The notes below the pieces were generated by a model. The model was given only the letters and a program-made list of their open reading frames with translations, made no database searches and was not told the origin of the DNA. Positions 1-64,000 of a stretch of DNA of 64,000 nt are shown here, piece after piece (positions within the stretch are counted from its first letter, which is position 1; each line of letters begins with the position of its first letter). The translations under genes and the position numbers were made by a program. Source of the DNA: Bacteroidetes bacterium GWA2_32_17 (lineage in GTDB: Bacteria; Bacteroidota; Bacteroidia; Bacteroidales; GWA2-32-17); NCBI GenBank assembly GCA_001769035.1, contig MENF01000106.1, positions 17-64,016 of the forward strand, read 5' to 3'.

Positions 1-2
1 TC

Positions 3-64
3 GTTCCTACGGAACTTTATAGTTGGAATGTTTTTTTGTTGCAATAATATCATGCCTACGGCAT
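3..64. repeat. Short hairpin modules (gttcc-tac-ggaac, atgcc-tac-ggcat), a family also seen at 14999-15148 and 20860-20960
   Basis: Perfect 5-bp stems with a tac loop. The same words recur at the other loci. Confidence 0.4.
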
Positions 65-184
65 TATTTTTTACATTCAGCACATCAAAATAAAATTATC
101 CCAAAATTATTTTTATAATATTGGATTTTTATTTTTTTTGTATATTTACACAAAAATTTAAAAAAAAAATTAATAATATTTACA

Positions 185-1582
185 ATGAATAAAATTTTAC
201 TTTTTGCAATTGCAGGTGCTTTAACCCTGTCGGGTTTTGCTCAAAACGGCAATCACACCGACAAAAAAAAAGTTTTTTTAAAAAAGAAACACACCTTAAA
301 TAACAAAACAACAAGCCAAACTGCTGACACTGTTTACAGAGCAGGAATCAGAGTAAATTATTATCCCGATTATATGGATAATAATTTATGGATAAAAAAT
401 TCGGTTACCAACTACACATACGATGCAGGTGCCAGAATTACCCAGGTAATTGAGAAAGATTCATCTAACACTACAAATCAGTCAAAAACTACTTATACTT
501 ACGATAATATGTGGAATACTACTTTGCAATTAAGTCAATACTGGAATGTTAATACATGGGTAAATTCCTATCAAAATATCAGTACATATAATACACATAA
601 TGACCAAACTGAATATAAAGGTCAGCAATGGCAAAACAGTAATTGGGTTACCAACTGGGGTTATCAAGACGATTACACGTATGATGTTAATAATAATATA
701 ACTGCAGATGTTGAGAAAGAATGGAATACATACCACAACCAATATATAAATAATTGGAAATACGAAGATACTTACATCAATAATATATTAACGGAAGAAA
801 TCGGAAGTAATTGGGATACCATTAATAATATATGGCTTTATGATGAAAAATATATGGATGTTACATGGCATAATTTTACCGAATTTCAGCCTTTAACCTA
901 TACAGTGCAAAAATATGTTAGTAATAATTGGGCAAATTCCGAGAGATATACATTTACATACACCGGTAATAATTATGTTGCCGTAATAGACACCTTTGTT
1001 GGCGGAAACTGGACGCCTGATAAAAAAGAAACATATTCCGAACAGGATACTTATGGCTCTAATACATCTTTATATGAAAAATACATAAGCGATAATTGGG
1101 TAAATGACAGTAAATATACTTCTGTTTATGATAGCAAAAAAAACCAAACATCCTCTAAAGATGAGATATGGCAGGCAGGTGCATGGCATACAGATTGGGA
1201 AAGTAAATACATTTATACTTATGATTTAAATAATAGCATAACTTCTAAAATTGCACAATATTGGGATAGTCAAACTCAATTGTTAAAAAACAATTATAAA
1301 TATGTTTACAGCAATTATCAACAAATAATTGGTATTAAGGAAATAGCTGCTGACTCAAAAATTAACGTTTTTCCCAATCCTGTTACTGAAATACTAAACG
1401 TTTATAATGAAGATTATCCGTATTCAGTTACAATTTACAATATCGCAGGGCAGAAATTGTTGGATAAAACAATTGCCGATACCAATTATTCTATTGATAT
1501 ATCGGCATACCAAAAGGGAATGTATATCATTCGGGTAATTTCCAAAAATTCTGCTAAAAACAAAATAATTATAAAAGAATAA
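185..1582 (+). CDS. Secreted N/Y/W-rich repeat protein with a T9SS C-terminal sorting domain
   Basis: Signal peptide MNKILLFAIAGALTLSGFA. C-terminal ~80 aa (VFPNPVTEILNV...GMYIIRV) looks like a Por secretion tail. Confidence 0.6.
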   Translation: MNKILLFAIAGALTLSGFAQNGNHTDKKKVFLKKKHTLNNKTTSQTADTVYRAGIRVNYYPDYMDNNLWIKNSVTNYTYDAGARITQVIEKDSSNTTNQSKTTYTYDNMWNTTLQLSQYWNVNTWVNSYQNISTYNTHNDQTEYKGQQWQNSNWVTNWGYQDDYTYDVNNNITADVEKEWNTYHNQYINNWKYEDTYINNILTEEIGSNWDTINNIWLYDEKYMDVTWHNFTEFQPLTYTVQKYVSNNWANSERYTFTYTGNNYVAVIDTFVGGNWTPDKKETYSEQDTYGSNTSLYEKYISDNWVNDSKYTSVYDSKKNQTSSKDEIWQAGAWHTDWESKYIYTYDLNNSITSKIAQYWDSQTQLLKNNYKYVYSNYQQIIGIKEIAADSKINVFPNPVTEILNVYNEDYPYSVTIYNIAGQKLLDKTIADTNYSIDISAYQKGMYIIRVISKNSAKNKIIIKE

Positions 1583-1645
1583 AAATAAATCAAAGAGTTT
1601 AGAGTTTCGGGTTTTAAGTTTAGAGTTTCAAGTTTAGAGTTTGTA

Positions 1646-1735
1646 GTCATACATGGTCATACGATTGTCATACGATTGTCATACGATTGTCATACGATTG
1701 TCATACGATTGTCATACATAGTCATACAATTGTCA
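1646..1735. repeat. Tandem 10-11-bp repeat (gtcatacgatt), about 8 units
   Basis: Read directly. Preceded at 1596-1645 by 7 heptamers of form GTTTNNN. Confidence 0.9.
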
Positions 1736-1793
1736 GCATTTGTAATGCATTTAGAAAACAATTGTGTGACCATTGTGTTAACTATTGTGTGAC
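1711..1793. repeat. 83-bp imperfect-palindrome unit, copy 1 (copy 2 at 21991-22073)
   Basis: gtcatacatagtcatacaattgtcagcatttgtaatgca...caattgtgtgac... is nearly identical at both loci (2-3 mismatches). Confidence 0.9.
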
Positions 1794-1917
1794 TATTTAC
1801 TGTTTACTGTTTACTATTTCGGGTTTCGGGTTTAAAGTTTCGGGTTTATAATTTGGAACTTGGATTTTGATATTTGGAATTTTAAAAATGTGACAATTTA
1901 CAGCGTTTGCTTATAAT

Positions 1918-4062
1918 TTACAAATAATCATCAAAATACTTAGTTATTTTTTTCAATAAATGTATTCTATCCATTCCTCTAACATTATGCTCATGTTCGG
2001 GATAAAGAAAATAATCAACCAAAATTCCGTTTTCGATACATTTTTGAATAAACGATAAACTATGCTGGATAACAACAGTATTATCAATGTATCCATGAAT
2101 AATTAACAAATTGCCTTTTAAAATTTTGGCTTTATTTAATAAACTCGTATTCTCATATCCATCAGGATTTTCTTGTGGTGTGTCCATATAACGTTCGCCA
2201 TACATTACTTCGTAATATTTCCAATCAATAACAGGACCGCCAGCAACGCCGGTTTTAAAAACATCGGAAAAAGTTGTCATTAAATTAATAGTCATAAATC
2301 CGCCATAACTCCAGCCATGTACACCAATTCTTTTTTCGTCAACGTAACCAAGATTCTTTAAATATTTTACAGTTTCCATTTGGTCTAACGCTTCGTTTGT
2401 GCCAACATTACGGTGAATTACACTTTCAAATTCAAAACCTCTGTTGGCAGAACCACGATTATCAACTGTTATAACAACATACCCTTTTTGAGCCATATAG
2501 TAATCCCAAAGCGGAGCACCGCCTAACCACGAATTTTCGACCATTTGTGCATGCGGACCACCATAAACATATAATATTGCAGGATATTTTTTAGAGGCAT
2601 CAAAATTTAAAGGTTTTATAATTCGACCGTACAAATCAGTTTTTTCGTCGGTGGCTTTAATTTTAAACATTTGCATTTCGGGTAGCGAAATATCTTTTAA
2701 TGGATTTGGTGCATTAAGAATTTCTCTTACTTTTTTGCCATTAGCATCAATTAAATTATAAACATTTGGAAGTTCGGTTGAGCTATACTGGTCGATTAAA
2801 TATTTACCTGAACTACAAAACATTGCAGTATGATAACCTTGAGCGGGAGTTAAACAAATTATTTTTCCGTTTTCTAAATTAACACTATACACATTACGTT
2901 CTAACGGACTTTTTTCGGTAGAAATGTAATATGCAACTTTCTCTTCCTGATCGAATCCTAAAAAATCGGTAACAACCCATTCGCCTTTTGTTAATTGCTT
3001 AAGTAAATCGCCATTTGCATTATATAAATAAAGGTGATTATATCCATCGCGTTGACTTTGCCAAATAAAATTATCAGACGATTTTTTAAGAAATACAATA
3101 GGATTTAATGGCTCAACATATTTTTCATTTTTTTCTTCAAAAAAAGTTTTAACAAAGTCGCCTGTAGTTGCATCGTACTGATTAAATTTCATGTAATTTT
3201 GCTGAGGATTTAACACAGCTATAAAAATATATTTGTCGTCGTTGCTCCACGAAATATTTGTAAGATATTGAACAACTGGTTCGCCTGTTTTCAAATAAAT
3301 TGTTTTACCACTTTCGACTGAAAAAACACCAACTGTAACAATATGACTTTGCATACCTGCCATAGGATAGCGAATGTTTTTTAATTCGGCAATTCGGGGT
3401 TCTATATCAACTAATGGATATTCGGTAACCATAGTTTCGTCCATTCTGTAAAATGCTAATTTTTCACCAGTTGAACTCCAAAATGTACCTTTAACTATGC
3501 CAAATTCATCACGATGAACAGATTTTCCGAAAATAATACCAGTGTTCTTTTCGTTCGAAATTGCCTTCTCATTAGATTGCATATCGGAAACATACAAATT
3601 GTTTAATTTTGTATAAGCCAACATCTTAGATTCATTGCAAAAATCAATATTTTCGGTTAAACTATCTATTGTAACATATTGCTCAATTTTTTTAGAATTA
3701 ACATTAAATAAAATAATATTTTCAGTTGTTTCAATTTTTAAAAGATTTTTATTAACCCACAAAAAACTTGAATACGGGCTTGGGCTATTTAAATTATGAA
3801 CTTTAAAAGCTTTCAATATTTCGGAACTATTTAAAATTTCAGTTTTAGAACTGTCTTTTAGGTTTCCTTCAAATAAATTTCCATTTTTATTAAACGTAAA
3901 TGTTTCGGAATTTGAACGCCATTGCAATTGTTGTAAGTATTGAGGATAAAAATTTCGATATTGCCCAATTGCAGCTTCATCAATTGTTAAAATTCTTTGT
4001 TGCGAATAAACTGTTACAAAACTAATAATCAACCAAATAAGCAAAACAGATTTTTTTTTCAT
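1918..4062 (-). CDS. S9-family serine peptidase (dipeptidyl-peptidase IV-like)
   Basis: 714 aa with a signal peptide, a beta-propeller-like N-terminal part, and a C-terminal alpha/beta hydrolase with the GWSYGG nucleophile elbow. Confidence 0.85.
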   Translation of the reverse strand: MKKKSVLLIWLIISFVTVYSQQRILTIDEAAIGQYRNFYPQYLQQLQWRSNSETFTFNKNGNLFEGNLKDSSKTEILNSSEILKAFKVHNLNSPSPYSSFLWVNKNLLKIETTENIILFNVNSKKIEQYVTIDSLTENIDFCNESKMLAYTKLNNLYVSDMQSNEKAISNEKNTGIIFGKSVHRDEFGIVKGTFWSSTGEKLAFYRMDETMVTEYPLVDIEPRIAELKNIRYPMAGMQSHIVTVGVFSVESGKTIYLKTGEPVVQYLTNISWSNDDKYIFIAVLNPQQNYMKFNQYDATTGDFVKTFFEEKNEKYVEPLNPIVFLKKSSDNFIWQSQRDGYNHLYLYNANGDLLKQLTKGEWVVTDFLGFDQEEKVAYYISTEKSPLERNVYSVNLENGKIICLTPAQGYHTAMFCSSGKYLIDQYSSTELPNVYNLIDANGKKVREILNAPNPLKDISLPEMQMFKIKATDEKTDLYGRIIKPLNFDASKKYPAILYVYGGPHAQMVENSWLGGAPLWDYYMAQKGYVVITVDNRGSANRGFEFESVIHRNVGTNEALDQMETVKYLKNLGYVDEKRIGVHGWSYGGFMTINLMTTFSDVFKTGVAGGPVIDWKYYEVMYGERYMDTPQENPDGYENTSLLNKAKILKGNLLIIHGYIDNTVVIQHSLSFIQKCIENGILVDYFLYPEHEHNVRGMDRIHLLKKITKYFDDYL

Positions 4063-4119
4063 AAAACAAAATTTTGAATTAATAAGTAAATATTATATTT
4101 TCACGCCAAAAGCAAAAAA

Positions 4120-5250
4120 GTGTTATTAATAATTTCAAAGATATACTTTTTATATAAAAATATTTTAGTAGCAATATCAATGTTTAATATTTTGATATTT
4201 TCTAACTCCTTATCAATTAATAATCAGATAAAAGCAAATGAAAATTTAACAACTACAAATATAATTAAAGGTGAGAAAATTAATATAACAATTCGCATAA
4301 TACCTGAAATAGAACAAATTATGCGTGGCTATGGTTTGGTTGATATAAGCGATTTAGATTCAAACATAATTGTTAATTTACAATATGCAACCACTAACAA
4401 TTTCTTGGGAATAAATATTTATGATAATTTAACACATGCATATTTACAAAAAGAGGTAGCCGAAAAACTGATAAACGCATCAAATGATTTAATAAAAATA
4501 ATGCCAAATTACCGCATTGTAATTCTTGATGCTGCCCGCCCACTATCAATTCAGAAAAATATGTGGGATAAGGCACAAATTCCTCAGGAAATGAAAGAAA
4601 AATATTTGGCAAATCCAATATATGGCTCATTACATAATTATGGTGCTGCTGTTGATGTAACACTTGCCGACACATTAGGAAACTTTTTAGATATGGGAAC
4701 TAATTTTGACTCATTTGAAAATATAGCATACCCTTTATTTGAGCAAGATTTTATTAAATCGGGAAAATTAAACCCAACTCAAGTAAACAACCGGCTAATT
4801 TTAAGGTCGGTAATGAAACTTGCTAGCTTCTCAAGTATATCAACAGAGTGGTGGCATTTTAACTCCTGTTCAAGAGAATTTGCTAAAAAAAATTATCCTC
4901 TTATCGTGTCTCACATTTTAGCCGAAAATCCTCAACTTAATGTAAACGAAAAAATTAAAAACTCACCAAAATTAAAAGAACCGAAAGTAAACAATATAAA
5001 CTTCAGAGTACAAATTATGACTTCGGCTACAAAACTTAACAGAGCAAATAAAATTTTTAAAGGAAATGATGTTGACGAATATTTTCATAATGGGCTTTAT
5101 AAATATACAGTTGGAAAATTTAATACTCTTGAAGATGCATTTCGCGAACTTAAAAAAGCTCAAAATATTGGATTTAACGATGCTTTTATAGTGGCATTTA
5201 ATAAAAATCAAAGAATTGGAATAAAAGATGCTTCGGAACTAATTGAATAA
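4120..5250 (+). CDS. D-Ala-D-Ala dipeptidase (M15D, VanX/DdpX-like) with a C-terminal SPOR-like domain
   Basis: Motifs SLHNYGAAVDV and EWWHF are typical of VanX-type zinc dipeptidases. The C-terminal ~70 aa looks SPOR-like. The true start may be ATG at 4180. Confidence 0.6.
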   Translation: MLLIISKIYFLYKNILVAISMFNILIFSNSLSINNQIKANENLTTTNIIKGEKINITIRIIPEIEQIMRGYGLVDISDLDSNIIVNLQYATTNNFLGINIYDNLTHAYLQKEVAEKLINASNDLIKIMPNYRIVILDAARPLSIQKNMWDKAQIPQEMKEKYLANPIYGSLHNYGAAVDVTLADTLGNFLDMGTNFDSFENIAYPLFEQDFIKSGKLNPTQVNNRLILRSVMKLASFSSISTEWWHFNSCSREFAKKNYPLIVSHILAENPQLNVNEKIKNSPKLKEPKVNNINFRVQIMTSATKLNRANKIFKGNDVDEYFHNGLYKYTVGKFNTLEDAFRELKKAQNIGFNDAFIVAFNKNQRIGIKDASELIE

Positions 5251-5370
5251 TACTAATAATGAGACAGTTACATTTTATTTTAAAAATATTTTAATTATTT
5301 TACAATAAACTTTTTGTTATTTCAACTTTTTTTTCTTACTTGCATATTCTAATTAATTATATGTATCATC

Positions 5371-6285
5371 ATGTTAAGCAATAAATTACGTTCTAAAATT
5401 AAATTAGTTTCAGCAATTTTACTAATGTCAGTTGCCATTAATGGATGTAATTCAGATGGTAATAATGAAGATAAAATTGAGCAAAACATTGAATCTAACA
5501 TAGATTCAACGCAAGGAACATTGATAAAATTCGATAATACTTTATTTAGTATTCCTTCGCCTTACGAAATTGCCTTTTTAGTTAAAAACTCAAATCTTGA
5601 TTTTGACAAAAGTTTACTTAACCCTTATAACAAATCGCACAACTACACTAACAATTTTCAAAAAGCTTTAAATTTAGGTGTTTACGGAGCAAATCTTGGT
5701 TATTTGAATGTCTTTGAACAGAACTCCGAAGGAATTCAATATTTTTCTGTAATAAAAATATTATCACAGGAATTAGGTATCGAAAATGCTTTTGATAAAC
5801 AAACAATTACCCGAATTGAAAATAATTTAGGCAATAAAGATTCCTTAATGTTTATTATTTCAAATTCGTACCGTAAAGCCGACCAGTATTTAAAAGATAA
5901 TAACAGAAATGATATTGGAGTTTTAATATTAGCAGGTGGTTGGCTCGAAAGCACTTATATGCTTACTCAACTTTCTCAATCAAGTAAAAATAAAGAAATA
6001 GCTACAAGAATTGGAGAGCAAAAACACCCATTAGATAATTTAATTAAAATTTTATCACCATATTACAATCAATCAAAAGAATATGCCGAATTAATTGATG
6101 CACTTATTGATTTAGCTTACGATTTCGATGGAATTGATATTAACTATACTTATTCTGCACCTACTGTTGACGTAAAAAACAAACTAACTGTAATTAATAG
6201 TAAATCGGAATTATTAATGACCGACCAGCAGCTTAAAACAATATCAGACAAAATTAGTGCAATCAGAAAAAAAATTGTTGATTAA
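5371..6285 (+). CDS. Putative lipoprotein, function unknown
   Basis: Signal peptide with a lipobox-like AINGC. Long uninterrupted ORF. Confidence 0.4.
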   Translation: MLSNKLRSKIKLVSAILLMSVAINGCNSDGNNEDKIEQNIESNIDSTQGTLIKFDNTLFSIPSPYEIAFLVKNSNLDFDKSLLNPYNKSHNYTNNFQKALNLGVYGANLGYLNVFEQNSEGIQYFSVIKILSQELGIENAFDKQTITRIENNLGNKDSLMFIISNSYRKADQYLKDNNRNDIGVLILAGGWLESTYMLTQLSQSSKNKEIATRIGEQKHPLDNLIKILSPYYNQSKEYAELIDALIDLAYDFDGIDINYTYSAPTVDVKNKLTVINSKSELLMTDQQLKTISDKISAIRKKIVD

Positions 6286-6296
6286 AATTATTTATA

Positions 6297-6725
6297 ATGA
6301 AAAAAATAACAACCTTAGCTATTGCAGCAATTTTAGCATTGGCATTAAATACAAATAAAACCATTGCTCAGGTAGATGTAACTACTGCTTTATGTACAAA
6401 ACATATAATATCGCCATACATATCTGACGGACAACAATATAAAGCACTATTAAATAGTGAAGAAATTGCTGAATTTCATTCAACTTTTTATGGTGGAACA
6501 ACATACAGAATAACTGGTGCAACAGGTCAAACTGAAGGAAATTTAATATTTTCGTTATACGATAAAGAACGTAACCTGCTTTTCACAAATCGCGATTATC
6601 AAAATTCAATTTATTGGGATTTTAAATTTATCTCTACTATTGATTGTATAATTGAAGCCGAACTTGATGCTGCAAGTAAAGCTAAATCTGGCTTTGTAAT
6701 TATGTTAATTGGCTTTAAACAATAA
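6297..6725 (+). CDS. Small secreted protein, function unknown
   Basis: Signal peptide MKKITTLAIAAILALALNTNKTIA. Starts 11 nt after the preceding gene. Confidence 0.4.
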   Translation: MKKITTLAIAAILALALNTNKTIAQVDVTTALCTKHIISPYISDGQQYKALLNSEEIAEFHSTFYGGTTYRITGATGQTEGNLIFSLYDKERNLLFTNRDYQNSIYWDFKFISTIDCIIEAELDAASKAKSGFVIMLIGFKQ

Positions 6726-6752
6726 TATTTTGTGTAAATAAAATTATTTTTT

Positions 6753-6786
6753 AAGAGGCATTATTTGCGTAATAATGCCTCTTTTA
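6753..6786 (+). terminator. Intrinsic terminator-like hairpin
   Basis: 13-bp stem aagaggcattatt/aataatgcctctt, loop tgcgt, followed by tttt. It overlaps the non-ATG 5' extension of the ABC ORF, which argues for the ATG at 6798. Confidence 0.6.
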
Positions 6787-6797
6787 GTAAAAAGAAA

Positions 6798-9700
6798 ATG
6801 AGCGAAAGAATACTAAAAGCTTTAATGCAATTATTTGCAATTATTGCCCGACCTGAAAGTAATGCAGAAGAAAGAAGGTCGGTTGTTGGCTCATTTCTAT
6901 TGCAACAACTTAATAGTGAACTTGTAAACGAATATTTAAAAGTATTTAATAATTACTACGAACAATATCAGGCAAAGCAATCAGATTCAACACTACGTAA
7001 AAAACGAATTGCAGGCAGCTCTGTAAAAGTTTTAAAAATTTGCACAGAAATTAATGAGGAGCTTACACAAAAACAGAAAGTTATTGTGCTTGTTCGATTA
7101 CTCGAATTTATTAAATCAGATTCGGTCGAAATTTCGGAACAGGAATTAGAATTTGTTGAAACTGTTGCCGACACTTTCCATATTGTTTCAGAAGAATATG
7201 TCAGGCTAAAAGCCTTTGTTTTATATACTTTCGACGAAATACCCAATTCAACGCGCATGCTTTTGGTTGACAGTAATGATAATTTTAGCCATCCTAAAGT
7301 AAAACATTTATACCGCCCTAATCTTCAGGGACAATTACGTGTTTTTCATGTACGAATGGCAAACATGTTTTTATTGAAGTATTTGGGCGAGAGGGAGTTG
7401 TATTTAAACGGACAACTTATTCATCTTCATAAAGTTTACGTTTTAAGTAATGGAAGTTCAATACGTTCAGCAAAAATAGCACCTATATATTATTCCGATA
7501 TTCTTAGCGTTTTTAACGAAGATAAAATTAAATCAAAAATTGTTTTTGAAGCTAAAGAAGTTGAGTTTGCATTTAAAGGCGGTGGAATTGGATTACATAA
7601 AATGAGTTTTAAGGAAGAATCGGGACATTTAGTTGGAATAATGGGTGCTAGCGGTGCTGGAAAAACAACTTTACTTAATGTTTTAAATGGTTCTTACGAA
7701 CCAACTAATGGCGAAATAACAATAAATGACATAAACATTTATTCGGAAAATAAAGAAATTGAAGGGCTTATCGGCTATGTTTCGCAAGATGACCTTTTAA
7801 TTGAAGACCTTACTGTATTTCAAAATCTTTATTATAATGCTAAATTATGCTTTGATAATCTTAACCATTTTCAGATTTTGAGAATTGTTATGAAAACGTT
7901 GCAAAATTTAGGTCTCTATAAAATAAAAGACATGAAAGTTGGTACTCCTCTTAACAAAAAAATTAGTGGGGGTCAGCGTAAACGCTTAAATATTGCACTT
8001 GAACTAATTAGAGAACCATCAATACTTTTCCTCGACGAACCAACTTCGGGTTTATCTTCAAGAGATTCTGAAAATATACTCGATTTACTTAAAGAATTAG
8101 CATTAAAAGGGAAATTAGTATTTGTTGTTATACATCAACCATCGTCAGATATTTTTAAAATGTTCGATAAACTATTGATACTTGATACTGGTGGATACCT
8201 TATATATGATGGAGACCCTGTTGACTCAATAATATACTTTAAATCTCGCACACATCAAGCAAACTGGAGCGAAAGCGAATGTCTTACCTGCGGTAATGTT
8301 AACCCCGAACAAATTTTCAATATTGTTGAAGCAAACGTACTTGATGAATATGGTAATCAAACTCATACACGAAAAATATCACCAATTGAATGGCTTCAAC
8401 GCTATGATAAACATCATATTACAACTAATGAAAACAACGACAAATCAAGTTATAAAATACCTGAAATATTTTTTAAAGTTCCTGGAAAAATAAAACAATT
8501 TAAAGTTTTTGTTATCCGTGATGTTCTTTCAAAAATTTCAAACTCACAGTATTTATTAATAAACTTATTAGAAGCACCGCTTTTATCTTTTATATTATCA
8601 TTTATAATAAGGTATTACAATGTTGATATTACAAACGATTCGGGATATACATTTAGCGAAAATTCTAATGTGCCAATATTCATGTTTATGTCAGTTATTA
8701 TCTCAATTTTTGTTGGGTTAACAGTGAGTGCCGAAGAAATTTTCAGAGACAGAAAAATTAGAAAGCGTGAAAAATATTTGAATTTAAGCTGGGGCAGTTA
8801 TTTATTTTCTAAAGTTTTTATTTTAACAATAATTTCGGCGATTCAAGCTGCATTATTTGTTGCAATCGGAAATTCAATATTAGAAATTCACGGTATGTAT
8901 TGGCAATATTGGTTAGTGCTTTTTAGCGCCTGGGTATTTTCTAACTTACTTGGACTCAATATCTCAGATGCTTTTAATTCAGCAGTAACAATATACATAT
9001 TAATACCTTTCCTTGTAATTCCTCAACTTATTTTGAGTGGTATAATAGTGAAGTTCGATAAACTTAATCCCGATGTTAGCAGCCCAAGTCATATTCCAAT
9101 ATACGGGCAGATTATTACTGCCCGGTGGGCTTATGAAGCCCTTGCAGTATATCAGTTCCGCGAGAACAAATATGAAAAGCAATTTTATCCTTACGAAAAA
9201 ATTACATGTTCGGCAAATTTCAAAAAAGACTTTTGGTTGCGTTCTCTTCGTAATAAAGTTGCCGATGTTAAGCGTGTATTAGGCATTAAAGAAAAACAAA
9301 AAGATGTAATTGATGATGCATTGTTATTATTACGCAATGAGTTATCGGTTGAAACAACATTAAATAAAAAAGTTGCATTTCCAGTAAAAATTAACGATTT
9401 AGTTTACAATAAAATAAACGACAAAACTTTAGATAAGCTAAGCCTGTATTTTGATGAATTAAATAAATATTATATTCAAAAATTTAATAAAGCCAGCGAA
9501 GCTAAAGATAGGATTTACAATAAGTTTCAAAAAAATGGAAAAGACAAACTAAAGTTTATTCAGCTTAAAAAAGATTATTATAACGAAAGTTTGAAAGAAT
9601 TTGTAAAGAATGAAAACGAAATGAATAAAATTGTAGAATATAATCACCATTTATATCAAAAAGCTGACCCTATATTTTACGACCCGCAAGGTGGTGTGCT

Positions 9701-9902
9701 GGATTCGCATTTTTATGCACCACGTAAGAAAATTTTTGGGACTTATTTCGACACATTCTGGGTTAACATTATTATTATATGGTTAATGTCAATTTTGTTA
9801 TTTATAACTTTATATTATAACTTACTAAGAAAAACTCTTGAAATAGGCGATTGGGTTTCGGAAATAATGAAAAAAAGGAAAAAAATAAAAGCCAGTTTAT
9901 AG
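6798..9902 (+). CDS. ABC transporter, fused ATPase + ABC-2 type permease (ABCG-like) with a long N-terminal regulatory region
   Basis: Walker A GASGAGKTT, signature SGGQRKR, Walker B ILFLDEPT, C-terminal multi-TM region. Start moved to ATG 6798 because of the upstream terminator. Confidence 0.85.
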   Translation: MSERILKALMQLFAIIARPESNAEERRSVVGSFLLQQLNSELVNEYLKVFNNYYEQYQAKQSDSTLRKKRIAGSSVKVLKICTEINEELTQKQKVIVLVRLLEFIKSDSVEISEQELEFVETVADTFHIVSEEYVRLKAFVLYTFDEIPNSTRMLLVDSNDNFSHPKVKHLYRPNLQGQLRVFHVRMANMFLLKYLGERELYLNGQLIHLHKVYVLSNGSSIRSAKIAPIYYSDILSVFNEDKIKSKIVFEAKEVEFAFKGGGIGLHKMSFKEESGHLVGIMGASGAGKTTLLNVLNGSYEPTNGEITINDINIYSENKEIEGLIGYVSQDDLLIEDLTVFQNLYYNAKLCFDNLNHFQILRIVMKTLQNLGLYKIKDMKVGTPLNKKISGGQRKRLNIALELIREPSILFLDEPTSGLSSRDSENILDLLKELALKGKLVFVVIHQPSSDIFKMFDKLLILDTGGYLIYDGDPVDSIIYFKSRTHQANWSESECLTCGNVNPEQIFNIVEANVLDEYGNQTHTRKISPIEWLQRYDKHHITTNENNDKSSYKIPEIFFKVPGKIKQFKVFVIRDVLSKISNSQYLLINLLEAPLLSFILSFIIRYYNVDITNDSGYTFSENSNVPIFMFMSVIISIFVGLTVSAEEIFRDRKIRKREKYLNLSWGSYLFSKVFILTIISAIQAALFVAIGNSILEIHGMYWQYWLVLFSAWVFSNLLGLNISDAFNSAVTIYILIPFLVIPQLILSGIIVKFDKLNPDVSSPSHIPIYGQIITARWAYEALAVYQFRENKYEKQFYPYEKITCSANFKKDFWLRSLRNKVADVKRVLGIKEKQKDVIDDALLLLRNELSVETTLNKKVAFPVKINDLVYNKINDKTLDKLSLYFDELNKYYIQKFNKASEAKDRIYNKFQKNGKDKLKFIQLKKDYYNESLKEFVKNENEMNKIVEYNHHLYQKADPIFYDPQGGVLDSHFYAPRKKIFGTYFDTFWVNIIIIWLMSILLFITLYYNLLRKTLEIGDWVSEIMKKRKKIKASL

Positions 9903-10055
9903 TTTCAGGTTTATGGTTTAACCACAAACTATAAATATAAAACTAAAAAAGATATGAATCCAGAATGGAAAGATTTGAGTTTTGAGGTTGAAAATTGGTA
10001 GTGTTTCTTTAATGAAATGACAAGTCAAGCCCGCCATGACGTAGTAACTAGTATT

Positions 10056-10436
10056 TTATTCTTCTATTTCAATCATTTTAAAAGGAACTTTAATAATTGA
10101 TTGATAATCTTCACCAGCTTCAAGCATATCTTCATCATCTTCTTCGTAATACCAATTAATTACAATATTACTACCTGCTTTTGAAATATTTTCAAGTTTT
10201 TTGAAAATATCAAGAATACACTTTGATGAACTTGTATTAAAATATTCTAATTGAATATTTACGATTGTATTTGCTAGTGGAGCAGTTGCATAAGCTTCCA
10301 ACCATTCAACCAAAAGTCTGTAAAATTCAATCGAATTTTCGGGAATTGATCTTCCTTTAATTTCTATTTTACCAGCAACAGCATCAAAATTTATGCTGGG
10401 AGTTTTAGGTGTTCCTTCAATTACTATTGTATCCAT
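10056..10436 (-). CDS. DUF1987 / SiaC-like partner-switch phosphoprotein
   Basis: 126 aa. N-terminal IEGTPKTPSINFD...GKIEIKGRSIPEN pattern recalled for the SiaC family. Adjacent to a SiaB-like gene. Confidence 0.55.
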   Translation of the reverse strand: MDTIVIEGTPKTPSINFDAVAGKIEIKGRSIPENSIEFYRLLVEWLEAYATAPLANTIVNIQLEYFNTSSSKCILDIFKKLENISKAGSNIVINWYYEEDDEDMLEAGEDYQSIIKVPFKMIEIEE

Positions 10437-10464
10437 ATTTTTTTTTTTAGTGGTTAAAGATATG

Positions 10465-11013
10465 CTAAATTATTTTAATTTTCAAAATGTAAAAGTAAAT
10501 ATTTTTATTAATATTTAAAAATTGATACTCTAATTTGGTTCCAGTTTTACGTGAAACATCAATTAACCCGAGACCTCCGCCCTCTTTTTCGAGAAATTCA
10601 TCGTTGTTTAAAATTAATTTATAAAGTGCTTTTAATTCATCTTTTGATAAAGAATTTATTTGATTAATTCTATCGGTTAATATCTGAATCCTATCTTTTA
10701 ATATATAATTACCAGTAATTATGTTAATAGAATTTTCAAAATAATTCATTGCAAATATACCAAACTTTATATTTTTATCTGAAATTTTTAATGCATGATG
10801 AAAAATATTCTGAATACTTTCAACAAAAACATGAATTGTAATTTTCCTTAATTCTTTCAAATTCATATTCGTATTAAAATAAATTTCTAATTTTTCTATT
10901 AATGAAGTAATTATGTCGGAAGTAACTTCTCCTCTATAAGATAACAAATTATTTCCATCAATTAAAGTATTATACCAATTCTCAACTTCAATATTATTTA
11001 TCGTTTCTGTCAC
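10465..11013 (-). CDS. SiaB-like GHKL-type protein kinase
   Basis: 182 aa. C-terminal GGGLGLIDV ATP-lid-like motif. Gene pairing with the DUF1987 protein. Confidence 0.5.
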   Translation of the reverse strand: MTETINNIEVENWYNTLIDGNNLLSYRGEVTSDIITSLIEKLEIYFNTNMNLKELRKITIHVFVESIQNIFHHALKISDKNIKFGIFAMNYFENSINIITGNYILKDRIQILTDRINQINSLSKDELKALYKLILNNDEFLEKEGGGLGLIDVSRKTGTKLEYQFLNINKNIYFYILKIKII

Positions 11014-11078
11014 TTAAAAAAAATAATTTCAAATCTAACGATTTTAATATAATAAACATCGTTTCAAAAATTAAAATT

Positions 11079-11555
11079 TTATAAATATTCGAATTTCCTT
11101 CCCGAAATTTGAGCAATGTCAATTTTTATTACGTTAATGTTATTTATTGATGGAGCAGAAAAATTAAAACTTAAATCTGAATAATTTTTCATTAAAGTTT
11201 TAAGTCCTTCAACTTTAAGGTCATAATCTGTTATAAATTGTGCTTTACCAAAAATTAAAACACTTTTATAACGCATTCGCCAACTACAAGCCATTTCTTT
11301 ATCGCGGGCAAACAATTCGTGAAAAGCATCAAACTCTATACAAACATTATTATTTTTTTCTAAAATATTTATTTTTCGTCCTTCTTTTGCACAATGTAAA
11401 AAAATTGATTTGCCATCGAATCCAAAACAAAATGCTAAAACATAAGGTTTAGCGTTGTCAACAAAACCTACATGACAAACTTTGCAATTATTTATTACTT
11501 CAAATAATTCTATTTCGAGTTTTATATCTTTAATTGCCTTATCTCGCTTATACAT
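11079..11555 (-). CDS. Pyridoxamine 5'-phosphate oxidase family (flavin-binding split-barrel) protein
   Basis: 158 aa. Pattern CHVGFVDNAKPYVLAFCFGFDG...FLHCAKEGRK is typical of the family. Confidence 0.6.
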   Translation of the reverse strand: MYKRDKAIKDIKLEIELFEVINNCKVCHVGFVDNAKPYVLAFCFGFDGKSIFLHCAKEGRKINILEKNNNVCIEFDAFHELFARDKEMACSWRMRYKSVLIFGKAQFITDYDLKVEGLKTLMKNYSDLSFNFSAPSINNINVIKIDIAQISGRKFEYL

Positions 11556-11686
11556 AATGTTATATATGTTAATGAAAGAAAATTATTATTTATAATGTTA
11601 TTCAAAGATATATTAAAACAAAAATTAATGAATATCAGAAATGGAAATTAAAATTTCACTATGTAAAAGAGTTTTTAAATGAAGTT

Positions 11687-11941
11687 TTAATTCAAATTAT
11701 TTTCATTTAATATTTTTATAGCTTCCTCCAGAATTGTAGTATCGTCAAGTAAAACAATTCCACCATCGGGTCCTTGTTCGGTATGAATGCCAATAATTTC
11801 GTTATTATCGTATTTTGTTCCGCCAAAATAATTACGAACTGTATCTAAATTAATATTTAAAGAATCTGCAATAGCTTGCATACTTCCATCGGGCAATTTA
11901 TCTTTTATTCTTCGTAACTCATTAAAAGTAATTGTTTTCAT
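11687..11941 (-). CDS. Small hypothetical protein, possibly DNA-binding
   Basis: 84-aa ORF. Weak HTH-like segment MQAIADSLNINLDTVRNYF. Confidence 0.3.
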   Translation of the reverse strand: MKTITFNELRRIKDKLPDGSMQAIADSLNINLDTVRNYFGGTKYDNNEIIGIHTEQGPDGGIVLLDDTTILEEAIKILNENNLN

Positions 11942-12411
11942 TTGTTTATATTTTTAAGTTTATTGTTCTTTACGAAATACGAATTATACGAATGTACGAA
12001 TAAAATATTGTTTTATTGTTTAAAAAAGTTCAAAAAGTTCATTGTTCTACGTTCACTGCCGACTGCCTACTGTTTACTATTCACTGTTTATTGTTCATTG
12101 TTTATTGTTTATTGTTCACCGTTTCTACCAATCTTATCTTCCCAATCTTGTTTTCTCAATCTCACCCCTTAACCTCAACCTTAAAAATAATCATTCCCTT
12201 GTGTGTCTTTTTTTGTCGTGGATGTTTCATCTTTTTTATTTTACACGTTATTAAGTTCTATGTTCGTGGATATGTTAATAGAAGTCCCGCCTGAGCGGGA
12301 GAACTATAAACATAGAACCATTCACCCCGTAGGATAATCCTATTGAACAACGGAGTAAAAATAAAAACAAATATCCAACGGGGTAAACTTTTTATTAAAC
12401 TTCTCACTTTG

Positions 12412-14571
12412 TTATTCTTCATCTTTAGATTGTGCTTCGTATTCTTTTAGTAATTGAGTTTGAAGTTCGCCGGGAACCTGAGAATATTCGGCATATTTCA
12501 TTGTATAAATAGCTCTGCCGCTTGTAATTGAACTTAATGCAGTTGAATATTTACTCATTTCGGCTAAAGGAACTTTTGCTTTAATAACTTCGAAACCTTT
12601 TTCGCTGCTCATTCCTTGCACAATTGCTCTACGTGTTTGAAGGTCGCTCATAACATCACCCATTTTTTCGCTCGGTACCCAAACTTCAACATCATAAATT
12701 GGTTCGAGAATACGTGGACCTGCGTTTTTAAAAGCTTCTTTAAAAGCATTTCTTCCGGCTAAACGGAAAGATATTTCATTTGAATCAACCGGGTGCATTT
12801 TTCCATCATATACAGCAACCCTGATATCACGTGCATAAGAGCCGGTTAATGGACCTTCTTCCATTTTTTCCATTATACCTTTTAATATAGCAGGTAAAAA
12901 ACGAGCATCAATAGAACCACCAACAATACAATTCAAATAAATTAATTTTCCACCCCATGCTAATTCAACTTCTTCTTTACCACGAACAGAAATATTAATT
13001 TCTTTAGTGCCAAATTTATATTTTGTTGGATTTGGCATTCCTTCTGTGTAAGGTTCAACAACAATGTGCACTTCACCAAACTGACCGGCACCGCCACTTT
13101 GCTTTTTATGACGATAATCGGCTTGTGCCGATTTTGTTATAGTTTCACGATATGGAATTTTTGGAGCAACAAATTCTGTTGCGATTTTGTAAATATTATC
13201 TAAATGCCATTTTAAAATATTCAGATGGTACTCACCTTGCCCCGAAATAATTATTTGTTTTAATTCTTTTGAATATTCAATAAGTATTGTTGGGTCTTCG
13301 ATGTGCATTCTGTTTAATGCTTCGCCAAGTTTTTCATCATCATTCTCGCTTTGTGCTTTAATTGCAGTTCTGTAACGAGGATTTGAGAAATGAATTGGTT
13401 CTATTTGAACATCATTATTTGCTAAAGCTAATGTATGATTAAATTTTGTGTTTTTAAGTTTTACAGTAGCTCCAATATCGCCTGTACAAATTTTTTCGAT
13501 TTTATTTCGTGTTTTTCCGGCAACTACTAATAATTGAGAAATTCTTTCTTTAGTATTATTAAAATTATTTACTACGTCAGTATTTTCGGTAAGTGTTCCT
13601 GATATTACTTTAAAATAATTTATTTCGCCAATATGCTGTTCTATTGATGTTTTAAAAACAAATAGCACTAATGGAGCTTTTGGGTCAATTTTAATTTCAT
13701 TTCCTTCAATTGTTTTGGGAGATGTTACATCAATTGGAGATGGGCAACTTGTACCAATAAATTCCATTAACCTTGCAATTCCATAATTTTTTTTGGCTGA
13801 TGTGCAAAAAATCGGATATAATGAACGTTTTGCTATTCCAAGTTTTATTCCGCGTGCAATTTCAGCTTCTTCTAAAGTTCCTGTATCGAAAAATTTTTCC
13901 ATCAGCGATTCTTCGTTTTCGGCAGCAGCTTCAATTAGTTTGTTTTTTAATTCTTCGGCTTGTGCTATATGTTCAGCAGGTATATCTAAAAGTTCGGCTT
14001 TACCACTATCGCCCGAATATTTTAACATTTTCATTTTTAAAACATCAATCAGAGAATTAAATCCTGCTCCGGTTGCAACGGGAAACTGAACTAAAGTAGC
14101 TTTGTTTCCAAAAAACGATTTTATTCCTTCTACAGTTTGTTCGAAATTTGCTTTATCGTGGTCGAGTTGATTAATAACAAGAGTTAAAGGTTTCGCCATA
14201 TTTTCGACATAACGTGATTGTATTTGAGTCCCAACTTCAATACCATTTTGTGCATTTATTGACATTACAGCCATATCGGCAACTTTAAAAGACGAGAAAA
14301 TTGCGTTATTAAAATCGTCGAAGCCAGGTGTATCTAAAATATTTATTTTTTTATCGAGATATTCTGTTTGAAGTAGTGAAGAAAAAATTGAACATCCATT
14401 ATTTTGTTCAATATCCGAATAATCGGAAACTGTATTTTTGTTTCCTACATCACCTTTGCGGGTTATTGTTCCACCTTCAAAAAGCATTGCTTCGCCAATG
14501 GTTGTTTTACCCGATGATGAATTACCAATTAAAACTATATTACGGATTTGCTCGGTTTGATATACTTTCAT
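12412..14571 (-). CDS. Elongation factor G family GTPase (EF-G paralog)
   Basis: G1 GNSSSGKTT, G3 DTPGFDDF, five-domain length (719 aa). Confidence 0.85.
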   Translation of the reverse strand: MKVYQTEQIRNIVLIGNSSSGKTTIGEAMLFEGGTITRKGDVGNKNTVSDYSDIEQNNGCSIFSSLLQTEYLDKKINILDTPGFDDFNNAIFSSFKVADMAVMSINAQNGIEVGTQIQSRYVENMAKPLTLVINQLDHDKANFEQTVEGIKSFFGNKATLVQFPVATGAGFNSLIDVLKMKMLKYSGDSGKAELLDIPAEHIAQAEELKNKLIEAAAENEESLMEKFFDTGTLEEAEIARGIKLGIAKRSLYPIFCTSAKKNYGIARLMEFIGTSCPSPIDVTSPKTIEGNEIKIDPKAPLVLFVFKTSIEQHIGEINYFKVISGTLTENTDVVNNFNNTKERISQLLVVAGKTRNKIEKICTGDIGATVKLKNTKFNHTLALANNDVQIEPIHFSNPRYRTAIKAQSENDDEKLGEALNRMHIEDPTILIEYSKELKQIIISGQGEYHLNILKWHLDNIYKIATEFVAPKIPYRETITKSAQADYRHKKQSGGAGQFGEVHIVVEPYTEGMPNPTKYKFGTKEINISVRGKEEVELAWGGKLIYLNCIVGGSIDARFLPAILKGIMEKMEEGPLTGSYARDIRVAVYDGKMHPVDSNEISFRLAGRNAFKEAFKNAGPRILEPIYDVEVWVPSEKMGDVMSDLQTRRAIVQGMSSEKGFEVIKAKVPLAEMSKYSTALSSITSGRAIYTMKYAEYSQVPGELQTQLLKEYEAQSKDEE

Positions 14572-14966
14572 TTTACAAAATTTTAAATAATTTTATCTTT
14601 TAAAAAGGTTACAAACCTAATCGAAATTTACAAATTATACAAAATTAATCTGATATTTTAAAAAAATTGTTAAGTTTGGGTTATTTATTGAAAAGAAAAT
14701 TAACCACAAAGGACACAAAGAAAATAAAAGAATATCGAATATTGAATATCGAATGATGAATGATGAAGTAAAAAAATATTGTAAGCAAATAAAATATTTG
14801 TTAATTGTTTGAATAATTGATTTATACTGATACGGAACAAAAATATAAAAAATCTATCACGCCCAGAAGTTTCGCATACACGTCAAGCTAAAAAATAGTT
14901 TTTTGCTGAAAAACCTTATCACACAAGAAATTAAACCCTCATGGGGTTTAAAAAATCAAAAATCGT

Positions 14967-15208
14967 TAATCATGCGAATTAAGGGTTGAATTTTTTTTTC
15001 GTTCCGTTAGGAACGGTATATTGGTAGAAAATATAATTTAATCCAAATTATAGTTCCGTAGGAACGAAATAATTTAAAATATATCATACCTACGGCATTT
15101 GTATGGAGGATGTTATTTGTTTCTACCAATATGTTGTCCCTACGGGACTTTTAGATTCTATCCCGAAGTTTCGTAGCTACCGGTTTTAACCCTTAATTCG
15201 CATTAATC
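14967..15208. repeat. MITE-like element with ~20-bp terminal inverted repeats and nested hairpins
   Basis: gcgaattaagggtt (14974-14987) against aacccttaattcgc (15188-15201). Internal ttggtagaaa/tttctaccaa plus three 5-bp hairpins. Confidence 0.5.
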
Positions 15209-15591
15209 ATTATTGATTATAAAAAAACACCGAATAACTGCCTGTCCCGCCAAAGCGGGAAACATTGAACATCGAATGATGAAGTAAAAAACCCGCTATG
15301 ATGTTAAACAAGAAAATTTCAACTCAAAATATTTTATAGTTGAAGAATGGAATGGTTCGTGGAGACACGAACCAAGGAGTGAATAATTCAGGATTACAAA
15401 TCCTGAATAGCGGGGATATCTACGATTGAAAGGTTACAGCAATTAAAATATCGTGCTTCAAATGAATAACCCCGACATTTATGTCGGGGGTTTGAATGCT
15501 TCGTCTGATACGAGCTTTAGCCCTGATATTCAATCCTTAACTTGACACTCATGCGAAGTTTCGGGAACTTCGGGTTAGATTTGTTATCCGT

Positions 15592-15708
15592 GTTAAGTTG
15601 CTTATACCGATTTAATGTTGGATTTGGCAGGCTTTTACTTGCAGTCATTGTCAAACCACTAAAATGATTGATATTTGTTATTCGTGTCAAGTTGCCCATA
15701 ACAGTGTG
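15592..15708 (-). repeat. attC-like element, degenerate copy (deletion relative to 18094-18227)
   Basis: Aligns to 18107-18227 but lacks about 20 nt, including the inverse-core region. Abuts the stop codon at 15709. Confidence 0.4.
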
Positions 15709-17133
15709 TCAATTACCTATGATTACTAATTTGTCTACTGATAATATTTTATTACCTTCTGTTAAACGATAAAAATACAGTCCGCTTGGAAGATTGTCCC
15801 GGAACAGAGTTATTGTCTGCCCCGTAATATTTTTAATTTTCTTTACTGACTGCCCAAAACAGTTATACACGGTGAAAGTGGCGTTCTTTAAAAGATTGTC
15901 TGTCCGCAAAACTGTTTGCGTATAGAAAGGATTGGGAGAAATAGTAAAATGATTTTCTATTTTATCCTCATTAATGTCTGTGAGAAGTCCTAATTTAAAA
16001 GCAGTGCCCAGAATATTTAAGCCATCGCCATAACTTGCCAATCCATAAAGAAAATTGCCATCAGAAATAAGAGAACCTATAGGACTGCCTCCATCTGTGT
16101 TACTGTTGAAATCATACATCTTTGAAAAAACATTTCCATCGGTTTTTATTTTAAAGATTGTTCCTGCTCCGTTATTAATTCCACCACTCATAGTAGTCCC
16201 ATATAAATAAGTTCCATCAGAAATAAGAGAACCATATGGATATGCTCCATCTGAATAGCCCATGTTAAAAATGATTGAATATCCTGTACCATCTCGTTTT
16301 ATTCTAAAAATTGCTCCAGAATTATTTTGACCTCCAGCGATTGTCGTTCCATAGAGAAAAATGCTGTCAGTAATAAGTGACCCTAGAGGATTATGTGCGT
16401 CAGTAACAGATGCAAAATCGTATAGTTTAGAATATCCAGTCCCATCAGTAGCTATTTTAAAGATTACTCCGTACAAGGATGCACCTCCAGTATATGTAAG
16501 TCCATATAAAGAGTCGCCATCAAGTAGAAGGTCTCCATGAGGATTCGCTCCTAAAACTTGATTGAAATTATTCAAAACAGAATATCCTGTTCCGTCAAGA
16601 TTTATCTTAAAAATTACTCCATTATTGTTCGTGCCACCGTTCGCTGTCATACCAAAGAGAAAATTACCATCAGAAATAAGAGAACCATGAGGATTTAACC
16701 CAATTAGTCCTGAGAAATTAAATAAAACTGTATCCCCAGTTCCATCTGGTTTTATTTTAAAAATAACCCCTCCATTATTTGTGCCACCGTTTTCTGTCAT
16801 TCCGTAAAGAAAAGTTCCATCGTAAAAAAGAGAACCGTCAGGATTACTTCCATTTGTTGCACCCGCAAAATCTAAAAGTTTAACATATCCACTACCATCT
16901 GTTTTAATTTTAAAGATAACTCCCTTGTTATTTGTTCCTCCTAAACTTGTCATTCCGTAAAGAAAGGTTCCGTCAGAAACAAAAGAACCAGATGGAGATG
17001 CTCCGTTTGTACCAATAAAATCAAGAAGTTTAATAAACTGTGCGTTTGCTTCTGGAGCAACTATTAAGAAGAAAGCAACTGTCAAACCGAGAAATATTTT
17101 TTTCATACTGTCAAGATGTAAAGTTTGTGTCAT
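15709..17133 (-). CDS. GloVer-type tandem-repeat protein with a T9SS C-terminal sorting domain
   Basis: Repeats of GGTNNxGVIFKIxxDGTGY...L.F... and a C-terminal SPNPFYTQTV...GLYFYRL Por tail. Confidence 0.6.
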   Translation of the reverse strand: MTQTLHLDSMKKIFLGLTVAFFLIVAPEANAQFIKLLDFIGTNGASPSGSFVSDGTFLYGMTSLGGTNNKGVIFKIKTDGSGYVKLLDFAGATNGSNPDGSLFYDGTFLYGMTENGGTNNGGVIFKIKPDGTGDTVLFNFSGLIGLNPHGSLISDGNFLFGMTANGGTNNNGVIFKINLDGTGYSVLNNFNQVLGANPHGDLLLDGDSLYGLTYTGGASLYGVIFKIATDGTGYSKLYDFASVTDAHNPLGSLITDSIFLYGTTIAGGQNNSGAIFRIKRDGTGYSIIFNMGYSDGAYPYGSLISDGTYLYGTTMSGGINNGAGTIFKIKTDGNVFSKMYDFNSNTDGGSPIGSLISDGNFLYGLASYGDGLNILGTAFKLGLLTDINEDKIENHFTISPNPFYTQTVLRTDNLLKNATFTVYNCFGQSVKKIKNITGQTITLFRDNLPSGLYFYRLTEGNKILSVDKLVIIGN

Positions 17134-17167
17134 GTGTTATATAGTTTTTTTTATTTTTGGCATTATT

Positions 17168-17297
17168 GCTAACGACCAAGGCTAAGTCTTGTGCGGGATT
17201 GCGTGTTGAGTTCCTATCCACAAGTAGAAAAGTTTGGGCGGCGCAATGTCCACCTAAACCTACTGAAACCCGCATAAGACCTAGCCTTTGTTAGCGG
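17168..17297 (-). repeat. attC-like imperfect palindrome
   Basis: gctaacGACCaaggctaagtcttgtgcggg pairs with cccgcataagacctagccttTgttagc. Unequal spacers imply bulged bases. Lies between stop 17325 and start 17133. Confidence 0.55.
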
Positions 17298-17324
17298 CAT
17301 GCCCTTCTGTAATTTACAATTTGT

Positions 17325-17834
17325 TCATACTGCATTCAATATTTCATTATGTGCTTTTCTTACAATTTTGTTATAGTCAAATTGAATTATTCTCACTTTC
17401 TCCAAGTCACCCTGTTTGTTATCAAATATATTTTTAATTGCGTCCAAAAGTTCTTTTTGTTTTCCTATTAAGTCTTTAAAATTTTTCTCGGCAAACTGGG
17501 CAAAGTTTTGAATATCCCAATCTAAATATTGAAGATTAGCAATGCTTGCATTAATAGTTTTAAGCAGTTCATCTTCTTTTTGCTTCGTTTCAGATTTGTT
17601 CTTATTCTTCATATTCTGCTCAAGTTGGGATAAAGAAGTTACGATAACAGAAACATTTTCATCAAACTTAATAGCTCGAATTAAAAATGTTTCAGCCCAA
17701 CGAACTTGCCACTCTTTTTCTTGTAATAGAAACTTTTTGTTTCTTTCAATACTTTTATTAATCAATATGCCCAAAATCAAAATAATTATGGGAGTCAAGC
17801 AAGATGCAATAAGTTTTAAAATTTCAATTGTCAT
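17325..17834 (-). CDS. Hypothetical membrane-anchored coiled-coil protein (cassette ORF)
   Basis: N-terminal TM helix LIASCLTPIIILILGILI, remainder helical and charged. Confidence 0.4.
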   Translation of the reverse strand: MTIEILKLIASCLTPIIILILGILINKSIERNKKFLLQEKEWQVRWAETFLIRAIKFDENVSVIVTSLSQLEQNMKNKNKSETKQKEDELLKTINASIANLQYLDWDIQNFAQFAEKNFKDLIGKQKELLDAIKNIFDNKQGDLEKVRIIQFDYNKIVRKAHNEILNAV

Positions 17835-17888
17835 TTTTTTGTCATTAAATTATTCGACTTTCAAATTATACGCTTTGTTATTTTAGGG

Positions 17889-18092
17889 TTCTGACTAACG
17901 TTTTTATAATTACCATTATATTAATTAGTTACAATTCCTAAATCTTCATTAGTTAATGCAAATTTATCGATTTGTTTTTTAATTCTTTTAACAATTCCGA
18001 GTTTTCTTTTTTGGTCTAAAAATAAATAATTAATTTGATATGTTGTATTTCGTTAGCTTATGAAGTCAATAGTTTTGGGTATAGGGGGGATT
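17889..18092 (-). repeat. Conserved ~200-bp cassette 5' leader, copy 1
   Basis: Near-identical to 19675-19871. Begins right after the G|TT core (minus strand AATCCCCCCTATACC...). Confidence 0.85.
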
Positions 18093-18093
18093 A

Positions 18094-18227
18094 CCGCTAA
18101 CGTTGTAATGTTGGATTTGGCGGGCATTTTCTTGCAGGATGTGCCAAACCGTTAAATGTTTTATAATTTGTTGTCATTGTCAAGTTGCCCATAACTGCCC
18201 AGTTTTTACCAAACGTGTGTTACCTGC
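18094..18227 (-). repeat. attC-like imperfect palindrome
   Basis: Starts 6 nt after the stop at 18234. Outer boxes on the minus strand are GCAGGTAAC...GTTAGCGG. Same family as 54096-54224 and 60003-60134. Confidence 0.55.
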
Positions 18228-18233
18228 TGTGCT

Positions 18234-19634
18234 TTATTTTTGTTCTAAGTTACTTGGAAATTCTTCTGCAATTATTTCGTCAATTGTTTTCTGCACACCC
18301 TGTTTTTTTAATATTTCAAGAATTGCCATTGTTTCTCTATACTCCATTGCTTCTGGTAGTTTAGTGAATTCTGTATTAAATCCTATATCTTTCACTCTTT
18401 GTTCTATTTCTTCAATTGTAACATTAAAAAACTCCTTACGATTGTTAAACATGTTTACTTTCTTTTCAGCAAATGCTTTGTGTAATTCATTTTCAAGTGT
18501 TGGTGCTTCTTCTGAAAACATCATTGCATGAATATCAAATTGAAATGGAACGGAAGCGTCACCTAATTCTTTTATTCTTTCAGTTGGTTCTAATCTACGA
18601 GTCATACCTATTTTGAAAACATTTTCACCAAATGATCCAATATTAGATATTACATAAACATGTCCACGCTTTGTCTGTTGTGCCATAGATATTGCTCTTT
18701 CTTTTTTCTCTTGAGCCTCTTTTAGTTCTTGTTCCAATTTGTCAATTTGAGCTTGAAGTTTTTCGTGTTTGTCGCCAGTAGTTAATTCAATTTCCTTTCG
18801 TGCTTTTTCTAATGCCTTTTGGTAAGTTGCTTCTTCTTTTTCAGCTTCCTTTTGTGCTTGTTCAAATTCTCTTCTTGCTTTCTCTTCTTCTCTTAATTCC
18901 TCTTGGGCTGCTCTTAAAACTTCTTTTTCTTGCTGCCTTTTTGATTGATATTCATATTCAAGAATTAATTCATTTCTTTTCAAATCAAGATATGGCCTAG
19001 TAATATATACATTAAATCCTTCACCTAACTTATTAATTGAAATAAATAATTTTTGCATTCGTTCTCTCATTTGATTAATGTTATTCCACTTTACTTTTGC
19101 AATTAAAACATCGCATTCTCCATTAAATGCTCTTAACATTAATTTTTTATATCTATTTACTACAGCTCTTCCTTTAGCTTCACTATCACCAACAGTCCAA
19201 TTAGTGTCACAAATTGCTGCTTGATCAGAACTAATCATAGTTTTTTGCAAGTCAATAACATGAGCTTGCTCATACCTGTATTGGTCAGAACGCTCAAAAT
19301 CATAAACAGGTTCATAAATACCATACTCAATTAAGTCAAGTTTACTTTCAAATAAACCTACCTCTTTTCTAAGTTTAGTATATGTTTCAAATGCATTTTG
19401 ATAGTCAGTCTTAATTTTATTGAAGTTGTCTTCAATTATTTTTATTTCTGAATACTTATTGTTTATTGTTGAATTAAGTTCGGTTTCCTTTGTTGAAATT
19501 AATTCTTGTAATTGATTATTTTTATTTACTATTTCGTTTTCAATATCAGATATTGGTTTGTAACGGTCAAGTTGTTTTTTGAGTTCGTTAATTTCTTCAA
19601 TTTCCTTTTTCTTTAAAAAGTCAAAAAGTCCCAT
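18234..19634 (-). CDS. DUF4041-like coiled-coil protein with a C-terminal T5orf172 (GIY-YIG-superfamily-like) domain
   Basis: C-terminal GHVYVISN...FKIGMTRRLEPTERIKELGDASVPFQFDIHAMMF...LENELHKAF...EFF matches the T5orf172 pattern from memory. Long E/K-rich coiled coil in the middle. Confidence 0.55.
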   Translation of the reverse strand: MGLFDFLKKKEIEEINELKKQLDRYKPISDIENEIVNKNNQLQELISTKETELNSTINNKYSEIKIIEDNFNKIKTDYQNAFETYTKLRKEVGLFESKLDLIEYGIYEPVYDFERSDQYRYEQAHVIDLQKTMISSDQAAICDTNWTVGDSEAKGRAVVNRYKKLMLRAFNGECDVLIAKVKWNNINQMRERMQKLFISINKLGEGFNVYITRPYLDLKRNELILEYEYQSKRQQEKEVLRAAQEELREEEKARREFEQAQKEAEKEEATYQKALEKARKEIELTTGDKHEKLQAQIDKLEQELKEAQEKKERAISMAQQTKRGHVYVISNIGSFGENVFKIGMTRRLEPTERIKELGDASVPFQFDIHAMMFSEEAPTLENELHKAFAEKKVNMFNNRKEFFNVTIEEIEQRVKDIGFNTEFTKLPEAMEYRETMAILEILKKQGVQKTIDEIIAEEFPSNLEQK

Positions 19635-19674
19635 ATTATGTTATTTTAGGTTGTAATTGTTTTTTTGTAAGCAT

Positions 19675-19871
19675 TCTGACTAACGTTTTTATAATTACCA
19701 GTAAATTAATTAGTTGCAATTCCTAAATCTTCATTAGTTAATGCAAATTTATCGATTTGTTTTTTAATTCTTTTAACAATTCCGAGTTTTCTTTTTTTAT
19801 CTAAAAATAAATAATTTGATATGTCGTATTTCGTTAGCTTAAGAAGTCAATGGCTCGGTATAGGGGGGATT
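19675..19871 (-). repeat. Conserved ~200-bp cassette 5' leader, copy 2
   Basis: Near-identical to 17889-18092. Confidence 0.85.
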
Positions 19872-20492
19872 GCAGGTAACAGTTCGCTATTCCCAACCAG
19901 TTGGGAGTATTTATATTATATCTGTAGTTAATAAATATTTGTAACATCCTTATTATCATTATTAAAATCGTTTTTAACCGTTTATCATCGTTTAACTTAT
20001 TTTCGATATTTTATATATTAAGAATGTTTTCAAAATTAAATTTGAACAAACAAATTTATAAATTATTTTTGAATAAATCAATAAAATTGATATTTATTTT
20101 TTAAAATAATTTATTATATTTGCGTCAATTTATTTTAATATTCTAACTAAAAATATTTAACCCCTCTTGAATTTTTTTTCCCGAAAAAATGGAATATTTT
20201 GAGATTTTTTTGAATTTGTAAAATACAACATCCACATTATCAATAATATATATTTTCTATATCGTTTGTAGTACCAGAAAATAACATTGTTATTTGGTAA
20301 TCCGAATTCCTATATTTATTTTGTCGCAAATTTTTTAAAATAAAATGCGGTGTAATGGACAAAATTAATGGTTTTTATTTTCCTCACTTTGTTGAACATT
20401 TGTTTTTGAGTATTCTTGCTTAGTAATGTGTAGGAAATAAGTTCCTACAAGGCGCATAAAAATTTTAAACCGCAGCATACTAAAGTATGTGA

Positions 20493-20732
20493 GGATTTAA
20501 AATCTTTTATAGCAACGCCGTAGGAGCTTATTTCATGCACATTGCTTACACGGTAGTTAATACAATCAGATACAAATTGAAAAAACATGGAATCCATCAC
20601 AACTGGCAAAATATAGTAAGAATAATGAATAGTCAAAAAGTCGGTACAAAAACCATGAACCAGCGTAACAATAAACAAAAGGGTATGCTTATTCCATCGG
20701 CTGGAGTTCAAGAAATTTACACATTTTTATAA
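20493..20732 (+). pseudogene. Probable C-terminal remnant of an IS transposase
   Basis: Open frame ...AYFMHIAYTVVNTIRYKLKKHGIHHNWQNIVRIMNSQKV... resembles the C-terminal helix region of IS4/IS1634-like transposases. There is no N-terminal part and it is flanked by hairpin repeats. Confidence 0.3.
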
Positions 20733-21031
20733 TTAAAAAACTTCATTTTTTATATTTATGACGAAGATTAACCAGAGCAAACGCATGAAATAAATATTTT
20801 TCTTTCACAGGTCGCCTCTATGAGGCTTAATTTGTCAGGAATGTTGTAATTTCTATAAACAGAACGTTCCTATCGGAACTGTAAATATACAAAAAATCCT
20901 TTAGGATTTAACTGTTTATAGAAATAATGAAATCACCTGAATTTTAGCTCCATCGGAGTGTCCTGACTTTTGTAAAAATTTTCATGCGTTTGCCATGGGA
21001 GGTTAACAAAACCAAAAAAAATCAAGCTTTA

Positions 21032-21703
21032 TCAAAACGCCCAACCCGCATTAAATCCTAATAAGATTTTTAATGGACTATATGGAAATAGCTCATAATC
21101 TTCTTTGCTCGCATAAGTTGATACATTATTAAAATGTTCGAGCCAAATATTATCTCTATATCCTATTCCTATATATGGGTCGAATGCTAAATTTTTGTTA
21201 ATAATTTGAAATCCAACTTTAAAACAATAATTAGTATATGTAATTAAAATATATTCATCTTGTAGAACATTCTTTTTATCAGTTATTTTAGCCCGTGAAT
21301 ATGAATATTGCAATGCCACATATAAACCTTTAGGAGCTTTAGTTTGTTCTTTGTTATTTAACAAATAATATTTATATTCGGCCTGAAATCTAAAGCCACG
21401 AACTTTTAACACAATAGGAGGAACAGCAGCTGATTCTATTAAAGTTGTAATCAACCCTTTTCCAAGGTAGGAACCAGAAATTTGAACAGAACTTCTTGTT
21501 GATAATACAGTTTCATAAGCCAACCGAAATTCAGAAGTTAAAGGAATAGAGCCAACAGGCATAACAAAAGGATTTGTTTTTAATATATTTCTTTTTGTTT
21601 CGATGCGGCTATAATAAACTGAATCCTGATAAAACTGACAATAAACAGCAATGCTCATCTGAAGAAATACTACAACTAATATGATTTGTTTAATTTTTAT
21701 CAT
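21032..21703 (-). CDS. Putative outer-membrane beta-barrel protein
   Basis: Signal peptide, alternating hydrophobic pattern, C-terminal ...GFNAGWAF aromatic end. Confidence 0.45.
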   Translation of the reverse strand: MIKIKQIILVVVFLQMSIAVYCQFYQDSVYYSRIETKRNILKTNPFVMPVGSIPLTSEFRLAYETVLSTRSSVQISGSYLGKGLITTLIESAAVPPIVLKVRGFRFQAEYKYYLLNNKEQTKAPKGLYVALQYSYSRAKITDKKNVLQDEYILITYTNYCFKVGFQIINKNLAFDPYIGIGYRDNIWLEHFNNVSTYASKEDYELFPYSPLKILLGFNAGWAF

Positions 21704-21718
21704 CTTTTAATATTTATT

Positions 21719-21757
21719 GGTTTCAAGTTTCAAGTTTCAAGTTTCAAGTTTCAAGAT
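21719..21757. repeat. Heptamer tandem repeat (gtttcaa) x5
   Basis: Read directly. Confidence 0.9.
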
Positions 21758-21990
21758 TGTTCAAAAGAGTTCAAAAAGTTTATTGTTCTATGTTATTTAG
21801 TTATTTGTTATTAAGTTATTTCAATATATTTCTATCAATTTCTATCAATTTCAATGTTTATCGTTCATTGTTTTTCGTTCACTGTTTAAAGAAAAGATGT
21901 TTCGCTAATCACTCAACATGACAAAAAGAACTTGTTCACTGCCAACTGTTTACTGTTTACTGTTCAAAAAAAACTCACTGTCATTCAATA

Positions 21991-22073
21991 GTCATACATA
22001 GTCATACAATTGTCAGCATTTGTAATGCAGTTAGAAAACAATTGTGTGACCATTGTATTAACTATTGTGTGAC
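21991..22073. repeat. 83-bp imperfect-palindrome unit, copy 2
   Basis: Near-identical to 1711-1793, in the same orientation. Confidence 0.9.
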
Positions 22074-22110
22074 CATTGTTATTATTGTTCACTGTTTGCA
22101 GGTTTTTCTT

Positions 22111-22390
22111 CAATCTTTTTTTATCAATCTTGTTTTATCAATCTATTCCTATCAATCTTTTCAATCTTGTTTTCTCAATCTTGTCTTCCCAATCTATTCA
22201 ATCTTGTCTTCCCAATCTATTCAATCTTGTCTTCTCAATCCTATCAATCATGTCTTCCCAATCTATTCAATCTTGTCTTCTCAATCCTATCAATCATGTC
22301 TTCCCAATCTTTCGTCAATCTTTTTTCTCAATCTTGTTTTGTCAATCTTGTTTTATCAATCCTTTCAATCTTGTCTTCTCAATCTTTCTC
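22111..22390. repeat. Array of ~23 CAATCT(T/A) motifs spaced 9 or 14 nt, with 23- and 46-bp higher-order repeats
   Basis: Read directly. Lies immediately 3' of the tsaD stop on the transcribed (minus) strand. Confidence 0.9.
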
Positions 22391-22395
22391 AAAAA

Positions 22396-23421
22396 TTATA
22401 ATTCAAATCGTGCAATTGGTGCAACATCGTGAGATGCAAAAAGATTTTGCTTAAATTTAAAATATCCTGCAACAGCAATCATAGCAGCATTATCGGTAGT
22501 AAAGTTAAATGAAGGAATGTGAATTTTCCAGTTATTTTTTAACGATAATTCTGTAAATTGTTTTCTAATTTCGGAATTTGCAGAAACACCACCGGACAAC
22601 GTAACTTCTTTTATTCCGGTAATTTTAACCGCTTTAATTATTTTATCAATTAAAATGTCAACAATAGTTTGTTGTAACGAAGCACACAAATTATTTTTTT
22701 GCTGCTCAATAAAATCAGGATTTATTGCAATATTATCGCGTATAAAATATAAAAAAGAAGTTTTTAAGCCACTGAAACTAAAATTCAATTCAGCTATTTT
22801 TGGTTTCGTAAACATAAATGACAGCGGATTTCCTTCTTCTGCAAGTTTATCAATTAATGGTCCACCCGGATACTCTAAACCAAGTACTTTAGCTCCTTTA
22901 TCGAAAGCTTCGCCAGCCGCATCGTCAATTGTAGTACCAATAACTTCCATTTTAAGTGGCGAATTTACTTTTATAATTTGCGTATGTCCCCCCGAAATTA
23001 ATAAACATAAATGAGGGAACAAAGGAACATCTTTGGGCTTATTGTGTTCAATTATAAAATGTGATAATACATGTCCCTGCAAATGATTAACATCAATTAA
23101 AGGAATATTTAGCGAAAGCGATAAACCTTTTGCGAACGAAGTTCCAACAAGTAACGAACCAAGCAAGCCAGGTCCACGAGTAAAACTTATTGCATCAATT
23201 TCGTTTTTGTTAATACCTGCTCTTTTAATTGCCTCGTCAACAACAGGAATAATATTCGATTGATGTGCCCGCGATGCCAGCTCAGGTACAACCCCGCCAT
23301 AAGCTTTATGCACATCCTGCCCTGCAATAACATTTGACAATAAAATGCCATCTCTAACAACAGCAGCCGAAGTATCGTCGCACGATGACTCAATTCCGAG
23401 TATTGTAGTAAACTTTGTCAA
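22396..23421 (-). CDS. tsaD: tRNA N6-adenosine threonylcarbamoyltransferase
   Basis: LGIESSCDDTSAAV, GGVVPELASRAH, SGGHT motifs. 341 aa. Confidence 0.9.
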   Translation of the reverse strand: MTKFTTILGIESSCDDTSAAVVRDGILLSNVIAGQDVHKAYGGVVPELASRAHQSNIIPVVDEAIKRAGINKNEIDAISFTRGPGLLGSLLVGTSFAKGLSLSLNIPLIDVNHLQGHVLSHFIIEHNKPKDVPLFPHLCLLISGGHTQIIKVNSPLKMEVIGTTIDDAAGEAFDKGAKVLGLEYPGGPLIDKLAEEGNPLSFMFTKPKIAELNFSFSGLKTSFLYFIRDNIAINPDFIEQQKNNLCASLQQTIVDILIDKIIKAVKITGIKEVTLSGGVSANSEIRKQFTELSLKNNWKIHIPSFNFTTDNAAMIAVAGYFKFKQNLFASHDVAPIARFEL

Positions 23422-23492
23422 ATTTTATAACTTTGTCCAATTAAATTATTTGCAAAATTATCAAAAAAAGACACATACCGCTTTTATTATTA

Positions 23493-26400
23493 TTGGCTTT
23501 TTTAAGGCTGTTATTTATTTCGTACATAATTTTTAAAAGTTCGTTTTTGCAAACAATTATTACCCAACGTATTGCATCATATTTATCGGCTCAATTAAAA
23601 GCCGAAGTTTCTTTAACAGGTGTTGACATTTCGCTTTTTACCAGTGTTATTTTAGAAAATGTTTTTGTAAGCGACCAAAAAAAAGACACATTATTATTTG
23701 TAAAAAAATTAAATGTAAAAATAAAAGATATTAATTTTTCAAATAATTTTATAGACATTAACAAATTGCAGTTGAATGAACCTGTTGTTAATCTTTATCT
23801 CGATTCGCTTCACCAAATGAATTATAGTTTTATAATTAAAGCTCTGTCAAATGACTCAGATACAACTTCATCGTTACCATGGAAATTTATTATTCGTGGA
23901 TTAGAAGCAAACAATGCAAAATTTTCGTATAAAAAATTTGCTCATTTAGCTCAAAATTCAGGAATGAATTACAGCGATATAGGTATTTCTAAAATCAATT
24001 TATCAATCAAAAATATTACATACAACAGCGATTCGTTAAAATTTAAAATTGAAAATATTTCGGGAATAGAAAAATGCGGAATTGCTATCGGTCATTTTAG
24101 TGCAGACGCCTTAATTGACACAAACGGATTATTTATGCAAAATGTTTTAATAACTGCTGCAACAAGCAGATTAGCTTTTAATTATTTAAATTTTTTAATG
24201 AAATCGGTTGACGATTTAGATGATTTTGAAAATAAAGTAAAAATTGTAGCAGATGTAAAAAAATCGTTAATCGGATTTAAAGATATTTCTTATTTCTCGT
24301 CTTGGTTATGGGGAATAAAAGAAAAAATTGTTTTTGAAGGAAAAATAAAAGGTAAAATTTCCGATTTTAAAGCTAAAAATGTAAAAATTGAATATTTAGA
24401 TAATACATTTATTTCAGGTAATTTTGCAATTACAGGACTTCCAAATATTGAGCAAACTTTTATGACATTGGCATTTTCGGAGTTAAATACCAATGCCAGC
24501 GATTTGTCAAAAATACCTATATACCCTTTCACATCGCACAATACGATGGAAATACCAATTGAAGTAAAACGTCTAGGTAAAATTTATTACAAAGGAGAGC
24601 TAACAGGCTTCACCGGCGATTTTGTAGCTTATGGAAATCTTAAAACCAATATTGGAAATTTAAAAACTGATATTTCGTTAAAACAAGATGTTGTTTCGGG
24701 ATATACAAAATTTAAAGGAAATTTAGCTTCTGAAAAATTTGACCTTGGGAGTATTGTTAATTTAAAAGAAACAGTTGGTAAAATTAGTCTAAATGCAAAA
24801 GTTGAAGGAAAGTACAAAGGTAAAAAATTATTTGCGAATATTAAAGGTTCAATTAACGATATTGAATTTAAACAATATACTTACAAAAATTTGAAAGTTG
24901 AAGGAGAATTTACCGAAAACACTTTCGAGGGTTCATTAAACATTAATGATGTTAATTTAAGTATGGATTTTCTCGGGAAAATTGATTTTAGTAAAAATAT
25001 TCCTGTTTTTGATTTTACTGCCGATATTTCTAAATTACAACTTTATAAATTAAATTTAGTAAAGTACGATTCACTTTTAACTCTTTCGTTTTTATTAAGT
25101 GCACGCTTTTCAGGAAATAGTTTGGATAATTTGTTAGGGAAAATTGAATTATTTAATTTCAACTATAAATCATCACGAATTAATGAACATTTCGGAGACA
25201 TTAGTATTACATCCGAAAAAAATTCTTTGGGAAGTAATTTTCAGCTTAATTCAAACATATTAAATGCCTCGTTAATAGGAAATGTTCATTTTTCAAATTT
25301 ATTAACATCGTTAAATAACGCTATAAACAGTTATGTTCCCTCATTAAAATTTATAAAAGAAACAGAAAACAATAAAGTTCATAACGAGGAAAACAGCTTT
25401 GCTCTTTCAATTGATTTTTATAATACAGATAGTATTTTTAAAGAATTTGTACCAAAACTTAATATTGAAAAAAATACAAAATTAAATTTCAATATTAACT
25501 CTATTAAAAACACTTTCGATTTAAGCATTAACAATGGGAACATTTCATATTCTGGAATTAAGGCAAACAATCCAGAAGTAAAAATATATACCGAAAACCA
25601 AAAACTAAACTATTTAATAAATATAAAAAAATTAGAATTATCGGAAAATGCGAACATGCAAAACATAAATATTCAAGGCTTTACACAAAACAATGAAGGA
25701 GAAATAAATTTATCGTGGAACAATCCTGATTCAGCTATATATAAAGGTGATATAAGTTTACTTTACAAATTAAACAAAATAAATAATAAGTTTTTCCCTT
25801 CAGTTTTATTAGAGGCAAACCCTTCAATGCTAGTTTTATCAAATGCTGAATGGTATGTTAACGATGCAAAAGCCGAAATTTTCGATTCATTAATTAATAT
25901 CGAACAACTTACAATAAACAGCGATAGTCAATATGTTTACGTTAACGGTATAATAAGTAAAAACACATCTGATACATTAACAGTTTTACTAAACAAATTA
26001 AATTTAACTAACTCGAATTTATTTTTAAAAAAATATGGATTAGAATTAAACGGTTTAGTTAGTGGCAACTTATACATTTCGGGATTATTAGGAAAAACCA
26101 AACTTCTGTCGAATATTAATATTGAAAACTTTAAAATAAATAATGAAGATATTGGGAACGCACACATTATCAGCCAATGGGATAATAATTCAAACAACAT
26201 TTTAATTTCAGGCAGCACTAACCGTGGAAATATAAAAACATTAGACTTTAATGGGAAATATTATACTAATGGCAATATTGATTTTGATGTTGCACTTGAT
26301 AAATTAAAACTAAATCTTGCCGAACCATACATAAATAGCATAATGTCGGATATTAAAGGTATTGCAGGTGGAAAGTTAACAATAAAAGGCAGTACTTCAA

Positions 26401-27893
26401 AACCAATAGTTGAAGGCTTAATTAAAATACAAAAAGCATCGTTTTTAATTCAATATTTACAAACAAGATACAGTGTAACAACCGATGTTATTGTAAAACC
26501 CAATTCATTTAATTTTTCTGATGTTGCAATTTTCGATTCAGAAGGGAATAAAGCAACATTAAATGGTAACATATCACACAATAATTTTAATAATTTAAAA
26601 TTTGATTTAGGAATTGAGACTGATAAATTATTAATGCTGAACACTACCGAAAAAGATAATGAATTATTTTATGGTAAAGCATTCGCCTCGGGAGTAATAG
26701 ATTTAACCGGCACACCCGAAAATTTTAATATTGATGTAACCACAAAAACCGAAAAGAACACAAAAATATTTATCCCTTTATCATCAGGGAGCGAAGTTAA
26801 TCAACAAAATTTTATACATTTTATTAATAACACAAATGATACTGCTAAACAAGTTATAGAACAAAAAATTGACCTGTCGGGGATAAATATGAATTTTAAT
26901 TTTCAGGCAACACACGATGCTGAAGTACAAATAATTTTTGATTCAAAAGTTGGTGACATAATAAAAGGTAAAGGAAATGGTAATTTAAGATTAGAAATTA
27001 CACCTACCGGCGAATTTAAAATGTTTGGCGATTATACAATTGAAAGCGGTGATTATTTGTTTACATTGCAAAATGTTATTAATAAAAAATTTGATATTGT
27101 TAAAGGGGGTACAATAAGCTGGAACGGCGACCCATACATGGCAATTCTTGATATATCAGCAGTTTATAAGTTAAAAGCCAGTTTATATGATTTAATGTTA
27201 GATTCTGCATACAAGCAAAGAGTACCTGTTGAATGTGTTCTTAATATGAGTAACAATTTGCTAAAACCCGATTTTATTTTTAGTATAAAACTTCCCGAAG
27301 GAGACTCTAAACCAAATAATTTAATAAACAGTTTCTCAAACGAAGATTTAAACAAACAAATAATTTCGCTTTTAATACTTAACCGATTTGTAACACCTGA
27401 AATTTATCGCAACACTTTGCAAAGCACAGAAACAAAAGGTACAAATGCAGTTGGAATGAATTCTTCCGAATTACTTTCTAATCAATTAAGTCATTGGCTA
27501 TCACAAATATCAAAAGATTTTGATATTGGAGTTAATTATCGTCCCGGTGACGAGCTTACTCACAATGAAGTTGAACTTGCACTTAGCACTCAAATATTAA
27601 ATGATAGAGTTACACTTAATGGAAATGTTGGAGTTGGAGGGAATCAGGCAACTCAATCGAGCAATTTTGTTGGCGACTTTGAAGTTGATGTAAAAATTAA
27701 CAAATCGGGAAAGCTAATGGTAAAAGGATTTAATCGCTCCAATACCGATATTATAAACGATACAGCACCTTACACTCAAGGATTAGGTTTGTTTTACAGA
27801 GAAGATTTTGATTCCTTTGGTAAGCTATTGCAACAATATTGGAAATCAGTTTTTACCCGCAAACAAGAAGACAAAATAAAAGAAAATAAATAG
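23493..27893 (+). CDS. TamB-like translocation/assembly module protein (DUF490 C-terminus)
   Basis: 1466 aa. N-terminal anchor, long beta-rich repetitive body, and a conserved C-terminal region typical of TamB/AsmA-like proteins. Confidence 0.65.
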   Translation: MAFLRLLFISYIIFKSSFLQTIITQRIASYLSAQLKAEVSLTGVDISLFTSVILENVFVSDQKKDTLLFVKKLNVKIKDINFSNNFIDINKLQLNEPVVNLYLDSLHQMNYSFIIKALSNDSDTTSSLPWKFIIRGLEANNAKFSYKKFAHLAQNSGMNYSDIGISKINLSIKNITYNSDSLKFKIENISGIEKCGIAIGHFSADALIDTNGLFMQNVLITAATSRLAFNYLNFLMKSVDDLDDFENKVKIVADVKKSLIGFKDISYFSSWLWGIKEKIVFEGKIKGKISDFKAKNVKIEYLDNTFISGNFAITGLPNIEQTFMTLAFSELNTNASDLSKIPIYPFTSHNTMEIPIEVKRLGKIYYKGELTGFTGDFVAYGNLKTNIGNLKTDISLKQDVVSGYTKFKGNLASEKFDLGSIVNLKETVGKISLNAKVEGKYKGKKLFANIKGSINDIEFKQYTYKNLKVEGEFTENTFEGSLNINDVNLSMDFLGKIDFSKNIPVFDFTADISKLQLYKLNLVKYDSLLTLSFLLSARFSGNSLDNLLGKIELFNFNYKSSRINEHFGDISITSEKNSLGSNFQLNSNILNASLIGNVHFSNLLTSLNNAINSYVPSLKFIKETENNKVHNEENSFALSIDFYNTDSIFKEFVPKLNIEKNTKLNFNINSIKNTFDLSINNGNISYSGIKANNPEVKIYTENQKLNYLINIKKLELSENANMQNINIQGFTQNNEGEINLSWNNPDSAIYKGDISLLYKLNKINNKFFPSVLLEANPSMLVLSNAEWYVNDAKAEIFDSLINIEQLTINSDSQYVYVNGIISKNTSDTLTVLLNKLNLTNSNLFLKKYGLELNGLVSGNLYISGLLGKTKLLSNINIENFKINNEDIGNAHIISQWDNNSNNILISGSTNRGNIKTLDFNGKYYTNGNIDFDVALDKLKLNLAEPYINSIMSDIKGIAGGKLTIKGSTSKPIVEGLIKIQKASFLIQYLQTRYSVTTDVIVKPNSFNFSDVAIFDSEGNKATLNGNISHNNFNNLKFDLGIETDKLLMLNTTEKDNELFYGKAFASGVIDLTGTPENFNIDVTTKTEKNTKIFIPLSSGSEVNQQNFIHFINNTNDTAKQVIEQKIDLSGINMNFNFQATHDAEVQIIFDSKVGDIIKGKGNGNLRLEITPTGEFKMFGDYTIESGDYLFTLQNVINKKFDIVKGGTISWNGDPYMAILDISAVYKLKASLYDLMLDSAYKQRVPVECVLNMSNNLLKPDFIFSIKLPEGDSKPNNLINSFSNEDLNKQIISLLILNRFVTPEIYRNTLQSTETKGTNAVGMNSSELLSNQLSHWLSQISKDFDIGVNYRPGDELTHNEVELALSTQILNDRVTLNGNVGVGGNQATQSSNFVGDFEVDVKINKSGKLMVKGFNRSNTDIINDTAPYTQGLGLFYREDFDSFGKLLQQYWKSVFTRKQEDKIKENK

Positions 27894-28034
27894 TGTCTGT
27901 CCATAATGTCCGATTTCTGCGTTATTCTCGTATTAAAAAACAGTCATTTACTACAGTAAACTCCTGATTTTTTAATACTTCGAATGCCTTGAACTCGAAC
28001 ATTCTGAATCAGACACTGACTTTATAGACAAACC
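27894..28034 (+). mobile_element. MITE-like element (family with tgtctgtccataatgtc termini)
   Basis: TIR tgtctgtccataatgtc / gactttatagacaaacc. Flanked by TAAATA on both sides. Confidence 0.55.
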
Positions 28035-28405
28035 CTAAATAATATTGGCATTTTTCATACTATAGCTAACGTATTGCTTTATTGCTAAATTGCTTTACCC
28101 CGTTAGATATTTACAAATGGGGGAAATTTTTTGTTTAAATATCATTATCTAACGGGGTGAATTGTTAAGCTGATAAGTTACTAAATGGTTAATGTCCCCC
28201 TTTTTAAAGGGAGTGGGGCGATGAAAATAATGAAACAATAAAACAAAGAAGTTGCTAAATTGCTTTATTGCTAAATTTTATTTCATTGAATTTCATACAT
28301 TTGAATAAATTGTACATCAACATTCTTTTGTTAATAAAAATAAAATCATAAGAAATAACGTTAACACAACATAGCTAATTTAGCTGACTATTAAAATATA
28401 TTTAT

Positions 28406-29095
28406 ATGATATTTTTGCAAATTACTACAAATCCTGCTGTTCAAACAGCAGTTCAAAAATCGAGTGAACAACTTTCGTTATCATTATGGGATTTAACTCT
28501 TAAAGGTGGCTGGATAATGATTCCAATTGGTTTACTATCAATAATCACAATTTATGTTTTTATTGAAAGATTTATTGCTATTCGTGCTGCCGGAAAAGAA
28601 GATAATAATTTCATGAATAATATAAAAGAATATATTCTTGAAGGAAAAATAGACAATGCTTTAACAATGTGTAAATCTCAAAATTCACCTGTTGCACGAA
28701 TGATTGAAAAAGGTGTTCGTCGTATGGGACGACCATTAAACGATGTTAATGTAGCAATAGAGAATGTTGGTAAATTAGAAGTTGCCCGGCTCGAAAAAGG
28801 ATTTGCTTTTATAGCTACAGCAGCAGGCGCTGCACCAATGCTTGGATTTTTAGGAACTGTAACAGGTATGGTCAGAGCATTTTATAATATGGCAAGTGCA
28901 GGTAACAATATTGATATAACCCTTCTTTCGAGTGGCATTTACGAAGCAATGGTTACAACAGTAGCTGGTTTAGTTGTTGGTATTATTGCTTATTTAGCTT
29001 ATAATTATTTAGTTACACGTTTAGATCGAATAGTTTACATTCTCGAAGCCCGTACAACCGAATTTATGGATTTATTAAACGAACCTGTAAAATAA
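28406..29095 (+). CDS. exbB: MotA/TolQ/ExbB proton-channel protein
   Basis: Three TM helices. Conserved ...AAGAAPMLGFLGTVTGM... motif. Confidence 0.8.
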   Translation: MIFLQITTNPAVQTAVQKSSEQLSLSLWDLTLKGGWIMIPIGLLSIITIYVFIERFIAIRAAGKEDNNFMNNIKEYILEGKIDNALTMCKSQNSPVARMIEKGVRRMGRPLNDVNVAIENVGKLEVARLEKGFAFIATAAGAAPMLGFLGTVTGMVRAFYNMASAGNNIDITLLSSGIYEAMVTTVAGLVVGIIAYLAYNYLVTRLDRIVYILEARTTEFMDLLNEPVK

Positions 29096-29102
29096 TCTGA
29101 TT

Positions 29103-29510
29103 ATGTCAATTAGAACCAGAAATAAAATTAGTCTTGCATTTAGTGCAGCTACCATGTCCGATTTAGTATTCCTGTTGTTAATATTTTTTATGATAACATC
29201 AACACTTATTTCACCAAATGCACTTAAACTGTTGCTACCTAAAAGTGATAATCAGGTTCAGGCAAATAAACCTGTAACAACAGTTTCAATAACTCCCGAC
29301 CTTCAGTTTTATGTTGAAACTCAAAATATTGGAATTGATAATCTGGAACAATTTTTGCAACAAAAACTAGGAACAATAACAAATCCAGATGATGCTCCAA
29401 CAATTTCACTTCATGCAGATAAATCAGTTCCAATTGAAGAAGTTGTAAAAGTTATGAATATAGCAAAAGACAATAAGTATAAATTAATATTAGCAACAAC
29501 AGCTCAATAA
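29103..29510 (+). CDS. exbD: ExbD/TolR biopolymer transport protein
   Basis: 135 aa. N-terminal MSDLVFLLLIFFMITS TM helix and a periplasmic domain. Confidence 0.8.
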   Translation: MSIRTRNKISLAFSAATMSDLVFLLLIFFMITSTLISPNALKLLLPKSDNQVQANKPVTTVSITPDLQFYVETQNIGIDNLEQFLQQKLGTITNPDDAPTISLHADKSVPIEEVVKVMNIAKDNKYKLILATTAQ

Positions 29511-29541
29511 ATTTAAAATTGATAATTAGATATTTATTATT

Positions 29542-30300
29542 TTGAGTTATAAATTATTGATTATGGAAGCAACTATTAGAAACCGTTATAGTATTATTAT
29601 TACAATATTCTTTCATTTTGGAATATTTGCTTTACTTTTATTATTAGGTTTTAAAACTCCTCTACCTCTTCCAGCCGAACAGGGTATTACTGTTAATTTC
29701 GGTAATTCCGATGATGGCTTTGGAATTACAGAACCTAATCAACTTCAGCAACAAAGTTCAGCTATGCAAAATAATCAGGAAGAAGTTTTAACACAAAATA
29801 TTGAAGATGCAGTTTCAATAAAAAACAATAACATAACAAATAATAATAATCAAACGCAAAACCAAAACCAGCAACAACAACAGCAAGTAAACCAAAATGC
29901 ACTTTTCCCAACAAATCAAAATAATGGCTCGAATAGCGAAGGCGAAACCCATGGAAATGGTAATCAAGGCAACCCTAATGGCGACCCAAACGTAAAAAAT
30001 CATAATGGAACTCCTAATGGAACAGGTAATTCATATTCGCTTGCAGGCAGAAACATTAAAGGAAGTTTGCCCAAACCTAATTACCCCGGAAACGAACAGG
30101 GAAAGGTAGTTGTAGAAATTTTTGTTGATAGAAGCGGCATAATTACCAAAGCTAATGCAGGAATTAAAGGTTCAACACTTTTAAGTAAAAAATATTTAGA
30201 TGCTGCATATAACGCCGCATTAAAAGCAAAATTCGATGCAAACCCCGATGCTGCTGAACTTCAAAGAGGCACGATTACTTACAATTTTATGTTTCAATAA
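29542..30300 (+). CDS. TonB-like energy transducer with a Q/N-rich linker
   Basis: N-terminal TM, low-complexity linker, C-terminal ~80 aa (GKVVVEIFVDRSGII...) TonB-C-like. Operon with exbBD. Confidence 0.6.
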   Translation: MSYKLLIMEATIRNRYSIIITIFFHFGIFALLLLLGFKTPLPLPAEQGITVNFGNSDDGFGITEPNQLQQQSSAMQNNQEEVLTQNIEDAVSIKNNNITNNNNQTQNQNQQQQQQVNQNALFPTNQNNGSNSEGETHGNGNQGNPNGDPNVKNHNGTPNGTGNSYSLAGRNIKGSLPKPNYPGNEQGKVVVEIFVDRSGIITKANAGIKGSTLLSKKYLDAAYNAALKAKFDANPDAAELQRGTITYNFMFQ

Positions 30301-30302
30301 TT

Positions 30303-30425
30303 AGTGTCGGTCCATAATGTCCGATTTTTTCGTTAGGCTTCGAACAAAACTATGGTACGGTTTAAAACCGTGCCATAGTTTGTTGAATGGCAAGCCTCAA
30401 ACTCGAAAATTATAAATCAGACACT
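30303..30425 (+). mobile_element. MITE-like element, short variant
   Basis: agtgtcggtccataatgtccga...aatcagacact, with an internal perfect hairpin ctatggtacggtttaaaaccgtgccatag. Confidence 0.5.
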
Positions 30426-30431
30426 ATTTTT

Positions 30432-31586
30432 CTATTCGAAATAATTTTTAAATCTGTCATAAAACGACTTGTCTTTTTTTGCAGTTTCAGGACTAAAGCT
30501 ATAAGATTCGTTAAGTTTCTCTAATAATTTTCTATCATCTTTTGAAACTGAAGAAGGAATAAAAACTAAAATACGAACTATTAAATCGCCTCTGCCATAA
30601 CCGTTTACGCTTGGCAATCCTTTTCCTCTTAATTTTAACAATTTGCCTGATGGTGTGCCCGGTTCAATTTTAACTTTTACTCTACCATCAAGGGTGGGTA
30701 TTTCGACAGGGATACCTAAAATTGCATCGGGAATAGAAATAAGCAAATCGTAAATTAAATTATTTTCATCGCGTACAAATTCGGGATGTTTTTCTTCTTC
30801 AATTAATACAATCAAATCGCCGTTTACTCCGCCTCTGCGGGCAGCATTTCCACGCCCGCTTACCGAAAGCTGCATTTCGTTGGCAACACCAGCGGGTATA
30901 TTTAATGTTATAATATCTTCTTCATTCACAACTCCTTCGCCCGAACATTTAGTGCATCTATTAACAATAATTTTGCCTTCGCCACCACAAGCAGAACAAG
31001 GTGCAGAAGTTTGCATGTTTCCAAGTATAGTTCTCTGAACACGAGTAACATAACCAGTTCCCCTGCATGACGAACAAGTATGAAATGATGAACTATCTTT
31101 TGCTCCGGTTCCATTACAAGCTTTGCATAAATTTAATTTTCGAACTTTTATTTTTTTCTCAACACCTTCTGAAATTTCTTCTAAATTAAGTTTTACTTTA
31201 ACACGAATATTTGTACCTTTGCGAACATTTCGACCACCACCACGCGAACCAAATCCACCATTAAATCCTCCAAAACCAAAATCTGAAAAAACATCTCCAA
31301 ATCTGCTGAAAATATCATCCATATCGAAACCACCGCTATATCCACCTCCACCTTGTGGACCACTAACTCCTGCATGTCCAAACTGGTCGTATCTTTGACG
31401 TTTTTCATCACTACTTAACACATCATAAGCTTCGGCAGCTTCCTTAAATTTATCTTCCGATGATTTGTCTCCTGGATTTCTGTCAGGGTGATATTGAAGT
31501 GCTTTTTTTCGGTATGCTTTTTTAATTTCTTCTTTTGAAGCAGATTTTGATACTTCAAGAATTTCGTAATAATCTCTTTTGGTCAT
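30432..31586 (-). CDS. dnaJ: Molecular chaperone DnaJ
   Basis: J domain with HPD, G/F-rich region, four CxxCxGxG zinc-finger repeats. Confidence 0.95.
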
Positions 31587-31604
31587 TAATTATTTTTTAA
31601 TTTG

Positions 31605-32312
31605 TTATTCACCAACAACAACTTTTGCAAAACGTATTATTTTTTCGTTTAATGTGTATCCTTTTTGAACAACATCAATAATTTTACCTTTTAAATCTTC
31701 CGTTGGAGCAGGAAAACGTGTTACTGCCTCGTGTAAATCAGTATTAAATTCCTGATTAACAGCTACTATTTCTTTTAAACCTTGCTGAATTAAAAATTCG
31801 TTAAACTTTGAATAAATTAAATTTACACCAGTTTTAACTGCCTCTATATCTGTAGATTCATTTATTGATTTATTTGCTCTGTCAAAATCATCAACAATGT
31901 GCAGTAAATTCAATAAAACTGATTCGCTACCATATTTTAATAAATCGGATTTTTCTTTTAAAGTACGTTTTTTGTAATTATCAAACTCGGCAGCATTTCT
32001 TAACATCTTATCAGTTAATTCATTAATAGATATTTTTAGTTTCTCAATCTCTTCAGTTTGGTCGGTTGGTGCTTTCTTAAAAAAACTTTTCTTCTTTGTT
32101 TTTTTATGCTCTTCTCTTTGTTGTGTTTCTTCTATTTTCTGTTCGCCGCTTAATTTCGTTTCTGTTTCGGTAACAATAGGATTATCGGTTTCAATTTTTT
32201 GTTCATTATTTTCAATAATAACATCTTTAGAAACTTCATCGTTTGCAATATTTTGCTCATTTGTATTTTGTTGATTTTCTGGCTGAACTTTTTCTTCGTT
32301 TACTTCTCCCAT
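31605..32312 (-). CDS. grpE: Nucleotide exchange factor GrpE
   Basis: Acidic N-terminus, coiled coil, C-terminal GrpE beta domain. Directly upstream of dnaJ. Confidence 0.9.
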   Translation of the reverse strand: MGEVNEEKVQPENQQNTNEQNIANDEVSKDVIIENNEQKIETDNPIVTETETKLSGEQKIEETQQREEHKKTKKKSFFKKAPTDQTEEIEKLKISINELTDKMLRNAAEFDNYKKRTLKEKSDLLKYGSESVLLNLLHIVDDFDRANKSINESTDIEAVKTGVNLIYSKFNEFLIQQGLKEIVAVNQEFNTDLHEAVTRFPAPTEDLKGKIIDVVQKGYTLNEKIIRFAKVVVGE

Positions 32313-32360
32313 ATTTAATTGATTTTGGTCGCTTCTTTACAATATTTTTGCCAAAATAAT

Positions 32361-32445
32361 TGTTTGTCCATAATGTCCGATTTTTTCGTTATGCTTCTAA
32401 CAAAACTATGGCACGGTTTTAAACCGTGCCATAGTTTGTTGAACT
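32361..32445 (+). mobile_element. MITE-like element, 5' partial copy
   Basis: tgtttgtccataatgtccgattttttcgttatgc plus the ctatggcacgg...ccgtgccatag hairpin. Confidence 0.45.
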
Positions 32446-32507
32446 AACTTTTTAGATAAACATTAATAGAACGACAATTTGGCAGTGTAAATATTATTGT
32501 TTTGTAA

Positions 32508-33497
32508 TTACTGTAACAATTTCCAAATATTATCTTTTAAAGTATTTAATCCTTTACCTGTTATAGATGAAAAAAATAAATAAAGTATTTTAAATTTAAT
32601 TTCTTTTTTTAATTCTTTAATCAATCCATCGTCAAGCATATCGGCTTTAGATATAGCAAGGATTCTTTTTTTATTTAATAACTCGGGGTTATATTTCTCA
32701 AGCTCGTTTAAAAGAATATTATATTCATCTATAACATTCTTGCTATCAACAGGAATTAAGAATAGTAAAATAGAATTTCTTTCGATATGCCTTAAAAAAC
32801 GAATACCTAAACCCTTGCCTTCGGATGCTCCTTCAATAATTCCTGGAATATCTGCCATAACAAAAGTCTTGTTATCTTTATATTTTACAATTCCGATATT
32901 TGGTACAAGTGTAGTAAAAGGATAATTGGCAATTTCGGGTTTAGCAGCCGAAACAACTGATAACAATGTGCTTTTTCCGGCATTCGGGAATCCTACTATA
33001 CCAACATCGGCTAATATTTTTAACTCTAGAATATTCCATCCTTCGCTTCCTTCTTCGCCGGGTTGAGCAAATCGTGGTGTTTGATGAGTAGCCGATTTAA
33101 AATGACTGTTTCCTAAACCGCCTCTCCCACCATTTCTTAAAATAATTTTCTCACTATGTTTTGTTATTTCAGCTATAACTTCGTTTGTTTCGGCATCTCT
33201 GGCAATTGTTCCTAATGGGACTTTTATTATAACATCATCACCATTAGCACCAGTTGATGTACTTTTGCTACCTGATTCACCGTTTTTAGCAAAAATATGG
33301 CGGTTATATCGTAAATGTAAAAGCGTCCATATATTGCTGTCGCCTTCAATATAAATATGACCACCACGTCCACCGTCGCCACCATCGGGACCGCCTTTCA
33401 TGGTTCTTTTATCTCTATAAAAATGACGCGAACCTGCACCTCCATTACCCGAACGTGTGCATATTTTTACATAATCAATAAAATTATTTTCCGACAT
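32508..33497 (-). CDS. obg: GTPase Obg/CgtA
   Basis: Glycine-rich Obg fold (GGDGGRGG), G1 [10 protein letters not shown]3 DIPG. Confidence 0.9.
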
Positions 33498-33617
33498 TTT
33501 GCTATTTGTTCTTTGTTATAAAACTCACTGGCACCATCGGGAAGTTCTTGTTCGGTCATGTTGAGGCTCTCGAAACATGACTTTTTTCTCGTTACTCTTC
33601 GAGTACATCAGAGTATT

Positions 33618-34196
33618 TTACTTAACAAACTTACTCATTACTTTTGAAATATCAGAATATACCTCTTCTTCGGTTTGAACTCCATTTATTTGAAAAGCTT
33701 TGCCTTGCTTTTGGTAATATTCTAAAACTGGTTTAGTTTGAGAATGGTAAACATTAATTCTATTCTGTATAATGTTAATATCAACATCGTCTTTTCTTCC
33801 CGATTTTTCGCCTCGTAATGTAAGACGCTTGATTAAAACTTCTTCTTCAACATCAAGCATTAACAATAGAGCAACATTTGTTGAGTGAATAATAAGCATT
33901 TTATCTAAAACTTCGGCTTGGGCGATGGTACGGGGAAATCCATCAAAAATAAATCCTTTTGCATTTTTATTGTTTTCAATAATTCCACTAATCATCCCAA
34001 CAACAACATTATCCGGAACAAGCTCGCCCTTGTCCATAATTTGTTTTGCCTCTAAACCTAATTTTGTTTTTTCGGCTATTTGAGCTCTTAAAATATCACC
34101 AGTTGAAAGATGAATTAACTCAAATTGCTTAATTAAACGTTCTGATTGTGTGCCTTTTCCAGAACCTGGAGGACCAAATAAAACAATGTTTAGCAT
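33618..34196 (-). CDS. adk: Adenylate kinase
   Basis: P-loop GPPGSGKGTQ. 192 aa. Confidence 0.9.
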   Translation of the reverse strand: MLNIVLFGPPGSGKGTQSERLIKQFELIHLSTGDILRAQIAEKTKLGLEAKQIMDKGELVPDNVVVGMISGIIENNKNAKGFIFDGFPRTIAQAEVLDKMLIIHSTNVALLLMLDVEEEVLIKRLTLRGEKSGRKDDVDINIIQNRINVYHSQTKPVLEYYQKQGKAFQINGVQTEEEVYSDISKVMSKFVK

Positions 34197-34276
34197 AAGA
34201 TTTATAATTAAAAAAGTTTATAGTTTATTGTTCAAAAAAGTTTATAGTTTATTGTTCAAAAAAGTTTTAAGTTTAT

Positions 34277-34397
34277 GGTCATGCAGTTGTTAACACATTG
34301 TCATACGGTTGTCATTCATTGTCATACATTTTTATGCTTTGTCTTTTACAATGAGTTACTATTAAATGACAATTGTGTGACTATTGTGTGACCATTG
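34277..34397. repeat. Diverged relative of the 83-bp gtcatac.../...tgtgtgac palindrome unit
   Basis: Same arm order and words (gtcatac x4, then caattgtgtgac, tattgtgtgac). Confidence 0.7.
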
Positions 34398-34450
34398 TTA
34401 TATTGTTCAAAAAAGTTCATTGTTTTATTTATTTCGAGTTATTTTAAGAT

Positions 34451-34990
34451 TTATGATTTTACAAGTGAATAAATTTCGGAGTGATTTCTTCCAAAACCAT
34501 TATAATCGAGCCCATAGCCAACAATAAAATCGTTTGGAACTTCTAAACCAATATAATCAATTTTAAATGATTTAGTAAATGCAAGCGGTTTAAATAAAAA
34601 AGTTGCAATTTTTATTTCTTCCGGCTGGTAACTTTTTAACTGATTAATAATATTTTCTAAAGTTTCGCCTGTATCAATTATATCTTCTAATACAACAACT
34701 GTTTTTCCTTTAATATTTTCATTAATACCAATTAAACTCTTAACAACACCAGAGGAAGAAGTGCCTTGATATGAAGAAACTTTAACAAAAGTAATGCGAC
34801 AATTAAAATCAATTTTTTTGAATAAATCTGAAGCAAACATAAACGAACCATTAAGGATTCCTATAAATACAACTTCTTTCTTGCTTAATTCGGAATTTAT
34901 TTTTTCGGCTATTTTATTAATTGCATCCTGAATTTTTTCGCTATTTACCGAAACTTCAAACTCTTTATCATGTATTTTAATACTTTTCAT
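34451..34990 (-). CDS. hpt: Hypoxanthine phosphoribosyltransferase
   Basis: PRPP-binding motif VVVLEDIIDTGETL. 179 aa. Confidence 0.85.
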   Translation of the reverse strand: MKSIKIHDKEFEVSVNSEKIQDAINKIAEKINSELSKKEVVFIGILNGSFMFASDLFKKIDFNCRITFVKVSSYQGTSSSGVVKSLIGINENIKGKTVVVLEDIIDTGETLENIINQLKSYQPEEIKIATFLFKPLAFTKSFKIDYIGLEVPNDFIVGYGLDYNGFGRNHSEIYSLVKS

Positions 34991-35039
34991 TTTACAATTT
35001 TTAAAGTCGGAAAGTTAATAAATTTTTAAAAAATTAATA

Positions 35040-35400
35040 AAAATAAAAAGACTACTTTAAAGATAGCTTTTACAATAGACATCTTTCCAAAATAAATTAA
35101 CAACTATATGTTATTAAAATTCATTAAGGTGGTGTAAAATACAATAGATATCTTTCCAAATAAATTATTGCAAAATTATATATATTGCCACGACCTAAAG
35201 GTCGTGGAATATAAAAATAATAAATCTACTTTAAAGATAGCTTTTACAATAGACATCTTTCCAAAATAAATTAACAACTATATGTTATTAAAATTCATTA
35301 AGGTGGTGTAAAATACAATAGATATCTTTCCAAATAAATTATTGCAAAATTATATATATTGCCACGACCTAAAGGTCGTGGAATATAAAAATAATAAATT
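35040..35400. repeat. Tandem duplication, period 174 bp, two copies
   Basis: ctactttaaagatagc at 35052 and 35226. Each copy contains two caatagA(c/t)atctttccaaa motifs and the hairpin ccacgacctaaaggtcgtgg. Confidence 0.9.
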
Positions 35401-36199
35401 TGGCTTTAGCCAAAACAAATGAAATTTATCATATAGGCTACAATCCGTTAGCTATCGTATGTTGGAGATAAATCAACAATGACTTGGATTTATGAAAAAA
35501 TATTTTGGCTAAAGCCGTTCCTCTTCTTTATAATTTAAACCACGACCTTCCTTCGACTTCGCTCATGATGACAGGTCGTGGCAATTATACTGACACTTAA
35601 TAAATTTGCAAAACAATATTCATTTCGAGTCTTAATATCAATAGGATTTTTTTGCATTTTAGTTCCGTATCAGTATAAATATTTAATTGGAAAGATGTCT
35701 AATGTGTAAATTGTTCACAAATTAATTTCGAATATCCAACACCCAATATCGAATGACGAAGTAAGGCTTAATTATTGGTTATTTGAACTTTACAAACTTT
35801 CTGCTTTTATTTAACCTCAATAATTCTCCAAAAGAGAGAACTCCCACAAAAACTCAATAACCTATATAACTAACTTAATGACTTTTCTTTACTCTTCAAC
35901 TACGCTCATCGCATGCTTTATTAACTTCAGGCAATTATTATTCTATCACCATCATTCCCGAAACAGCAAATTTTTCCCGTTTTGCATTAACGATATGTTA
36001 TGTATTGCTTTTAATAATTTGTTCCTCGGAATTTAAACTTCGATGTAACCGTCCTGCACTTTAATAATTTCACCAACCCGCATAGACTTATACAATTTTG
36101 TATATGGTAAATTTATTTTAAGTTTTTCGATTTTTCATTTCGTATAAATTAAATATATTTGTAAAAAATTAAAATTCATTTTTAACAAAGAACAAAAAC

Positions 36200-36904
36200 A
36201 TGAAAAAATTTATTTTTTGTACGACATTAATTCTTGCAACCGGCTTAGTATGGGCAGGAAACGATCCAGTAAAGAAAACCTCTACCGGAAAACAATACAA
36301 AATCAATATGGGAACTAATGAGTTGAAAGAAATGAACGATGGAGGATTTTATCTGAATATTGGTCTTGCTATACCATCAAAACAGTGTTACGTGCCTCTT
36401 GGCTTTAGTAATACGTCAAGTGAGCATTTCAAGATGGGACCTAATCTTGAAGCGGGGAACATGTTCAGGATTGTAAAACTTGATGATAATGCTATAGGTA
36501 TAAGAGCTACATGGTTATCTGCTAGTTATAATGCATGGTCGGAAAGTAAAGCGAACATGTCATATCTACAAGGAAGTGTACTTAGAATTGGACCTTACTT
36601 TACTTATGCAATTTCTGACGAGATGGCAATTGATGGATTTTATCAAATCGGTCCGACTTATGTTCTTAATCTTGATGCTGATACAACTATATCTGGACGA
36701 ACAGACAGTGGCTATCTTGGAGTAACCCATAATGTTGGTGCTTGTTTCCGGTATAAAGTATTTTCGTTTGGTTTCGATGTGAATTTTGGCAGTGTAAAGT
36801 ACGTGGATAAAGAGGAATATAAGTCGTTTAGCGATGATTTAATTCACGATTTTTACAAAATCAGGACTTCGCACTTTAGATTGTTTGCCGGATTCCGATT
36901 CTGA
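36200..36904 (+). CDS. Putative outer-membrane beta-barrel protein
   Basis: Signal peptide, alternating beta pattern, C-terminal ...LFAGFRF. Confidence 0.4.
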   Translation: MKKFIFCTTLILATGLVWAGNDPVKKTSTGKQYKINMGTNELKEMNDGGFYLNIGLAIPSKQCYVPLGFSNTSSEHFKMGPNLEAGNMFRIVKLDDNAIGIRATWLSASYNAWSESKANMSYLQGSVLRIGPYFTYAISDEMAIDGFYQIGPTYVLNLDADTTISGRTDSGYLGVTHNVGACFRYKVFSFGFDVNFGSVKYVDKEEYKSFSDDLIHDFYKIRTSHFRLFAGFRF

Positions 36905-36986
36905 TTCTGATTATTGTTTGCAAATTTTAAAGTTCCGTAATTAATCCTAAATATAGGAGTTGTTGCACGTATAGTTTTCTTTATTC

Positions 36987-38351
36987 CTATTTTTCAATCA
37001 CAATAAATTCAACTCTTCTGTTTTTTGCTCTGCCTTCTTCTGTTTCGTTAGAAGATACTGGTTTTGTAGCACCAAAGCCCTGAATAATAAGTTGTTTTTC
37101 AGTTACTTTTTTAGCTTGTAAATATGTCTTTACGGCTTCGGCTCGTTGAATGCTTAATTGATAATTGAAAGTAGCATCACCAATATTATCGGTATGACCG
37201 GCAATACAGATTTTGTAAGTTTTATTTTTAATTAACAAAGTAGCCAGATTATCAAGTGATGCAAAAGAACTACTTTTTATCGTTGATTTCCCAAATTCAA
37301 ATTCAAGATTTTTGAATGTGGTATTAACTATCTGCTGGTCGTCGGCAGGAATAACTACACCATCAGGATTGTAAATGTCATCGTTTGGTAATTTTAACCC
37401 TTTCAAATTCCATATTCGAATGGTTTTATCCCACGAACTGCTTGCAATCCAATTTCCTTTCGGGCTGTATGCAACTGATTGAACATTGTCAGTATGCCCA
37501 GTAAAGGTGTAAAGTAACTTGCGGTTTTTAACATCCCAAAGTTTCACCTCTTTATCCTGACTACATGAAACCAATATTTTACCACCAGGACTGAAAGCTA
37601 CTGATTTTATAAAGTTACTGTGTCCGGTAAGTTCGGCTAATTTATTACCTGTAATTGCATCCCACAGAAATACATTATTTTTTAAATTTGCCGTGGCAAG
37701 TAACGATTCATCGGGTGAAATCGAAATTCCTTCGGTATTCGAAATGGGTAATACTTTGGTTTCTTTTCCGGTGTGAACATCAAAATATCGGATGCTTTTT
37801 AAAATTGCTGAAGTACTAACAATAATCTGTTTTCCATCAGGAGTAAACACAATTGACTTAATGTTTGAATTCGCTTTTTCTGTTTCTTTTATTTCTTTTC
37901 CGGTAATAACATCCCAAATTCTAACACGGTTGTCGCGGCTTCCAGTAAGTAGCCATTGGTTATCGGGACTAAATTGAACTGAAAGAATTGGTTTGTTGTG
38001 AGCTTCAATGTTCCATTTTTCATTGTAATCAGAAGTATTCCAGATTTTAAAAAATCCATCCTTGCTACCGCAAGCCAGGTGCTTCCCATCGGGACTATAA
38101 GCAACACATACAGCCATTTCCTCAGAAGCTTTCAATGTTTTTAATTCCTTTCCTACTTCAATATCGAAAATTTTAACTTCACCATCCATCGTAGGATACG
38201 CAATAACCTTTCCATCGGGACTAAAAGCCATGTTTGCATCAACAAAAGCAGCTGTTCTTCTTTGCAAAATATATTGCGGTTGATTTACAATTCCCTGTGC
38301 TGCACATACAATTGATAAAAATGAAAATAAAATTGTTTGAAAGTGTTTCAT
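36987..38351 (-). CDS. WD40-repeat protein with a C-terminal OmpA-like peptidoglycan-binding domain
   Basis: Multiple ...SPDGK...S.D..V.IWD... WD repeats. C-terminal GHTDNIGD...NRRVEF OmpA_C motif. Confidence 0.8.
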   Translation of the reverse strand: MKHFQTILFSFLSIVCAAQGIVNQPQYILQRRTAAFVDANMAFSPDGKVIAYPTMDGEVKIFDIEVGKELKTLKASEEMAVCVAYSPDGKHLACGSKDGFFKIWNTSDYNEKWNIEAHNKPILSVQFSPDNQWLLTGSRDNRVRIWDVITGKEIKETEKANSNIKSIVFTPDGKQIIVSTSAILKSIRYFDVHTGKETKVLPISNTEGISISPDESLLATANLKNNVFLWDAITGNKLAELTGHSNFIKSVAFSPGGKILVSCSQDKEVKLWDVKNRKLLYTFTGHTDNVQSVAYSPKGNWIASSSWDKTIRIWNLKGLKLPNDDIYNPDGVVIPADDQQIVNTTFKNLEFEFGKSTIKSSSFASLDNLATLLIKNKTYKICIAGHTDNIGDATFNYQLSIQRAEAVKTYLQAKKVTEKQLIIQGFGATKPVSSNETEEGRAKNRRVEFIVIEK

Positions 38352-38492
38352 TATTAATAATGTTAAAGTTTTTCTAATTTCAAATATAATTCATAAAAAT
38401 TCTCAATATTGAAAATACATCTTAAGCAAATTTTTTGTGTTTGCCATAATTTTGCAAATGTAAGAAATAATATTGTAACTTTTTTGATGTTT

Positions 38493-38580
38493 TGTCAGTC
38501 CATACAGCTATGACGGAATTTATTGTAAACATATTTCAGGACAAGACATAACGAAAAAATCGGACATTATAGACAGACTC
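38493..38580 (-). mobile_element. MITE-like element, partial, inverted orientation
   Basis: Reverse complement of 38547-38580 = gagtctgtctataatgtccgattttttcgttatg. Confidence 0.45.
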
Positions 38581-38654
38581 TTTATAAAAAATCATTTTAA
38601 TATTTATGCTTTTAAATTGAAATAACGTATTTTTACAAAAAAATAATTTGTTTT

Positions 38655-39167
38655 ATGAAACCATTGATAAGTATTATAATGGGAAGCACATCGGACTGGA
38701 CTGTAATGGAGCAGGCAGCAAAATTATTAAACGAATTTGAAATTCCCTTTGAGGTAAATGCACTCTCGGCTCACCGAACTCCGGAATTAGTTAAAGAGTT
38801 TGCATCGAAAGCTCAAAGTAAAGGAATAAAAGTAATAATTGCCGGTGCAGGTGGAGCAGCACATTTGCCTGGTGTTATTGCAGCTTATACTACTTTGCCT
38901 GTTATTGGAGTTCCTTGCCGAAGTTCTATTTCAATTGATGGATGGGACAGTATTTTATCAATTTTACAGATGCCTCCGGGAATTCCTGTTGCAACAGTTG
39001 GTTTAGATGCAGCTCAAAATGCAGCAATATTAGCTGTTCAAATAATTTCTTTAAGTGATAAAAAAGCATTTAACAAATTAACAAATTATAAAAGTAAATT
39101 AGCCGATAAAATTTCTAAAGCTAATAATGAGTTCAAACAAATAAAATTTGATTTTAAAGTTGATTAA
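38655..39167 (+). CDS. purE: N5-carboxyaminoimidazole ribonucleotide mutase
   Basis: IIMGSTSDW, AGGAAHLPG motifs. 170 aa. Confidence 0.9.
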   Translation: MKPLISIIMGSTSDWTVMEQAAKLLNEFEIPFEVNALSAHRTPELVKEFASKAQSKGIKVIIAGAGGAAHLPGVIAAYTTLPVIGVPCRSSISIDGWDSILSILQMPPGIPVATVGLDAAQNAAILAVQIISLSDKKAFNKLTNYKSKLADKISKANNEFKQIKFDFKVD

Positions 39168-39168
39168 T

Positions 39169-40017
39169 ATGTTCAAATTATTTTCGATACTATTCGTAAC
39201 AATGTTCTTTGTTATCACAAATGCAAAAGCAGGTGATGAACATTTTCCAATTGGTGCACGACAAGCTGGAATGGGCTCATCGGGAGTAGCATTTCCCGAT
39301 TTATGGTCGGTTACACATAATCCGGCAGGATTAACTTTATTAACTAAACCGACATTTGGTTTGTTTTACGAAAACAGATTTGCACTTAAAGAACTTGGTT
39401 TAAAAGCAGGAGCTTTTGCATATCCAACATCGTCGGGAGTTTTTGCTATTGACTTAATGCAGTTTGGGTATTCAAAATATAACGAAAGCAGAGTTGGGCT
39501 TGCATTTGCAAAGTCGTTAGGTAAAAGATTCTCGCTCGGAATAAAATTCGATTATTTAAACACATATTTTGCCGAAGAATACGGAAATAAAGGTACCGCG
39601 ATTGCCGAAATTGGTTTTCTTGCACAACCTGCTAATCATTTCTATATAGGCGGACATATTTATAATTTAAGCCGTTCTAAAATTGCAGAATACAACGACG
39701 AAAGAGTACCAACAATAATAACTTTCGGAATAGCTTATGAATTTTCGGAAAAAGTTCTTAGTACAATTGAAGTGGAAAAAGACATTGAATACAAGCCAAT
39801 ATATAAAGTTGGAGTGGAATATAAATTTATGGAAAACTTATTTATCAGAGCCGGTGTAACAAGCAACCCAAATCAAATGAGTTTAGGAATTGGTTATGCT
39901 TTTAAAAGAATAAAAGCAGATATTTCATTTTCGTCGCATCAGATTTTAGGAATTTCGCCTCATATTGGATTTAGTTATGAGTTTGGTAATACTACATCAA
40001 AAAAGTTAGCAAATTGA
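39169..40017 (+). CDS. Outer-membrane beta-barrel protein (PorV/PorQ/FadL-like)
   Basis: Signal peptide MFKLFSILFVTMFFVITNAKA, GARQAGMGSSGVAF and NPAGL motifs. Start moved to ATG 39169, just after the purE stop. Confidence 0.45.
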   Translation: MFKLFSILFVTMFFVITNAKAGDEHFPIGARQAGMGSSGVAFPDLWSVTHNPAGLTLLTKPTFGLFYENRFALKELGLKAGAFAYPTSSGVFAIDLMQFGYSKYNESRVGLAFAKSLGKRFSLGIKFDYLNTYFAEEYGNKGTAIAEIGFLAQPANHFYIGGHIYNLSRSKIAEYNDERVPTIITFGIAYEFSEKVLSTIEVEKDIEYKPIYKVGVEYKFMENLFIRAGVTSNPNQMSLGIGYAFKRIKADISFSSHQILGISPHIGFSYEFGNTTSKKLAN

Positions 40018-40080
40018 GTACTAAGCATTTAATAAAACATACGAAGTTTGGACTAAAGTCCTTATTGTATTTTATTAATT

Positions 40081-40102
40081 GCCACGACCTTAAGGTCGTG
40101 GC
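40081..40102. repeat. Hairpin module gccacgacc-ttaa-ggtcgtggc
   Basis: Perfect 9-bp stem. Same module at 35188-35207 and 35362-35381, and split at 35540-35581. Confidence 0.85.
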
Positions 40103-40139
40103 AATTGCTCCAACAGAAAATTCGGCTTTAGCCAAAAAA

Positions 40140-42224
40140 TTGCAAAAGTTCTATTTAATTATAGCTATGGTATTTATAATTATTCCTGCTTTTTCGCAAC
40201 AAGAGCAAGCTGGTTCAAACGAAGCAATTATCGAAAAATTTATCGAAGATATCGCATCAAATACTGATAGAGAGCTTGATTACACAACATTATACGAAGA
40301 TTTAACATTCTACTTAAACGAGCAATTAAACATTAACGAAGCCACAAAACCCGATTTAGAAAAACTACAACTATTAAGCGATTTTCAAGTAAATGCTATT
40401 TTACAATATCAGAAAGATTACGGTCAGTTTTTGAGTATATATGAATTATTAAATGTTTCGGGCTTTAACGAAGAATACCTGAGAATGATTCTTCCTTTTA
40501 TTACTGTTAAAAAAATTGTTCCGATTTTAGGGTTTTCGCCTCAAAAAGCATTAAAATATGGCAGCAATAAAATATTTATGCGAACTCAAAAAGTATTGGA
40601 ACCACAAATAGGATATTCGTCAATTACTGATTCTGCTTTAGCTGCAAGTCCAAACTCAAGATATCTCGGTAGTCCTTATAAAATGCTTTTTAGATATTCT
40701 TTCACTTATAAAACAAAAATATCGTGGGGTATAACAGCCGATAAAGACCCTGGTGAAGAGTTTTTTAAAGGCAGCCAAAAAAGAGGTTTCGATTTTTATT
40801 CGGCACATTTATTATTAAAAGATATTGGACCTGTAAAAACAATTGTTTTAGGTGATTATTATGCACAATTCGGACAGGGTTTAGTAGTTTTCTCGGGATA
40901 TAACTACGGAAAATCATCTATGGTTACTTCTACACGTAAAAAAGCTCAAGGTTTAAAAAAATTTTCGGGAACAGACGAAAACTTATTTTACAGAGGTGCA
41001 GGTGCTACCTTCCGATTTGCAAAAATTGATTTTACTGCCTTTGCTTCAAAGAAAAAAATTGATGCAAATATTACAGCAATAGACTCGTTAACAGGCGAAG
41101 CCGAAGATATAAGCTCATTACAAACAAGCGGCGAACACGCATATCCTTCGGAACTTGTTGACCGTAAATCAGTTTCAGAAATGGTGCTAGGTGGTAACAT
41201 TTCTCTGAATATGGAAAAATTCAGGCTTGGACTCACTGGCATACAATATAGTTATGGAGCAAATCTTTTAAAAACACCAACTGTATATAATCAATATGAT
41301 TTTAGCGGAAGAGCAAATACAAATATTGGTGCCGATTATCAATTAATGCTCAAAGATGTTACAATTTTTGGTGAAGGTGCTTTGAGTCAAAATGGTGGTA
41401 AAGCGTTTATCAGCGGAATGTTATTTAATTTATCGTCGCAGATAAACATGGCATTAATTTATAGAAATTACGAAAGAGATTATCAAGCTAACTTTAGCAG
41501 TGCATTTGGCGAAAATTCTGTAAATGCAAACGAACATGGTTTTTATATAGGTACAACTATCTATCCTTACGCAAAATGGAGGATTGCGGGTTATTACGAT
41601 TTATTTACTTTTCCATGGTTAAAGTCTGGAGTTTACGCACCCTCAAAAGGTAGCGATTATTTAGTTGAAGTTGGATATTCACCTAACAGGCAAATAAGCT
41701 CATATATAAGGTATCGTCAAAAAATTAAACAAGAAAACATTCCTTCTACAATTCCTTCGGTAATTGATGGCATTGAAAACAATACTACAACAAAGATTCG
41801 ATTTCATATTTCATATAAAGTATCAAGAACCATTTCGCTTCAAAACCGACTCGATTGGATAACTTATCAAAAGGAACCAAACAACGAAAAAGGATTTTTA
41901 ATTTATCAGGATTTCATTTACAAACCTATAAAACTACCTTTAACTTTTTCGGCTCGTTATTGTATTTTTGATACAGATGGTTACGATTCCCGTCTTTACG
42001 AATACGAAAGTGATGTTCTTTACGCATTTTCTATCCCTGCGTATTACGACAAAGGCACACGTTTTTATTTTAACGTAAAGTATTCGGTAAATAAGAAAAT
42101 TGATTTATGGTTCAGATATGGGCAAACTTATTACTCAAATTTAAACACAATAAGTTCGGGATTAACTCAAATTGAAGGTAAAACAAAAACGGAAGTAAAA
42201 TTGCAAATAAGGATATTACTTTAG
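40140..42224 (+). CDS. Helix-hairpin-helix (ComEA-like) domain protein with a large C-terminal beta-barrel-like region
   Basis: HhH-like LEKLQLLSDFQVNAILQYQKDYG..., long beta-rich C-terminus. Start placed at TTG 40140, giving a plausible signal peptide. The longer ORF-track start reads through a repeat hairpin. Confidence 0.5.
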   Translation: MQKFYLIIAMVFIIIPAFSQQEQAGSNEAIIEKFIEDIASNTDRELDYTTLYEDLTFYLNEQLNINEATKPDLEKLQLLSDFQVNAILQYQKDYGQFLSIYELLNVSGFNEEYLRMILPFITVKKIVPILGFSPQKALKYGSNKIFMRTQKVLEPQIGYSSITDSALAASPNSRYLGSPYKMLFRYSFTYKTKISWGITADKDPGEEFFKGSQKRGFDFYSAHLLLKDIGPVKTIVLGDYYAQFGQGLVVFSGYNYGKSSMVTSTRKKAQGLKKFSGTDENLFYRGAGATFRFAKIDFTAFASKKKIDANITAIDSLTGEAEDISSLQTSGEHAYPSELVDRKSVSEMVLGGNISLNMEKFRLGLTGIQYSYGANLLKTPTVYNQYDFSGRANTNIGADYQLMLKDVTIFGEGALSQNGGKAFISGMLFNLSSQINMALIYRNYERDYQANFSSAFGENSVNANEHGFYIGTTIYPYAKWRIAGYYDLFTFPWLKSGVYAPSKGSDYLVEVGYSPNRQISSYIRYRQKIKQENIPSTIPSVIDGIENNTTTKIRFHISYKVSRTISLQNRLDWITYQKEPNNEKGFLIYQDFIYKPIKLPLTFSARYCIFDTDGYDSRLYEYESDVLYAFSIPAYYDKGTRFYFNVKYSVNKKIDLWFRYGQTYYSNLNTISSGLTQIEGKTKTEVKLQIRILL

Positions 42225-42438
42225 AGGGGTTCTAAAAATTACTCACAATATTTTTATAGTTCGACATGCTCACTACAAGTTTTTAAATGAGTTCGTGAGA
42301 ACGCTTCGCTAAGTTCATTTTTTTTGAATTAGGAATATTGATTAACGAATTTTGATTTTAGAAGTAGCTAAAATTCAACAATCTAAAATCGGTGTTCCTT
42401 GTTCTTAAATTATTTTTTCTAATTTATAGATATGCCCT

Positions 42439-43218
42439 TTAATATCTTCCAGGTAATATTGTTGTGTTAGTAGCAGGATTAATGCAAAGCACAGGAACTT
42501 TCATTCCGAATTTGCTTGCTTTTAATATAAATTCCTTAAACTGATAAGACATAATAAATATGGTGTCGGCATTAATTTCGTTAGCAAATTCGTAAATAGC
42601 ATTGTTAAATTTAGTTTCGCGCTTTGATGTTCTGATACCAAAAACAATATTTTTTTCGTCTAAAATCTGACGAATAAAACACATGTTTTTCTTCATTTTC
42701 TCATTTTTAAAATTATTGCTAATAAAAGGTTTAAGAATATTTATATTGCTGTCGAAATATTTTGAAAGTAAGACAACCCAATTTAATTGAATTCTACTTT
42801 TTTCTTCAATATCAAAAGGGACTACAATATCAACAATTTTTTCGTTTTTTGGCGGAGCCTGAACAAGATAAAATGGTACATTAGAGCCAATTATTACTTT
42901 TATTGCTCTTTTTGCACTATATAACCCCATTACAATTAAAAGAGCATTTATTTCAATTGCAGTTGCTTTTATTACTTTAAAAATATTGCCTCTTCTAACT
43001 ATTGGATAAGATTCCACCCCGTATTTTTCATGCATTTTCTTTTCAAACTCTACAAGTTTAGCCATTGATTCGGGCTGCTCGCTATCGTTTTTAATAATAT
43101 GCAATAACGAAATATTTTTTTTAATATACTTCGACATTTGTAAAGCATGCTGAAAAGCAAACTCTGAATTATCGGTAAAATCTACCGGAACAATAATTGA
43201 TTTATCAGTTAATTCCAT
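42439..43218 (-). CDS. Universal stress protein family (tandem Usp-like)
   Basis: N-terminal IIVPVDFTDNSEFAFQHAL pattern. 259 aa is consistent with two Usp-like halves. Confidence 0.5.
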   Translation of the reverse strand: MELTDKSIIVPVDFTDNSEFAFQHALQMSKYIKKNISLLHIIKNDSEQPESMAKLVEFEKKMHEKYGVESYPIVRRGNIFKVIKATAIEINALLIVMGLYSAKRAIKVIIGSNVPFYLVQAPPKNEKIVDIVVPFDIEEKSRIQLNWVVLLSKYFDSNINILKPFISNNFKNEKMKKNMCFIRQILDEKNIVFGIRTSKRETKFNNAIYEFANEINADTIFIMSYQFKEFILKASKFGMKVPVLCINPATNTTILPGRY

Positions 43219-43321
43219 TTTTTTATTGGGTTAAGTTAATATTATGGTAAACTAAAATTTCTATTATAAAATTTTATTAATAGACGTAATTTTTTTATAA
43301 ATGTTGTCTAACTAATAAAAT

Positions 43322-46300
43322 TTATTTTCCCTCTTTTTTCTTCTTTTTCATCATAAAAAAGTCGTAAGCAACTGGTGTTGCATTAAATACAGAAGAATAT
43401 GTACCTATTGTAATACCAATTAATAATGCAAAAATAAATCCTCTTAATACTTCGCCTCCAAAAATAAATATTGCAATTAATACTACTATTGTTGTTAAAG
43501 AAGTGTTTAAAGTTCTACCTAATGTGCTGTTAATAGCCGAGTTAATACTGTCTTTCATTTCCCAGCGTGGATGAATTGTTCGATATTCTCTAATTCTATC
43601 AAAAATAATTACAGTATCGTTAATCGAATACCCAATTACAGTAAGTATTGCAGCAATAAATGCCTGGTCAATATCCATATTAAAAGGTAAAATACCTGCA
43701 AATATCGAATAGAACGAAAGTACAACTAAAGTATCGTGAAATAAACTTGTTACTCCGCCAAGGCCCCATTGCCAACTGCGGAAACGAATACCTACATATA
43801 TAAATATTGCAATTAATGAGATTATTACTGCAATAACAGCAGCAATTTTAATGTCATCGGCAATTGTAGGTCCTACTTTTTGCGAACTCATTATTCCATT
43901 TGTTTTATCGGACATACTAAACTGATATGGAGTAATACTATTTTTATAAAATGATTTTAAGCCATCGTAAAGTTTAGTTTCAATTAAACTATCGGTTTTT
44001 AAATTATTTTCTTTTATTAAATATTTTGTAGTAATACGAATTTGATTCTCAGCACCAAAAGTTTTAACTTCGGGTGCTTCGCCAAATTGCTTTTGTAACG
44101 AAGCTCTTACATCATTAACTTTTACGTTCTGGTCAACTCTAACTACATAAGTACGTCCGCCAGTAAAATCAACGCTCCAGCTAAATCCTTTAGTTACCAT
44201 CGAAACAATTCCTGCACCTATTACAATAAGTGAGAACACGTACATCTTTTTTCTTAAACCAATAAAATTAATATGAGTGTTTGTAAGCAAGTTACGTGTA
44301 AATTTATTGTCGAAAGTAATATTCCAGTTTTTATTTAATGCCCATTCAAATACCAATCTCGAAATAAAAATTGCTGAGAATAATGATGTAAGAATACCTA
44401 TAATAAGTGTAGTAGCAAAACCTTGAACCGGACCAGAACCGAACATATATAATACAATACCTGTAATAATTGTTGTTACGTTACCATCAATAATTGCCGA
44501 ATAAGCATTTTTATATCCATCATGTACAGCAAGTTTAACGCCCTTGCCGGCTCTTAATTCTTCTCTAATTCGCTCATATATAATAACATTCGCATCAACT
44601 GCCATACCCATTGTTAAAACAATACCCGCAATACCAGGCAAAGTTAACACAGCACCAAGTGATGCAAGCACGCCTATTAAAAAGAAAATATTGGATAATA
44701 AAGCAATATTTGCAACTAATCCTGCCTTATTATAATAAAGCTGCATATAAATAAGTACAAGAATAAAAGCAATGATAAATGAAATTAAACCCGATTGAAT
44801 TGATTCTTGTCCTAATGATGGACCAACTATTGCTTCTTCAATAATTTGAGCAGGTGCCGGGAGTTTTCCTGATTTTAAAACATTAGCTAAATCCTGAGCT
44901 TCTTCAATTGTAAAATCTCCTGATATTGAAGAATTGCCACCTTTAATCTCCTGGTTTACAACTGGAAATGAATACACATAATTATCTAAAACAATAGCAA
45001 TTTGTTTTCCAACATTATCTGCTGTTAAACGAGCCCAAATTCTGGAACCTTCGGGGTTCATTGACATTGAAACCTCAGCATTTGATTTTGTATTACCAAA
45101 TTCAACTCTTGCACTGGTTATTGCACCTCCATCTAAAGGAGCACGATTATCGCGGCTTGTTGAACGAATTGCAATTAGTTGAAATACATTTGATTGTTTT
45201 ATTGGCTTATAAGTCCATAAAAAACGTAAGTTTGGAGGGAAAATGCTTTTTACTTGTTTTAAAGCAAGGTAACGATTTACTGTTGCAGTATCTTTGTACT
45301 GAGTTAAACCAACAACCGAGCCTTTAGCAAGCTTACGTTCATTATCAACACTTGGGTATAAAACAGCAAATAAAGGATTTTGTTTTTGAAATTGTTGAGC
45401 CGAAAGAGCTGTATCCTTTTTCGAAGAATCACCTTTCATTTCATCAAGTAATGATTTTGATGTATCTTTATTAGCAGTAATTGCTGTATCAGCTTTTTTT
45501 GTTGTATCGGCAGTTAACTCATCTAAAAGTGATGGTTTACTAATTGTATCTTTTACATCTTCTTTTCCTGCCGATTCTAATTCAGCAATTATAACATTAG
45601 CTTTTTCGAGTAATGGATAAACTTCTTCATTTTCATAAGTTTCCCAAAACTCTAAATTAGCTGTTCCTTGTAAAAGTTTACGAACACGGTCGGGGTCTTT
45701 AACACCAGGAAGTTCAATAAGAATTCTACCCGTAGTTTCGAGTTTTTGAATATTTGGTTGTGCAACACCGAATTTATCAATACGGTTACGTAAAATATTG
45801 AATGAATTATCAATAGCTCCGTCGGCTTCTTTTCTGATAATTTTTAGTACATCTTCGTTTGATGTATTAAAATTAATATTAAGATCTTTTGATATAAAAA
45901 GTGCAGCAAGTTTTGCATTTGGGTCGGTTTGTGTAAATGCTTTACCAAACAATGATATAAAATCTTCCTGACTACTTTCCTGCATTTTTTTTGCAAGTTT
46001 TAACGCTTTGTTAAATGTTGAGTCAATTGAGTAGTTTGAAAGCGAACGAATAACATCAACAACAGATACTTCTAAAGTAACATTCATACCACCTTTAAGG
46101 TCCAAGCCAAGATTTATTTCCTGACTTTGACAGTCGCGGTAAGTATATTTCTTTAACCAAAGAAAATTATAAACCGGCTCTGTTGCAATTGAATCGAGAT
46201 ATTTAGCTTCTTTTACTAAATCGCCATTACCGAAACTTCGTGCATTTTTTTCGACATGTTTTGTAACAAAAGTAAATGATAATTGATATATACAAGCTAA

Positions 46301-46345
46301 AGCAAGTGCTATCGCAAAAAATCTAATCGCTCCCTTATTCTGCAT
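43322..46345 (-). CDS. secDF: Protein translocase subunit SecDF (fused)
   Basis: 1007 aa. LGLDLKGG motif and two 6-TM blocks separated by periplasmic domains. Confidence 0.9.
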   Translation of the reverse strand: MQNKGAIRFFAIALALACIYQLSFTFVTKHVEKNARSFGNGDLVKEAKYLDSIATEPVYNFLWLKKYTYRDCQSQEINLGLDLKGGMNVTLEVSVVDVIRSLSNYSIDSTFNKALKLAKKMQESSQEDFISLFGKAFTQTDPNAKLAALFISKDLNINFNTSNEDVLKIIRKEADGAIDNSFNILRNRIDKFGVAQPNIQKLETTGRILIELPGVKDPDRVRKLLQGTANLEFWETYENEEVYPLLEKANVIIAELESAGKEDVKDTISKPSLLDELTADTTKKADTAITANKDTSKSLLDEMKGDSSKKDTALSAQQFQKQNPLFAVLYPSVDNERKLAKGSVVGLTQYKDTATVNRYLALKQVKSIFPPNLRFLWTYKPIKQSNVFQLIAIRSTSRDNRAPLDGGAITSARVEFGNTKSNAEVSMSMNPEGSRIWARLTADNVGKQIAIVLDNYVYSFPVVNQEIKGGNSSISGDFTIEEAQDLANVLKSGKLPAPAQIIEEAIVGPSLGQESIQSGLISFIIAFILVLIYMQLYYNKAGLVANIALLSNIFFLIGVLASLGAVLTLPGIAGIVLTMGMAVDANVIIYERIREELRAGKGVKLAVHDGYKNAYSAIIDGNVTTIITGIVLYMFGSGPVQGFATTLIIGILTSLFSAIFISRLVFEWALNKNWNITFDNKFTRNLLTNTHINFIGLRKKMYVFSLIVIGAGIVSMVTKGFSWSVDFTGGRTYVVRVDQNVKVNDVRASLQKQFGEAPEVKTFGAENQIRITTKYLIKENNLKTDSLIETKLYDGLKSFYKNSITPYQFSMSDKTNGIMSSQKVGPTIADDIKIAAVIAVIISLIAIFIYVGIRFRSWQWGLGGVTSLFHDTLVVLSFYSIFAGILPFNMDIDQAFIAAILTVIGYSINDTVIIFDRIREYRTIHPRWEMKDSINSAINSTLGRTLNTSLTTIVVLIAIFIFGGEVLRGFIFALLIGITIGTYSSVFNATPVAYDFFMMKKKKKEGK

Positions 46346-46497
46346 TTGATAAAAATTTTATATAATCGAACAATAAATTAATTCTTTAAAATAAACCGCA
46401 AACTTACAAGTTTTTTATAAATCCACCAAATAGAAATCTTATAATTTACGAGTTCATTTTATATACACCTATTTTATTGTAATTCTTATAATTACAA

Positions 46498-47202
46498 CTA
46501 CATTAAAATATTAAAATTATCGTTTTTAGATAATTCAAATGGCTCAACACTTCTTTTAAACAATCGAATAGTTTTATTGCCAATCAAGTTTACAGAATCA
46601 TTCTCGATTTTTAGAATACACCCTTCACGTAAACCTACAACATAAATATCCGGGTTTACTTCAATAAATTCTAAAATTCTTTGTTCGCGTGTTTCGCCAG
46701 CGTGGCCTATCGGATTTGCGTCTAAATAATGTGGGTTAATTTGAAATTTTATTAAATTAAATGCATCAAATGAAGATGGTTCAACAACAGGCATATCATT
46801 AGTGGTTTTTATTGTAGGACATGCAACATTAGAGCCGGCACTCCAACCAATATATGGAGTTCCGTTTAATACTTTTTTTCTAACTATATCTAACAACCCA
46901 AAATCCTGGATTTTTTTTAAAAGTTGAAAAGTATTTCCACCTCCAACAACAATTACATCAGCATTTTCTATTTCTTTGATTTTATCGGTAAAGTGATGAA
47001 TACTTTTAATATTATGTCCAATTTGATTAAACTTTTTTTGAACTTTTTCTTCATATTCATCATACGAAAAAGTAACAGCAGCAAAAGGAATAAAAATACA
47101 ATTTAAACATTTATTTCCTAAAAATTCTTTGATATTTGGAGTAGGATATCCTAAATATTCTTCTCCGGCATTTGTTGAATTACTAATTAATAATAGTTTC
47201 AT
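46498..47202 (-). CDS. pepE: Dipeptidase E (S51 peptidase)
   Basis: 234 aa. GGNTFQLL and GWSAGSNV motifs. Confidence 0.8.
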   Translation of the reverse strand: MKLLLISNSTNAGEEYLGYPTPNIKEFLGNKCLNCIFIPFAAVTFSYDEYEEKVQKKFNQIGHNIKSIHHFTDKIKEIENADVIVVGGGNTFQLLKKIQDFGLLDIVRKKVLNGTPYIGWSAGSNVACPTIKTTNDMPVVEPSSFDAFNLIKFQINPHYLDANPIGHAGETREQRILEFIEVNPDIYVVGLREGCILKIENDSVNLIGNKTIRLFKRSVEPFELSKNDNFNILM

Positions 47203-47323
47203 AAATTTATTTATTTGATAATATGATACTTACAATAATTATTAAAAAAATTAATGTTCAAATTTAAACCTAATTAAATAATTTACGTCAAAGCAACGAA
47301 AAACATTAAAAAAATAAATAATT

Positions 47324-47839
47324 ATGAAAAAATCAAAAAAATTAATTTCGTTGTTAATGGTTGCTTTTCTTTTTGTAGGTAGTCAATTAGTATATGCTCA
47401 ACCAAAAAGCACAGAACCGAATCCTGATAATTGCAAAAGATGTATTAACGGGATTACAGATTTAACTGATGTTCAAAAACAAAAAATTGAAGATTTAACT
47501 TTAGCTCACACTAAATCCATGACTGGTTTTAAAAATCAGATGAACGAGAAAAACGCACATTTAAAAACTTTACAATCTGCCGATAAAGCCGACATGACAG
47601 CAATTAATAAAACAATTGACGAAATATCTGCAATTAAAGGTGATATGATGAAAACTTGTGCAGCAAACAAACAAAGCATTAGAGCATTACTAACAGACAA
47701 ACAAAAAATCGTTTTTGATGCAAATGCAAATAAAGGCGGATGCTCATATAATGGAATGGGTGCAGGTAAAGGTGGAAATTGCTCAAAGAGTTGTAATCAC
47801 GGAGGCGGTAAATCGTGCTGCAAGAATAAAAAAGAATAA
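47324..47839 (+). CDS. Spy/CpxP/ZraP-family periplasmic protein with a Cys/Gly-rich tail
   Basis: Signal peptide, two LTxxQ motifs (LTDVQKQKI, LTDKQKIVF), C-terminal GGCSYNG...CSKSCNHGGGKSCC. Confidence 0.55.
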   Translation: MKKSKKLISLLMVAFLFVGSQLVYAQPKSTEPNPDNCKRCINGITDLTDVQKQKIEDLTLAHTKSMTGFKNQMNEKNAHLKTLQSADKADMTAINKTIDEISAIKGDMMKTCAANKQSIRALLTDKQKIVFDANANKGGCSYNGMGAGKGGNCSKSCNHGGGKSCCKNKKE

Positions 47840-47861
47840 AATTATTCGTTGTTAAATAAAA

Positions 47862-47890
47862 AACGCTCTGTAAACACAGGGCGTTTTTTA
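47862..47890 (+). terminator. Rho-independent terminator
   Basis: 10-bp stem aacgctctgt/acagggcgtt (one G-U pair on the + strand), loop aaac, then a T-run. Confidence 0.8.
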
Positions 47891-47926
47891 TTTAATAATA
47901 TTTGTACTTTTACATTTTAAACTACA

Positions 47927-49987
47927 ATGAATTATATAAACAAAATATTAGTTACGGTAATATTATTTGTTGGGGTTTCATTTAACTCATATTCTCAGAA
48001 AATAACTATAAAAGACCGTATTAAAGCTGAGCATATATATAATTTTGGAGTTTATATAACATGGAAAAATAAGAGTCAATTAAAAGAATCAAAAAAATTT
48101 CAAATTGGTGTATATGGCTCAGATACAACCATGTACAGTTTATTAAAGAAAATTTGCAGTTATCGTTTGTTAAAATGGAAAAAAATTGAGATTGTACGGT
48201 TTAGCAAAATTAATGAAATTAAATATGTACCAATTCTTTACATAAGCAATTCGAGTAATAACGAAGTTCCGAAAATTGACTCAGTAATCAGCCAATGGTC
48301 AACATTACTTGTAACCGATAGTTGTAACACATTTAAAGGAACAATGATTAATTTTTTTCCACGCAATGCTTTAAAAAAAGTTGAAATTAACAAAGAAAAC
48401 ATTAATGCAAGAGGAATGAAAGTTGGAGCAATGCTATACGTTGTTGCTAAAAATTACGAAGCAGACTGGGAAACGATGTTCCAAAAAAGTGAAGAAGAAT
48501 TAGCAACTGAAAAAGAAACTGTTGAACAACAAAATATAATTTTAAAAGAACAGGAGAACAAAATAAAATTAAAAGAAGAACACATATTAAAATTAAGCAA
48601 CAATATTACAGAAAAAGAAAAAGAATTAAACTTTAAACAAGATGAACTTCACATATTGCAAAATGACATATTTAATAAAAACGAAGCACTTAACTTAACA
48701 TCTGCTATACTAAAAACACAACAATTAAAATTACTAATTCAACAAAAAGATATTAAAGAAACTCAAAAACTTTTACAAAAACAAATTGATGAATACAAAA
48801 TACAAAAATCAAAAATAGATAATCAAAGAACAGAAATTTCATCACAACAAACATTAATAGACAATCAAAAATCTAAATTAAACAGAAGTATTGCTGATTT
48901 AAAAAAGCAACAACTTGTTTTGTATTTTGTTTTAATTGTTTTGATTTTGTTCGGTTTAATGAGCGTTTTGATATATAGAAGTTATAGGATTAAAAAACGA
49001 GCTAACAAACTTTTAAAGTTAAGAAACAACGAAATTTCGAGACAAAATTCAGAAATCATTCAACAAAAAGAAGAGATTGAAACCCAACGCGACGAAATTG
49101 AAGCACAACGCGATTCTTTAGCAACACAGCGAGATAAAATTTTAGTTCAAAACAAAGATATTACCGACAGCATAACTTATGCAAGTAAAATACAACAAGC
49201 CCTTTTACCTCTCAACTTATTAACAAGTCAACTTTTTAACGAGCATTTTATTTTTTATCACCCACGAGATATTGTAAGCGGCGATTTTTATTGGACCCGA
49301 AAAAAAGGTGATATAATATACCTCGCCGTTGCCGATTGCACTGGTCATGGAGTTCCCGGTGCCTTTATGAGTATGCTTGGCGTAGCTTTTCTTAACGAAA
49401 TAATTGACAGATACAATTTACTTTCATCGGGCGAATTACTTGATAATCTTCGTGAAAAAATAATTTATTCGCTTCACCAAACCGAAAGCGATGAGAGTTC
49501 TAAAGATGGTATGGATATTTCGATTATTGGGTATAATGAAAAAACCAAAATTTTACAAATCTCCGGTGCAAATAATCCTGTTTATATAGTCAGCAGTAAG
49601 CAGTCGGCAGTAGGCAGTCAGCAGCCAGCAGTAAGCAGTGAAATGCACGAACTGCCTACTACAACTGCCTCCTGCCAACTTCTTGAATTAAAAGGCGATA
49701 AAATGCCCATAGGAATATATTATGGCGAAGAAAAGCCATTTTCAACAAAAGAAATAACAATTTACAAAAATGATTATATTTACATGTTTTCCGATGGCTT
49801 TGCCGACCAGTTTGGCGGACCAGATGGTAAAAAATTCAAATACAAAGCGTTAAAAAACTTATGTTTGCAAATAAGCAATTTAAAAAGTGAAGAACAGGAA
49901 GAAATTGTAAGAAAAGCATTTTTTGATTGGAAAAGAGATTACAAACAAGTTGATGATATTTTATTAATAGGTGTTAGATTTGAGTAA
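47927..49987 (+). CDS. Membrane PP2C (SpoIIE-type) phosphatase with an N-terminal YfiR-like periplasmic domain and coiled coil
   Basis: C-terminal ...SGDFYW...VADCTGHGVPGAFMSMLG...DGMD...FSDGFADQFGG...DDILLIGVRF. Confidence 0.75.
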   Translation: MNYINKILVTVILFVGVSFNSYSQKITIKDRIKAEHIYNFGVYITWKNKSQLKESKKFQIGVYGSDTTMYSLLKKICSYRLLKWKKIEIVRFSKINEIKYVPILYISNSSNNEVPKIDSVISQWSTLLVTDSCNTFKGTMINFFPRNALKKVEINKENINARGMKVGAMLYVVAKNYEADWETMFQKSEEELATEKETVEQQNIILKEQENKIKLKEEHILKLSNNITEKEKELNFKQDELHILQNDIFNKNEALNLTSAILKTQQLKLLIQQKDIKETQKLLQKQIDEYKIQKSKIDNQRTEISSQQTLIDNQKSKLNRSIADLKKQQLVLYFVLIVLILFGLMSVLIYRSYRIKKRANKLLKLRNNEISRQNSEIIQQKEEIETQRDEIEAQRDSLATQRDKILVQNKDITDSITYASKIQQALLPLNLLTSQLFNEHFIFYHPRDIVSGDFYWTRKKGDIIYLAVADCTGHGVPGAFMSMLGVAFLNEIIDRYNLLSSGELLDNLREKIIYSLHQTESDESSKDGMDISIIGYNEKTKILQISGANNPVYIVSSKQSAVGSQQPAVSSEMHELPTTTASCQLLELKGDKMPIGIYYGEEKPFSTKEITIYKNDYIYMFSDGFADQFGGPDGKKFKYKALKNLCLQISNLKSEEQEEIVRKAFFDWKRDYKQVDDILLIGVRFE
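49589..49684 (+). repeat. G+C-richer heptamer-periodic (cagtNNN) repeat embedded in-frame in the PP2C gene
   Basis: cagtaag/cagtcgg/cagtagg/cagtcag words, inverted repeat agtaagcagt...actgcctact. The same words occur intergenically at 12054-12072. Confidence 0.75.
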
Positions 49988-49989
49988 AA

Positions 49990-52230
49990 ATGGGCAGATT
50001 ATTTGGTCTTATTATATTTTGTTTTTTTAGCATACAATTATTCTCTCAAAAGAAAGATAAAACAACGTTAATAAAAAATATTAACAAAGAACATAATCCA
50101 ATTAAAAAAATCAATCTTATGATTGATTTAACATACAATTATTTGGATAGCGATACAACCAATTTTATTAAATTAATGAAAGATATTGAATCATATTCAA
50201 TATCAAATAATTATTTCAAAGGATTAGGAGAATATTATTACAGATTTGGCGATTACTATTACAAAAAAGGAAAATATAAAATTTCAATAACAAATTATAG
50301 AAAATCAATCCCGTATTTTCAAAAAATCTCAAATAAAAAACGAGTAGCCGATGCATTCACATGCATTGGCGTAAACTATAGCGAATTAACAATGTACAAC
50401 GATGCTATTGAACCCTATATTAATTCAGAAAAACTTTATCAAGAAATACACGATACAACCGGATTAATTCAATCTTTAATAAACCTAAGTGCTAATTACG
50501 ATGATATTAAATTAAACGAAAAAGCAAAAAAATATATTAATAAAGCATTAGAATTATCATTAAAACAAAAAGATTTTGAAAGTGCTGCATATTGTTATTT
50601 GAATTTAGGCATTTATGAAAAAAAAGAAGGCAATTTCGATAAAGCATTAGAAAACTATATTAAAGTAGAAACTTATTCTACGCAATGTTCGAATAATTAT
50701 TTACTTAGCCATGCATATGTAAATATTTCGAGTCTTTTTTTAGAAAAAAAAGAACCATATAAAGCATTGCAATTTGCTAACAAATATTTCAGATTAAATA
50801 TTAATTCTAAAGAACCAAGTATTCTTTATCAAATAAACTCTTTATTTGGAAAAGCAGAAGTAGATATTGGAAAATATTCCGAAGGAATAGTTCATTTGAA
50901 TAAAGCGTTTAATAATGCTAAAGAAATAAATACAGGCAATTTAATAATTAATGCATCAAGTAATTTAGCTGACGCATATAAAACAATTTCTAAATTCGAC
51001 AAAGCGTATTATTATATAGAATTAGCATACAACTACAGCGATTCTATATTTAGAGCAGATAATTTAAAACAAATAACAGAAGTTGAAACAAAATATCAAA
51101 CTGAAAAAAAAGAACATGAAATTGAAGTATTAAATAAAAACAAAAAACTTCAGACTCTTGAACTTGATAAAAAACAAAGAGAAATAAAGCAAAGAAATTT
51201 CATTATATACGGTATCGGATTAGTATTACTTATTATTATAGGATTCTCTGTAATGCTATACAATACATTACAACAAAAAAGAAAAGCAAATAAACTTTTA
51301 AATCAGAAGAATAATGAGATACAACAAAAAAACGAAGAAATATTATCGCAACGAGATGAAATTCAAGCACAAAGAGACGAAGTAATTTTACATCGCGATA
51401 AAATAGCATCGCAACAAAAGAAAATAACCGATAGTATTTTATACGCTAGTAGAATTCAAAACGCAGTATTACCACCACTCGAAAATATTAACATTTTACT
51501 TCCAGAACATTTTATTTTGTTTAAACCACGCGACATTGTTAGTGGCGATTTTTACTGGATTCAACAAATTAAAAACAGAACATATATTGCTGTTGCCGAT
51601 TGCACCGGGCATGGAGTGCCAGGAGCATTTATGAGCATGCTCGGAGTTGCATTTTTAAATGAAATTATTACTAAATTTAATAATCCTATAGCCGGAGATA
51701 TATTAAATCAATTAAGAATAAATGTTAAACGTTCGTTGCATCAAACCGGAAGAGTTGGTGAGCAAAAAGATGGAATGGATATTTCGTTATGTGTAATAGA
51801 TAAAGACAAAAATCAATTAGAGTTTTCGGGAGCTAATAATCCTTTATATATAGTCAGCAGTCAACAGTCGGTAGTCGGCAGTCAGCAATCGGACTGTGAA
51901 CTGAAGACTGAATACTGTGGACTAATTGAACTAAAAGGTGATAAAATGCCAATTGGTGTTTATACTACTGATGATAAACTATTTAATACTCAATATTATT
52001 CATATAATACCGGCGATACATTTTATATGTTTAGCGATGGTTATGCCGACCAATTTGGCGGTATAGACGGTAAAAAGTTTATGAAATCGAGATTTAAAAA
52101 GTTTTTGCTCGAAATAAATAATTTATCTGTAAACGAACAACAAAAACAATTAGAATATAATATTGAGCGATGGATGGGCAACAACGAACAGATTGACGAT
52201 ATTTTAGTAGTTGGTGTTCGATTTGTTTAA
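49990..52230 (+). CDS. Membrane PP2C (SpoIIE-type) phosphatase with an N-terminal TPR sensor region
   Basis: TPR-like repeats, one TM, coiled coil, and a C-terminal PP2C domain paralogous to the upstream gene. Confidence 0.75.
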   Translation: MGRLFGLIIFCFFSIQLFSQKKDKTTLIKNINKEHNPIKKINLMIDLTYNYLDSDTTNFIKLMKDIESYSISNNYFKGLGEYYYRFGDYYYKKGKYKISITNYRKSIPYFQKISNKKRVADAFTCIGVNYSELTMYNDAIEPYINSEKLYQEIHDTTGLIQSLINLSANYDDIKLNEKAKKYINKALELSLKQKDFESAAYCYLNLGIYEKKEGNFDKALENYIKVETYSTQCSNNYLLSHAYVNISSLFLEKKEPYKALQFANKYFRLNINSKEPSILYQINSLFGKAEVDIGKYSEGIVHLNKAFNNAKEINTGNLIINASSNLADAYKTISKFDKAYYYIELAYNYSDSIFRADNLKQITEVETKYQTEKKEHEIEVLNKNKKLQTLELDKKQREIKQRNFIIYGIGLVLLIIIGFSVMLYNTLQQKRKANKLLNQKNNEIQQKNEEILSQRDEIQAQRDEVILHRDKIASQQKKITDSILYASRIQNAVLPPLENINILLPEHFILFKPRDIVSGDFYWIQQIKNRTYIAVADCTGHGVPGAFMSMLGVAFLNEIITKFNNPIAGDILNQLRINVKRSLHQTGRVGEQKDGMDISLCVIDKDKNQLEFSGANNPLYIVSSQQSVVGSQQSDCELKTEYCGLIELKGDKMPIGVYTTDDKLFNTQYYSYNTGDTFYMFSDGYADQFGGIDGKKFMKSRFKKFLLEINNLSVNEQQKQLEYNIERWMGNNEQIDDILVVGVRFV
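51853..51922 (+). repeat. Heptamer-periodic (cagtNNN) repeat embedded in-frame in the second PP2C gene
   Basis: gtcagcagtcaacagtcggtagtcggcagtcagc, at the position homologous to the element in the first paralog. Confidence 0.7.
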
Positions 52231-52445
52231 TCAGTGTTTGCATGAAAACGCCAACTACTGCGTTATTATTTTAATTTTATTGTTCGACATGCTCACTTCA
52301 AGTTTTTAAGATGTTCTCCGCTTATGCGGAGCAGGCAGTTATCCCGACAAAGAATTTTGTTAGTTTTGCTAAACAAAACTTTACAAATTATAAATCGGGA
52401 GCTTCGCTAAGTTCTGAATCAAACACTGACTTTATAGACAAACTC
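52231..52445 (+). mobile_element. MITE-like element, composite copy
   Basis: Right end ctgaatcaaacactgactttatagacaaact. The interior carries the gttcgacatgctcact module also seen at 42262. Confidence 0.45.
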
Positions 52446-53023
52446 TATTTAGATGAGCTTGAACTACTTGATTTTCTGACAACAGAAGTTTTAGTTTGAC
52501 TTTTAGATTTATTTGTTGCTTTAACTGTTTTAGTTCCTTTTGGTTTTACAGTTTTTGTAGTTTTAGCAACTTTAGTAATTTTCTTTTCCACGTCTGTTTT
52601 TTCAGTTTCGGTACTTGTAACTTCTTCTTTAGTTTCAACTTCTTCTTTAAGCATATCTTTAGCTAAAAGCATGTTGTACCATGAAAAAACTTTCTTTATA
52701 TCTGAAACATAAACTCTGTTTTTATCATAATTAGGAACGACTTCTGAAAAAGCTTTAATAAGCTCATTATTAGATGATTTAACATCAATAGAAGGCTTTT
52801 TTTCAAACTTTTCGAGCATTACTTTGAATATTTCTGACAAAGGTAATTCTTTGTCATCTGTAAAAACAGCAATATCTTCTAATGAACTAATTTTGTACGA
52901 ATTAAATGCAGGCATTCTTTTGCCGTCAATTAATGATTCAACAATAATGCTATTTTTAGCTTGCGATACTACTTTAAATAAACCGTGATAACCGGTTATT
53001 GCCATAACTCCTTTTAATTTCAT
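52445..53023 (-). CDS. DUF5606-like protein with a K/T/S-rich tail
   Basis: MKLKGVMAITGYHGLFKVV... N-terminus, recalled as a conserved Bacteroidota family. Start moved to ATG 53023. Confidence 0.5.
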   Translation of the reverse strand: MKLKGVMAITGYHGLFKVVSQAKNSIIVESLIDGKRMPAFNSYKISSLEDIAVFTDDKELPLSEIFKVMLEKFEKKPSIDVKSSNNELIKAFSEVVPNYDKNRVYVSDIKKVFSWYNMLLAKDMLKEEVETKEEVTSTETEKTDVEKKITKVAKTTKTVKPKGTKTVKATNKSKSQTKTSVVRKSSSSSSSK

Positions 53024-53160
53024 AATAATCTTAAATCTGTTTTTGCAAATATATAAAGTTGAATAATAATAATACAATAATTTGCATAAATTTATTAACA
53101 TATAAACAATGTACGGGTTAATTGACAAAAAAGTAGGCTAAAAACTTTTGAACTACTTAG

Positions 53161-53327
53161 TGTCTGTCTATAATGTCCGATTTTTTCGTTATGCCCCAGT
53201 ATGCTTCGCTACGGGGTAAACTTGTTTTGAAAACAGTCATTTACATTAGTAAACTCCTTGGTTTTCAAAACTTCGCAAGCCTCAAACTCGAACATTATAG
53301 TTCAGACACTGACTTTATGGACAGACT
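53161..53327 (+). mobile_element. MITE-like element with an 8-bp target-site duplication
   Basis: TIR tgtctgtctataatgtc / gactttatggacagact (14/17). CTACTTAG at 53153-53160 and 53328-53335. Confidence 0.65.
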
Positions 53328-53388
53328 CTACTTAGTAAAAAACCTTGATAACCCCATAGATAAAAACGCATTTTAAAAGCGTGATGTA

Positions 53389-53449
53389 GTTCAACTTGGA
53401 CTTCATGCTGGGTGCTGCGCATCACATGAAGTCCTATGTATTAGCAAAT
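53389..53449 (-). repeat. Short (61-bp) attC-like site
   Basis: Minus strand: atttgctaat-acata-ggacttcatg-(17-nt loop)-catgaagtcc-aa-GTTGAAC. GTTGAAC fits GTTRRRY. Unequal spacers. Confidence 0.55.
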
Positions 53450-53538
53450 GAACTTTTTTCCTCATTACTTATAGTTTGTGTCAAAACAACTGAGGCTAAT
53501 TTAGTCTTTTTTTAGTCAGCATTATGCATGTTTGAATT

Positions 53539-54036
53539 TTATTTTATAAAGCCTATAACATCAAAGTGTCCGTTAACCTCAATTTCTTTTTTGTTATAAA
53601 ATACAGTTTCATTTTGGAAATAATAATATTTACATTTTCTATTGTATGCCAATGAATATTTAATTTCAATAGTATCAGTATCTAAATAGTTTAATTTTAG
53701 ATAAAATATTTTTAAAATCACCTGCGATTTTGCTAAATAATCAGATGATTCATTATAAATTGGAAGATAAGAAAAAATACATGAACTAGAATCAGAACTA
53801 TAAGAAAGAGGTAATAGGTTAAAGTTAAAATCAAAAAGTTTGACAGAATCTACGCAATATTCACCAATGCTATCACATATAGATGTTTGTAAGGTGTATA
53901 ATATTTGATTATTTTTATGAATATTAAAAAATGCATTAAAATTTCCATGTACTTCTTTTCCGGGTTCATGGCACCTGTCACAAGAATATAAAGCAATTAT
54001 TATAACTATAAGAATAAAGATATGGTGATATTTCAT
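53539..54036 (-). CDS. Putative lipoprotein, function unknown (cassette ORF)
   Basis: Signal peptide with lipobox ALYSC. 165 aa. Confidence 0.4.
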   Translation of the reverse strand: MKYHHIFILIVIIIALYSCDRCHEPGKEVHGNFNAFFNIHKNNQILYTLQTSICDSIGEYCVDSVKLFDFNFNLLPLSYSSDSSSCIFSYLPIYNESSDYLAKSQVILKIFYLKLNYLDTDTIEIKYSLAYNRKCKYYYFQNETVFYNKKEIEVNGHFDVIGFIK

Positions 54037-54095
54037 ATTCTATTTTTTATTTATTATTTAGTCAAACCGCTAACTTTTTCTTTTTAAGCTTATTT

Positions 54096-54224
54096 GCTAA
54101 CGTTTGGTGCTTGGAAAAACTGGGCATTAAGCAGCAGGAAGTGTCAAACCGTTAAATATTTTATATTTTGTTGTCATTGTCAATTTGTACATGTCCGCCC
54201 AGTTTTAACAAACGTGTGTTAGCG
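54096..54224 (-). repeat. attC-like imperfect palindrome
   Basis: ctaac/gttag, cgtttg/caaacg and aaaactgggc/gcccagtttt arms with asymmetric bulges. Same family as 18094-18227. Confidence 0.55.
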
Positions 54225-54230
54225 TTTAGG

Positions 54231-54420
54231 CCGTTATTTCGTTGTTTAATGTTCCGAAGTGTCAAATTTGCAGCAATGTCATTTAGCCCGTGTGTCAGAG
54301 CGGGACGGGCTGGAAGGCTCTTTGGCAAAATTTGGCTAATACGAGAGTTTGTGTGTTTTGCCAATGTGCTTGACAGCGTAAGGAAGGGAGCGTTGATTTG
54401 TTCATTTTCCTGCTTCAATT
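54231..54420. repeat. Related palindromic repeat segment
   Basis: aatgttccgaagtgtcaaatttgcagcaatgtca resembles the attC-family left arm. Hairpins agcccgt...acgggct and ttggcaaaa...ttttgccaa. Confidence 0.4.
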
Positions 54421-54589
54421 ATTTTTTTGTCCATTTTTTACACTTCTTAGTGTAAACATATTTTAGGACAAGACAATACGTACTAAATCTGCAAAATGTT
54501 ATAAGACGTTTTTCTTTTGTTTATTGCGTCTGTCATAGCAAATTTAATTTTTGCCATACTTATGTATGCACAAGTTTATTAATAGAATA

Positions 54590-54754
54590 TCATTCATTTG
54601 ATGTAGGTGGCGGAGGTGGAGGCGGTGGGGCACTTTCCTTTTGAGGAGAAGGCGGTGGAGGTGGTGGTTGAGAATCCCTCATTGGTTTTGTTTGTGCTTT
54701 CTCAATACCTTCATTTAAAGGTTTTACTTTAGGTATTTGATTTTCTTCTTCCAT
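54590..54754 (-). CDS. Possible 54-aa proline-rich micro-protein (below the ORF-track cutoff)
   Basis: ATG at 54754, TGA at 54592-54590. MEEENQIPKVKPLNEGIEKAQTKPMRDSQPPPPPPSPQKESAPPPPPPPPTSNE. Starts 17 nt after the upstream stop. Confidence 0.3.
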   Translation of the reverse strand: MEEENQIPKVKPLNEGIEKAQTKPMRDSQPPPPPPSPQKESAPPPPPPPPTSNE

Positions 54755-54771
54755 TGTTTGAATTTATTTAG

Positions 54772-55410
54772 TTAATATTTCGGTACTTCAATAATAATAT
54801 CTCTATTGCAAAAATTTAAATAAACTTCATCTATTTTATACAATTCTTTACTATCTGAATAATTGTAAACTGTAACTTTTCTTAATGATAACTCTTTATT
54901 ATTTTCATCTTCTGCCCACGAATCTACTTGACCAAGATAAGTCAGCCCATTTTTAATATCTCTTATGTAAACCCAATCAACATTATTTCTATTAAGATAA
55001 TGATAATAAAGGCTATCATCTCCGAATTTATTAGACACTTTTAATGCTTGTGCAATTTTAAAAATTCTCTTACTTTGAATAATATAAGAAATTATATACT
55101 CAATAATTAAAGAAAGTGGTAAACAAAATAAAATTTCAATTAAATGAACATCATTATCTTTTTTTATTATTGCATCCCATATATGTAAATTTTTAAATAC
55201 AAAATCGTCTTTACAAACCTGAAATAATTGAATTAGCCAATAAAGCAGTTGTAAAATAACAAAAGATATTATACCAAGTAAAATAGAACTAATAATAAAC
55301 CTAAAAGGAGTCCATTTCTTATGAATTGTTATTGATTCAACTATTAAGGTTGAAATAATTCATGGAATTAAGATTATTATTAATCTTATTGTAAAGTCAG
55401 TGTATTCCAT
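54772..55410 (-). pseudogene. Multi-TM protein gene with a single in-frame TGA at codon 17
   Basis: ATG 55410 and the ORF-track ORF 55038-54772 are in the same frame (372 nt apart). The only stop between them is TGA at 55362-55360, and there is no ATG/GTG/TTG between that TGA and 55038. Confidence 0.55.
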
Positions 55411-55441
55411 TTTTTATTTCTTTTTTCCTAATTTTTCCAAA

Positions 55442-56440
55442 TTAATGCTTCTTTGCTCGTTTCGAGATTAAATAGAATACAACAATACCAGCTATTACCA
55501 GTATAGGTCCTATCCAAATCGCATTGTATTTCAAGAACTGAAGAGCTATAGGATTACCTGTTATAGTAAGAATCAGCCCAATGAAAACAAATAGTAGTGT
55601 TCCTCCACCAATTAACCATCTATTTTGGATTGCATTAATTTCAGATGACAAGGTATCCTTAATACTTCCAGAAATACTCTGTGAAAGCTGATTAGATTTT
55701 CCATCTAAATCAGTTACTTTGGTAGTCAACTTCTCAATGGAATCATAAATAGCCCCATATTCATTAGATACATTTTTTAATTCAAGATCAATGGCTTTAA
55801 GTTTTTGTCCTAAAATATTCCAAGGATAACCAGACTTTATAAGACCTTCAAGAAGAACCTCTGGACCTCCATCTACTAATGAATTTTCCCATTCTTCTTC
55901 TTTCATTCCAACAGGTGCCCCACCACGCTTTGAACGGATATAACCTGTTTCACCTTGATAATTTCCATCGTAGACACTTTCGGGCCTTTCGTCTTTCTCT
56001 AACTTAAAAATTACAAGACGGAATATTCTTTCCTTAAACACAAACCTGCGCTCTTCGCTTGAAGTATTTGTGATGGTCCAATTCAAAGTTCCATGATAAC
56101 CTGAATCAACATGAGTGGTTGCAGCAACTATGCCCTCACGAGAAAGGTCAGTTGTTGGGCTGACAATTGCATGTAAATCGATATTTGGAAATATTTTTTC
56201 AACAGTTTCTCTGCTAAAATCTAATATCTCGAAAGCAGTTAACGCAACGGAATGACCAGGGGGAACTTTAATTCCCTTTTTCTTCTTTCCAAGTTCAAAT
56301 TCTTTATTTGCATTTAAGAATTCACCAACTTCTCCTAACCTAAGTATATACGAATTCGGTCTCACCGATGTAATGTCCCCGTTAATAATAACTGAACCAA
56401 GTAATTTCTTTATCTCATGGTCGGAAATTAAAGTAGCCAT
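55442..56440 (-). CDS. dCTP deaminase/dUTPase-fold domain protein with a coiled coil and two C-terminal TM helices
   Basis: Dcd-like motif order: LISDHEI, SYILRLG, PGHSVALTAFE, DLSREG, VDSGYHGTLNWTITN, RIFRLVIFKL, YDGNYQGE. C-terminal helices LIGGGTLLFVFIGLILTITG and IWIGPILVIAGIVVFYLI. Confidence 0.6.
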   Translation of the reverse strand: MATLISDHEIKKLLGSVIINGDITSVRPNSYILRLGEVGEFLNANKEFELGKKKKGIKVPPGHSVALTAFEILDFSRETVEKIFPNIDLHAIVSPTTDLSREGIVAATTHVDSGYHGTLNWTITNTSSEERRFVFKERIFRLVIFKLEKDERPESVYDGNYQGETGYIRSKRGGAPVGMKEEEWENSLVDGGPEVLLEGLIKSGYPWNILGQKLKAIDLELKNVSNEYGAIYDSIEKLTTKVTDLDGKSNQLSQSISGSIKDTLSSEINAIQNRWLIGGGTLLFVFIGLILTITGNPIALQFLKYNAIWIGPILVIAGIVVFYLISKRAKKH

Positions 56441-56511
56441 AATATTTTTTTTTTTGATGTTATATTTTTATGAAATGCGAATATACAACTTTTTGAATTA
56501 CCATTTTTTTA

Positions 56512-56895
56512 TTACCCCTCTACAATTTTTATTTCCTCTTCCGCTAAATCATAAATTCTATTGTAAAACCAATCATGATTGTTATTTACGATCATTCTTT
56601 CGAATGAAGTTATTTTTTTGTTTTTATTAAATTTTTTTATAATCGTATAGAGGTGTTTGTAGTTTGAATAATTTTTCAATGCGGTGTTAACCTGGTCTTT
56701 CCATAAATTAATCAGTTGAATATGATTTGTTGTTTTTTTTTGAACAGCAAATTTGTACATCTTCTCAAGGTTATGCAATAATTTCTCCATTTGCTTTTCG
56801 GTTTTATTTTGGCATAACCATTCAACATACTTGTTTTTATTAAGTATGTTATCATTTATTTTTTCCTGAATTTCAATATCTGTTCTTATTTTCAT
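56512..56895 (-). CDS. Small ORF translationally coupled to the R-M gene
   Basis: ATGA start/stop overlap with the upstream gene. C-terminus NRIYDLAEEEIKIVEG echoes the R-M C-terminus IVYQLYDLTEDEIKIIEEK. Confidence 0.4.
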   Translation of the reverse strand: MKIRTDIEIQEKINDNILNKNKYVEWLCQNKTEKQMEKLLHNLEKMYKFAVQKKTTNHIQLINLWKDQVNTALKNYSNYKHLYTIIKKFNKNKKITSFERMIVNNNHDWFYNRIYDLAEEEIKIVEG

Positions 56896-59654
56896 TTCTC
56901 CTCAATTATTTTAATTTCATCCTCTGTTAAATCGTAGAGTTGATACACGATTTCATTTATTCTGTTTTCGCAATAATCAATTTTACCTTGATTTTGCGAC
57001 ACTTTTGATTGTAGTTTTATTTCTTGTAGTTCAATATTTAATTTCAAAATTTGTTCAACTAACTTTTCAATTTCATTTTGTATTTCCTTATTTGCAGTAG
57101 CAATTGGAAGTTGTTCTAATTGTCCCATTAGAATTTGCGGAAATCCTTGTGAATTTGTTACAAGCCGTTTAGATAAATAAAATGAAAGAAATTTTGAGTT
57201 AAGTAATCCTAAAAGAAATTTAAGATTTATTTTATTACTACGTAAAATATATAAAGTGCTTTCGATTAGTTCTTGTTTGTCAGAATATGTAGCACATAAA
57301 CTGCTTCCTGTTCTTCGAATTAGCAAACGAGGAATAGTAGTTTGTTTTTTATAATCTCTTGTGCCTCCTATAATTTCTAATTTTTCATATTCTGCATATC
57401 TGTCATAATAATAACTATATCGTTTCATACAATTACCTAAAAGAAATGGCAAAGATTTTTTTGTTGGAGTTTGCGTTAGTATATCATTGCGATTTTTTAC
57501 AACCATGCCTTTTGACATTTCAACTAATTCGCCCATAAGTTTTGAGGAACTTAAAATTTTCTTGAAAAATAGTTTACTTGAATCGTCAAAGGAAACATCC
57601 CAAGATTCAAGACTTTTGTTTAATTTAATTTCTTGAATTACTTTTTGTTGTTGAGTTGTGTCGATTTTTACAATTTTAGTTTTCTCTTTTGAGTTCTTTT
57701 CGCCAACTATAATTGTTGTTCCAATAGTTGCGTCTTGAAAAACAAAATGGTCAAACGTTACAATGGAATTAAGATTAAAATTCTCTAAAATAATTTCTCT
57801 GATTTTTCCGTTACTGTCAGTTGTTAATAATGCTTCTGGAGTAATAAAAGAAAATATTTTGGGCGAAAGTTTAGAAACTTTTTCTAAAAATAACTGGAAT
57901 AGATTTTTTGAACTACCACCCGAGTAAGAATTAAAATTATTTTGGTAATAGGAAAGTAAATCAGCATCGCTGTTACTTATGGTAAGTTTTAAATATGGCG
58001 GATTTCCGATCACACAATCAAACCCACCTTGCTTAAAAATATTAGGAAATCCGTTATGCCAGTTAAATGGCTTTATTTTTTTCTCATCACCATAATCTAA
58101 TTGGTTACTATAAAAATCTGTACCAACTAAGCTATTCCCACATTTAATATTTTCGTCAAGTGTTGGTAAAACTCTTTCGTTAAACAATTTAAACTGATAA
58201 TTAATAGAAGCATTTGTTTCGCCTTCCATACATTTAAGCAATAATGAGAGCTTTGTTACTTCAACTGCGTTTACATCTATATCAACTCCGAAAATATTGT
58301 TGAGTAAAATTCTTTTCTTTTCCGCCGTTGTTAAATATCCTTCAGGTGTTAAAGTATTTTCCTTTTTTACTTTTGATGGCTTGCCATTATTAGAATAATA
58401 ATTTTTATGAAAGTCAAGCAAATACTGATAAGCACCAATTAAAAAACTACCACTGCCGCAGGCAGGGTCAACTATTTTTATTTTGCTTATTTCTTTTGGT
58501 GTTCTTCCCTCTATTAGTTTACCGACTGTGTTTTTTACGATGTATTCAACTACATATTGAGGCGTGTAATAAACTCCTCCGGCTTTTCTTACTTCGGGTT
58601 TTTCTTCAATTTTTGCATGATGTGCTTTGTCAATGGAAATGGTTTTTCCCAAAAATTGTTCGTAAGCACTGCCTAAAATTTCAACCGATAAAACAGAAAA
58701 TTCATAAGGACTTTCGGGATAATATAATTCGCTAACAATTGTCTTTATAATTTTATTTTCAATTTTTAAATTCTTGCTTATTTTATCTTTTTTTAAGTCA
58801 AAAATTCCTGAATTGTATTTGTCGTCTGCTTCCTGAAATATTTTAAAAAGATTTTGGTAATAATCACCTTGTTTTAATGCCGTTTTTAAATTTCCATAAA
58901 CCTCTACACTTCTGGCCTCTGCAATTCGTAAAAAAATTATTCTATCAATTGTTTGTTGAACAGCAAAATTAATTTCATCTTCGTCAAGGCCTTTATTATT
59001 CCAACTTATAGAAGTAGCTAAATAAGTTCTCCATTTGTCAAGCGATTGTAAAAACTCTTTGTCAACGGTAGCTGTACCTTTTTTATTTGCAGAGTTTTGT
59101 AAAAACTTATCGAAACTTCCTTTTAATACATGTTCTTTTGAAAAAGTCTCCCAAATAAAGTCAAACTTATTAAGATAATCTTTATAAGTAAAATATTCAA
59201 TTCGGGCAACTGATGCTTTGTCTGTAGGGTTTGGCTTTTTTGAACAATCATAAATTGAGAACTCTTCAAAGTCGGTGATTATGCTTATTGCTAATTTTGC
59301 ATTCCATCCGTAGCGTCTGACCTGATATGCAGGATGAATATCATCTTTAATTGCAACACTTGGTTTTTTTGCTTCAACAAAAAATAATCTTTTTCCTCCA
59401 CCAATTCTAAATGAATAGTCGGGTGCTTTTGTTGCTCCTGCAATTTTTATTTTGTCTTCGTGAATTACTTCTCTGTATGATTCTGCATAATCTTGTTCAT
59501 TGTCAATGTCCCAACCAAGTGTCTTAAAGAACGGGTCAATGAAGTCTCGCCTTGTTTGAGTTTCGTTATAATCGCTGTTTTTATATTCGTTGATATGAAA
59601 GTCAAAACGTTGAACTAATTTTTCGATTTCTATTTTTGCTTGTTCTTTAGTCAT
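56892..59654 (-). CDS. Type IIG (Eco57I/MmeI-like) fused restriction endonuclease-N6-adenine methyltransferase
   Basis: N-terminal PD-(D/E)xK-like PDYSF...FFVEAKK, SAM motif VDPACGSGSFL, catalytic NPPY, C-terminal specificity-like domain. 920 aa. Confidence 0.85.
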   Translation of the reverse strand: MTKEQAKIEIEKLVQRFDFHINEYKNSDYNETQTRRDFIDPFFKTLGWDIDNEQDYAESYREVIHEDKIKIAGATKAPDYSFRIGGGKRLFFVEAKKPSVAIKDDIHPAYQVRRYGWNAKLAISIITDFEEFSIYDCSKKPNPTDKASVARIEYFTYKDYLNKFDFIWETFSKEHVLKGSFDKFLQNSANKKGTATVDKEFLQSLDKWRTYLATSISWNNKGLDEDEINFAVQQTIDRIIFLRIAEARSVEVYGNLKTALKQGDYYQNLFKIFQEADDKYNSGIFDLKKDKISKNLKIENKIIKTIVSELYYPESPYEFSVLSVEILGSAYEQFLGKTISIDKAHHAKIEEKPEVRKAGGVYYTPQYVVEYIVKNTVGKLIEGRTPKEISKIKIVDPACGSGSFLIGAYQYLLDFHKNYYSNNGKPSKVKKENTLTPEGYLTTAEKKRILLNNIFGVDIDVNAVEVTKLSLLLKCMEGETNASINYQFKLFNERVLPTLDENIKCGNSLVGTDFYSNQLDYGDEKKIKPFNWHNGFPNIFKQGGFDCVIGNPPYLKLTISNSDADLLSYYQNNFNSYSGGSSKNLFQLFLEKVSKLSPKIFSFITPEALLTTDSNGKIREIILENFNLNSIVTFDHFVFQDATIGTTIIVGEKNSKEKTKIVKIDTTQQQKVIQEIKLNKSLESWDVSFDDSSKLFFKKILSSSKLMGELVEMSKGMVVKNRNDILTQTPTKKSLPFLLGNCMKRYSYYYDRYAEYEKLEIIGGTRDYKKQTTIPRLLIRRTGSSLCATYSDKQELIESTLYILRSNKINLKFLLGLLNSKFLSFYLSKRLVTNSQGFPQILMGQLEQLPIATANKEIQNEIEKLVEQILKLNIELQEIKLQSKVSQNQGKIDYCENRINEIVYQLYDLTEDEIKIIEEK

Positions 59655-59844
59655 TGAATATTTTATTTTCTCAAAAATACAATTAATAATATTATGAAGG
59701 GTCGGAAAAAAAGCATGTGTGTGACTGCGAAGGGATGCATGCAGGGACGGGCAGTAAACACTCTTGCTTTTTGTGTGTCGGGGAATACCACAATTTTGTC
59801 ATTTTGCTGCAAATATTCCGAATCTCTGTCTTTTTTTACGGCTT

Positions 59845-59914
59845 AAAGTTAACTAATCGCTATGTGTACCTTATCCGACATTAATTGTTTACAACCATTT
59901 ATAAGCATTTGCTT
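59845..59914 (-). repeat. Direct repeat, copy 1 (aaagttaactaat...acattaattgtttacaaccatttataagcatttgctt)
   Basis: Matches 60788-60929 except for a ~75-nt insertion in the latter. Confidence 0.85.
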
Positions 59915-60002
59915 TAGTTTATTAAAAAATTGCTATTACAAATTTATTAAATTATTTGTTACAAACATAAAAAAAAATATTTTCATTTATTGTTTGAATT
60001 TA

Positions 60003-60134
60003 AAATAACGGTTGGCGCTTAAAAAATCTGGGCATTTAACCAACGTCATTATCAAACCGCCACAAAGTTACGAATTATTTTATAATTGTCAAGTTGCTAC
60101 ACAAGCCCAGTTTTTTTTAAACGTGTGTTAGTGC
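60003..60134 (-). repeat. attC-like imperfect palindrome
   Basis: Begins 12 nt after the antitoxin stop. Minus-strand boxes CACTAAC...GTTATTT. ctgggc/gcccag and A/T-run arms. Same family as the other long copies. Confidence 0.5.
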
Positions 60135-60145
60135 ATATTGTTATA

Positions 60146-60454
60146 TTAGAATTGTAGTGATAGTTTCAAATGCCCACCAAGTCCTTGTTGAATTATTTTC
60201 ATTAATGTAGAAAGTCTGATGTCGCTAGCATTGTTCTCGATGCGTGAAATATAAGATTTATTAGTTCCGCATTTTTCAGCAAGTTCTTCTTGAGTCATGC
60301 CTAGTTTAATTCTTGCTTCTTCAAGAAGAACACCAAGTCTAAATGCTTCAAATTCTTGTTCCCATTCTTCACGCTTTTTAACTCCTCGTTTTCCATATTT
60401 TTTGTCAAGGAGTTCGTCCAATGATGTTAGATTTTTATTTGCTTTATTTTTCAT
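60146..60454 (-). CDS. XRE-family HTH antitoxin (HigA-like)
   Basis: 102 aa. HTH segment MTQEELAEKCGTNKSYISRIENN. Overlaps the toxin gene by 11 nt. Confidence 0.8.
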   Translation of the reverse strand: MKNKANKNLTSLDELLDKKYGKRGVKKREEWEQEFEAFRLGVLLEEARIKLGMTQEELAEKCGTNKSYISRIENNASDIRLSTLMKIIQQGLGGHLKLSLQF

Positions 60455-60782
60455 TGCTATATTCCTCCATTATTTTAAGTGCTCGTTCGATTTCTCGTTT
60501 TGGTGTTTTTTGTGTTTTCTTTTGAAATGCATTTCCGAGAACAACTAGATTCCCTTTGTCAAAGAATGAAAATATTCTATAAATATTCCCACCAACTTCA
60601 ACTCTTACTTCATATAGTCCCTTTTTGCTTTCAATATGTTTAAAATATTTTTCAGGTACTTGCCTTGTTACTCTAATTAAATTTAATGTCCACTCAATTT
60701 TAGCCTGAACACTGTCTGTCTGTTCAGTATAAAAGTCTAGAAAATAGTTTTTATAAGCTACTACTTGTCTTACGAGATTCAT
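60444..60782 (-). CDS. RelE/ParE-superfamily toxin (HigB / Gp49-like)
   Basis: 112 aa. ...GLYEVRVEVGGNIYRIFSFFDKGNLVVLGNAFQKKTQKTP pattern. Toxin-first gene order. Confidence 0.75.
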   Translation of the reverse strand: MNLVRQVVAYKNYFLDFYTEQTDSVQAKIEWTLNLIRVTRQVPEKYFKHIESKKGLYEVRVEVGGNIYRIFSFFDKGNLVVLGNAFQKKTQKTPKREIERALKIMEEYSNEK

Positions 60783-60787
60783 GGCAC

Positions 60788-60929
60788 AAAGTTAACTAAT
60801 TAGACAACATTTTCCAAATTTTTTCTTAATTATTTTAGGGCACGTCTTTTTTATGCATTAGCACTTACTAGTAGCTATGTATGATATATCCAACATTAAT
60901 TGTTTACAACCATTTATAAGCATTTGCTT
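60788..60929 (-). repeat. Direct repeat, copy 2
   Basis: See 59845-59914. On the minus strand it contains TAACTTTG (fits the Bacteroidota -7 box TAnnTTTG) 4 nt before the toxin ATG. Confidence 0.85.
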
Positions 60930-61003
60930 AAAACATTTTGTAAAGATTATATACTTAACATTAAAATACTGTATTACAGATAAATAATTTTAAAAAAATA
61001 AAC

Positions 61004-62056
61004 TCAATTATACTTCGATAAAAGCACATCAAGTTTATTGAAAGTATCTTCGTTACCTTTTTGGGTGTAACAGATAATGCTTGTTCTATAAATATTTAAA
61101 TTATCTAAAAATTCAGAAATTCCTTTTGAATTAAATTCTGTCAAATGTTTTCCATAACTGAGTTTTTCGATATAAGCGGCATTCATAAATTGTTCAAACT
61201 GATTTTTAATTGGAAATGAACAAACAGGTTTTTTTAAGTAAACAGCCTCGCTTATTAACGAATAGCCGCCATTTGTTATAACAGCATTTGAAGTTGCAAG
61301 GTCGTTAATAAAACCGTCTTCGCTGAATTTTTTTAAAATGCAGTTTCCTTTTACTTCATCAATATTAAAGCCATAAACAAGAAATTTTTCATTTTCAACT
61401 TCATTTAAAATTTTCGTAAGATTTTGCTGACTTGATGAAGTTTGATAAACCAAAATATGATTTTGATATACTGTTTTTGCATTTATTATTTCATTTCTTA
61501 ATATTGGAGGAATAAATTCAGTATTTTCCTTAATTATTTTCGAGTCAAAAAAAGTGGAAAGCAAATAATGGTTGCAATCAGGAACACGATATTTGCATAT
61601 TGTTTTTGCCAGATTATAATTAAATTTTTCTTCGCTTGGAATTTTAATATCGAGTTTACAACGGCTCAATACCTGTATGTTATCAACGTCAATAATTGGA
61701 ACTTTTAAAAATTTCCCATACAAATATGCCGATGTTTCAAAATCAGTTATAACAATATCAGGAATAAATTCTTTATGTATTTTTTTGTATGTTGTTATAT
61801 TTTCAAATAAATCGTGTGGCGATTTTTTTAAAATGCTTTGCAAAGTTTTAAGTTTTTCAATTCCGCCATCTTTGTAAACGAAGTTTAATCCTTTTATTTC
61901 ATAAACTCTATTTGGAAATTGTTTATTCAAAAACTCAAAAGCCCTGTTGCTCGAAACAATTCTTACATCATGATTTTCGAGCAAATGAGTAATAATAACT
62001 TTACTGCGGGTAGCATGCCCCATTCCCTCACCTGGTACACCATACAGTATTTTCAT
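61004..62056 (-). CDS. Glycosyltransferase (GT28/MurG-like fold family)
   Basis: N-terminal MKILYGVPGEGMGHATRS glycine-rich loop, 350 aa, C-terminal ...NGGYSLISEA... motif. Confidence 0.65.
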   Translation of the reverse strand: MKILYGVPGEGMGHATRSKVIITHLLENHDVRIVSSNRAFEFLNKQFPNRVYEIKGLNFVYKDGGIEKLKTLQSILKKSPHDLFENITTYKKIHKEFIPDIVITDFETSAYLYGKFLKVPIIDVDNIQVLSRCKLDIKIPSEEKFNYNLAKTICKYRVPDCNHYLLSTFFDSKIIKENTEFIPPILRNEIINAKTVYQNHILVYQTSSSQQNLTKILNEVENEKFLVYGFNIDEVKGNCILKKFSEDGFINDLATSNAVITNGGYSLISEAVYLKKPVCSFPIKNQFEQFMNAAYIEKLSYGKHLTEFNSKGISEFLDNLNIYRTSIICYTQKGNEDTFNKLDVLLSKYN

Positions 62057-62257
62057 ATATTTGTGATGTTTAATTCAAAAACTAATCCAATACCCAAATA
62101 ACAAATTCTAAAATTCAAAAATAAATCAATGCTCAATTAACAACATATAGTTTGCAATATTCAGATTCTTCGCTAATCACTCAGAATGACAAAAATGGAA
62201 TAGTAAACTATGAACATTTTTGAACTATAAACCATAAACCCGAAACTTTTTTTATTG

Positions 62258-62346
62258 GTTTAGGGTTTTTAGTTTGAGGTTTTTAGTTTGAGGTTTTTGG
62301 TTTGAGGTTTTTGGTTTGAGGTTTTTGGTTTGAGGTTTTTGGTTGT
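62258..62346. repeat. 14-bp tandem repeat (gtttgag+gtttttg), ~6 units, i.e. GTTTNNN heptamer array
   Basis: Read directly. Flanked by NNNAAAC heptamer runs at 62224-62247 and 62350-62375. Confidence 0.9.
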
Positions 62347-62383
62347 TAAAAACTTTGAACTCGAAACTATAAACTGGTTAAAC

Positions 62384-64000
62384 TTATTTACTCTTATCCG
62401 GGAATGCCGGTATTTTACCTTTTTCCTGTGGTTTATTTATCAAGTCAATCATTATTAATTCAATGGCTTTGTTAAGTTGCTCATCTACACCTTCAAATTC
62501 TTTAGCAGGGTCGTTATCAATAACAACATCGGGGTCAACACCATGTCCTTCTATTATCCAATTACTACCATCAGCGGCATAATGACCAAATTCGGGTTTA
62601 TATAAAAAGCCACCATCAACAAATGGTAAAGAACCCCTGATACCAGTAACACCGCCCCAAGTACGAACGCCAATAATTTTACCTAAACCCATTTTTCTAA
62701 ATTGAAATGGGAACAAATCTCCATCGGAAGCTGAGTAATTATTTACAAGCAAAATTTTTGGACCAAGAAGCATTTGCTCAGGATTAGTATTTCCTTCGAT
62801 TTGATTACGAGCCATTCCCATAAATGCCAATTCGCGGCGTAAACGTTCGATAATCATTGACGAAACATTACCGCCTCCATTACCTCTATCGTCAATAATT
62901 AATGCTTTTTTGGCTAATTGTGGATAAAAATATTTTGCAAATTCGTTTAATCCTTCAACCCCCATGTCAGGGATATGAATATACCCAACCTGATTATTAG
63001 TAGCATCGTTCACTTTCTTAATGTTACCCTGAACCCAACTGTAATAATAAAGCGGATTCTCGTCTTTTATTGGTATCACAATAACTTTTCGAGAAGAATT
63101 TTCGGAAGCTGTTGTTGAAATGGAAAGTTCAGTTTCTTTTTCGGCAGTATTCCATAACAACGTGTAAATATCAATAACATTTTTTGTTGATTTACCATTT
63201 ACAGCAGTAATAAAATTACCTTCATTAATATTTAAACCAACTTCGGTAAGCGGTGAACGTAACGTTTTGTCCCAGTTTTGACCTTCAATTATTTCATTTA
63301 TTTTAAAATATCCTGAAGCATCTTTAGTGATTTTAGCACCTAACAATCCAGTATAAATTTTTTCGGTTGATGGTTTGTCGCCACCACCTGTATATGAATG
63401 ACCAATGTTTAACTCACCAATTAATTCGCCGATTATATAATTCAAATCGTTTCGGTTGCTAACAAAAGGCAATAAAACCGCATATTTATCGTGCATTTTT
63501 TTCCAATCAAGACCGTGCATTTTTGGGTCGTAGAAAAAATCGCGCATTTGACGCCAAGCTTCATCGTATATCTGTTTCCATTCAGCTTTGTTATCAATTA
63601 ATACATTCATATTTCCCAATTCAATATTTTTATCAGTTTTTAATTCAGTAGATGGAACTTCAATAACAAAATACTTATTTTCTTTTTTTACAAGCATCTT
63701 TTTGCGATTAGCTGTAATTTCATAACTTTCAACTTGCCCTAACGATGTTTCTTTTTTGTCCTTAATGTTATACGATTTTAAAGAATCTTCAGTTTCTTCG
63801 CCCGACTGAAATTCATAAAACAATTTATCTCCGACTTGACTAATGTTCCAATAATTTCCAGCTTTTGTGGGTAATGCCACAATACGTTGTTGAATACCTT
63901 CGAAATCAATTTTCACATCAGGTATTACAATTTTTTCATCTTGTTGAGCATCCTTCTTTTCAGATGGGGCATTCAAGTTCACTTCGTCGTTGGTAGGACC
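62384..64000 (-). CDS. Tricorn-protease-like S41 peptidase, C-terminal part (gene runs off the window)
   Basis: PDZ-like segment and S41 core (...DDRGNGGGNVS..., ...NYSASDGDLFP...). The frame remains open to the window edge. Confidence 0.75.
   Translation of the reverse strand, partial: GPTNDEVNLNAPSEKKDAQQDEKIVIPDVKIDFEGIQQRIVALPTKAGNYWNISQVGDKLFYEFQSGEETEDSLKSYNIKDKKETSLGQVESYEITANRKKMLVKKENKYFVIEVPSTELKTDKNIELGNMNVLIDNKAEWKQIYDEAWRQMRDFFYDPKMHGLDWKKMHDKYAVLLPFVSNRNDLNYIIGELIGELNIGHSYTGGGDKPSTEKIYTGLLGAKITKDASGYFKINEIIEGQNWDKTLRSPLTEVGLNINEGNFITAVNGKSTKNVIDIYTLLWNTAEKETELSISTTASENSSRKVIVIPIKDENPLYYYSWVQGNIKKVNDATNNQVGYIHIPDMGVEGLNEFAKYFYPQLAKKALIIDDRGNGGGNVSSMIIERLRRELAFMGMARNQIEGNTNPEQMLLGPKILLVNNYSASDGDLFPFQFRKMGLGKIIGVRTWGGVTGIRGSLPFVDGGFLYKPEFGHYAADGSNWIIEGHGVDPDVVIDNDPAKEFEGVDEQLNKAIELIMIDLINKPQEKGKIPAFPDKSK

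Follow-up and report, generated by a model that had tools for sequence, protein, structure and literature searches.

Gene content of the variable region

The window analysed here is a 64-kb stretch of DNA in which comparison with relatives delimits a variable region (15384-20712). Three ORFs are located there on the minus strand (18234-19634, 17325-17834 and 15709-17133), and the elements that follow them begin 6, 27 and 0 nt after the respective stop codons. An earlier, sequence-only reading, in which all quoted strings were found at the coordinates given, had set the extent at 15592-19881; this interval lies inside the region and is too narrow. The features are as follows.

19882-20712, minus strand: AT-rich non-coding stretch at the array head, missing from close relatives L113 and L120; homology ends at 20713
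19872-19880, minus strand: starting core of cassette 1 (GTTACCTGC), exact reverse complement of 18219-18227
19674-19871, minus strand: copy 1 of a miniature IS110-family element (deletion derivative), directly following the 9-nt core
18234-19634, minus strand: cargo of cassette 1, PD-Lambda-1 type defence protein with DUF4041 and T5orf172 nuclease (Pfam; PADLOC)
18093-18227, minus strand: site of cassette 1, R'' end GCAGGTAAC and type-A 5' arm joined to type-B 3' arm and next core GTTAGCGGT
17889-18092, minus strand: miniature IS110-family element, copy 2, in cassette 2
17325-17834, minus strand: cargo of cassette 2, 169-aa protein (ORF list)
17165-17298, minus strand: site of cassette 2, which alone in the array is an intact hairpin (fold z, inverted repeat, architecture scan)
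15709-17133, minus strand: cargo of cassette 3, secreted protein carrying 50-aa repeats and, at its C-terminus, a T9SS sorting domain (Pfam Por_Secre_tail)
15592-15715, minus strand: site of cassette 3, decayed, without 5' arm, with degenerate R'' end and mutated core (GGTA)
15384-15591, minus strand: non-coding tail of the variable region, running to the flank common to relatives

Both domains assigned previously to the first ORF, DUF4041 and T5orf172, were matched in Pfam, and the protein corresponds to PD-Lambda-1 over its full length (PADLOC, E 3e-180). The cassette 2 protein had no significant match in Pfam or PADLOC, and its label as a TM coiled-coil protein is backed by no profile. For the product of the third gene, which contains 150-nt repeats, the designation 'GloVer/T9SS' was correct with respect to the T9SS sorting tail; no profile backs 'GloVer'. 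The head stretch finishes with bases (ATAGCGAACT, adjoining the core GTTA) that are reminiscent of how an attI-like motif, ...CACATAGCnAyTA|GTTA, terminates; this is a resemblance only.

Recombination sites and pairing of cassette ends

Cassette boundaries follow a pairing rule, as expected for the cassette array postulated earlier. The core GTTACCTGC (19880-19872, minus strand) is complementary to GCAGGTAAC (18227-18219) at 9/9 positions, and GTTAGCGGT of cassette 2 is complementary to GCCGCTAAC at 8/9. The boundary complementarity that had been called exact is thus exact for cassette 1 and one position short of it, over 9 nt, for cassette 2.

Three imperfect palindromes had been proposed, of which only that at 17168-17297 was confirmed. 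Its DNA fold z was -3.2 and -4.2, with none of 200 shuffles folding as well, and the site scored 16/18 in the architecture scan, a match without counterpart in five shuffled windows. It is composed of R'' GCCGCTAAC, a 3-nt spacer, an 18-bp stem with irregularities at position 6 (G.T) and position 12 (A.C), a 6-nt spacer and the core GTTAGCAAT; the bulged pairing had been described correctly. The stretches 18094-18227 and 15592-15708 showed no folding beyond that of shuffles (z range +1.1 to +1.8); by homology they belong to a family in which intact members, such as 54096-54223, are hairpins. Comparison of its arms with intact family members revealed the cassette 1 site (18093-18227) to be a non-folding hybrid of two arm types. 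Its fold was no better than that of shuffles (z = +1.1 and +1.8), and it is one of only two among 23 sites in which the bottom strand is not more stable. The cassette 3 site is 79% identical to site 1 across 99 nt. As suspected from the sequence, it has decayed: there is no 5' arm, 1/9 positions of R'' match the cassette start, the core reads GGTA and the site does not fold. Of the 23 sites, 21 fold more stably as bottom strand, with a mean gain of 3.2 kcal/mol; ten of the 23 are near-identical sites of contig L044.

Related arrays and comparison of the locus

The site family and its pairing rule are also present outside the window, both among contigs from the same groundwater Bacteroidota population and elsewhere in Bacteroidota. 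Within the population, L017 and L015 carry an array of at least nine co-oriented cassettes, and smaller arrays are found in L016 and L013. Exact 9-10-nt complements in this population include GTTATGGGC/GCCCATAAC, GTTATGGTGC/GCACCATAAC and GTTATAGCT/AGCTATAAC; GTTAGGCAC/GTGCCTAAC are exact complements as well, after allowing for a MITE insertion. Several neighbouring site pairs in L015 break the rule. Ten successive rule-obeying cassettes with near-identical 125-nt sites occur in a Prolixibacteraceae MAG (L044), and five in Paludibacter sp. (L102). The pairing rule in related arrays exceeds chance by far: it holds through chains of 5, 10 and 4 consecutive cassettes, as compared with a longest chain of 3, reached in two of 110 block-shuffled controls, and none of 4 or more. 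Across genomes, the sites have a common architecture with compensatory changes (e.g., GTGTAT/ATACAC vs CGGTAT/ATACCG). The sequence-only reading had named scattering of the family behind core genes, with no boundary complementarity, as evidence that would speak against it; the family was instead found in arrays with boundary complementarity, composed of co-oriented accessory and defence genes.

The locus itself is polymorphic among strains. Contigs L113 and L120 encode an at least 90%-identical EF-G (cluster representative), and upstream of it an MNT-HEPN cassette (GTTAGGCAC ... GTGCCTAAC) takes the place of the three cassettes of the window, while L114 is cassette-free at this locus. Flank homology with all three contigs resumes at window position 15383, at TTCACTCC. 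The comparison of tsaD-side and EF-G-side flanks, which had been suggested, thus uncovered cassette replacement between close relatives. Contig L009, at first sight a rearranged variant, is probably chimeric, having been misassembled across the repeated IS remnant. Metagenome contig L003 starts at window position 19880.

Recombinases at array heads and the integron-like reading

No recombinase gene or remnant was found beside the array or anywhere in the 64-kb window, in agreement with the earlier statement that no tyrosine recombinase lies where intI would be expected; nor did a recombinase of any kind turn up in the 22 contigs of the same population. A cognate enzyme in the source genome is therefore only assumed. 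In related genomes, the arrays are linked to recombinase genes. In L090, L102, L107, L109 and L110 the first core is located 91-123 nt after the stop codon of a co-oriented recombinase gene; these five loci carry four distinct tyrosine recombinases of 455-490 aa with SAM_4 and Phage_integrase domains (Pfam). Comparison with known enzymes gave the following results: (i) the best NCBIfam match was XerA/integron integrase, with 215-222 bits against a cut-off of 220; (ii) TIGR02249 scored 199-214, below its cut-off of 265, in a match confined to the first 180 positions of a 315-position profile; (iii) alignment with an IntI1 probe left gaps of 27 and 16 residues at the IntI insertion; (iv) the nearest solved structures were XerA and IntI4, with equal scores. 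The enzyme belongs to the Xer/IntI group, without the integron-integrase-specific insertion and with an extra ~180 aa at the N-terminus.

We regard it as highly probable that the region 15384-20712 is an orphan array of three gene cassettes, devoid of a recombinase and part of an integron-like capture system of Bacteroidota. This system appears to use an Xer-type recombinase and not a classical integron integrase, and is apparently widespread in the phylum; no description of it was found in the literature within reach of our search. The array is a real, integron-like cassette array. Its status as a canonical integron or CALIN is not established, because the recombinases of related genomes lack the IntI-specific insertion and fall below curated integron-integrase cut-offs, and because site geometry also differs.

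A cassette of this system comprises a 9-nt core (GTTAnnnnn), one gene (occasionally two) and a site of ~130 nt, the first 9 nt of which (nnnnnTAAC) are complementary to the core of the same cassette. In the mechanism proposed here, excision as a circle would bring both cassette ends together, and the strand complementary to the coding strand could then fold into a long imperfect hairpin. At the bottom of this hairpin would be a base of 9 bp, followed upward by an asymmetric internal loop (3/6 nt) and then by a stem whose irregularities occur at fixed positions. A tyrosine recombinase, presumably the Xer/IntI-group enzyme of 455-490 aa whose gene, in related genomes, immediately precedes the array and shares its strand, would cut and rejoin at G|TT, which places the putative crossover of cassette 1 within 19872-19880. 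As no recombinase is encoded nearby, any cassette movement in the window would need an enzyme acting in trans. With site 1 a non-folding hybrid, site 3 decayed and the middle site alone intact, the array is probably largely immobile at present.

Many of these properties are those of integrons, which likewise form arrays of mostly single-gene co-oriented cassettes, each ending in an imperfect palindromic AAC...GTT site that starts with the complement of its own cassette's first bases and folds better as bottom strand; orphan arrays without integrase exist among them too. The AAC/GTT ends, cassette-specific R''/R' pairing, single co-oriented ORFs and better-folding bottom strand would thus suit an ordinary CALIN, in which canonical attC sites are moved by a classical IntI (with I2 helix) encoded elsewhere or lost. 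For CALINs, which are common, action in trans has been put forward (PMC8618304; PMC9024848), and integrons of the Bacteroidetes/Chlorobi group are on record from Chlorobi, Ignavibacteriae and Salinibacter. We nevertheless consider this explanation unlikely. At five out of five observed array starts the recombinase is without the IntI insertion, fails the integron-integrase cut-offs and, unlike in integrons, carries the N-terminal extension and is encoded directly upstream of the cassettes in their orientation. The only other recombinases retrieved with the IntI1 probe from 79 Bacteroidota loci were partners of IS91 transposases. Co-orientation of integrase and cassettes is known from the 'reverse' integrons of Treponema and relatives. 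There, too, the recombinase gene reads toward the array, with the first insertion site immediately past the 3' end of the gene; their integrases carry the IntI insertion, whereas the family described here does not. Classical attC sites have a 7-bp paired base and extrahelical bases in the stem, in contrast to the 9-bp base, 3- and 6-nt spacers and fixed-position mismatches (irregularities near stem positions 7 and 12) of the present sites. Finally, the literature treats Bacteroidota as almost integron-free, or as a clade without any integrons found (Darracq 2024, bioRxiv 10.1101/2024.07.02.601686).

The integron-like arrays of Bacteroidota resemble the sedentary chromosomal integrons that the latter study describes as banks of anti-phage defence genes in having a cargo rich in defence and toxin-antitoxin genes (e.g., PD-Lambda-1, AbiJ, AAA_21+RloB, STAND NTPase, HigBA, MNT-HEPN, GmrSD, SieB, Shedu and restriction-modification systems), and in the occurrence of very large arrays of near-identical sites. 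They differ in host phylum and recombinase, and the population of the window has several small arrays at different chromosomal sites.

IS110-derived inserts at cassette cores

Cassettes 1 and 2 both have a 200-nt leader, which derives by deletion from an IS110-family element. The two copies are 92% identical, and their homology ends at the core. Of the full IS in L022, copy 1 retains ~40 nt from the start of the left end, the terminal 134 nt and the final 35 codons. The full element is of the IS110 type, with a long non-coding region upstream of a 453-aa transposase, and its right end (ACGTTAGTCAGAA) mimics a cassette core. In most of 45 long loci (from 79 Bacteroidota loci), the same IS is located at ...CGTTAnnnnn|AATCC; throughout Bacteroidota, its insertion is specific to the position adjoining the 9-nt core. 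The IS remnant reported above 19900 was not found; the IS-derived DNA lies inside the cassettes, at 19674-19871 and 17889-18092.

Since the known targets of IS110/IS1111 elements include not only attC sites but also REP sequences (PMC11187229), the palindromes might be REP- or MITE-like repeats or terminators targeted by IS110, with genes merely lying between repeats and variability arising by homologous recombination. Intergenic DNA of this genome does contain other palindromes and MITEs, and hybrid site 1 resembles a product of homologous recombination between two sites. This explanation is very improbable in view of the variable 5-nt block, which covaries between site end and next site start over ten successive units, as would be unexpected for terminators or IS targets. 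Homology between copies that ends exactly at the core, array starts at a fixed distance from a recombinase gene, and occurrence in co-oriented accessory and defence gene arrays and not after core genes also argue against it. That the RNA-guided IS110-family recombinase itself mobilizes the cassettes is hardly credible: the IS and its miniature copies exactly adjoin cores in many genomes and its right end is core-like, but the IS end is missing from most cassettes, the recombinase-adjoining arrays in L102, L107 and L109 are without the IS, and the miniature copies no longer contain the non-coding region that encodes the guide RNA in IS110-type elements (PMC11187229).

With respect to its insertion into the integron-like cassette array, the element is reminiscent of the IS1111-attC group: in both, an IS with a DEDD transposase inserts where the recombination site of a cassette ends, in a single defined position and orientation. 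This group and IS110-type elements are guided by a seekRNA or bridge RNA (PMC11187229; Tetu and Holmes 2008 and Post and Hall 2009 as cited there). The attC-targeting elements known so far belong to the IS1111 type, whereas the element described here is of the IS110 type as judged by its upstream non-coding region and 453-aa transposase, and the window has only the 200-nt deletion derivatives. The conserved insert past the core of cassettes 1 and 2 is an addition to the sequence-only reading.

Cassettes and paired ends between EF-G and tsaD

The G+C content of the window was 30%, and genes identical to its own were found on groundwater metagenome contigs, so that the host is an uncultured groundwater bacterium within Bacteroidota. 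Rfam and tRNA scans of the whole window gave no match. The strings quoted in the sequence-only reading were all found at the positions assigned to them there. The array and its flanks are organised as follows:

12412-14571, EF-G, one flank of the three-ORF region
15709-17133, minus strand, ORF3 (cassette 3), 50-aa repeats and a T9SS sorting tail
17325-17834, minus strand, ORF2 (cassette 2), 169 aa, without any profile match
18234-19634, minus strand, ORF1 (cassette 1), DUF4041 and T5orf172, full-length PD-Lambda-1 defence protein in PADLOC (E 3e-180)
22396-23421, tsaD, the other flank

Each cassette comprises a 9-nt core (GTTAnnnnn), its gene or genes and a site of about 130 nt that begins nnnnnTAAC; sites 1, 2 and 3 close cassettes 1, 2 and 3. 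Complementarity of the unit boundaries, noticed in the sequence-only reading, held for two of the cassettes. The start of cassette 1 (GTTACCTGC, 19880-19872, minus strand) is complementary to the start of its own site (GCAGGTAAC, 18227-18219) at 9/9 positions, and that of cassette 2 (GTTAGCGGT) to its own site start (GCCGCTAAC) at 8/9. For cassette 3 at most a possible ATTG, and no other end pairing, was seen. Within the family only GTTA and TAAC do not vary, which leaves five variable positions to carry the match; a full match there is expected by chance about once in 1000 per junction.

The same rule was obeyed on contigs of the same groundwater population (GTTATGGGC/GCCCATAAC, GTTATGGTGC/GCACCATAAC, GTTATAGCT/AGCTATAAC) and, once an inserted 450-nt MITE was taken into account, by GTTAGGCAC/GTGCCTAAC; some adjacent site pairs on the population contigs broke it. 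In the Prolixibacteraceae array L044 it was kept through 10 successive cassettes. Chains of paired ends were counted with 9-mers against block shuffles, in place of 8-mers, which were too permissive (1281 chains in 40 shuffles). Sites with AAC/GTT ends whose start is complementary to the start of their own cassette, a hallmark of integrons, were found in the window and in the chains of L044 and of the Paludibacter sp. contig L102.

Longest chain of paired 9-mers per sequence
L044: 10
L102: 5
L046: 4
L015, L048, L059 and L107: 3 each
110 block-shuffled sequences: 3 or fewer (3 reached twice)

Architecture and damage of the sites

Three imperfect palindromes had been proposed in the array. Site 2 (17165-17298) stood as a strong hairpin, with DNA fold z-scores of -3.2 and -4.2 on the two strands and none of 200 shuffles as good, and was also picked up as inverted repeat I5. 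Sites 1 (18093-18227) and 3 (15592-15715) did not stand as palindromes, folding no better than shuffles (z = +1.1 to +1.8). Both are sequence homologues, with damaged arms, of a family that is also present at 54096-54223 (fold z = -2.0 and -2.4) and 60006-60131 (16/18 in the architecture scan). Comparison with many intact copies on related contigs revealed two arm types. In type A, the 5' arm CGTTTGGTAAAAACTGGGCA pairs with the 3' arm TGCCCAGCTTTTCCAAGCG; in type B, a 5' arm resembling ATGTTAGAATTTAGCGGGC pairs with GCCCGCCAAATCCAACAT. Site 1 cannot fold because a type-A 5' arm is joined to a type-B 3' arm. Site 3 lacks the 5' arm and has a mutated core, in agreement with its earlier description as a decaying array end.

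The loops of type-A and type-B sites contain a further GTT motif, CAGTTATGGGCAAC, that resembles a core (e.g. L015:8909 and 9003, window 15690s, and about position 4795 of L113, a close relative at the EF-G locus). Where arrays end in a truncated site, the break falls on this motif or beside it, as seen in window site 3, at the start of the L113 array and at its end (...GGCTG joined directly to TTCACTCC), which suggests that it is a secondary crossover point.

One layout is common to the sites of L102, L044, L107, L015 and the window: a 9-nt end, a 3-nt spacer, a stem of about 18 bp, a loop of 50-80 nt, the returning arm, a 6-nt spacer and the core. Stem irregularities lie near positions 6-7 and 12 and are often A.C on the coding strand, hence G.T on the other. 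Compensatory changes were found between sites, e.g. GTGTAT/ATACAC versus CGGTAT/ATACCG. The sites are about 125-140 nt long with co-oriented ORFs upstream, a description that in the window fits site 2, 54096-54223 and 60006-60131. Classical attC sites have a 7-bp R box, spacers of 5 and 5-6 and extrahelical bases; judged by eye against these figures, the sites described here differ in their 9-bp base, spacers of 3 and 6 nt and stem mismatches near positions 7 and 12.

For comparison of the strands each cassette was given back its own core, as in a circle. The bottom strand was predicted to be more stable in 21 of 23 sites, 10 of which come from one genome, by a mean of 3.2 kcal/mol; for window site 2 the predicted energies were -30.9 (bottom) and -29.5 kcal/mol (top). 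The predicted polarity would be the same as in integrons, in which the bottom strand is likewise the better-folding one.

A scan of the whole window for this architecture gave matches on the minus strand only, i.e. one borderline match and the following three:

15006-15135, minus strand, 17/18
17165-17292, minus strand, 16/18
60001-60129, minus strand, 16/18

Five shuffled windows contained no match scoring 16 or more. The element at 15006-15135 was not counted as a cassette site, since its ends do not pair and the fetched loci contain no relative of it. In the 64 kb of genome seen, the site family is confined to two accessory islands (15.4-20.7 kb and 53.5-61 kb). The distribution typical of REP/BIME elements, scattered behind core genes with no unit-specific pairing, was not observed within the 64-kb window.

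A motif of about 58 nt (AAATGCTTATAAATGGTTGTAAACAATTAATGTCGGATAAGGTACACATAGCnAyTA) ends exactly at the core GTTA, where homology stops. It precedes first cassettes at 59854-59914 and 60869-60929 (minus strand) of the window and at about 4540-4598 of the population contig L016, and resembles an attI-type site that no recombinase gene accompanies. The final bases of the motif are similar to those ahead of the first core that follows the recombinases of L090 (a Bacteroidales MAG), L107 and L109. At the head of the array between EF-G and tsaD, the sequence before 19880 resembles only the last 12 nt or so of the motif. A BLAST match between this array head and that of L016 failed to hold in alignment and was discarded.

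Mobile elements associated with the sites

Cassettes 1 and 2 share about 200 nt of 92% identity directly after the core (19674-19871 and 17889-18092), and the homology ends exactly at the core. A 22-mer from this leader matched 11 contigs in a metagenome scan; an exact 22-mer of the leader had no match in one-genome-per-species contigs, so that the source species is missing from that collection. The full element was found on the population contig L022 (745-2407). It is about 1.66 kb long and consists of 270 nt of non-coding DNA followed by a gene for a 453-aa transposase (PF01548 and PF02371, DEDD), a layout that is of the IS110 type by the criteria of PMC11187229. Of this element the window copies have kept the beginning of the left end and the final 134 nt (97-99% identical); the latter include its last 35 codons (97%). 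The leader copies are miniature, non-autonomous IS110-family derivatives. Interpretations of the leader as a small gene, a promoter module or an ORF-less cassette were discarded after the full IS was found.

Scanning one genome per species with the transposase yielded 79 loci across Bacteroidota with 73-85% identity. Among the 45 long loci, most have a left flank of the form (A/C)CGTTAnnnnn joined directly to AATCC, or a near variant of it, and ACGTTAGTCAGAA or a near variant at the right end; because of these flanks we conclude that the family targets the point 9 nt after the site core. This targeting of cassette sites is analogous to that of the IS1111 elements that target attC (PMC11187229).

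A second site-specific parasite of the cassette sites is an IS1182/IS5-like element with a DUF772 transposase, together with its MITE of about 450 nt. The MITE, which has inverted ends GTCAGACTGTCTAAAAACC, is inserted exactly between AAAC and GTTA of a core at L015:5303-5760, and the copy at L022:1-744 is a longer relative of it with the DUF772 transposase. Further copies of the element or MITE lie at L012:11250-11957, in L078, L081 and L084, and in distant genera; the window contains no copy of either. In Prolixibacteraceae, a 2.4-kb unit encodes a 301-aa tyrosine recombinase and, on the opposite strand, an IS91-family transposase (L046:3084-5467 and 7234-9617; also L048, L059 and L041). It is bounded by GTTGAACTA ... 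TAGTTCAAC, and the whole unit recurs many times, in the manner of a cassette.

Cassette replacement between close relatives

Contigs of relatives were found via the representative of the 90%-identity cluster of the window's EF-G. Their flanks are kept (91-98% identity) and their content is different. In L113 and L120, a truncated site comes after the 223-aa ORF (window 21032-21703), and behind it lie GTTAGGCAC, an MNT-HEPN pair and a site with GTGCCTAAC at its start. A fragment of the same miniature IS and a 5' arm that is truncated come next, and the common flank restarts at TTCACTCC (window 15383). In L114 a tRNA gene, and no cassette, lies upstream of the same flank. Bounded by this flank homology, the variable region of the window is 15384-20712. 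The comparison of tsaD-side and EF-G-side flanks proposed in the sequence-only reading thus revealed cassette replacement between close relatives.

Two stretches of the window that contain long palindromes, 14974-15204 (palindrome at 15006-15135, with AAC...GTT ends and 17/18 stem pairs) and 20782-20997 (palindrome at 20849-20925), are missing from the otherwise collinear L113, L114 and L120, and because of this absence are regarded as insertions or deletions.

Related arrays in the population and in other Bacteroidota

Overlapping contigs L017 and L015 of the groundwater population together carry at least nine co-oriented cassettes, with a site after each ORF or ORF pair. Cargo of the population arrays was as follows:

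L017/L015: AbiJ; T9SS beta-helix protein; caspase-SpoIIE protein; AAA_21 and RloB; arginine-deiminase-type enzyme; several small unknown proteins
L016: HigB/HigA and two further cassettes, between core genes
L013: Fic protein and others
L020: Shedu and a type III restriction system

Contig L009 was rejected as a rearranged array. It is probably a chimera, because the 737 nt that make up its upstream part are identical to L012 and the junction passes through a repeated IS remnant.

The arrays of Prolixibacteraceae were reached via IS loci. In one MAG, 20 matches to one site half fell within 17 kb of L044, and 56 matches were found in six overlapping loci from two contigs. Apart from 5 variable bases at either end these sites, of about 125 nt, are nearly identical.

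The second accessory island of the window (53500-61000) has two intact family sites:

60146-60782, Gp49/HTH toxin-antitoxin-like pair
60006-60131, minus strand, site after this pair
56892-59654, type IIG restriction-modification gene, between the sites together with a 127-aa ORF
55442-56440, dCTP-deaminase-like gene, between the sites
54096-54223, minus strand, site preceding a 165-aa ORF
53539-54036, the 165-aa ORF

End pairing in this island is weak (7/9 for the toxin-antitoxin cassette).

A Xer-like recombinase linked to arrays in relatives

No tyrosine recombinase had been noticed at the array, and neither a gene nor a remnant was found in the whole 64-kb window. An IntI1 probe had no match in the window or the population contigs. 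Its matches elsewhere (full-length in Prolixibacteraceae, partial in L069, L070 and L091) were rejected as the array recombinase; they are taken as parts of IS elements, because an IS91-family transposase follows each of them (confirmed by NCBIfam for L046 only).

The exception among the probe's matches is a recombinase encoded next to cassettes in L090 (461 aa, 3144-4529). At 92 nt past its gene lies the cassette start GTTACCAAC, and the site of that cassette begins GTTGGTAAC; the next cassette runs from GTTAGTGGC through SieB to GCCACTAAC. Homologues of this protein are numerous, 455-490 aa long and named merely "XerD" or "site-specific integrase" in their sources. The layout recurs in L102 (a 3.4-Mb contig), L107, L109 and L110, in the order core gene, recombinase gene, first core (91-123 nt past the recombinase stop) and co-oriented cassettes. 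Cargo in these four includes GmrSD, a PD-(D/E)xK nuclease, AAA_13, a Dam/DpnII restriction system, Fic and a cytosine methylase.

With 120 members of the 455-490-aa family as queries, none was found in the window or the population contigs (best E 0.13). Because this Xer-like recombinase is absent from both, the window array is an orphan member of the system. Two AT-rich family members, P0093 and P0118, were dismissed as the cognate recombinase, since each originates from a different sample than the window's population.

The C-terminal 265 aa of the recombinase scored 215-222 bits against the archaeal XerA model ("site-specific tyrosine recombinase/integron integrase"; cut-off 220), and P0093 scored 183 bits. 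Every member fell below the cut-offs of both integron-integrase models, the array-linked recombinases with 199-214 for TIGR02249 (cut-off 265) and 124-140 for NF011946 (cut-off 435). Aligned to the IntI1 probe, the array-linked recombinases have gaps of 27 and 16 residues exactly at the IntI insertion. Among solved structures, XerA and V. cholerae IntI4 were equal in score, and the N-terminal 180 aa or so had no profile match. An IntI with the I2 helix beside the array, as in canonical integrons, was found neither in the window nor at the array-linked recombinases.

Relation to integrons

The system works like an integron, and an integron integrase was lacking wherever one was sought. Seen directly were the cassette anatomy, the recurring pairing rule, the link between recombinase and array in relatives, the polymorphism between strains and the IS origin of the leader; by analogy with integron biology, cassettes would be excised as circles, the bottom strand of the site would fold, cleavage would occur after the G of GTT and cassettes would be inserted at the site behind the recombinase gene.

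By description the window array fits a CALIN, with three candidate attC sites within 2.7 kb and no integrase in 64 kb. A recombinase acting in trans may have inserted it at a secondary GTT site, or it may stem from a rearrangement; both have been proposed as routes to CALINs (PMC8618304). We consider it a largely immobile outpost, because no recombinase is nearby, one site is a hybrid and one has decayed.

On a wider reading our judgement is evenly balanced. Bacteroidota, and perhaps Chlorobiota, would possess a phylum-wide, undescribed counterpart of the integron, in which a Xer-type recombinase without the I2 helix captures and shuffles cassettes via folded sites of about 130 nt. Its arrays, some of well over 50 cassettes, would be banks of anti-phage defence genes, parasitised by IS110-type elements, IS1182-like elements and units of IS91 plus recombinase, and the window would hold two orphan outposts.

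Integrons are the classic gene-capture system, and by the account of PMC7790495 they rest on a single invention, the I2 helix of IntI, which would let a tyrosine recombinase act on folded single strands. In the searchable literature, complete integrons of the Bacteroidetes/Chlorobi group are reported from Chlorobi, Ignavibacteriae and one Salinibacter only (PMC9024848), and Bacteroidota have been cited as a clade in which no integrons were found (Darracq 2024, bioRxiv 10.1101/2024.07.02.601686). Among open-access papers, no description of these Bacteroidota arrays or of their recombinase was retrieved. If the wider reading is true, cassette capture either has more than one origin or can do without the I2 helix; a large untapped reservoir of cassettes, many of them defence genes, would exist in a major phylum of environmental and gut bacteria, and current integron-finding software would miss a whole class of arrays. 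For the window alone the point is smaller, in that a strain-variable locus upstream of EF-G is explained and its parts are annotated.

Other repeats in the window

Non-coding DNA at the array head contains a 125-nt nested palindrome (20422-20546) with 27-nt outer arms that are 85% complementary and an inner 24-nt pair. The following MITE-like elements, about 190 nt long with TAGTGTCTGTCCATAATGTC as inverted ends, bear no relation to the cassette sites; they lie immediately behind core genes (TamB, an unannotated 252-aa ORF, GrpE and a DUF5606 protein):

27874-28050, MITE-like element
30285-30390, partial copy
32341-32443, partial copy
53141-53340, MITE-like element

Intergenic tandem repeats of 7, 9, 11, 14 and 23 nt (TCAATCTTGT..., GTTTAGAGTTTCGGG..., ATTGTCATACG...) lie at 1594-1860, 12051-12160, 21703-22400 and 62248-62350. 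They are common to several promoter-side regions, and metagenome assemblies break at the one adjacent to tsaD. Finally, the intergenic stretch 35037-35384 is a perfect-register tandem duplication of 174 nt whose copies are 98% identical.

Follow-up and report, generated by a model that had tools for sequence, protein, structure and literature searches.

The window analysed here is a stretch of 64,000 nucleotides from Bacteroidetes bacterium GWA2_32_17 (GCA_001769035.1 MENF01000106.1:17-64016), an uncultured groundwater member of the Bacteroidota with 30% G+C. All contigs of the source organism are identical across the region, and no within-species polymorphism was seen. A glycosyltransferase gene (minus strand, 61004..62056; Pfam Glyco_trans_1_3) forms the chromosomal anchor upstream of the array, which lies on the same minus strand and contains a HigBA toxin-antitoxin cassette (60009..60867), a segment without open reading frames (59853..60008), a defence block (54225..59852) and a lipoprotein cassette (53395..54100). 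The palindromes and 9-mers of the original prediction were all found where it had placed them. Junctions were compared over five variable positions, the bases that follow G|TTA where a unit starts being set against those that precede the next TAAC; a unit whose two ends are complementary in this way obeys the junction rule.

The HigBA unit runs from TAAGTGCTAATGCATAAAAAAGAC to the G of site A. It encodes a HigB-like toxin of 112 aa (60444..60782; Gp49/DUF891, Pfam PF05973, E = 2.5e-20) and a HigA-like antitoxin of 102 aa (60146..60454; HTH_3, Pfam PF01381, E = 2.8e-14), and the two genes overlap by 11 nt, with the antitoxin gene downstream. Family matches and gene order identify the pair as a type II toxin-antitoxin system, and an apparent promoter-like TAACTTTG box stands just before the start codon. 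The attC-like site A (60009..60134; family HMM 116 bits, 14-bp stem) has its inverse core GCACTAAC at 60134-60127 and its crossover between G 60009 and TT 60008-60007. Homologues of the cassette in L022 (6171-6934) and L025 (219-1019) are 90-92% identical, the left flanks differ among the three genomes, and the homology starts at 60861. The inverse core GCACTAAC complements the left junction at 7/8 bases. Judged from these alignments, the HigBA unit is a mobile cassette, as had been proposed. Its left boundary, which had been read as GTTAAGT at 60953-60959, was misplaced by about 90 nt; the true junction is G|TAAGTGC at 60868/60867, where cross-genome homology begins.

This left junction is borne by a 63-nt repeat, X1 (minus strand, 60868..60929), which ends ...CATAGCTACTAG with the junction G at 60868 and is 87% identical to a second copy, X2. 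The segment without open reading frames (minus strand, 19% G+C) consists of 94 AT-rich nt followed by X2 (59853-59914), whose last bases are ...CATAGCGATTAG, the junction G being 59853. In L017, a copy resembling X likewise stops at a rule-obeying junction (10/10). Two of the junctions sit in copies of X, although the repeat folds into no stable structure and homology to the attC family was not detected. The original prediction included neither this repeat, at both upstream junctions, nor the second array at 15.6-19.9 kb.

The defence block (minus strand) starts with the canonical cassette 5' signature TTAACTTTAAGCCGTAAAAAAAGACAG, as derived from 56 family junctions. Its largest gene (56892..59654) encodes a restriction-modification enzyme of 920 aa (PADLOC REase_MTase_IIG, E = 1e-188; Pfam HSDR_N, Eco57I, N6_Mtase, TaqI_C) in which one polypeptide joins an N-terminal nuclease domain, an N6-adenine methylase of the gamma class and the specificity domain TaqI_C, the arrangement of type IIG. 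The start of a 127-aa open reading frame (56512..56895), which has no family match in Pfam or PADLOC, overlaps the stop of this gene. It is followed by a gene for a dCTP-deaminase-like protein of 332 aa (55442..56440; Pfam DCD, 26.6 bits, just below the cut-off) with a hydrophobic stretch near the C terminus. This protein has 401 homologues; in other phyla its gene stands alone, and contexts elsewhere contain neither the restriction-modification gene nor attC sites. The remainder (54590..55410) is decayed: an open reading frame at 54772-55410 is broken by an in-frame TGA and is followed by a 54-aa proline-rich open reading frame (54590-54754), both without family matches in Pfam or PADLOC. The block also includes 360 nt of non-coding DNA. 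Neither attC sites between its genes nor terminal inverted repeats were found. At its end lies the attC-like site B (minus strand, 54101..54224), which forms a hairpin and scores 140 bits with the family HMM; its inverse core is CGCTAAC (54224-54218), and its crossover falls between G 54101 and TT 54100-54099.

The lipoprotein cassette (minus strand) starts with TTAGCAAAT and ends with site C, and its sole open reading frame (53539-54036) encodes a lipoprotein of 165 aa with the lipobox LYSC. Site C (53395..53449) is of a short type, with 55 nt to the crossover G, the inverse core ATTTGCTAAT, the stem GGACTTCATG/CATGAAGTCC and the crossover G 53395 / TTGAAC. As first described, the 61-nt site has G|TTGAAC at its end, and its spacers measure 5 and 2 nt. 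The minus strand reads TTAGCAAAT at 54100..54092 and ATTTGCTAA at 53449..53441, and these are complementary at 5/5 variable positions and 9/10 bases overall, which agrees with the earlier claim that this unit obeys the cassette rule. No homologue of site C was detected in the fetched loci.

The second array, also on the minus strand, is opened by an attI-like site (19881..19930; AGATATAAT..ATACTCCCAACTGGTTGGGAATAGCGAACTG / TTACCTGC) that aligns with the sites following the recombinase gene in L020 and L038. A tblastn search of the whole window with the recombinases of relatives revealed no such gene upstream of it. Its first unit (18101..19879) is a PD-Lambda-1 (DUF4041/T5orf172) defence cassette (PADLOC E = 3e-180) whose family attC occupies 18101-18225. 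Its left junction GTTACCTGC and its inverse core GCAGGTAAC are complementary at 9/9 bases, and a homologue of the cassette is present in L020. The next unit (17173..18100) holds a 169-aa open reading frame (17325-17834); its attC-like palindrome (17173-17298; -26.9 kcal/mol, z = -4.3) is strong and of another type, and its junction GTTAGCGG complements CCGCTAAC.

Sites A and B are two of the four copies in the window of a single family of about 130 nt, which also occurs in about 30 loci of other Bacteroidota genomes, many of them uncultured (34 by pattern scan). In these relatives, family HMM searches place 3-5 sites per array on the same strand with a spacing of 0.4-3.7 kb. The TAAC and GTTA cores are near-invariant, and the site ends are variable and cassette-specific. 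Of 24 adjacent site pairs in relatives, 18 are complementary at 5/5 variable positions and two more at 4/5, against 48/2856 (1.7%) at 5/5 in an all-against-all control. One rule-obeying pair spans an IS3 insertion, and another encloses a two-gene restriction-modification cassette. Within the window the rule holds for HigBA (4/5 plus the core), the lipoprotein unit (5/5), PD-Lambda-1 (9/9) and the 169-aa cassette (7/7), and fails for the defence block (1-2/5). Moreover, cassette starts in 56 family junctions share a signature beyond the R' box, namely [C/T]AA plus an A-run.

The stem of the family shows compensatory changes in 14 of 22 pairs. In the alignment, the R box is separated from the stem by an asymmetric loop that is conserved, and two arm subtypes keep one bulged purine and one mismatch at the same positions. 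The sites were also folded as single-stranded DNA, a check that had been suggested together with the original prediction. Site B formed a long hairpin (-20.1 kcal/mol, z = -3.0) and site C a 10-bp stem (z = -3.0; none of 200 shuffles folded as well); site A kept a 14-bp stem in the centroid fold, yet its total energy was no better than that of shuffles (z = +0.3). The family copies at 18.1 kb and 15.6 kb gave no fold. A search of the window against Rfam, which holds no attC family, returned no match. The term attC-like was applied to imperfect palindromes, about 57-141 nt long, in which an ...AAC core stands on the 5' side and a GTT... core on the 3' side. These cores are present in A, B, C and the palindrome at 17173-17298, which match the RYYYAAC/GTTRRRY consensus only in part; the z values of B, C and the 17.2-kb site range from -3.0 to -4.3. 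By their sequence features, these palindromes are real integron-type attC-like recombination sites and not chance structures.

In relatives, the arrays start just after a gene for an IntI-like tyrosine recombinase of 530-670 aa; this gene and the cassettes are on one strand, not in divergent orientation. In L020 and L038, 200-300 nt after this gene and inside conserved sequence, a junction obeys the rule with the first cassette at 9/9 and 10/10 bases. Five further homologues lie where contigs end, a position to be expected upstream of repeat arrays; the sequence after the recombinase gene runs for 0.2-1.6 kb in L038, L039/L040, L047 and L048. The two rule-verified loci and the contig-end patterns suggest that the recombinase and the arrays are linked. 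The enzyme contains Phage_int_SAM_4 and Phage_integrase domains and the catalytic motifs HxLRH...LGH...Y. Its best NCBIfam match is the integron integrase TIGR02249, at 220 bits and below the 265-bit cut-off, and it scores equally against archaeal XerA and IntI. It aligns to VchIntIA (PDB 2A3V) in two pieces, with a C-terminal SPLD matching the SPL at the VchIntIA C terminus. It has 27 residues where IntI has 70, about 43 aa being missing; thus, the IntI-specific insertion is absent. In full-length homologues the N terminus is extended by about 270 aa, which contain repeated W...W.IP modules and match nothing in Pfam. No tyrosine recombinase was found in the 64-kb window by motif scan or by tblastn with the recombinases of relatives, in agreement with the original prediction of an array without integrase, and none has been tied to the source genome.

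The array downstream of the glycosyltransferase gene is most probably an orphan, partly decayed array of integron-type cassettes with no integrase nearby. The site family, the covariation of its folded stem and the junction rule are established at the sequence level, as are the mobility of HigBA between genomes and the intact junctions of the HigBA and lipoprotein units. Each unit would be a former circular cassette with one attC-like imperfect-palindrome site. A tyrosine recombinase would cut the GTTA core between G and TT and join the cassette to another such site, so that the bases after G|TTA at the cassette start complement those before TAAC of its own site. The enzyme may be encoded elsewhere in the genome and would be the IntI-related protein of 530-670 aa, lacking the IntI-specific insertion, that directly precedes such arrays in relatives. 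The HigBA pair may stabilise the array, as toxin-antitoxin cassettes do in sedentary chromosomal integrons.

The defence block is probably a fusion, and not demonstrably one cassette as had been claimed. Its perfect 5' signature, the family site at its end, the lack of internal attC sites and the existence in relatives of rule-obeying multi-gene cassettes of 2.3-3.7 kb would all suit a single intact cassette of 5.8 kb, running from 60008 or 59852 to 54101. A TTATTT/AAATAA match does exist; it underlies the 9-mers CCGTTATTT (minus strand 60011..60003) and AAATAACGG (54239..54231), which had been taken as the ends of the block, with AAATAAC (54233-54239) as the inverse core of site B. An alignment with 40 members of the family, like the fold, gives CGCTAAC at 54218-54224 instead; the earlier box is non-homologous, and of the nine matched bases six are family-conserved or on the wrong side of the crossover. 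The hairpin-paired core CGCTAAC complements neither the left junction TTAACTTT at 59852 (2/5 variable positions) nor TTATTTT of site A at 60008 (1/5), and its expected left partner GTTAGCGTTT occurs nowhere upstream except as a chance 8/10 match inside the restriction-modification gene. With the dCTP-deaminase-like gene standing alone elsewhere, and a broken open reading frame and 360 nt of non-coding DNA inside the block, a single intact cassette is very unlikely. With a genuine cassette start at one end and site B at the other, the block would no longer be excisable as one unit; at least two former cassettes may have fused, or the segment may have been rearranged otherwise.

It is scarcely credible that these palindromes are no more than REP-like or MITE-like repeats between genes, acting as terminators or mRNA stabilisers, with no role in moving genes. 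The copies are indeed dispersed, four in 64 kb and each just 3' of a gene, some no longer fold, and further families of intergenic repeats exist in the genome, among them a true MITE at 53165-53340 with terminal repeats and an 8-bp duplication. The attC-like palindromes, however, have neither target-site duplications nor MITE-type terminal repeats; their ends vary and complement each other between neighbouring sites, unlike those of dispersed repeats with fixed ends, and this class was rejected. The 18 of 24 pairs obeying the junction rule, the single HigBA unit between different neighbours in three genomes and the arrays beginning beside a tyrosine recombinase also argue for recombination sites. 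It is quite improbable that these sites are served by a classical IntI with its specific domain, encoded elsewhere, and that the adjoining recombinase is an unrelated Xer-type or mobile-element integrase. The AAC...GTT cores, G|TT crossover and length of about 130 nt are classical attC architecture, integrons have been reported in Bacteroidota (PMC8618304, PMC9024848), and the recombinase matches XerA as well as IntI. Against this stand the first rule-obeying junctions of L020 and L038, so close behind the recombinase gene, and the five homologues at contig ends; no classical IntI was found in about 400 kb of fetched loci, as searched by motif and by tblastn with these recombinases only. If the same recombinase is the active enzyme, it could still use duplex inverted-repeat sites in the manner of Xer/dif rather than folded single strands, which we regard as unlikely. 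The missing insertion is the part of IntI that contacts extrahelical bases, XerA is equally close, and the covariation would fit two symmetric duplex arms as well as a hairpin. The stems are nevertheless long (22 pairs), bulge and mismatch positions are kept while arm sequences swap, and the central spacer is asymmetric, features typical of folded attC sites and not needed in duplex cores of about 30 bp.

Compared with known integron and CALIN arrays, the preferred reading of an orphan cassette array finds many similarities: one or few genes on the same strand followed by an imperfect palindrome of about 130 nt with AAC and GTT cores, the G|TT crossover, cassette starts that complement their own inverse cores, a site family homogeneous within the lineage, and no integrase near the array of GWA2_32_17. 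The host, an uncultured member of the Bacteroidota with 30% G+C, is different, housekeeping genes surround the short, scattered arrays, and the [C/T]AA plus A-run signature at cassette starts is additional. A CALIN comprises at least two clustered attC sites without integrase, and such clusters are present here, sites B and C being 0.7 kb apart and those at 18.1 and 17.2 kb 0.9 kb apart. The default clustering distance of IntegronFinder is 4 kb; site A, 5.8 kb from B, would thus probably be split off. Complete integrons have IntI with its additional domain next to the array; the window contains no tyrosine recombinase, and the enzyme of relatives falls below the TIGR02249 cut-off. That enzyme resembles IntI in its best match, shared domains, catalytic motifs and C-terminal SPL, but differs in its score, the absent insertion, the N-terminal extension and the co-directional gene. 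IntegronFinder has found very few elements in Bacteroidota (PMC9024848). Toxin-antitoxin and anti-phage cassettes have been reported for Vibrio arrays (bioRxiv 10.1101/2024.07.02.601686), and the cargo here is similar: type IIG restriction-modification and PD-Lambda-1 in the window, and toxin-antitoxin, restriction-modification and secreted proteins in relatives.

The arguments are evenly balanced on whether uncultured Bacteroidota have a widespread integron-like system of their own. Such a system would use an IntI-related recombinase without the attC-reading domain, with a long repeat-containing N-terminal extension and co-directional with its cassettes, together with its own attI-like site and cassette-start signature; its arrays would stock toxin-antitoxin, anti-phage and type IX-secreted proteins, and short orphan arrays would be scattered over the chromosome. 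The IntI-specific domain is thought necessary to read folded attC sites and is treated as the hallmark of integrons, elements regarded as rare in Bacteroidota. Should a recombinase without this domain prove to serve these arrays, a whole branch of cassette systems escapes current IntI-based searches, which would report only orphan attC clusters, and a natural variant would become available for testing how attC strands are recognised. In these arrays, anti-phage systems (restriction-modification, PD-Lambda-1) and toxin-antitoxin pairs are also seen to move as cassettes in an environmental phylum, beyond the Vibrio model.

Gene content differs between relatives by cassette-sized units at these junctions, a comparison that had been proposed with the original prediction. 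Besides HigBA in three genomes, the position downstream of the glycosyltransferase orthologues is variable, with no cassettes in L043, four extra genes in L042, a Zeta-toxin cassette with a family attC in L041 and the present array in GWA2_32_17. Integron integrases insert cassettes at genomic secondary sites, termed attG, as shown for classical IntI (bioRxiv 10.1101/2022.09.11.507474). Single cassettes and short arrays beside housekeeping genes and outside any platform are similar and, judging from the arrangement of the sequences, may have arisen by the same route. The Zeta-toxin cassette of L041 is one example, starting about 25 nt after the glycosyltransferase stop.

The feature is real. 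On the minus strand, a partly decayed cassette array without an integrase occupies the stretch from a glycosyltransferase gene (61004-62056) to a DUF5606/DUF6852 gene (52445-53128). The window, with a G+C content of 30%, is a chromosome segment of an uncultured Bacteroidota-like organism; housekeeping genes are found across its whole length (EF-G-family GTPase, TsaD, Obg, Adk, DnaJ and GrpE), type IX secretion tails occur as well, and contigs identical to it come from groundwater metagenomes. No strain variation was seen, the other contigs of the same organism being 99.98-100% identical to the window. Differences appear among genome bins, in the presence/absence comparison that the original prediction had called for: downstream of the glycosyltransferase orthologue, one bin is free of cassettes, another contains four extra genes, and a third carries a Zeta-toxin cassette with an attC-like site of the family described below. 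Rfam gave 0 matches in the whole window, no tRNA genes were found there as possible integration targets, and G+C content compared across the array units was uninformative.

All sequence strings quoted in the original prediction were located where it had placed them, and its reading of the sites, here A (60009-60134), B (54101-54224) and C (53395-53449), as attC-like is borne out. As single-stranded DNA, sites B and C fold clearly better than shuffled sequences (z = -3.0 each); site A keeps a 14-bp stem and is overall no better than shuffles. Sites A and B belong to a family of about 130 nt, of which the window holds four copies, every one of them minus-strand and immediately 3' to a gene. Scanning with a pattern from the conserved arm detected 34 loci, almost all in uncultured Bacteroidota genome bins, and the arrays found by profile search contain three to five same-strand sites spaced 0.4-3.7 kb apart. 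The aligned sites read: variable bases, YTAAC ACAC GTTTGG.AAAAACTGGGC ... TTGACAATGACAACAA ... TAACGGTTTGAC ... GCCCAGCTTTTCCAAGCGCCAAAC G|TTA, variable bases. Because they end in variable bases, the site ends are cassette-specific, as in attC. Of the 22 stem pairs in the consensus fold, 14 show compensatory changes, and the arms fall into two subtypes, GGAAAAGCTGGGC/GCCCAGTTTTTRCC and GGATTTGGCAGGC/GCCTGCTAAATWCC, with mismatch and bulge positions the same in both. The family copy at 18.1 kb (18101-18225) has one arm of each subtype and no fold. Such hybrids, with the 5' arm of one subtype and the 3' arm of the other, also occur in other genomes (L037:1103-1265 and L025:944-1105) and cannot fold; homologous recombination between sites, via the conserved centre, appears to have produced them.

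According to the cassette rule, the bases after G|TT complement the inverse core of the cassette's own site. The five variable bases after GTTA were set against those preceding TAAC in the next same-strand site. Among adjacent site pairs in relatives, 18 of 24 were fully complementary and two more reached 4/5; in a control of all-against-all pairings, 5/5 was reached in 48 of 2856. One rule match bridges an IS3 insertion, and one encloses a restriction-modification cassette of two genes. Without site-specific recombination at G|TT, such complementarity would be difficult to account for. Cassette starts of the family also have a common signature: GTTA, four to five variable bases, (C/T)AA, then an A-run. 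One and the same element end, TGTGACGTCCTAAAATATG, was observed 13-16 nt past the crossover in three different family sites (L020:2700-3990, L011 near 7610 and L013 near 490), and the element carrying it in L020 is of the IS3 family (HTH_Tnp_1 and rve). This recurrent position suggests an insertion sequence that targets cassette starts.

The lipoprotein-gene cassette of the original prediction starts on the minus strand at TTAGCAAAT (54100) and finishes with site C (inverse core ATTTGCTAAT); its ends bear it out, being complementary at 5/5 variable positions and 9/10 bases overall. The toxin-antitoxin cassette (HigBA unit, 60009-60867) likewise stands, recurring with 90-92% identity in two other genome bins (L022 and L025) next to different left flanks. 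Homology with both units starts at 60861, and the left junction is therefore placed at G(60868)|TAAGTGC, not at GTTAAGT at 60959 as had been proposed; it is complementary to the inverse core of the unit itself, GCACTAAC, at 7/8 bases. Both upstream junctions end a 63-nt repeat, X1 (60868-60929) and X2 (59853-59914), the two copies being 87% identical, and in L017 an X-like copy stops at a junction obeying the rule at 10/10. That X is a decayed attC of the family was rejected, since a sensitive HMM search gave nothing and X has no stable fold. A circle with one X, integrating into a chromosomal X, would leave two X copies around the HigBA cassette and a 94-nt spacer; X1 and X2 flank just these, the arrangement that we would expect from such X-X integration.

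A MITE-like element is located just past site C (53165-53340), where it sits between the arms of a 9-bp inverted repeat (TTGAACTAC/GTAGTTCAA). It has terminal inverted repeats (GTGTCTGTCYATAATGTC...), and at this copy an 8-bp duplication is seen, CTACTTAG. Further copies in the window are at about 27874-28044, 30285-30425, 32341-32443 and 38520-38581.

The defence block (54225-59852, minus strand) comprises a type IIG restriction-modification gene, a 127-aa ORF that overlaps it, a dCTP-deaminase-like gene, a stop-broken ORF, a 54-aa ORF and 360 nt of non-coding DNA. Its start carries the signature of family cassette starts. There are two candidate left junctions, TTATTTT after site A and TTAACTTT after the second junction (59853/59852). 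Alignment and fold agree on CGCTAAC as the inverse core of site B; this core complements them at 1/5 and 2/5, respectively, leaving the proposed single 5.8-kb cassette unsupported. The 9-mer match on which that proposal drew runs via an AAATAAC box upstream of the site B core, the last base of the box being 9 nt before the core start; 6 of the 9 bases are conserved in the family (CCGTTA) or fall to the left of the crossover. The left junction that would fit site B, GTTAGCGTTT, was looked for and rejected, its sole match being a chance 8/10 inside the restriction-modification gene. No attC was found between the genes of the block. Terminal inverted repeats around it were also rejected, the best inverted match (11 nt) being below shuffled controls. 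Elsewhere, the dCTP-deaminase-like gene is found on its own, as in other phyla, or in phage-like settings, and attC was absent from these contexts. The reading adopted for the block is that former cassettes were fused or rearranged, and that it is not an intact 5.8-kb cassette.

Within the block, the minus-strand ORF at 54772-55410 has an in-frame TGA near 55360 and is probably a pseudogene, because TGA serves as the stop codon of other genes here. G+C-richer non-coding stretches at both block ends (54240-54600 and 59655-59852) have short motifs in common (GCCCGTCCC, ACACACAAA) and local hairpins; Rfam at gathering thresholds gave no match in either.

As had been predicted, no integrase accompanies the array: no tyrosine recombinase was found in the window. 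In L020, an array is directly preceded, on its own strand, by a recombinase gene. Among NCBIfam models, the recombinase scores best with the integron integrase TIGR02249, at 220 bits (cut-off 265 bits), level with archaeal XerA. It can be aligned with VchIntIA in two pieces, between which 27 residues take the place of 70 in IntI, so the IntI-specific insertion is missing. The N-terminal region (about 270 aa) has no Pfam match. Nearly 8000 homologues have E <= 1e-30; the 120 among the matches listed show 58-85% identity and lengths of 474-668 aa, and homologues with a name are annotated as XerD or tyrosine recombinase. In L020 and L038, a conserved attI-like sequence ending AAGTG|TTA lies 200-300 nt past the recombinase gene, and its junction obeys the rule with the first cassette at 9/9 and 10/10, respectively. 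In L038, L039/L040, L047 and L048 the contig breaks off 0.2-1.6 kb past the recombinase gene, as expected if a repeat array begins there.

A homologue of this attI-like sequence is present in the window itself (19881-19930), at the head of a second array (15600-19930). A PD-Lambda-1 defence cassette, which obeys the rule at 9/9, is followed by a 169-aa cassette whose palindrome is strong and of a different type (z = -4.3), and then by a gene for a type IX-secreted protein, with a degenerate family site after it. No recombinase gene precedes this array, and a recombinase pseudogene upstream of the attI-like site was rejected, tblastn with seven full-length homologues giving nothing. Two adjacent cassettes have a leader of about 215 nt (17860-18095 and 19657-19871) in common, at 90% identity, which begins right past their differing junction bases (AATCCCCCCTATACC...) and may be a common promoter or regulatory leader.

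The anatomy of the array is that of integron cassette arrays and CALINs. The arrays described here differ, however, in their cassette-start signature, in a candidate enzyme without the IntI hallmark, and in their host phylum, the Bacteroidetes, in which very few elements were reported by IntegronFinder 2.0 (PMC9024848). They are also short and scattered, recalling insertion at secondary genomic sites (bioRxiv 10.1101/2022.09.11.507474). In Vibrio, chromosomal integrons with defence cassettes have been described before (bioRxiv 10.1101/2024.07.02.601686). No published description of the site family or the recombinase was found in the literature searched, the coverage of which was incomplete.

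Other repeats are also present in the window. Intergenic short tandem repeat tracts were observed at 1594-1863, 12051-12161, 21703-22407, 49553-49637, 51817-51928 and 62248-62349, with periods of 7, 11, 14 and 23 nt; 12 copies of TCAATCTTGTCTTCCCAATCTAT-like units, for example, are found at 22.1-22.4 kb, and related units recur at several sites. At 35037-35384, in intergenic or unannotated sequence, a 174-nt unit forms a perfect tandem duplication, its copies 98% identical.

Follow-up and report, generated by a model that had tools for sequence, protein, structure and literature searches.

A likely defence-island mosaic in Bacteroidetes bacterium GWA2_32_17: a Type IIG restriction-modification module joined to two candidate defence modules

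Five genes of Bacteroidetes bacterium GWA2_32_17 (A to E, positions 54590-59654 of the window, by which we mean the whole 64,000-nucleotide stretch of DNA analysed) most likely form a defence-island mosaic, in which three evolutionarily independent modules lie head to tail and probably share the first gene's promoter (Table 1). We demonstrate this modular structure and the family assignments below. The modules, namely a Type IIG restriction-modification (R-M) enzyme with its partner (A+B), a single gene with a Dcd/dUTPase-like head (C), and a DUF6338 gene with a proline-rich micro-ORF (D+E), are each independently mobile.

Table 1. Features of the five-gene block and its surroundings, in window positions.
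Feature	Position	Strand	Description or basis
A	56892-59654	-	Type IIG R-M, 920 aa
B	56512-56895	-	127 aa, partner of A's Type IIG subfamily
C	55442-56440	-	332 aa, Dcd/dUTPase-fold head and membrane hairpin
D	54772-55410	-	DUF6338-family membrane protein; premature stop
In-frame TGA, codon 17 of D	55360-55362	-	Replaces nearly invariant Gly
E	54590-54754	-	Proline-rich micro-protein, 54 aa
TATTTTTG, Bacteroidota-type -7 motif (TAnnTTTG)	59672-59679	-	Consensus match only
Toxin-antitoxin pair, neighbour of block	60146-60782	-	Pfam
Dispersed intergenic repeat copy closing block	54098-54222		blastn

An ORF check of the sequence recovered all five co-directional minus-strand ORFs described in an earlier, sequence-only reading of this DNA, with the gaps that it had given (-4 nt between A and B, 71 nt between B and C, 31 nt between C and D, and 17 nt between D and E). 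Within the block, the TAnnTTTG pattern occurs near a start codon only as TATTTTTG, which ends 17 nt ahead of the ATG of A. A search of the B-C, C-D and D-E gaps found no further copy, and a search of the gaps for terminator-like hairpins on the minus strand found none. Because the sole such motif lies upstream of A and the gaps hold no hairpins, the five genes are probably co-transcribed, with TATTTTTG, by its consensus match, as the candidate promoter for the whole block. The toxin-antitoxin (TA) module that had been placed in the same island is indeed present, as a Gp49-like toxin of the HigB/RelE type (60444-60782; Pfam Gp49, 2.5e-20) and an HTH_3 antitoxin (60146-60454; Pfam HTH_3, 2.8e-14), and the description of the block as accessory and of defence type is supported. 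The repeat that closes the block has other copies in the window, one after the TA pair (60006-60131; 71% identity over 129 nt by blastn) and one at 18134-18222 (86.5% over 89 nt by blastn).

The proposal that A to E act as one system did not survive a comparison of neighbourhoods, a check that the sequence-only reading had itself suggested. The Dcd-fold gene C is not conserved together with its downstream partners: tblastn searches beside C for homologues of A, B, D and E found them at none of the 83 other C-bearing loci. Conversely, B and its R-M gene occur without C, D and E in three contexts, and the D+E pair occurs without A, B and C in ten other loci (L085/L086, L099-L105, L110, L111), where, as in all related loci, ORFs are longest-ORF calls made without a gene finder and are therefore crude. 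These distributions, together with the stop codon that breaks D at the window locus itself, make it highly improbable that all five genes evolved together as a single undescribed defence system, with the Dcd-fold protein, the multi-TM protein and the micro-ORF acting jointly with the R-M enzyme, even though the genes are co-directional with short gaps, lack an internal consensus promoter or terminator, and all have relatives in defence-type contexts elsewhere. Also in favour of such a system, DUF6338 adjoins a Type IIG R-M gene in three of five Bacteroidota contexts (the window, L085 and L111), and given this adjacency a functional link between modules A+B and D+E is possible. Other parts of the earlier proposal fared better. 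B, C, D and E all lack a matching PADLOC model, in keeping with its view that the gene combination corresponds to no named system, and TM helices are indeed combined with soluble domains in both C and D. Its statement that the four genes other than A have no assignable function remains true of function but not of family, as D falls in Pfam DUF6338.

Gene A was correctly recognized as a Type IIG R-M enzyme. It matches PADLOC REase_MTase_IIG (1.1e-188) and the Pfam domains HSDR_N (3e-9), N6_Mtase (8e-20), Eco57I (1.6e-34) and TaqI_C (5e-20), which lay out an N-terminal PD-(D/E)xK nuclease, a gamma-class N6-adenine methyltransferase and a TaqI_C-type target-recognition domain; DPACGSGSFL and NPPY are present in its translation. 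It thus has the full architecture of the Eco57I/MmeI-like single-chain enzymes, N6-adenine methyltransferase motifs I and IV included; as a single chain it both methylates the site that it recognizes and cuts incoming DNA that lacks this methylation. To our knowledge, descriptions of Type IIG enzymes have them act without a partner, whereas the subfamily of A has a conserved, translationally coupled partner. The start of this 127-aa partner, B, and the stop of A share 4 nt. The core VEWLCQNKTEKQ of B is invariant in an alignment of homologues, and its C-terminal YDLAEEEIKIVE is a shared motif, echoed at the C-terminal end of A. Searches of Pfam, NCBIfam, PHROG and PADLOC returned no match to B. 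Its homologues form 21 clusters, and in three independent contexts (L088-91, L092-94 and L095-97) they immediately follow a gene of HSDR_N/N6_Mtase/Eco57I/TaqI_C architecture. B, a helical protein specific to A's subfamily, may, we suggest, serve as a regulator or assembly factor.

Gene C begins with a Dcd/dUTPase-like domain (TIGR02274, 1e-11; PF22769, 7e-6; PDB 2yzj, 3.5e-15) and ends in two helices recognizable as hydrophobic segments, and so is the membrane-anchored Dcd-fold protein that had been predicted. Its parts are a head (residues ~1-175), a conserved linker (172-218), a long helix (207-295) and a two-helix membrane hairpin (~273-329); in the AF2 model (mean pLDDT 77), one 89-residue helix runs straight into the hairpin. 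Both HMMER and Foldseek, the latter a suggested check, place archaeal Dcd-like dUTPases on top. These proteins (S. tokodaii 2yzj/2zdc, T. pacificus 8y1w and P45 9ln0) match the head best, both in sequence (E 3.5e-15) and in structure (Foldseek TM to target 0.77-0.86), and have SxxR, VDxGY/W and YxGxYQG motifs in common with C, but they are soluble and only ~150-170 aa long. Beyond them, C has its conserved linker, ~90-residue helix and membrane hairpin, and carries Ile or Val in place of the motif-1 Asp (Y-D-L-R) of Dcd/dUTPases in all 25 aligned members. The motifs TDLSREG, VDxGYxG and YxGxYQG and the juxtamembrane LQNRWL are invariant, as is GTLNWTITN, the strand that holds the catalytic Glu in Dcd but contains no acidic residue in C; the TM helices are poorly conserved. 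Identification of C as a dCTP deaminase was rejected, both on this strand and on its score against the TIGR02274 dCTP_deam equivalog (44.9 bits, far below the cut-off of 92.8).

C is a single-gene family of at least 401 clusters at > 55% identity, and its neighbours differ at almost every locus. It lies between HmaB (1.8e-111) and HmaC (2.5e-91) in L055, between hsdS and hsdR of a Type I operon in L021, between R-M genes in L034, immediately 5' of a Type III Mod (3.6e-139) in L015, in a prophage, flanked by terminase and portal, in L068 (= IMG/VR L098), and among transposases and serine recombinases in L106. Some loci are housekeeping-like, such as L108 with its BNR protein and radical SAM enzyme. 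C was absent from the 72,556 plasmids searched and is nearly absent from IMG/VR, and its > 55% identity across Bacteroidota, Verrucomicrobia and Hydrogenedentes points to horizontal transfer. Its positions between HmaB and HmaC and between hsdS and hsdR resemble the 'guilt by embedding' of Hma- and R-M-embedded genes, of which seven out of nine tested Hma-embedded candidates were validated as defences (Payne et al., 2024; bioRxiv 10.1101/2024.01.29.577857). C is, however, none of HEC-01 to HEC-09, nor does it match PADLOC v2.0.0, whose library includes candidate (PDC) models. Could C instead be a housekeeping or niche enzyme of nucleotide metabolism, that is, a membrane-associated dUTPase or dCTP deaminase without an immune role, whose proximity to R-M genes reflects only an island-borne accessory gene? 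In favour are the JGI name 'deoxycytidine triphosphate deaminase' for many homologues, the retention of the fold's nucleotide-binding motifs and the housekeeping-like loci. We consider this quite unlikely given the low dCTP_deam score, the lack of an acidic residue at the Glu strand, the ever-changing neighbourhood, the embedding in Hma, Type I and Type III operons and a prophage, and the identity between phyla.

We propose that the head of C is cytoplasmic and trimeric, that the long helix joins it to the hairpin as a trimeric coiled coil, and that C would bind, and probably hydrolyse, a deoxynucleoside triphosphate at the membrane. The outcome would be either depletion of a nucleotide needed by the phage or a triggering of the membrane part by nucleotide binding. 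Hydrolysis is uncertain because of the Ile/Val in place of the motif-1 Asp. The nucleotide-depletion defences, dCTP deaminase (DCD/AvcD) and dGTPase, are soluble proteins with a zinc cytidine-deaminase fold or an HD phosphohydrolase. Like C, they are single genes in defence islands with an enzymatic domain acting on deoxynucleotides, and the logic proposed for C is the same, in that the phage would be starved of a dNTP; they were reportedly described by Tal and colleagues and by Hsueh and colleagues in 2021. In contrast, C has a trimeric Dcd/dUTPase beta-barrel without the deaminase Glu, is membrane-anchored and matches no PADLOC model. A different view is that C has lost catalysis and is a nucleotide sensor, whose head binds a phage-derived or infection-induced nucleotide, upon which the coiled coil opens or assembles the membrane hairpins and the cell dies by abortive infection. 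The uniform loss of the motif-1 Asp beside invariant binding motifs, the single helix leading into the hairpin and the invariant LQNRWL would suit a sensor. On the other hand, the TM helices are as poorly conserved as those of a plain anchor, and loss of activity is unreadable from sequence alone, Dcd-like dUTPases themselves lacking the classical second Asp of motif 3; a purely sensory C seems to us rather doubtful.

Gene D had been taken for an intact ORF of 212 codons, which overlooked the in-frame TGA, a single change from GGA. TGA is an ordinary stop here, as it ends eight of the 45 long ORFs in the window. Since L087, a locus from another sample with a difference of 1 nt in 747, has the same TGA, this codon is not a sequencing error, and because of this premature stop the D+E pair is probably inactive in the GWA2_32_17 genome. 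Intact homologues are 212-231 aa long, and the family numbers 1175 clusters at 50% identity; PF19865 (DUF6338) is matched by 22 of 51 family members, which makes D a DUF6338 member by transitive homology. The AF2 model (mean pLDDT 70.5, built on six sequences) has three N-terminal TM helices followed by a C-terminal Sm/LSm-like barrel, for which the suggested Foldseek search gave weak Sm/LSm matches (E ~1e-3). Sm-like barrels typically form rings, and MscS-type channels likewise consist of TM helices and then an Sm-like beta domain. The likeness of D to these channels is in architecture only, with no sequence match to MscS families, and its membership is a lead.

Gene E, rightly described before as a polyproline micro-ORF, encodes a KPLNEGIEKAQTKP motif and then the runs PPPPPPSP and PPPPPPPP. 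In L085/L086, a 49-aa ORF that is 53% identical to E also lies 16-17 nt downstream of the D homologue. By eye, a Pro-rich micro-ORF follows the DUF6338 gene at 11 of 11 loci in four phyla; by a fixed criterion it does so at 10 of 11, as against 19 of 784 small ORFs in 102.5 kb. The pairing extends over Bacteroidota, Gamma- and Alphaproteobacteria, Bacillota and a P2-like phage, and some of the loci are on plasmids. In P. stutzeri, small Pro-rich proteins encoded in the same operon as a DUF6338 gene were detected by mass spectrometry and regarded as confined to that species (PMC10433244). Our loci agree in that a Pro-rich small ORF follows D, but they take the pairing beyond P. stutzeri, and D of the window is truncated by its stop.

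Elsewhere, the D+E pair is found between tum and portal Q in a P2-like Yersinia phage, on a 4.2-kb MobV plasmid, where it is the sole cargo apart from a RelE/ParE TA pair and the relaxase, and in a Vibrio cassette array with many TA pairs. Other neighbours are TIR and caspase, caspase and nuclease, or ART and RES genes, as well as AbiE and nSTAND. DefensePredictor lists E. coli DUF6338 proteins as 'Predicted novel defense gene' (PMC13092281, Tables S5/S10). The two-gene layout with a small, labile-looking partner is reminiscent of type II TA pairs. We suggest that D, with three TM helices and a cytoplasmic barrel of a normally ring-forming fold, and E, a disordered proline-rich micro-protein, may be a toxin/regulator-type or phage-exclusion pair, in which a D oligomer would perturb the membrane and E would restrain or sense. 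Were the pair instead a non-immune accessory of membrane homeostasis or secondary metabolism, and a decaying pseudogene remnant in the window, one homologue between clpX and housekeeping genes and the premature stop would be readily understood; the phage moron site, the small-plasmid cargo, the TA-rich cassette array, the TIR, caspase, RES, AbiE and nSTAND neighbours and the machine-learning prediction all argue the other way, and we regard a non-immune role as rather improbable.

The mosaic would then comprise one known module, the R-M pair, and two uncharacterised candidate defence modules, C and D+E, both of which are widespread and, we infer, anti-phage in function.

The sequence-only reading took the five ORFs A-E, which lie co-directionally on the minus strand with gaps of -4, 71, 31 and 17 nt, for a single candidate defence operon, as yet undescribed. 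All five are present and spaced as described; the first, A, is the Type IIG restriction-modification (R-M) gene it was held to be (Pfam domains, PADLOC and motifs agree), and a TA module does lie near the block. D, however, is not intact, as an in-frame TGA at its 17th codon had been overlooked. The single operon itself did not survive comparison with other genomes. We retrieved 83 further C-bearing loci from genome contigs and by a metagenome scan and queried them with A, B, D and E by tblastn; homologues of these four genes adjoined C in none of the 83, the sole exception being a locus (L084) that is the window sequence itself. On a crude gene map, the neighbourhood of C differs in almost every locus. 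Because C loci lack A, B, D and E, B occurs in contexts without C, D and E, and another locus (L085) carries D and E without B and C, the block resolves into three independent modules, A+B, C and D+E, and the five genes, which are not co-conserved, are not a real unit. A-E is a defence-island mosaic in which A is ordinary, while C and D+E are uncharacterised, widespread candidates. That C, D+E or both represent an anti-phage system that is genuinely new is a serious prospect, although we would lean slightly against it.

Features of the A-E block and of the surrounding sequence (window positions)
Feature	Position	Strand	Length	Remark
A, Type IIG R-M	56892-59654	minus	920 aa	
B	56512-56895	minus	127 aa	
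C, Dcd-fold membrane-anchored protein	55442-56440	minus	332 aa	
D, multi-TM protein	54772-55410	minus		in-frame TGA at codon 17
In-frame TGA, codon 17 of D	55360-55362	minus		
E, polyproline micro-ORF	54590-54754	minus	54 aa	
TA pair	60146-60782			Gp49-like toxin and HTH_3 antitoxin (Pfam)
-7 motif, Bacteroidota type	59672-59679			just upstream of A
Repeat after block and TA pair	54098-54222; 60006-60131		~125 nt	further copy 18134-18222
Repeat before A and TA pair	59879-59914 / 60894-60929		36 nt	exact; lies within the repeat 59852-59914 / 60867-60929
Dispersed intergenic repeat	53154-53194			copies 38547-38581, 30298-30338, 32361-32394, 27891-27925
Dispersed intergenic repeat	53230-53330			copy 27937-28037
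G+C-richer non-coding stretches	54160-54420; 59690-59830			either side of block
Predicted lipoprotein	53539-54036		165 aa	just downstream of block
Tandem array	62252-62349			14-nt unit, about seven copies

Co-transcription of A-E is nonetheless plausible from the sequence, since the only Bacteroidota-type -7 motif found near a start codon lies upstream of A and the three internal gaps of the block hold neither such a motif nor a terminator-like hairpin; it would reflect juxtaposition. A sigma-70 promoter scan was uninformative, the genome being of Bacteroidota type. Repeats accompany both the block and the TA pair: one of about 125 nt follows each of them, and an exact repeat of 36 nt, contained in one of 83 nt at 81% identity, precedes A as well as the Gp49/HTH genes and is possibly a shared promoter region or the trace of a duplication. 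We considered the flanking repeats as cassette boundaries or as an integron-like structure and rejected both; because the first family and several other short, REP- or MITE-like intergenic families are dispersed through the window, we read them as genome-wide intergenic repeats.

The G+C content of the block is not distinctive, and the non-coding stretches on either side are G+C-richer than their surroundings. A non-coding RNA in these spacers was rejected, there being no Rfam match (gathering score or E <= 1) and no tRNA or tmRNA. The ORF just downstream of the block encodes a predicted lipoprotein with an N-terminal hydrophobic helix, Cys at position 19 and no family match, and a tandem array of a TTTTTAGTTTGAGG-like unit lies between genes for a glycosyltransferase and a Tricorn-like protease.

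As judged from its domains and motifs, A is a complete Type IIG enzyme that combines nuclease, methyltransferase and target recognition in one polypeptide. HSDR_N (residues 29-142), N6_Mtase/Eco57I/MmeI_Mtase (325-679) and TaqI_C (736-851) all fall within its single 920-aa ORF (Pfam), the PADLOC model REase_MTase_IIG matches at 1.1e-188, and the translation contains VDPACGSGSFL (AdoMet-binding motif I) and GNPPY (catalytic motif IV of N6-adenine methyltransferases). B, with 21 homologue clusters, has no family match in four libraries (Pfam, PADLOC, NCBIfam and PHROG); it is helical by composition, has an invariant VEWLCQNKTEKQ core and, in many members, ends in a YDLxEEEIKI stretch resembling the C-terminus of A. 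In three independent contexts, all without C, D and E, a B homologue lies directly 3' of an HSDR_N/N6_Mtase/Eco57I/TaqI_C gene, and in two of them the 4-nt overlap with the upstream R-M gene recurs. This constant position after one Type IIG subfamily argues for B as a functional partner of A-type enzymes.

C belongs to a family of at least 401 homologue clusters, mostly of 325-337 aa and more than 55% identical, found in Bacteroidota, Verrucomicrobia, Hydrogenedentes and others. In the AF2 model (mean pLDDT 77), residues 1-150 make up a beta-barrel head; the linker after it (172-218) is conserved but modelled poorly, and a helix from 207 to 295 is succeeded by another reaching 331. Two hydrophobic stretches within about 273-329 pair as a hairpin, and the C-terminus is basic. 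The head is nearest to the archaeal Dcd-like dUTPases 2yzj/2zdc, 8y1w and 9ln0 by Foldseek (probability 1.00, TM to target up to 0.86) and HMMER, with bifunctional DCD-DUT and Dcd enzymes behind them. The modelled head has the Dcd/dUTPase beta-barrel fold with the nucleotide-binding motifs SxxR, (V/I)DxG(Y/W) and C-terminal YxGxYQ. In an alignment of 25 sequences, T97, D98, R101, D112, G114, Y115, Y157, G159, Y161 and Q162 are invariant, as are the phosphate- and sugar-binding motifs TDLSREG, VDxGYxG and YxGxYQG.

C does not, from its sequence, qualify as a dCTP deaminase. In Dcd enzymes, the strand that follows the GxxG motif supplies a catalytic Glu (Glu138 in the E. coli enzyme). The strand of C that we equate with it reads GTLNWTITN and is devoid of acidic residues in 25/25 sequences, with G117, T118, N120, W121, T122 and N125 invariant. 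C also scores below the curated Dcd cut-off (TIGR02274; 44.9 versus 92.8 bits) and just below that of PF22769 (26.6 versus 27), which 23 of the 25 family members match weakly (best 1.2e-6). JGI names many C homologues 'deoxycytidine triphosphate deaminase', a name that the missing acid and the sub-threshold scores make doubtful and that is probably wrong. On the dUTPase side, the family has Y-[IV]-L-R where 2yzj, 8y1w and 9ln0 have Y-D-L-R, so that the motif-1 Asp is replaced by Ile or Val; in trimeric dUTPases this Asp (xDL) helps to hold the catalytic metal-water network. The sequence of C would fit hydrolysis of a nucleotide as well as binding without turnover.

Among 141 neighbours within three genes of C, R-M methylases, specificity subunits, IS1/IS200 transposases, TIR, NYN and trypsin-like peptidases recur, and C is repeatedly embedded in R-M-type operons. 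At locus L055 it lies between HmaB (1.8e-111) and HmaC (2.5e-91) of an Hma defence system, with gaps of 47 and 5 nt, in the order helicase, PIN_12, HmaB, C, HmaC; the region (1-10749) is one Hma system (helicase, HmaB, HmaC) hosting two embedded genes, those for the PIN_12 protein and for the C homologue. In a Type I operon (L021), C follows hsdM and hsdS with gaps of 1 and 4 nt and precedes four small or unknown genes and hsdR. These four (3130-6861; 767 aa with a GNAT domain, 148, 193 and 75 aa) may be other embedded candidates. Elsewhere C lies between a methylase gene and hsdS-hsdR (L034) or 23 nt upstream of a Type III Mod gene (3.6e-139) with a ResIII gene downstream (L015). Its mobile settings include a lambda-like prophage, where it sits between the terminase large subunit and gpW/portal genes (L068, identical to L098, the sole match to C in IMG/VR), and a stretch of IS1595 and IS21 transposases and serine recombinases (L106). 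Clearly housekeeping genes also occur among the 141 neighbours, and one locus (L108) has a neighbourhood that looks housekeeping-like; a non-defence role, to which such contexts would point, we consider unlikely beside the embedding in R-M-type operons.

We therefore regard C as an accessory gene that stands on its own and for which a role in defence is well argued, though unproven. We know of no validated defence system that uses the Dcd/dUTPase fold, and no PADLOC model, those of the nucleotide-depletion defences (DCD/AvcD, dGTPase) included, matched C at E <= 0.01. The dUTPase domain does appear on a list of predicted, unvalidated defence domains (PMC13092281), and genes embedded in Hma operons proved to be defences in seven of nine tested cases, C not being among the named Hma-embedded candidates (bioRxiv 10.1101/2024.01.29.577857). 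A literature search for Dcd-like or dUTPase-like membrane defence proteins or PF22769 found nothing specific. As we picture it, C would trimerise and, through its head, bind or hydrolyse a dNTP at the membrane; taken together, depletion and sensing of a nucleotide are the readings that we somewhat favour. An attractive if conjectural idea is that C may act on modified phage nucleotides, complementing the restriction systems in which it is embedded.

Close homologues of D fall into six clusters only. A profile of these six sequences reaches 1175 clusters at 50% identity, nearly all full-length and of 200-260 aa. Within an alignment of 51 family members, 22 match PF19865 (DUF6338; best 7.2e-10), and homologues on plasmids bear the RefSeq name 'DUF6338 family protein'; for D itself, Pfam gave no match at E <= 0.01, so its placement in DUF6338 is by transitive homology. 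The 51 aligned members have no meaningful PADLOC match, an IMG/VR scan with a profile of the six-sequence alignment found nothing, and a BFVD fold search gave one full-length match, uncharacterised. The model of D has three TM helices, amphipathic helices and a five-stranded barrel, the last probably cytoplasmic to judge from basic loops, and the PDB entries that it matches best are Sm/LSm proteins (E about 1e-3, TM to target 0.64-0.77).

The association of D with E recurs far beyond the window. On the long contig L085 (GCA_964420555.1), a D homologue comes after another Type IIG enzyme, which shares 31% identity with A, and is itself followed, at about the spacing seen in the window (16-17 nt), by a 49-aa ORF 53% identical to E. 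Beside this pair (11409-20294) are an M78 peptidase, a 1264-aa nSTAND3 protein and AbiEii/AbiEi. By eye, all of 11 DUF6338 loci have a same-strand small ORF with a Pro-/Lys-rich tail starting about -100 to +110 nt from the DUF6338 stop. A fixed criterion of at least six Pro among the final 25 residues selects 19 of the 784 small ORFs in 102.5 kb, and 11 of these 19 occupy the position after DUF6338, in 10 of the 11 loci. DUF6338 genes are thus paired with a Pro-rich micro-protein gene. The latter often goes unannotated, as in the RefSeq plasmids L099 (NZ_CP071844.1, ~5593-5727) and L100 (NC_016747.1, overlapping the gene end, 3016-3699), and in L110 (4615-4734) it was missed by the gene caller. 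In Bacteroidota, the copies have KPL(N/H/R)EG(I/V)(E/Q)K..(T/S/N)KP in common ahead of their poly-Pro run; those of Proteobacteria contain between one and three (E/D)G(F/L/Y/V) motifs. In P. stutzeri, mass spectrometry detected three Pro-rich small proteins whose genes share an operon with a DUF6338 gene; they were thought to be species-specific (PMC10433244).

DUF6338 homologues adjoin TIR and caspase genes in Citrobacter, caspase and nuclease genes in B. cereus, and ADP-ribosyltransferase and RES genes in Pantoea; one sits on a Vibrio plasmid, in a cassette array crowded with TA pairs, and the 4.2-kb mobilisable plasmid pOCEGK02 carries, apart from a RelE/ParE TA pair and MobV, no cargo but the DUF6338/micro-protein pair. 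In the P2-like Yersinia phage vB_YenM_06.16-2, a homologue lies between tum and the portal gene, a position that corresponds to the old/tin moron site of P2. On a Citrobacter plasmid (L101, NZ_CP136725.1, 3263-5787), TIR, caspase-family, 89-aa, DUF6338-like and Pro-rich ORFs run co-directionally, possibly as a larger unit. DefensePredictor lists E. coli DUF6338 proteins as 'Predicted novel defense gene' (PMC13092281, Tables S5 and S10). D and E resemble a type II toxin-antitoxin pair in layout only. We suggest that D would form a ring-shaped membrane assembly controlled by E. The pair may be a widespread two-gene exclusion system, in which the poly-proline stretch would tie the supply of the micro-protein to the translation state of the host.

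In this genome D is probably a recent pseudogene. The TGA replaces a nearly invariant Gly that follows an invariant Pro in the family alignment. Sequencing error is rejected: contig L087, which comes from a second sample and differs by 1 nt in 747, has the identical TGA, so the allele is real. Recoding of TGA (code 4 or 25) is likewise ruled out: TGA is a normal stop in the window, ending 8 of 45 long ORFs, and the long genes are intact under table 11. The 'W' at this position in entry P0121 is a gene-caller artefact, the contig reading TGA. Read-through may occur, since the frame stays open for a further 195 codons; with D a probable pseudogene, D+E would be inactive here.

Taken apart, the block offers three items open to test. 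B is one, as a small protein partnering a subfamily of Type IIG enzymes. With its micro-protein partner, which is conserved across phyla, mostly unannotated and also present in the P2-like phage, DUF6338 (1175 clusters) becomes a defined two-gene unit, a new general observation that extends a single-species proteomic finding. C represents a large, highly conserved single-gene family that ties a dUTPase-type head to the membrane and occurs within Hma operons and restriction operons of Types I and III. There it might break down or detect deoxynucleotides that are specific to phages, possibly modified, and that allow them to evade restriction. If this reading is true, a membrane-tethered dUTPase-fold protein repeatedly hosted by R-M-type systems would be a new anti-phage system.
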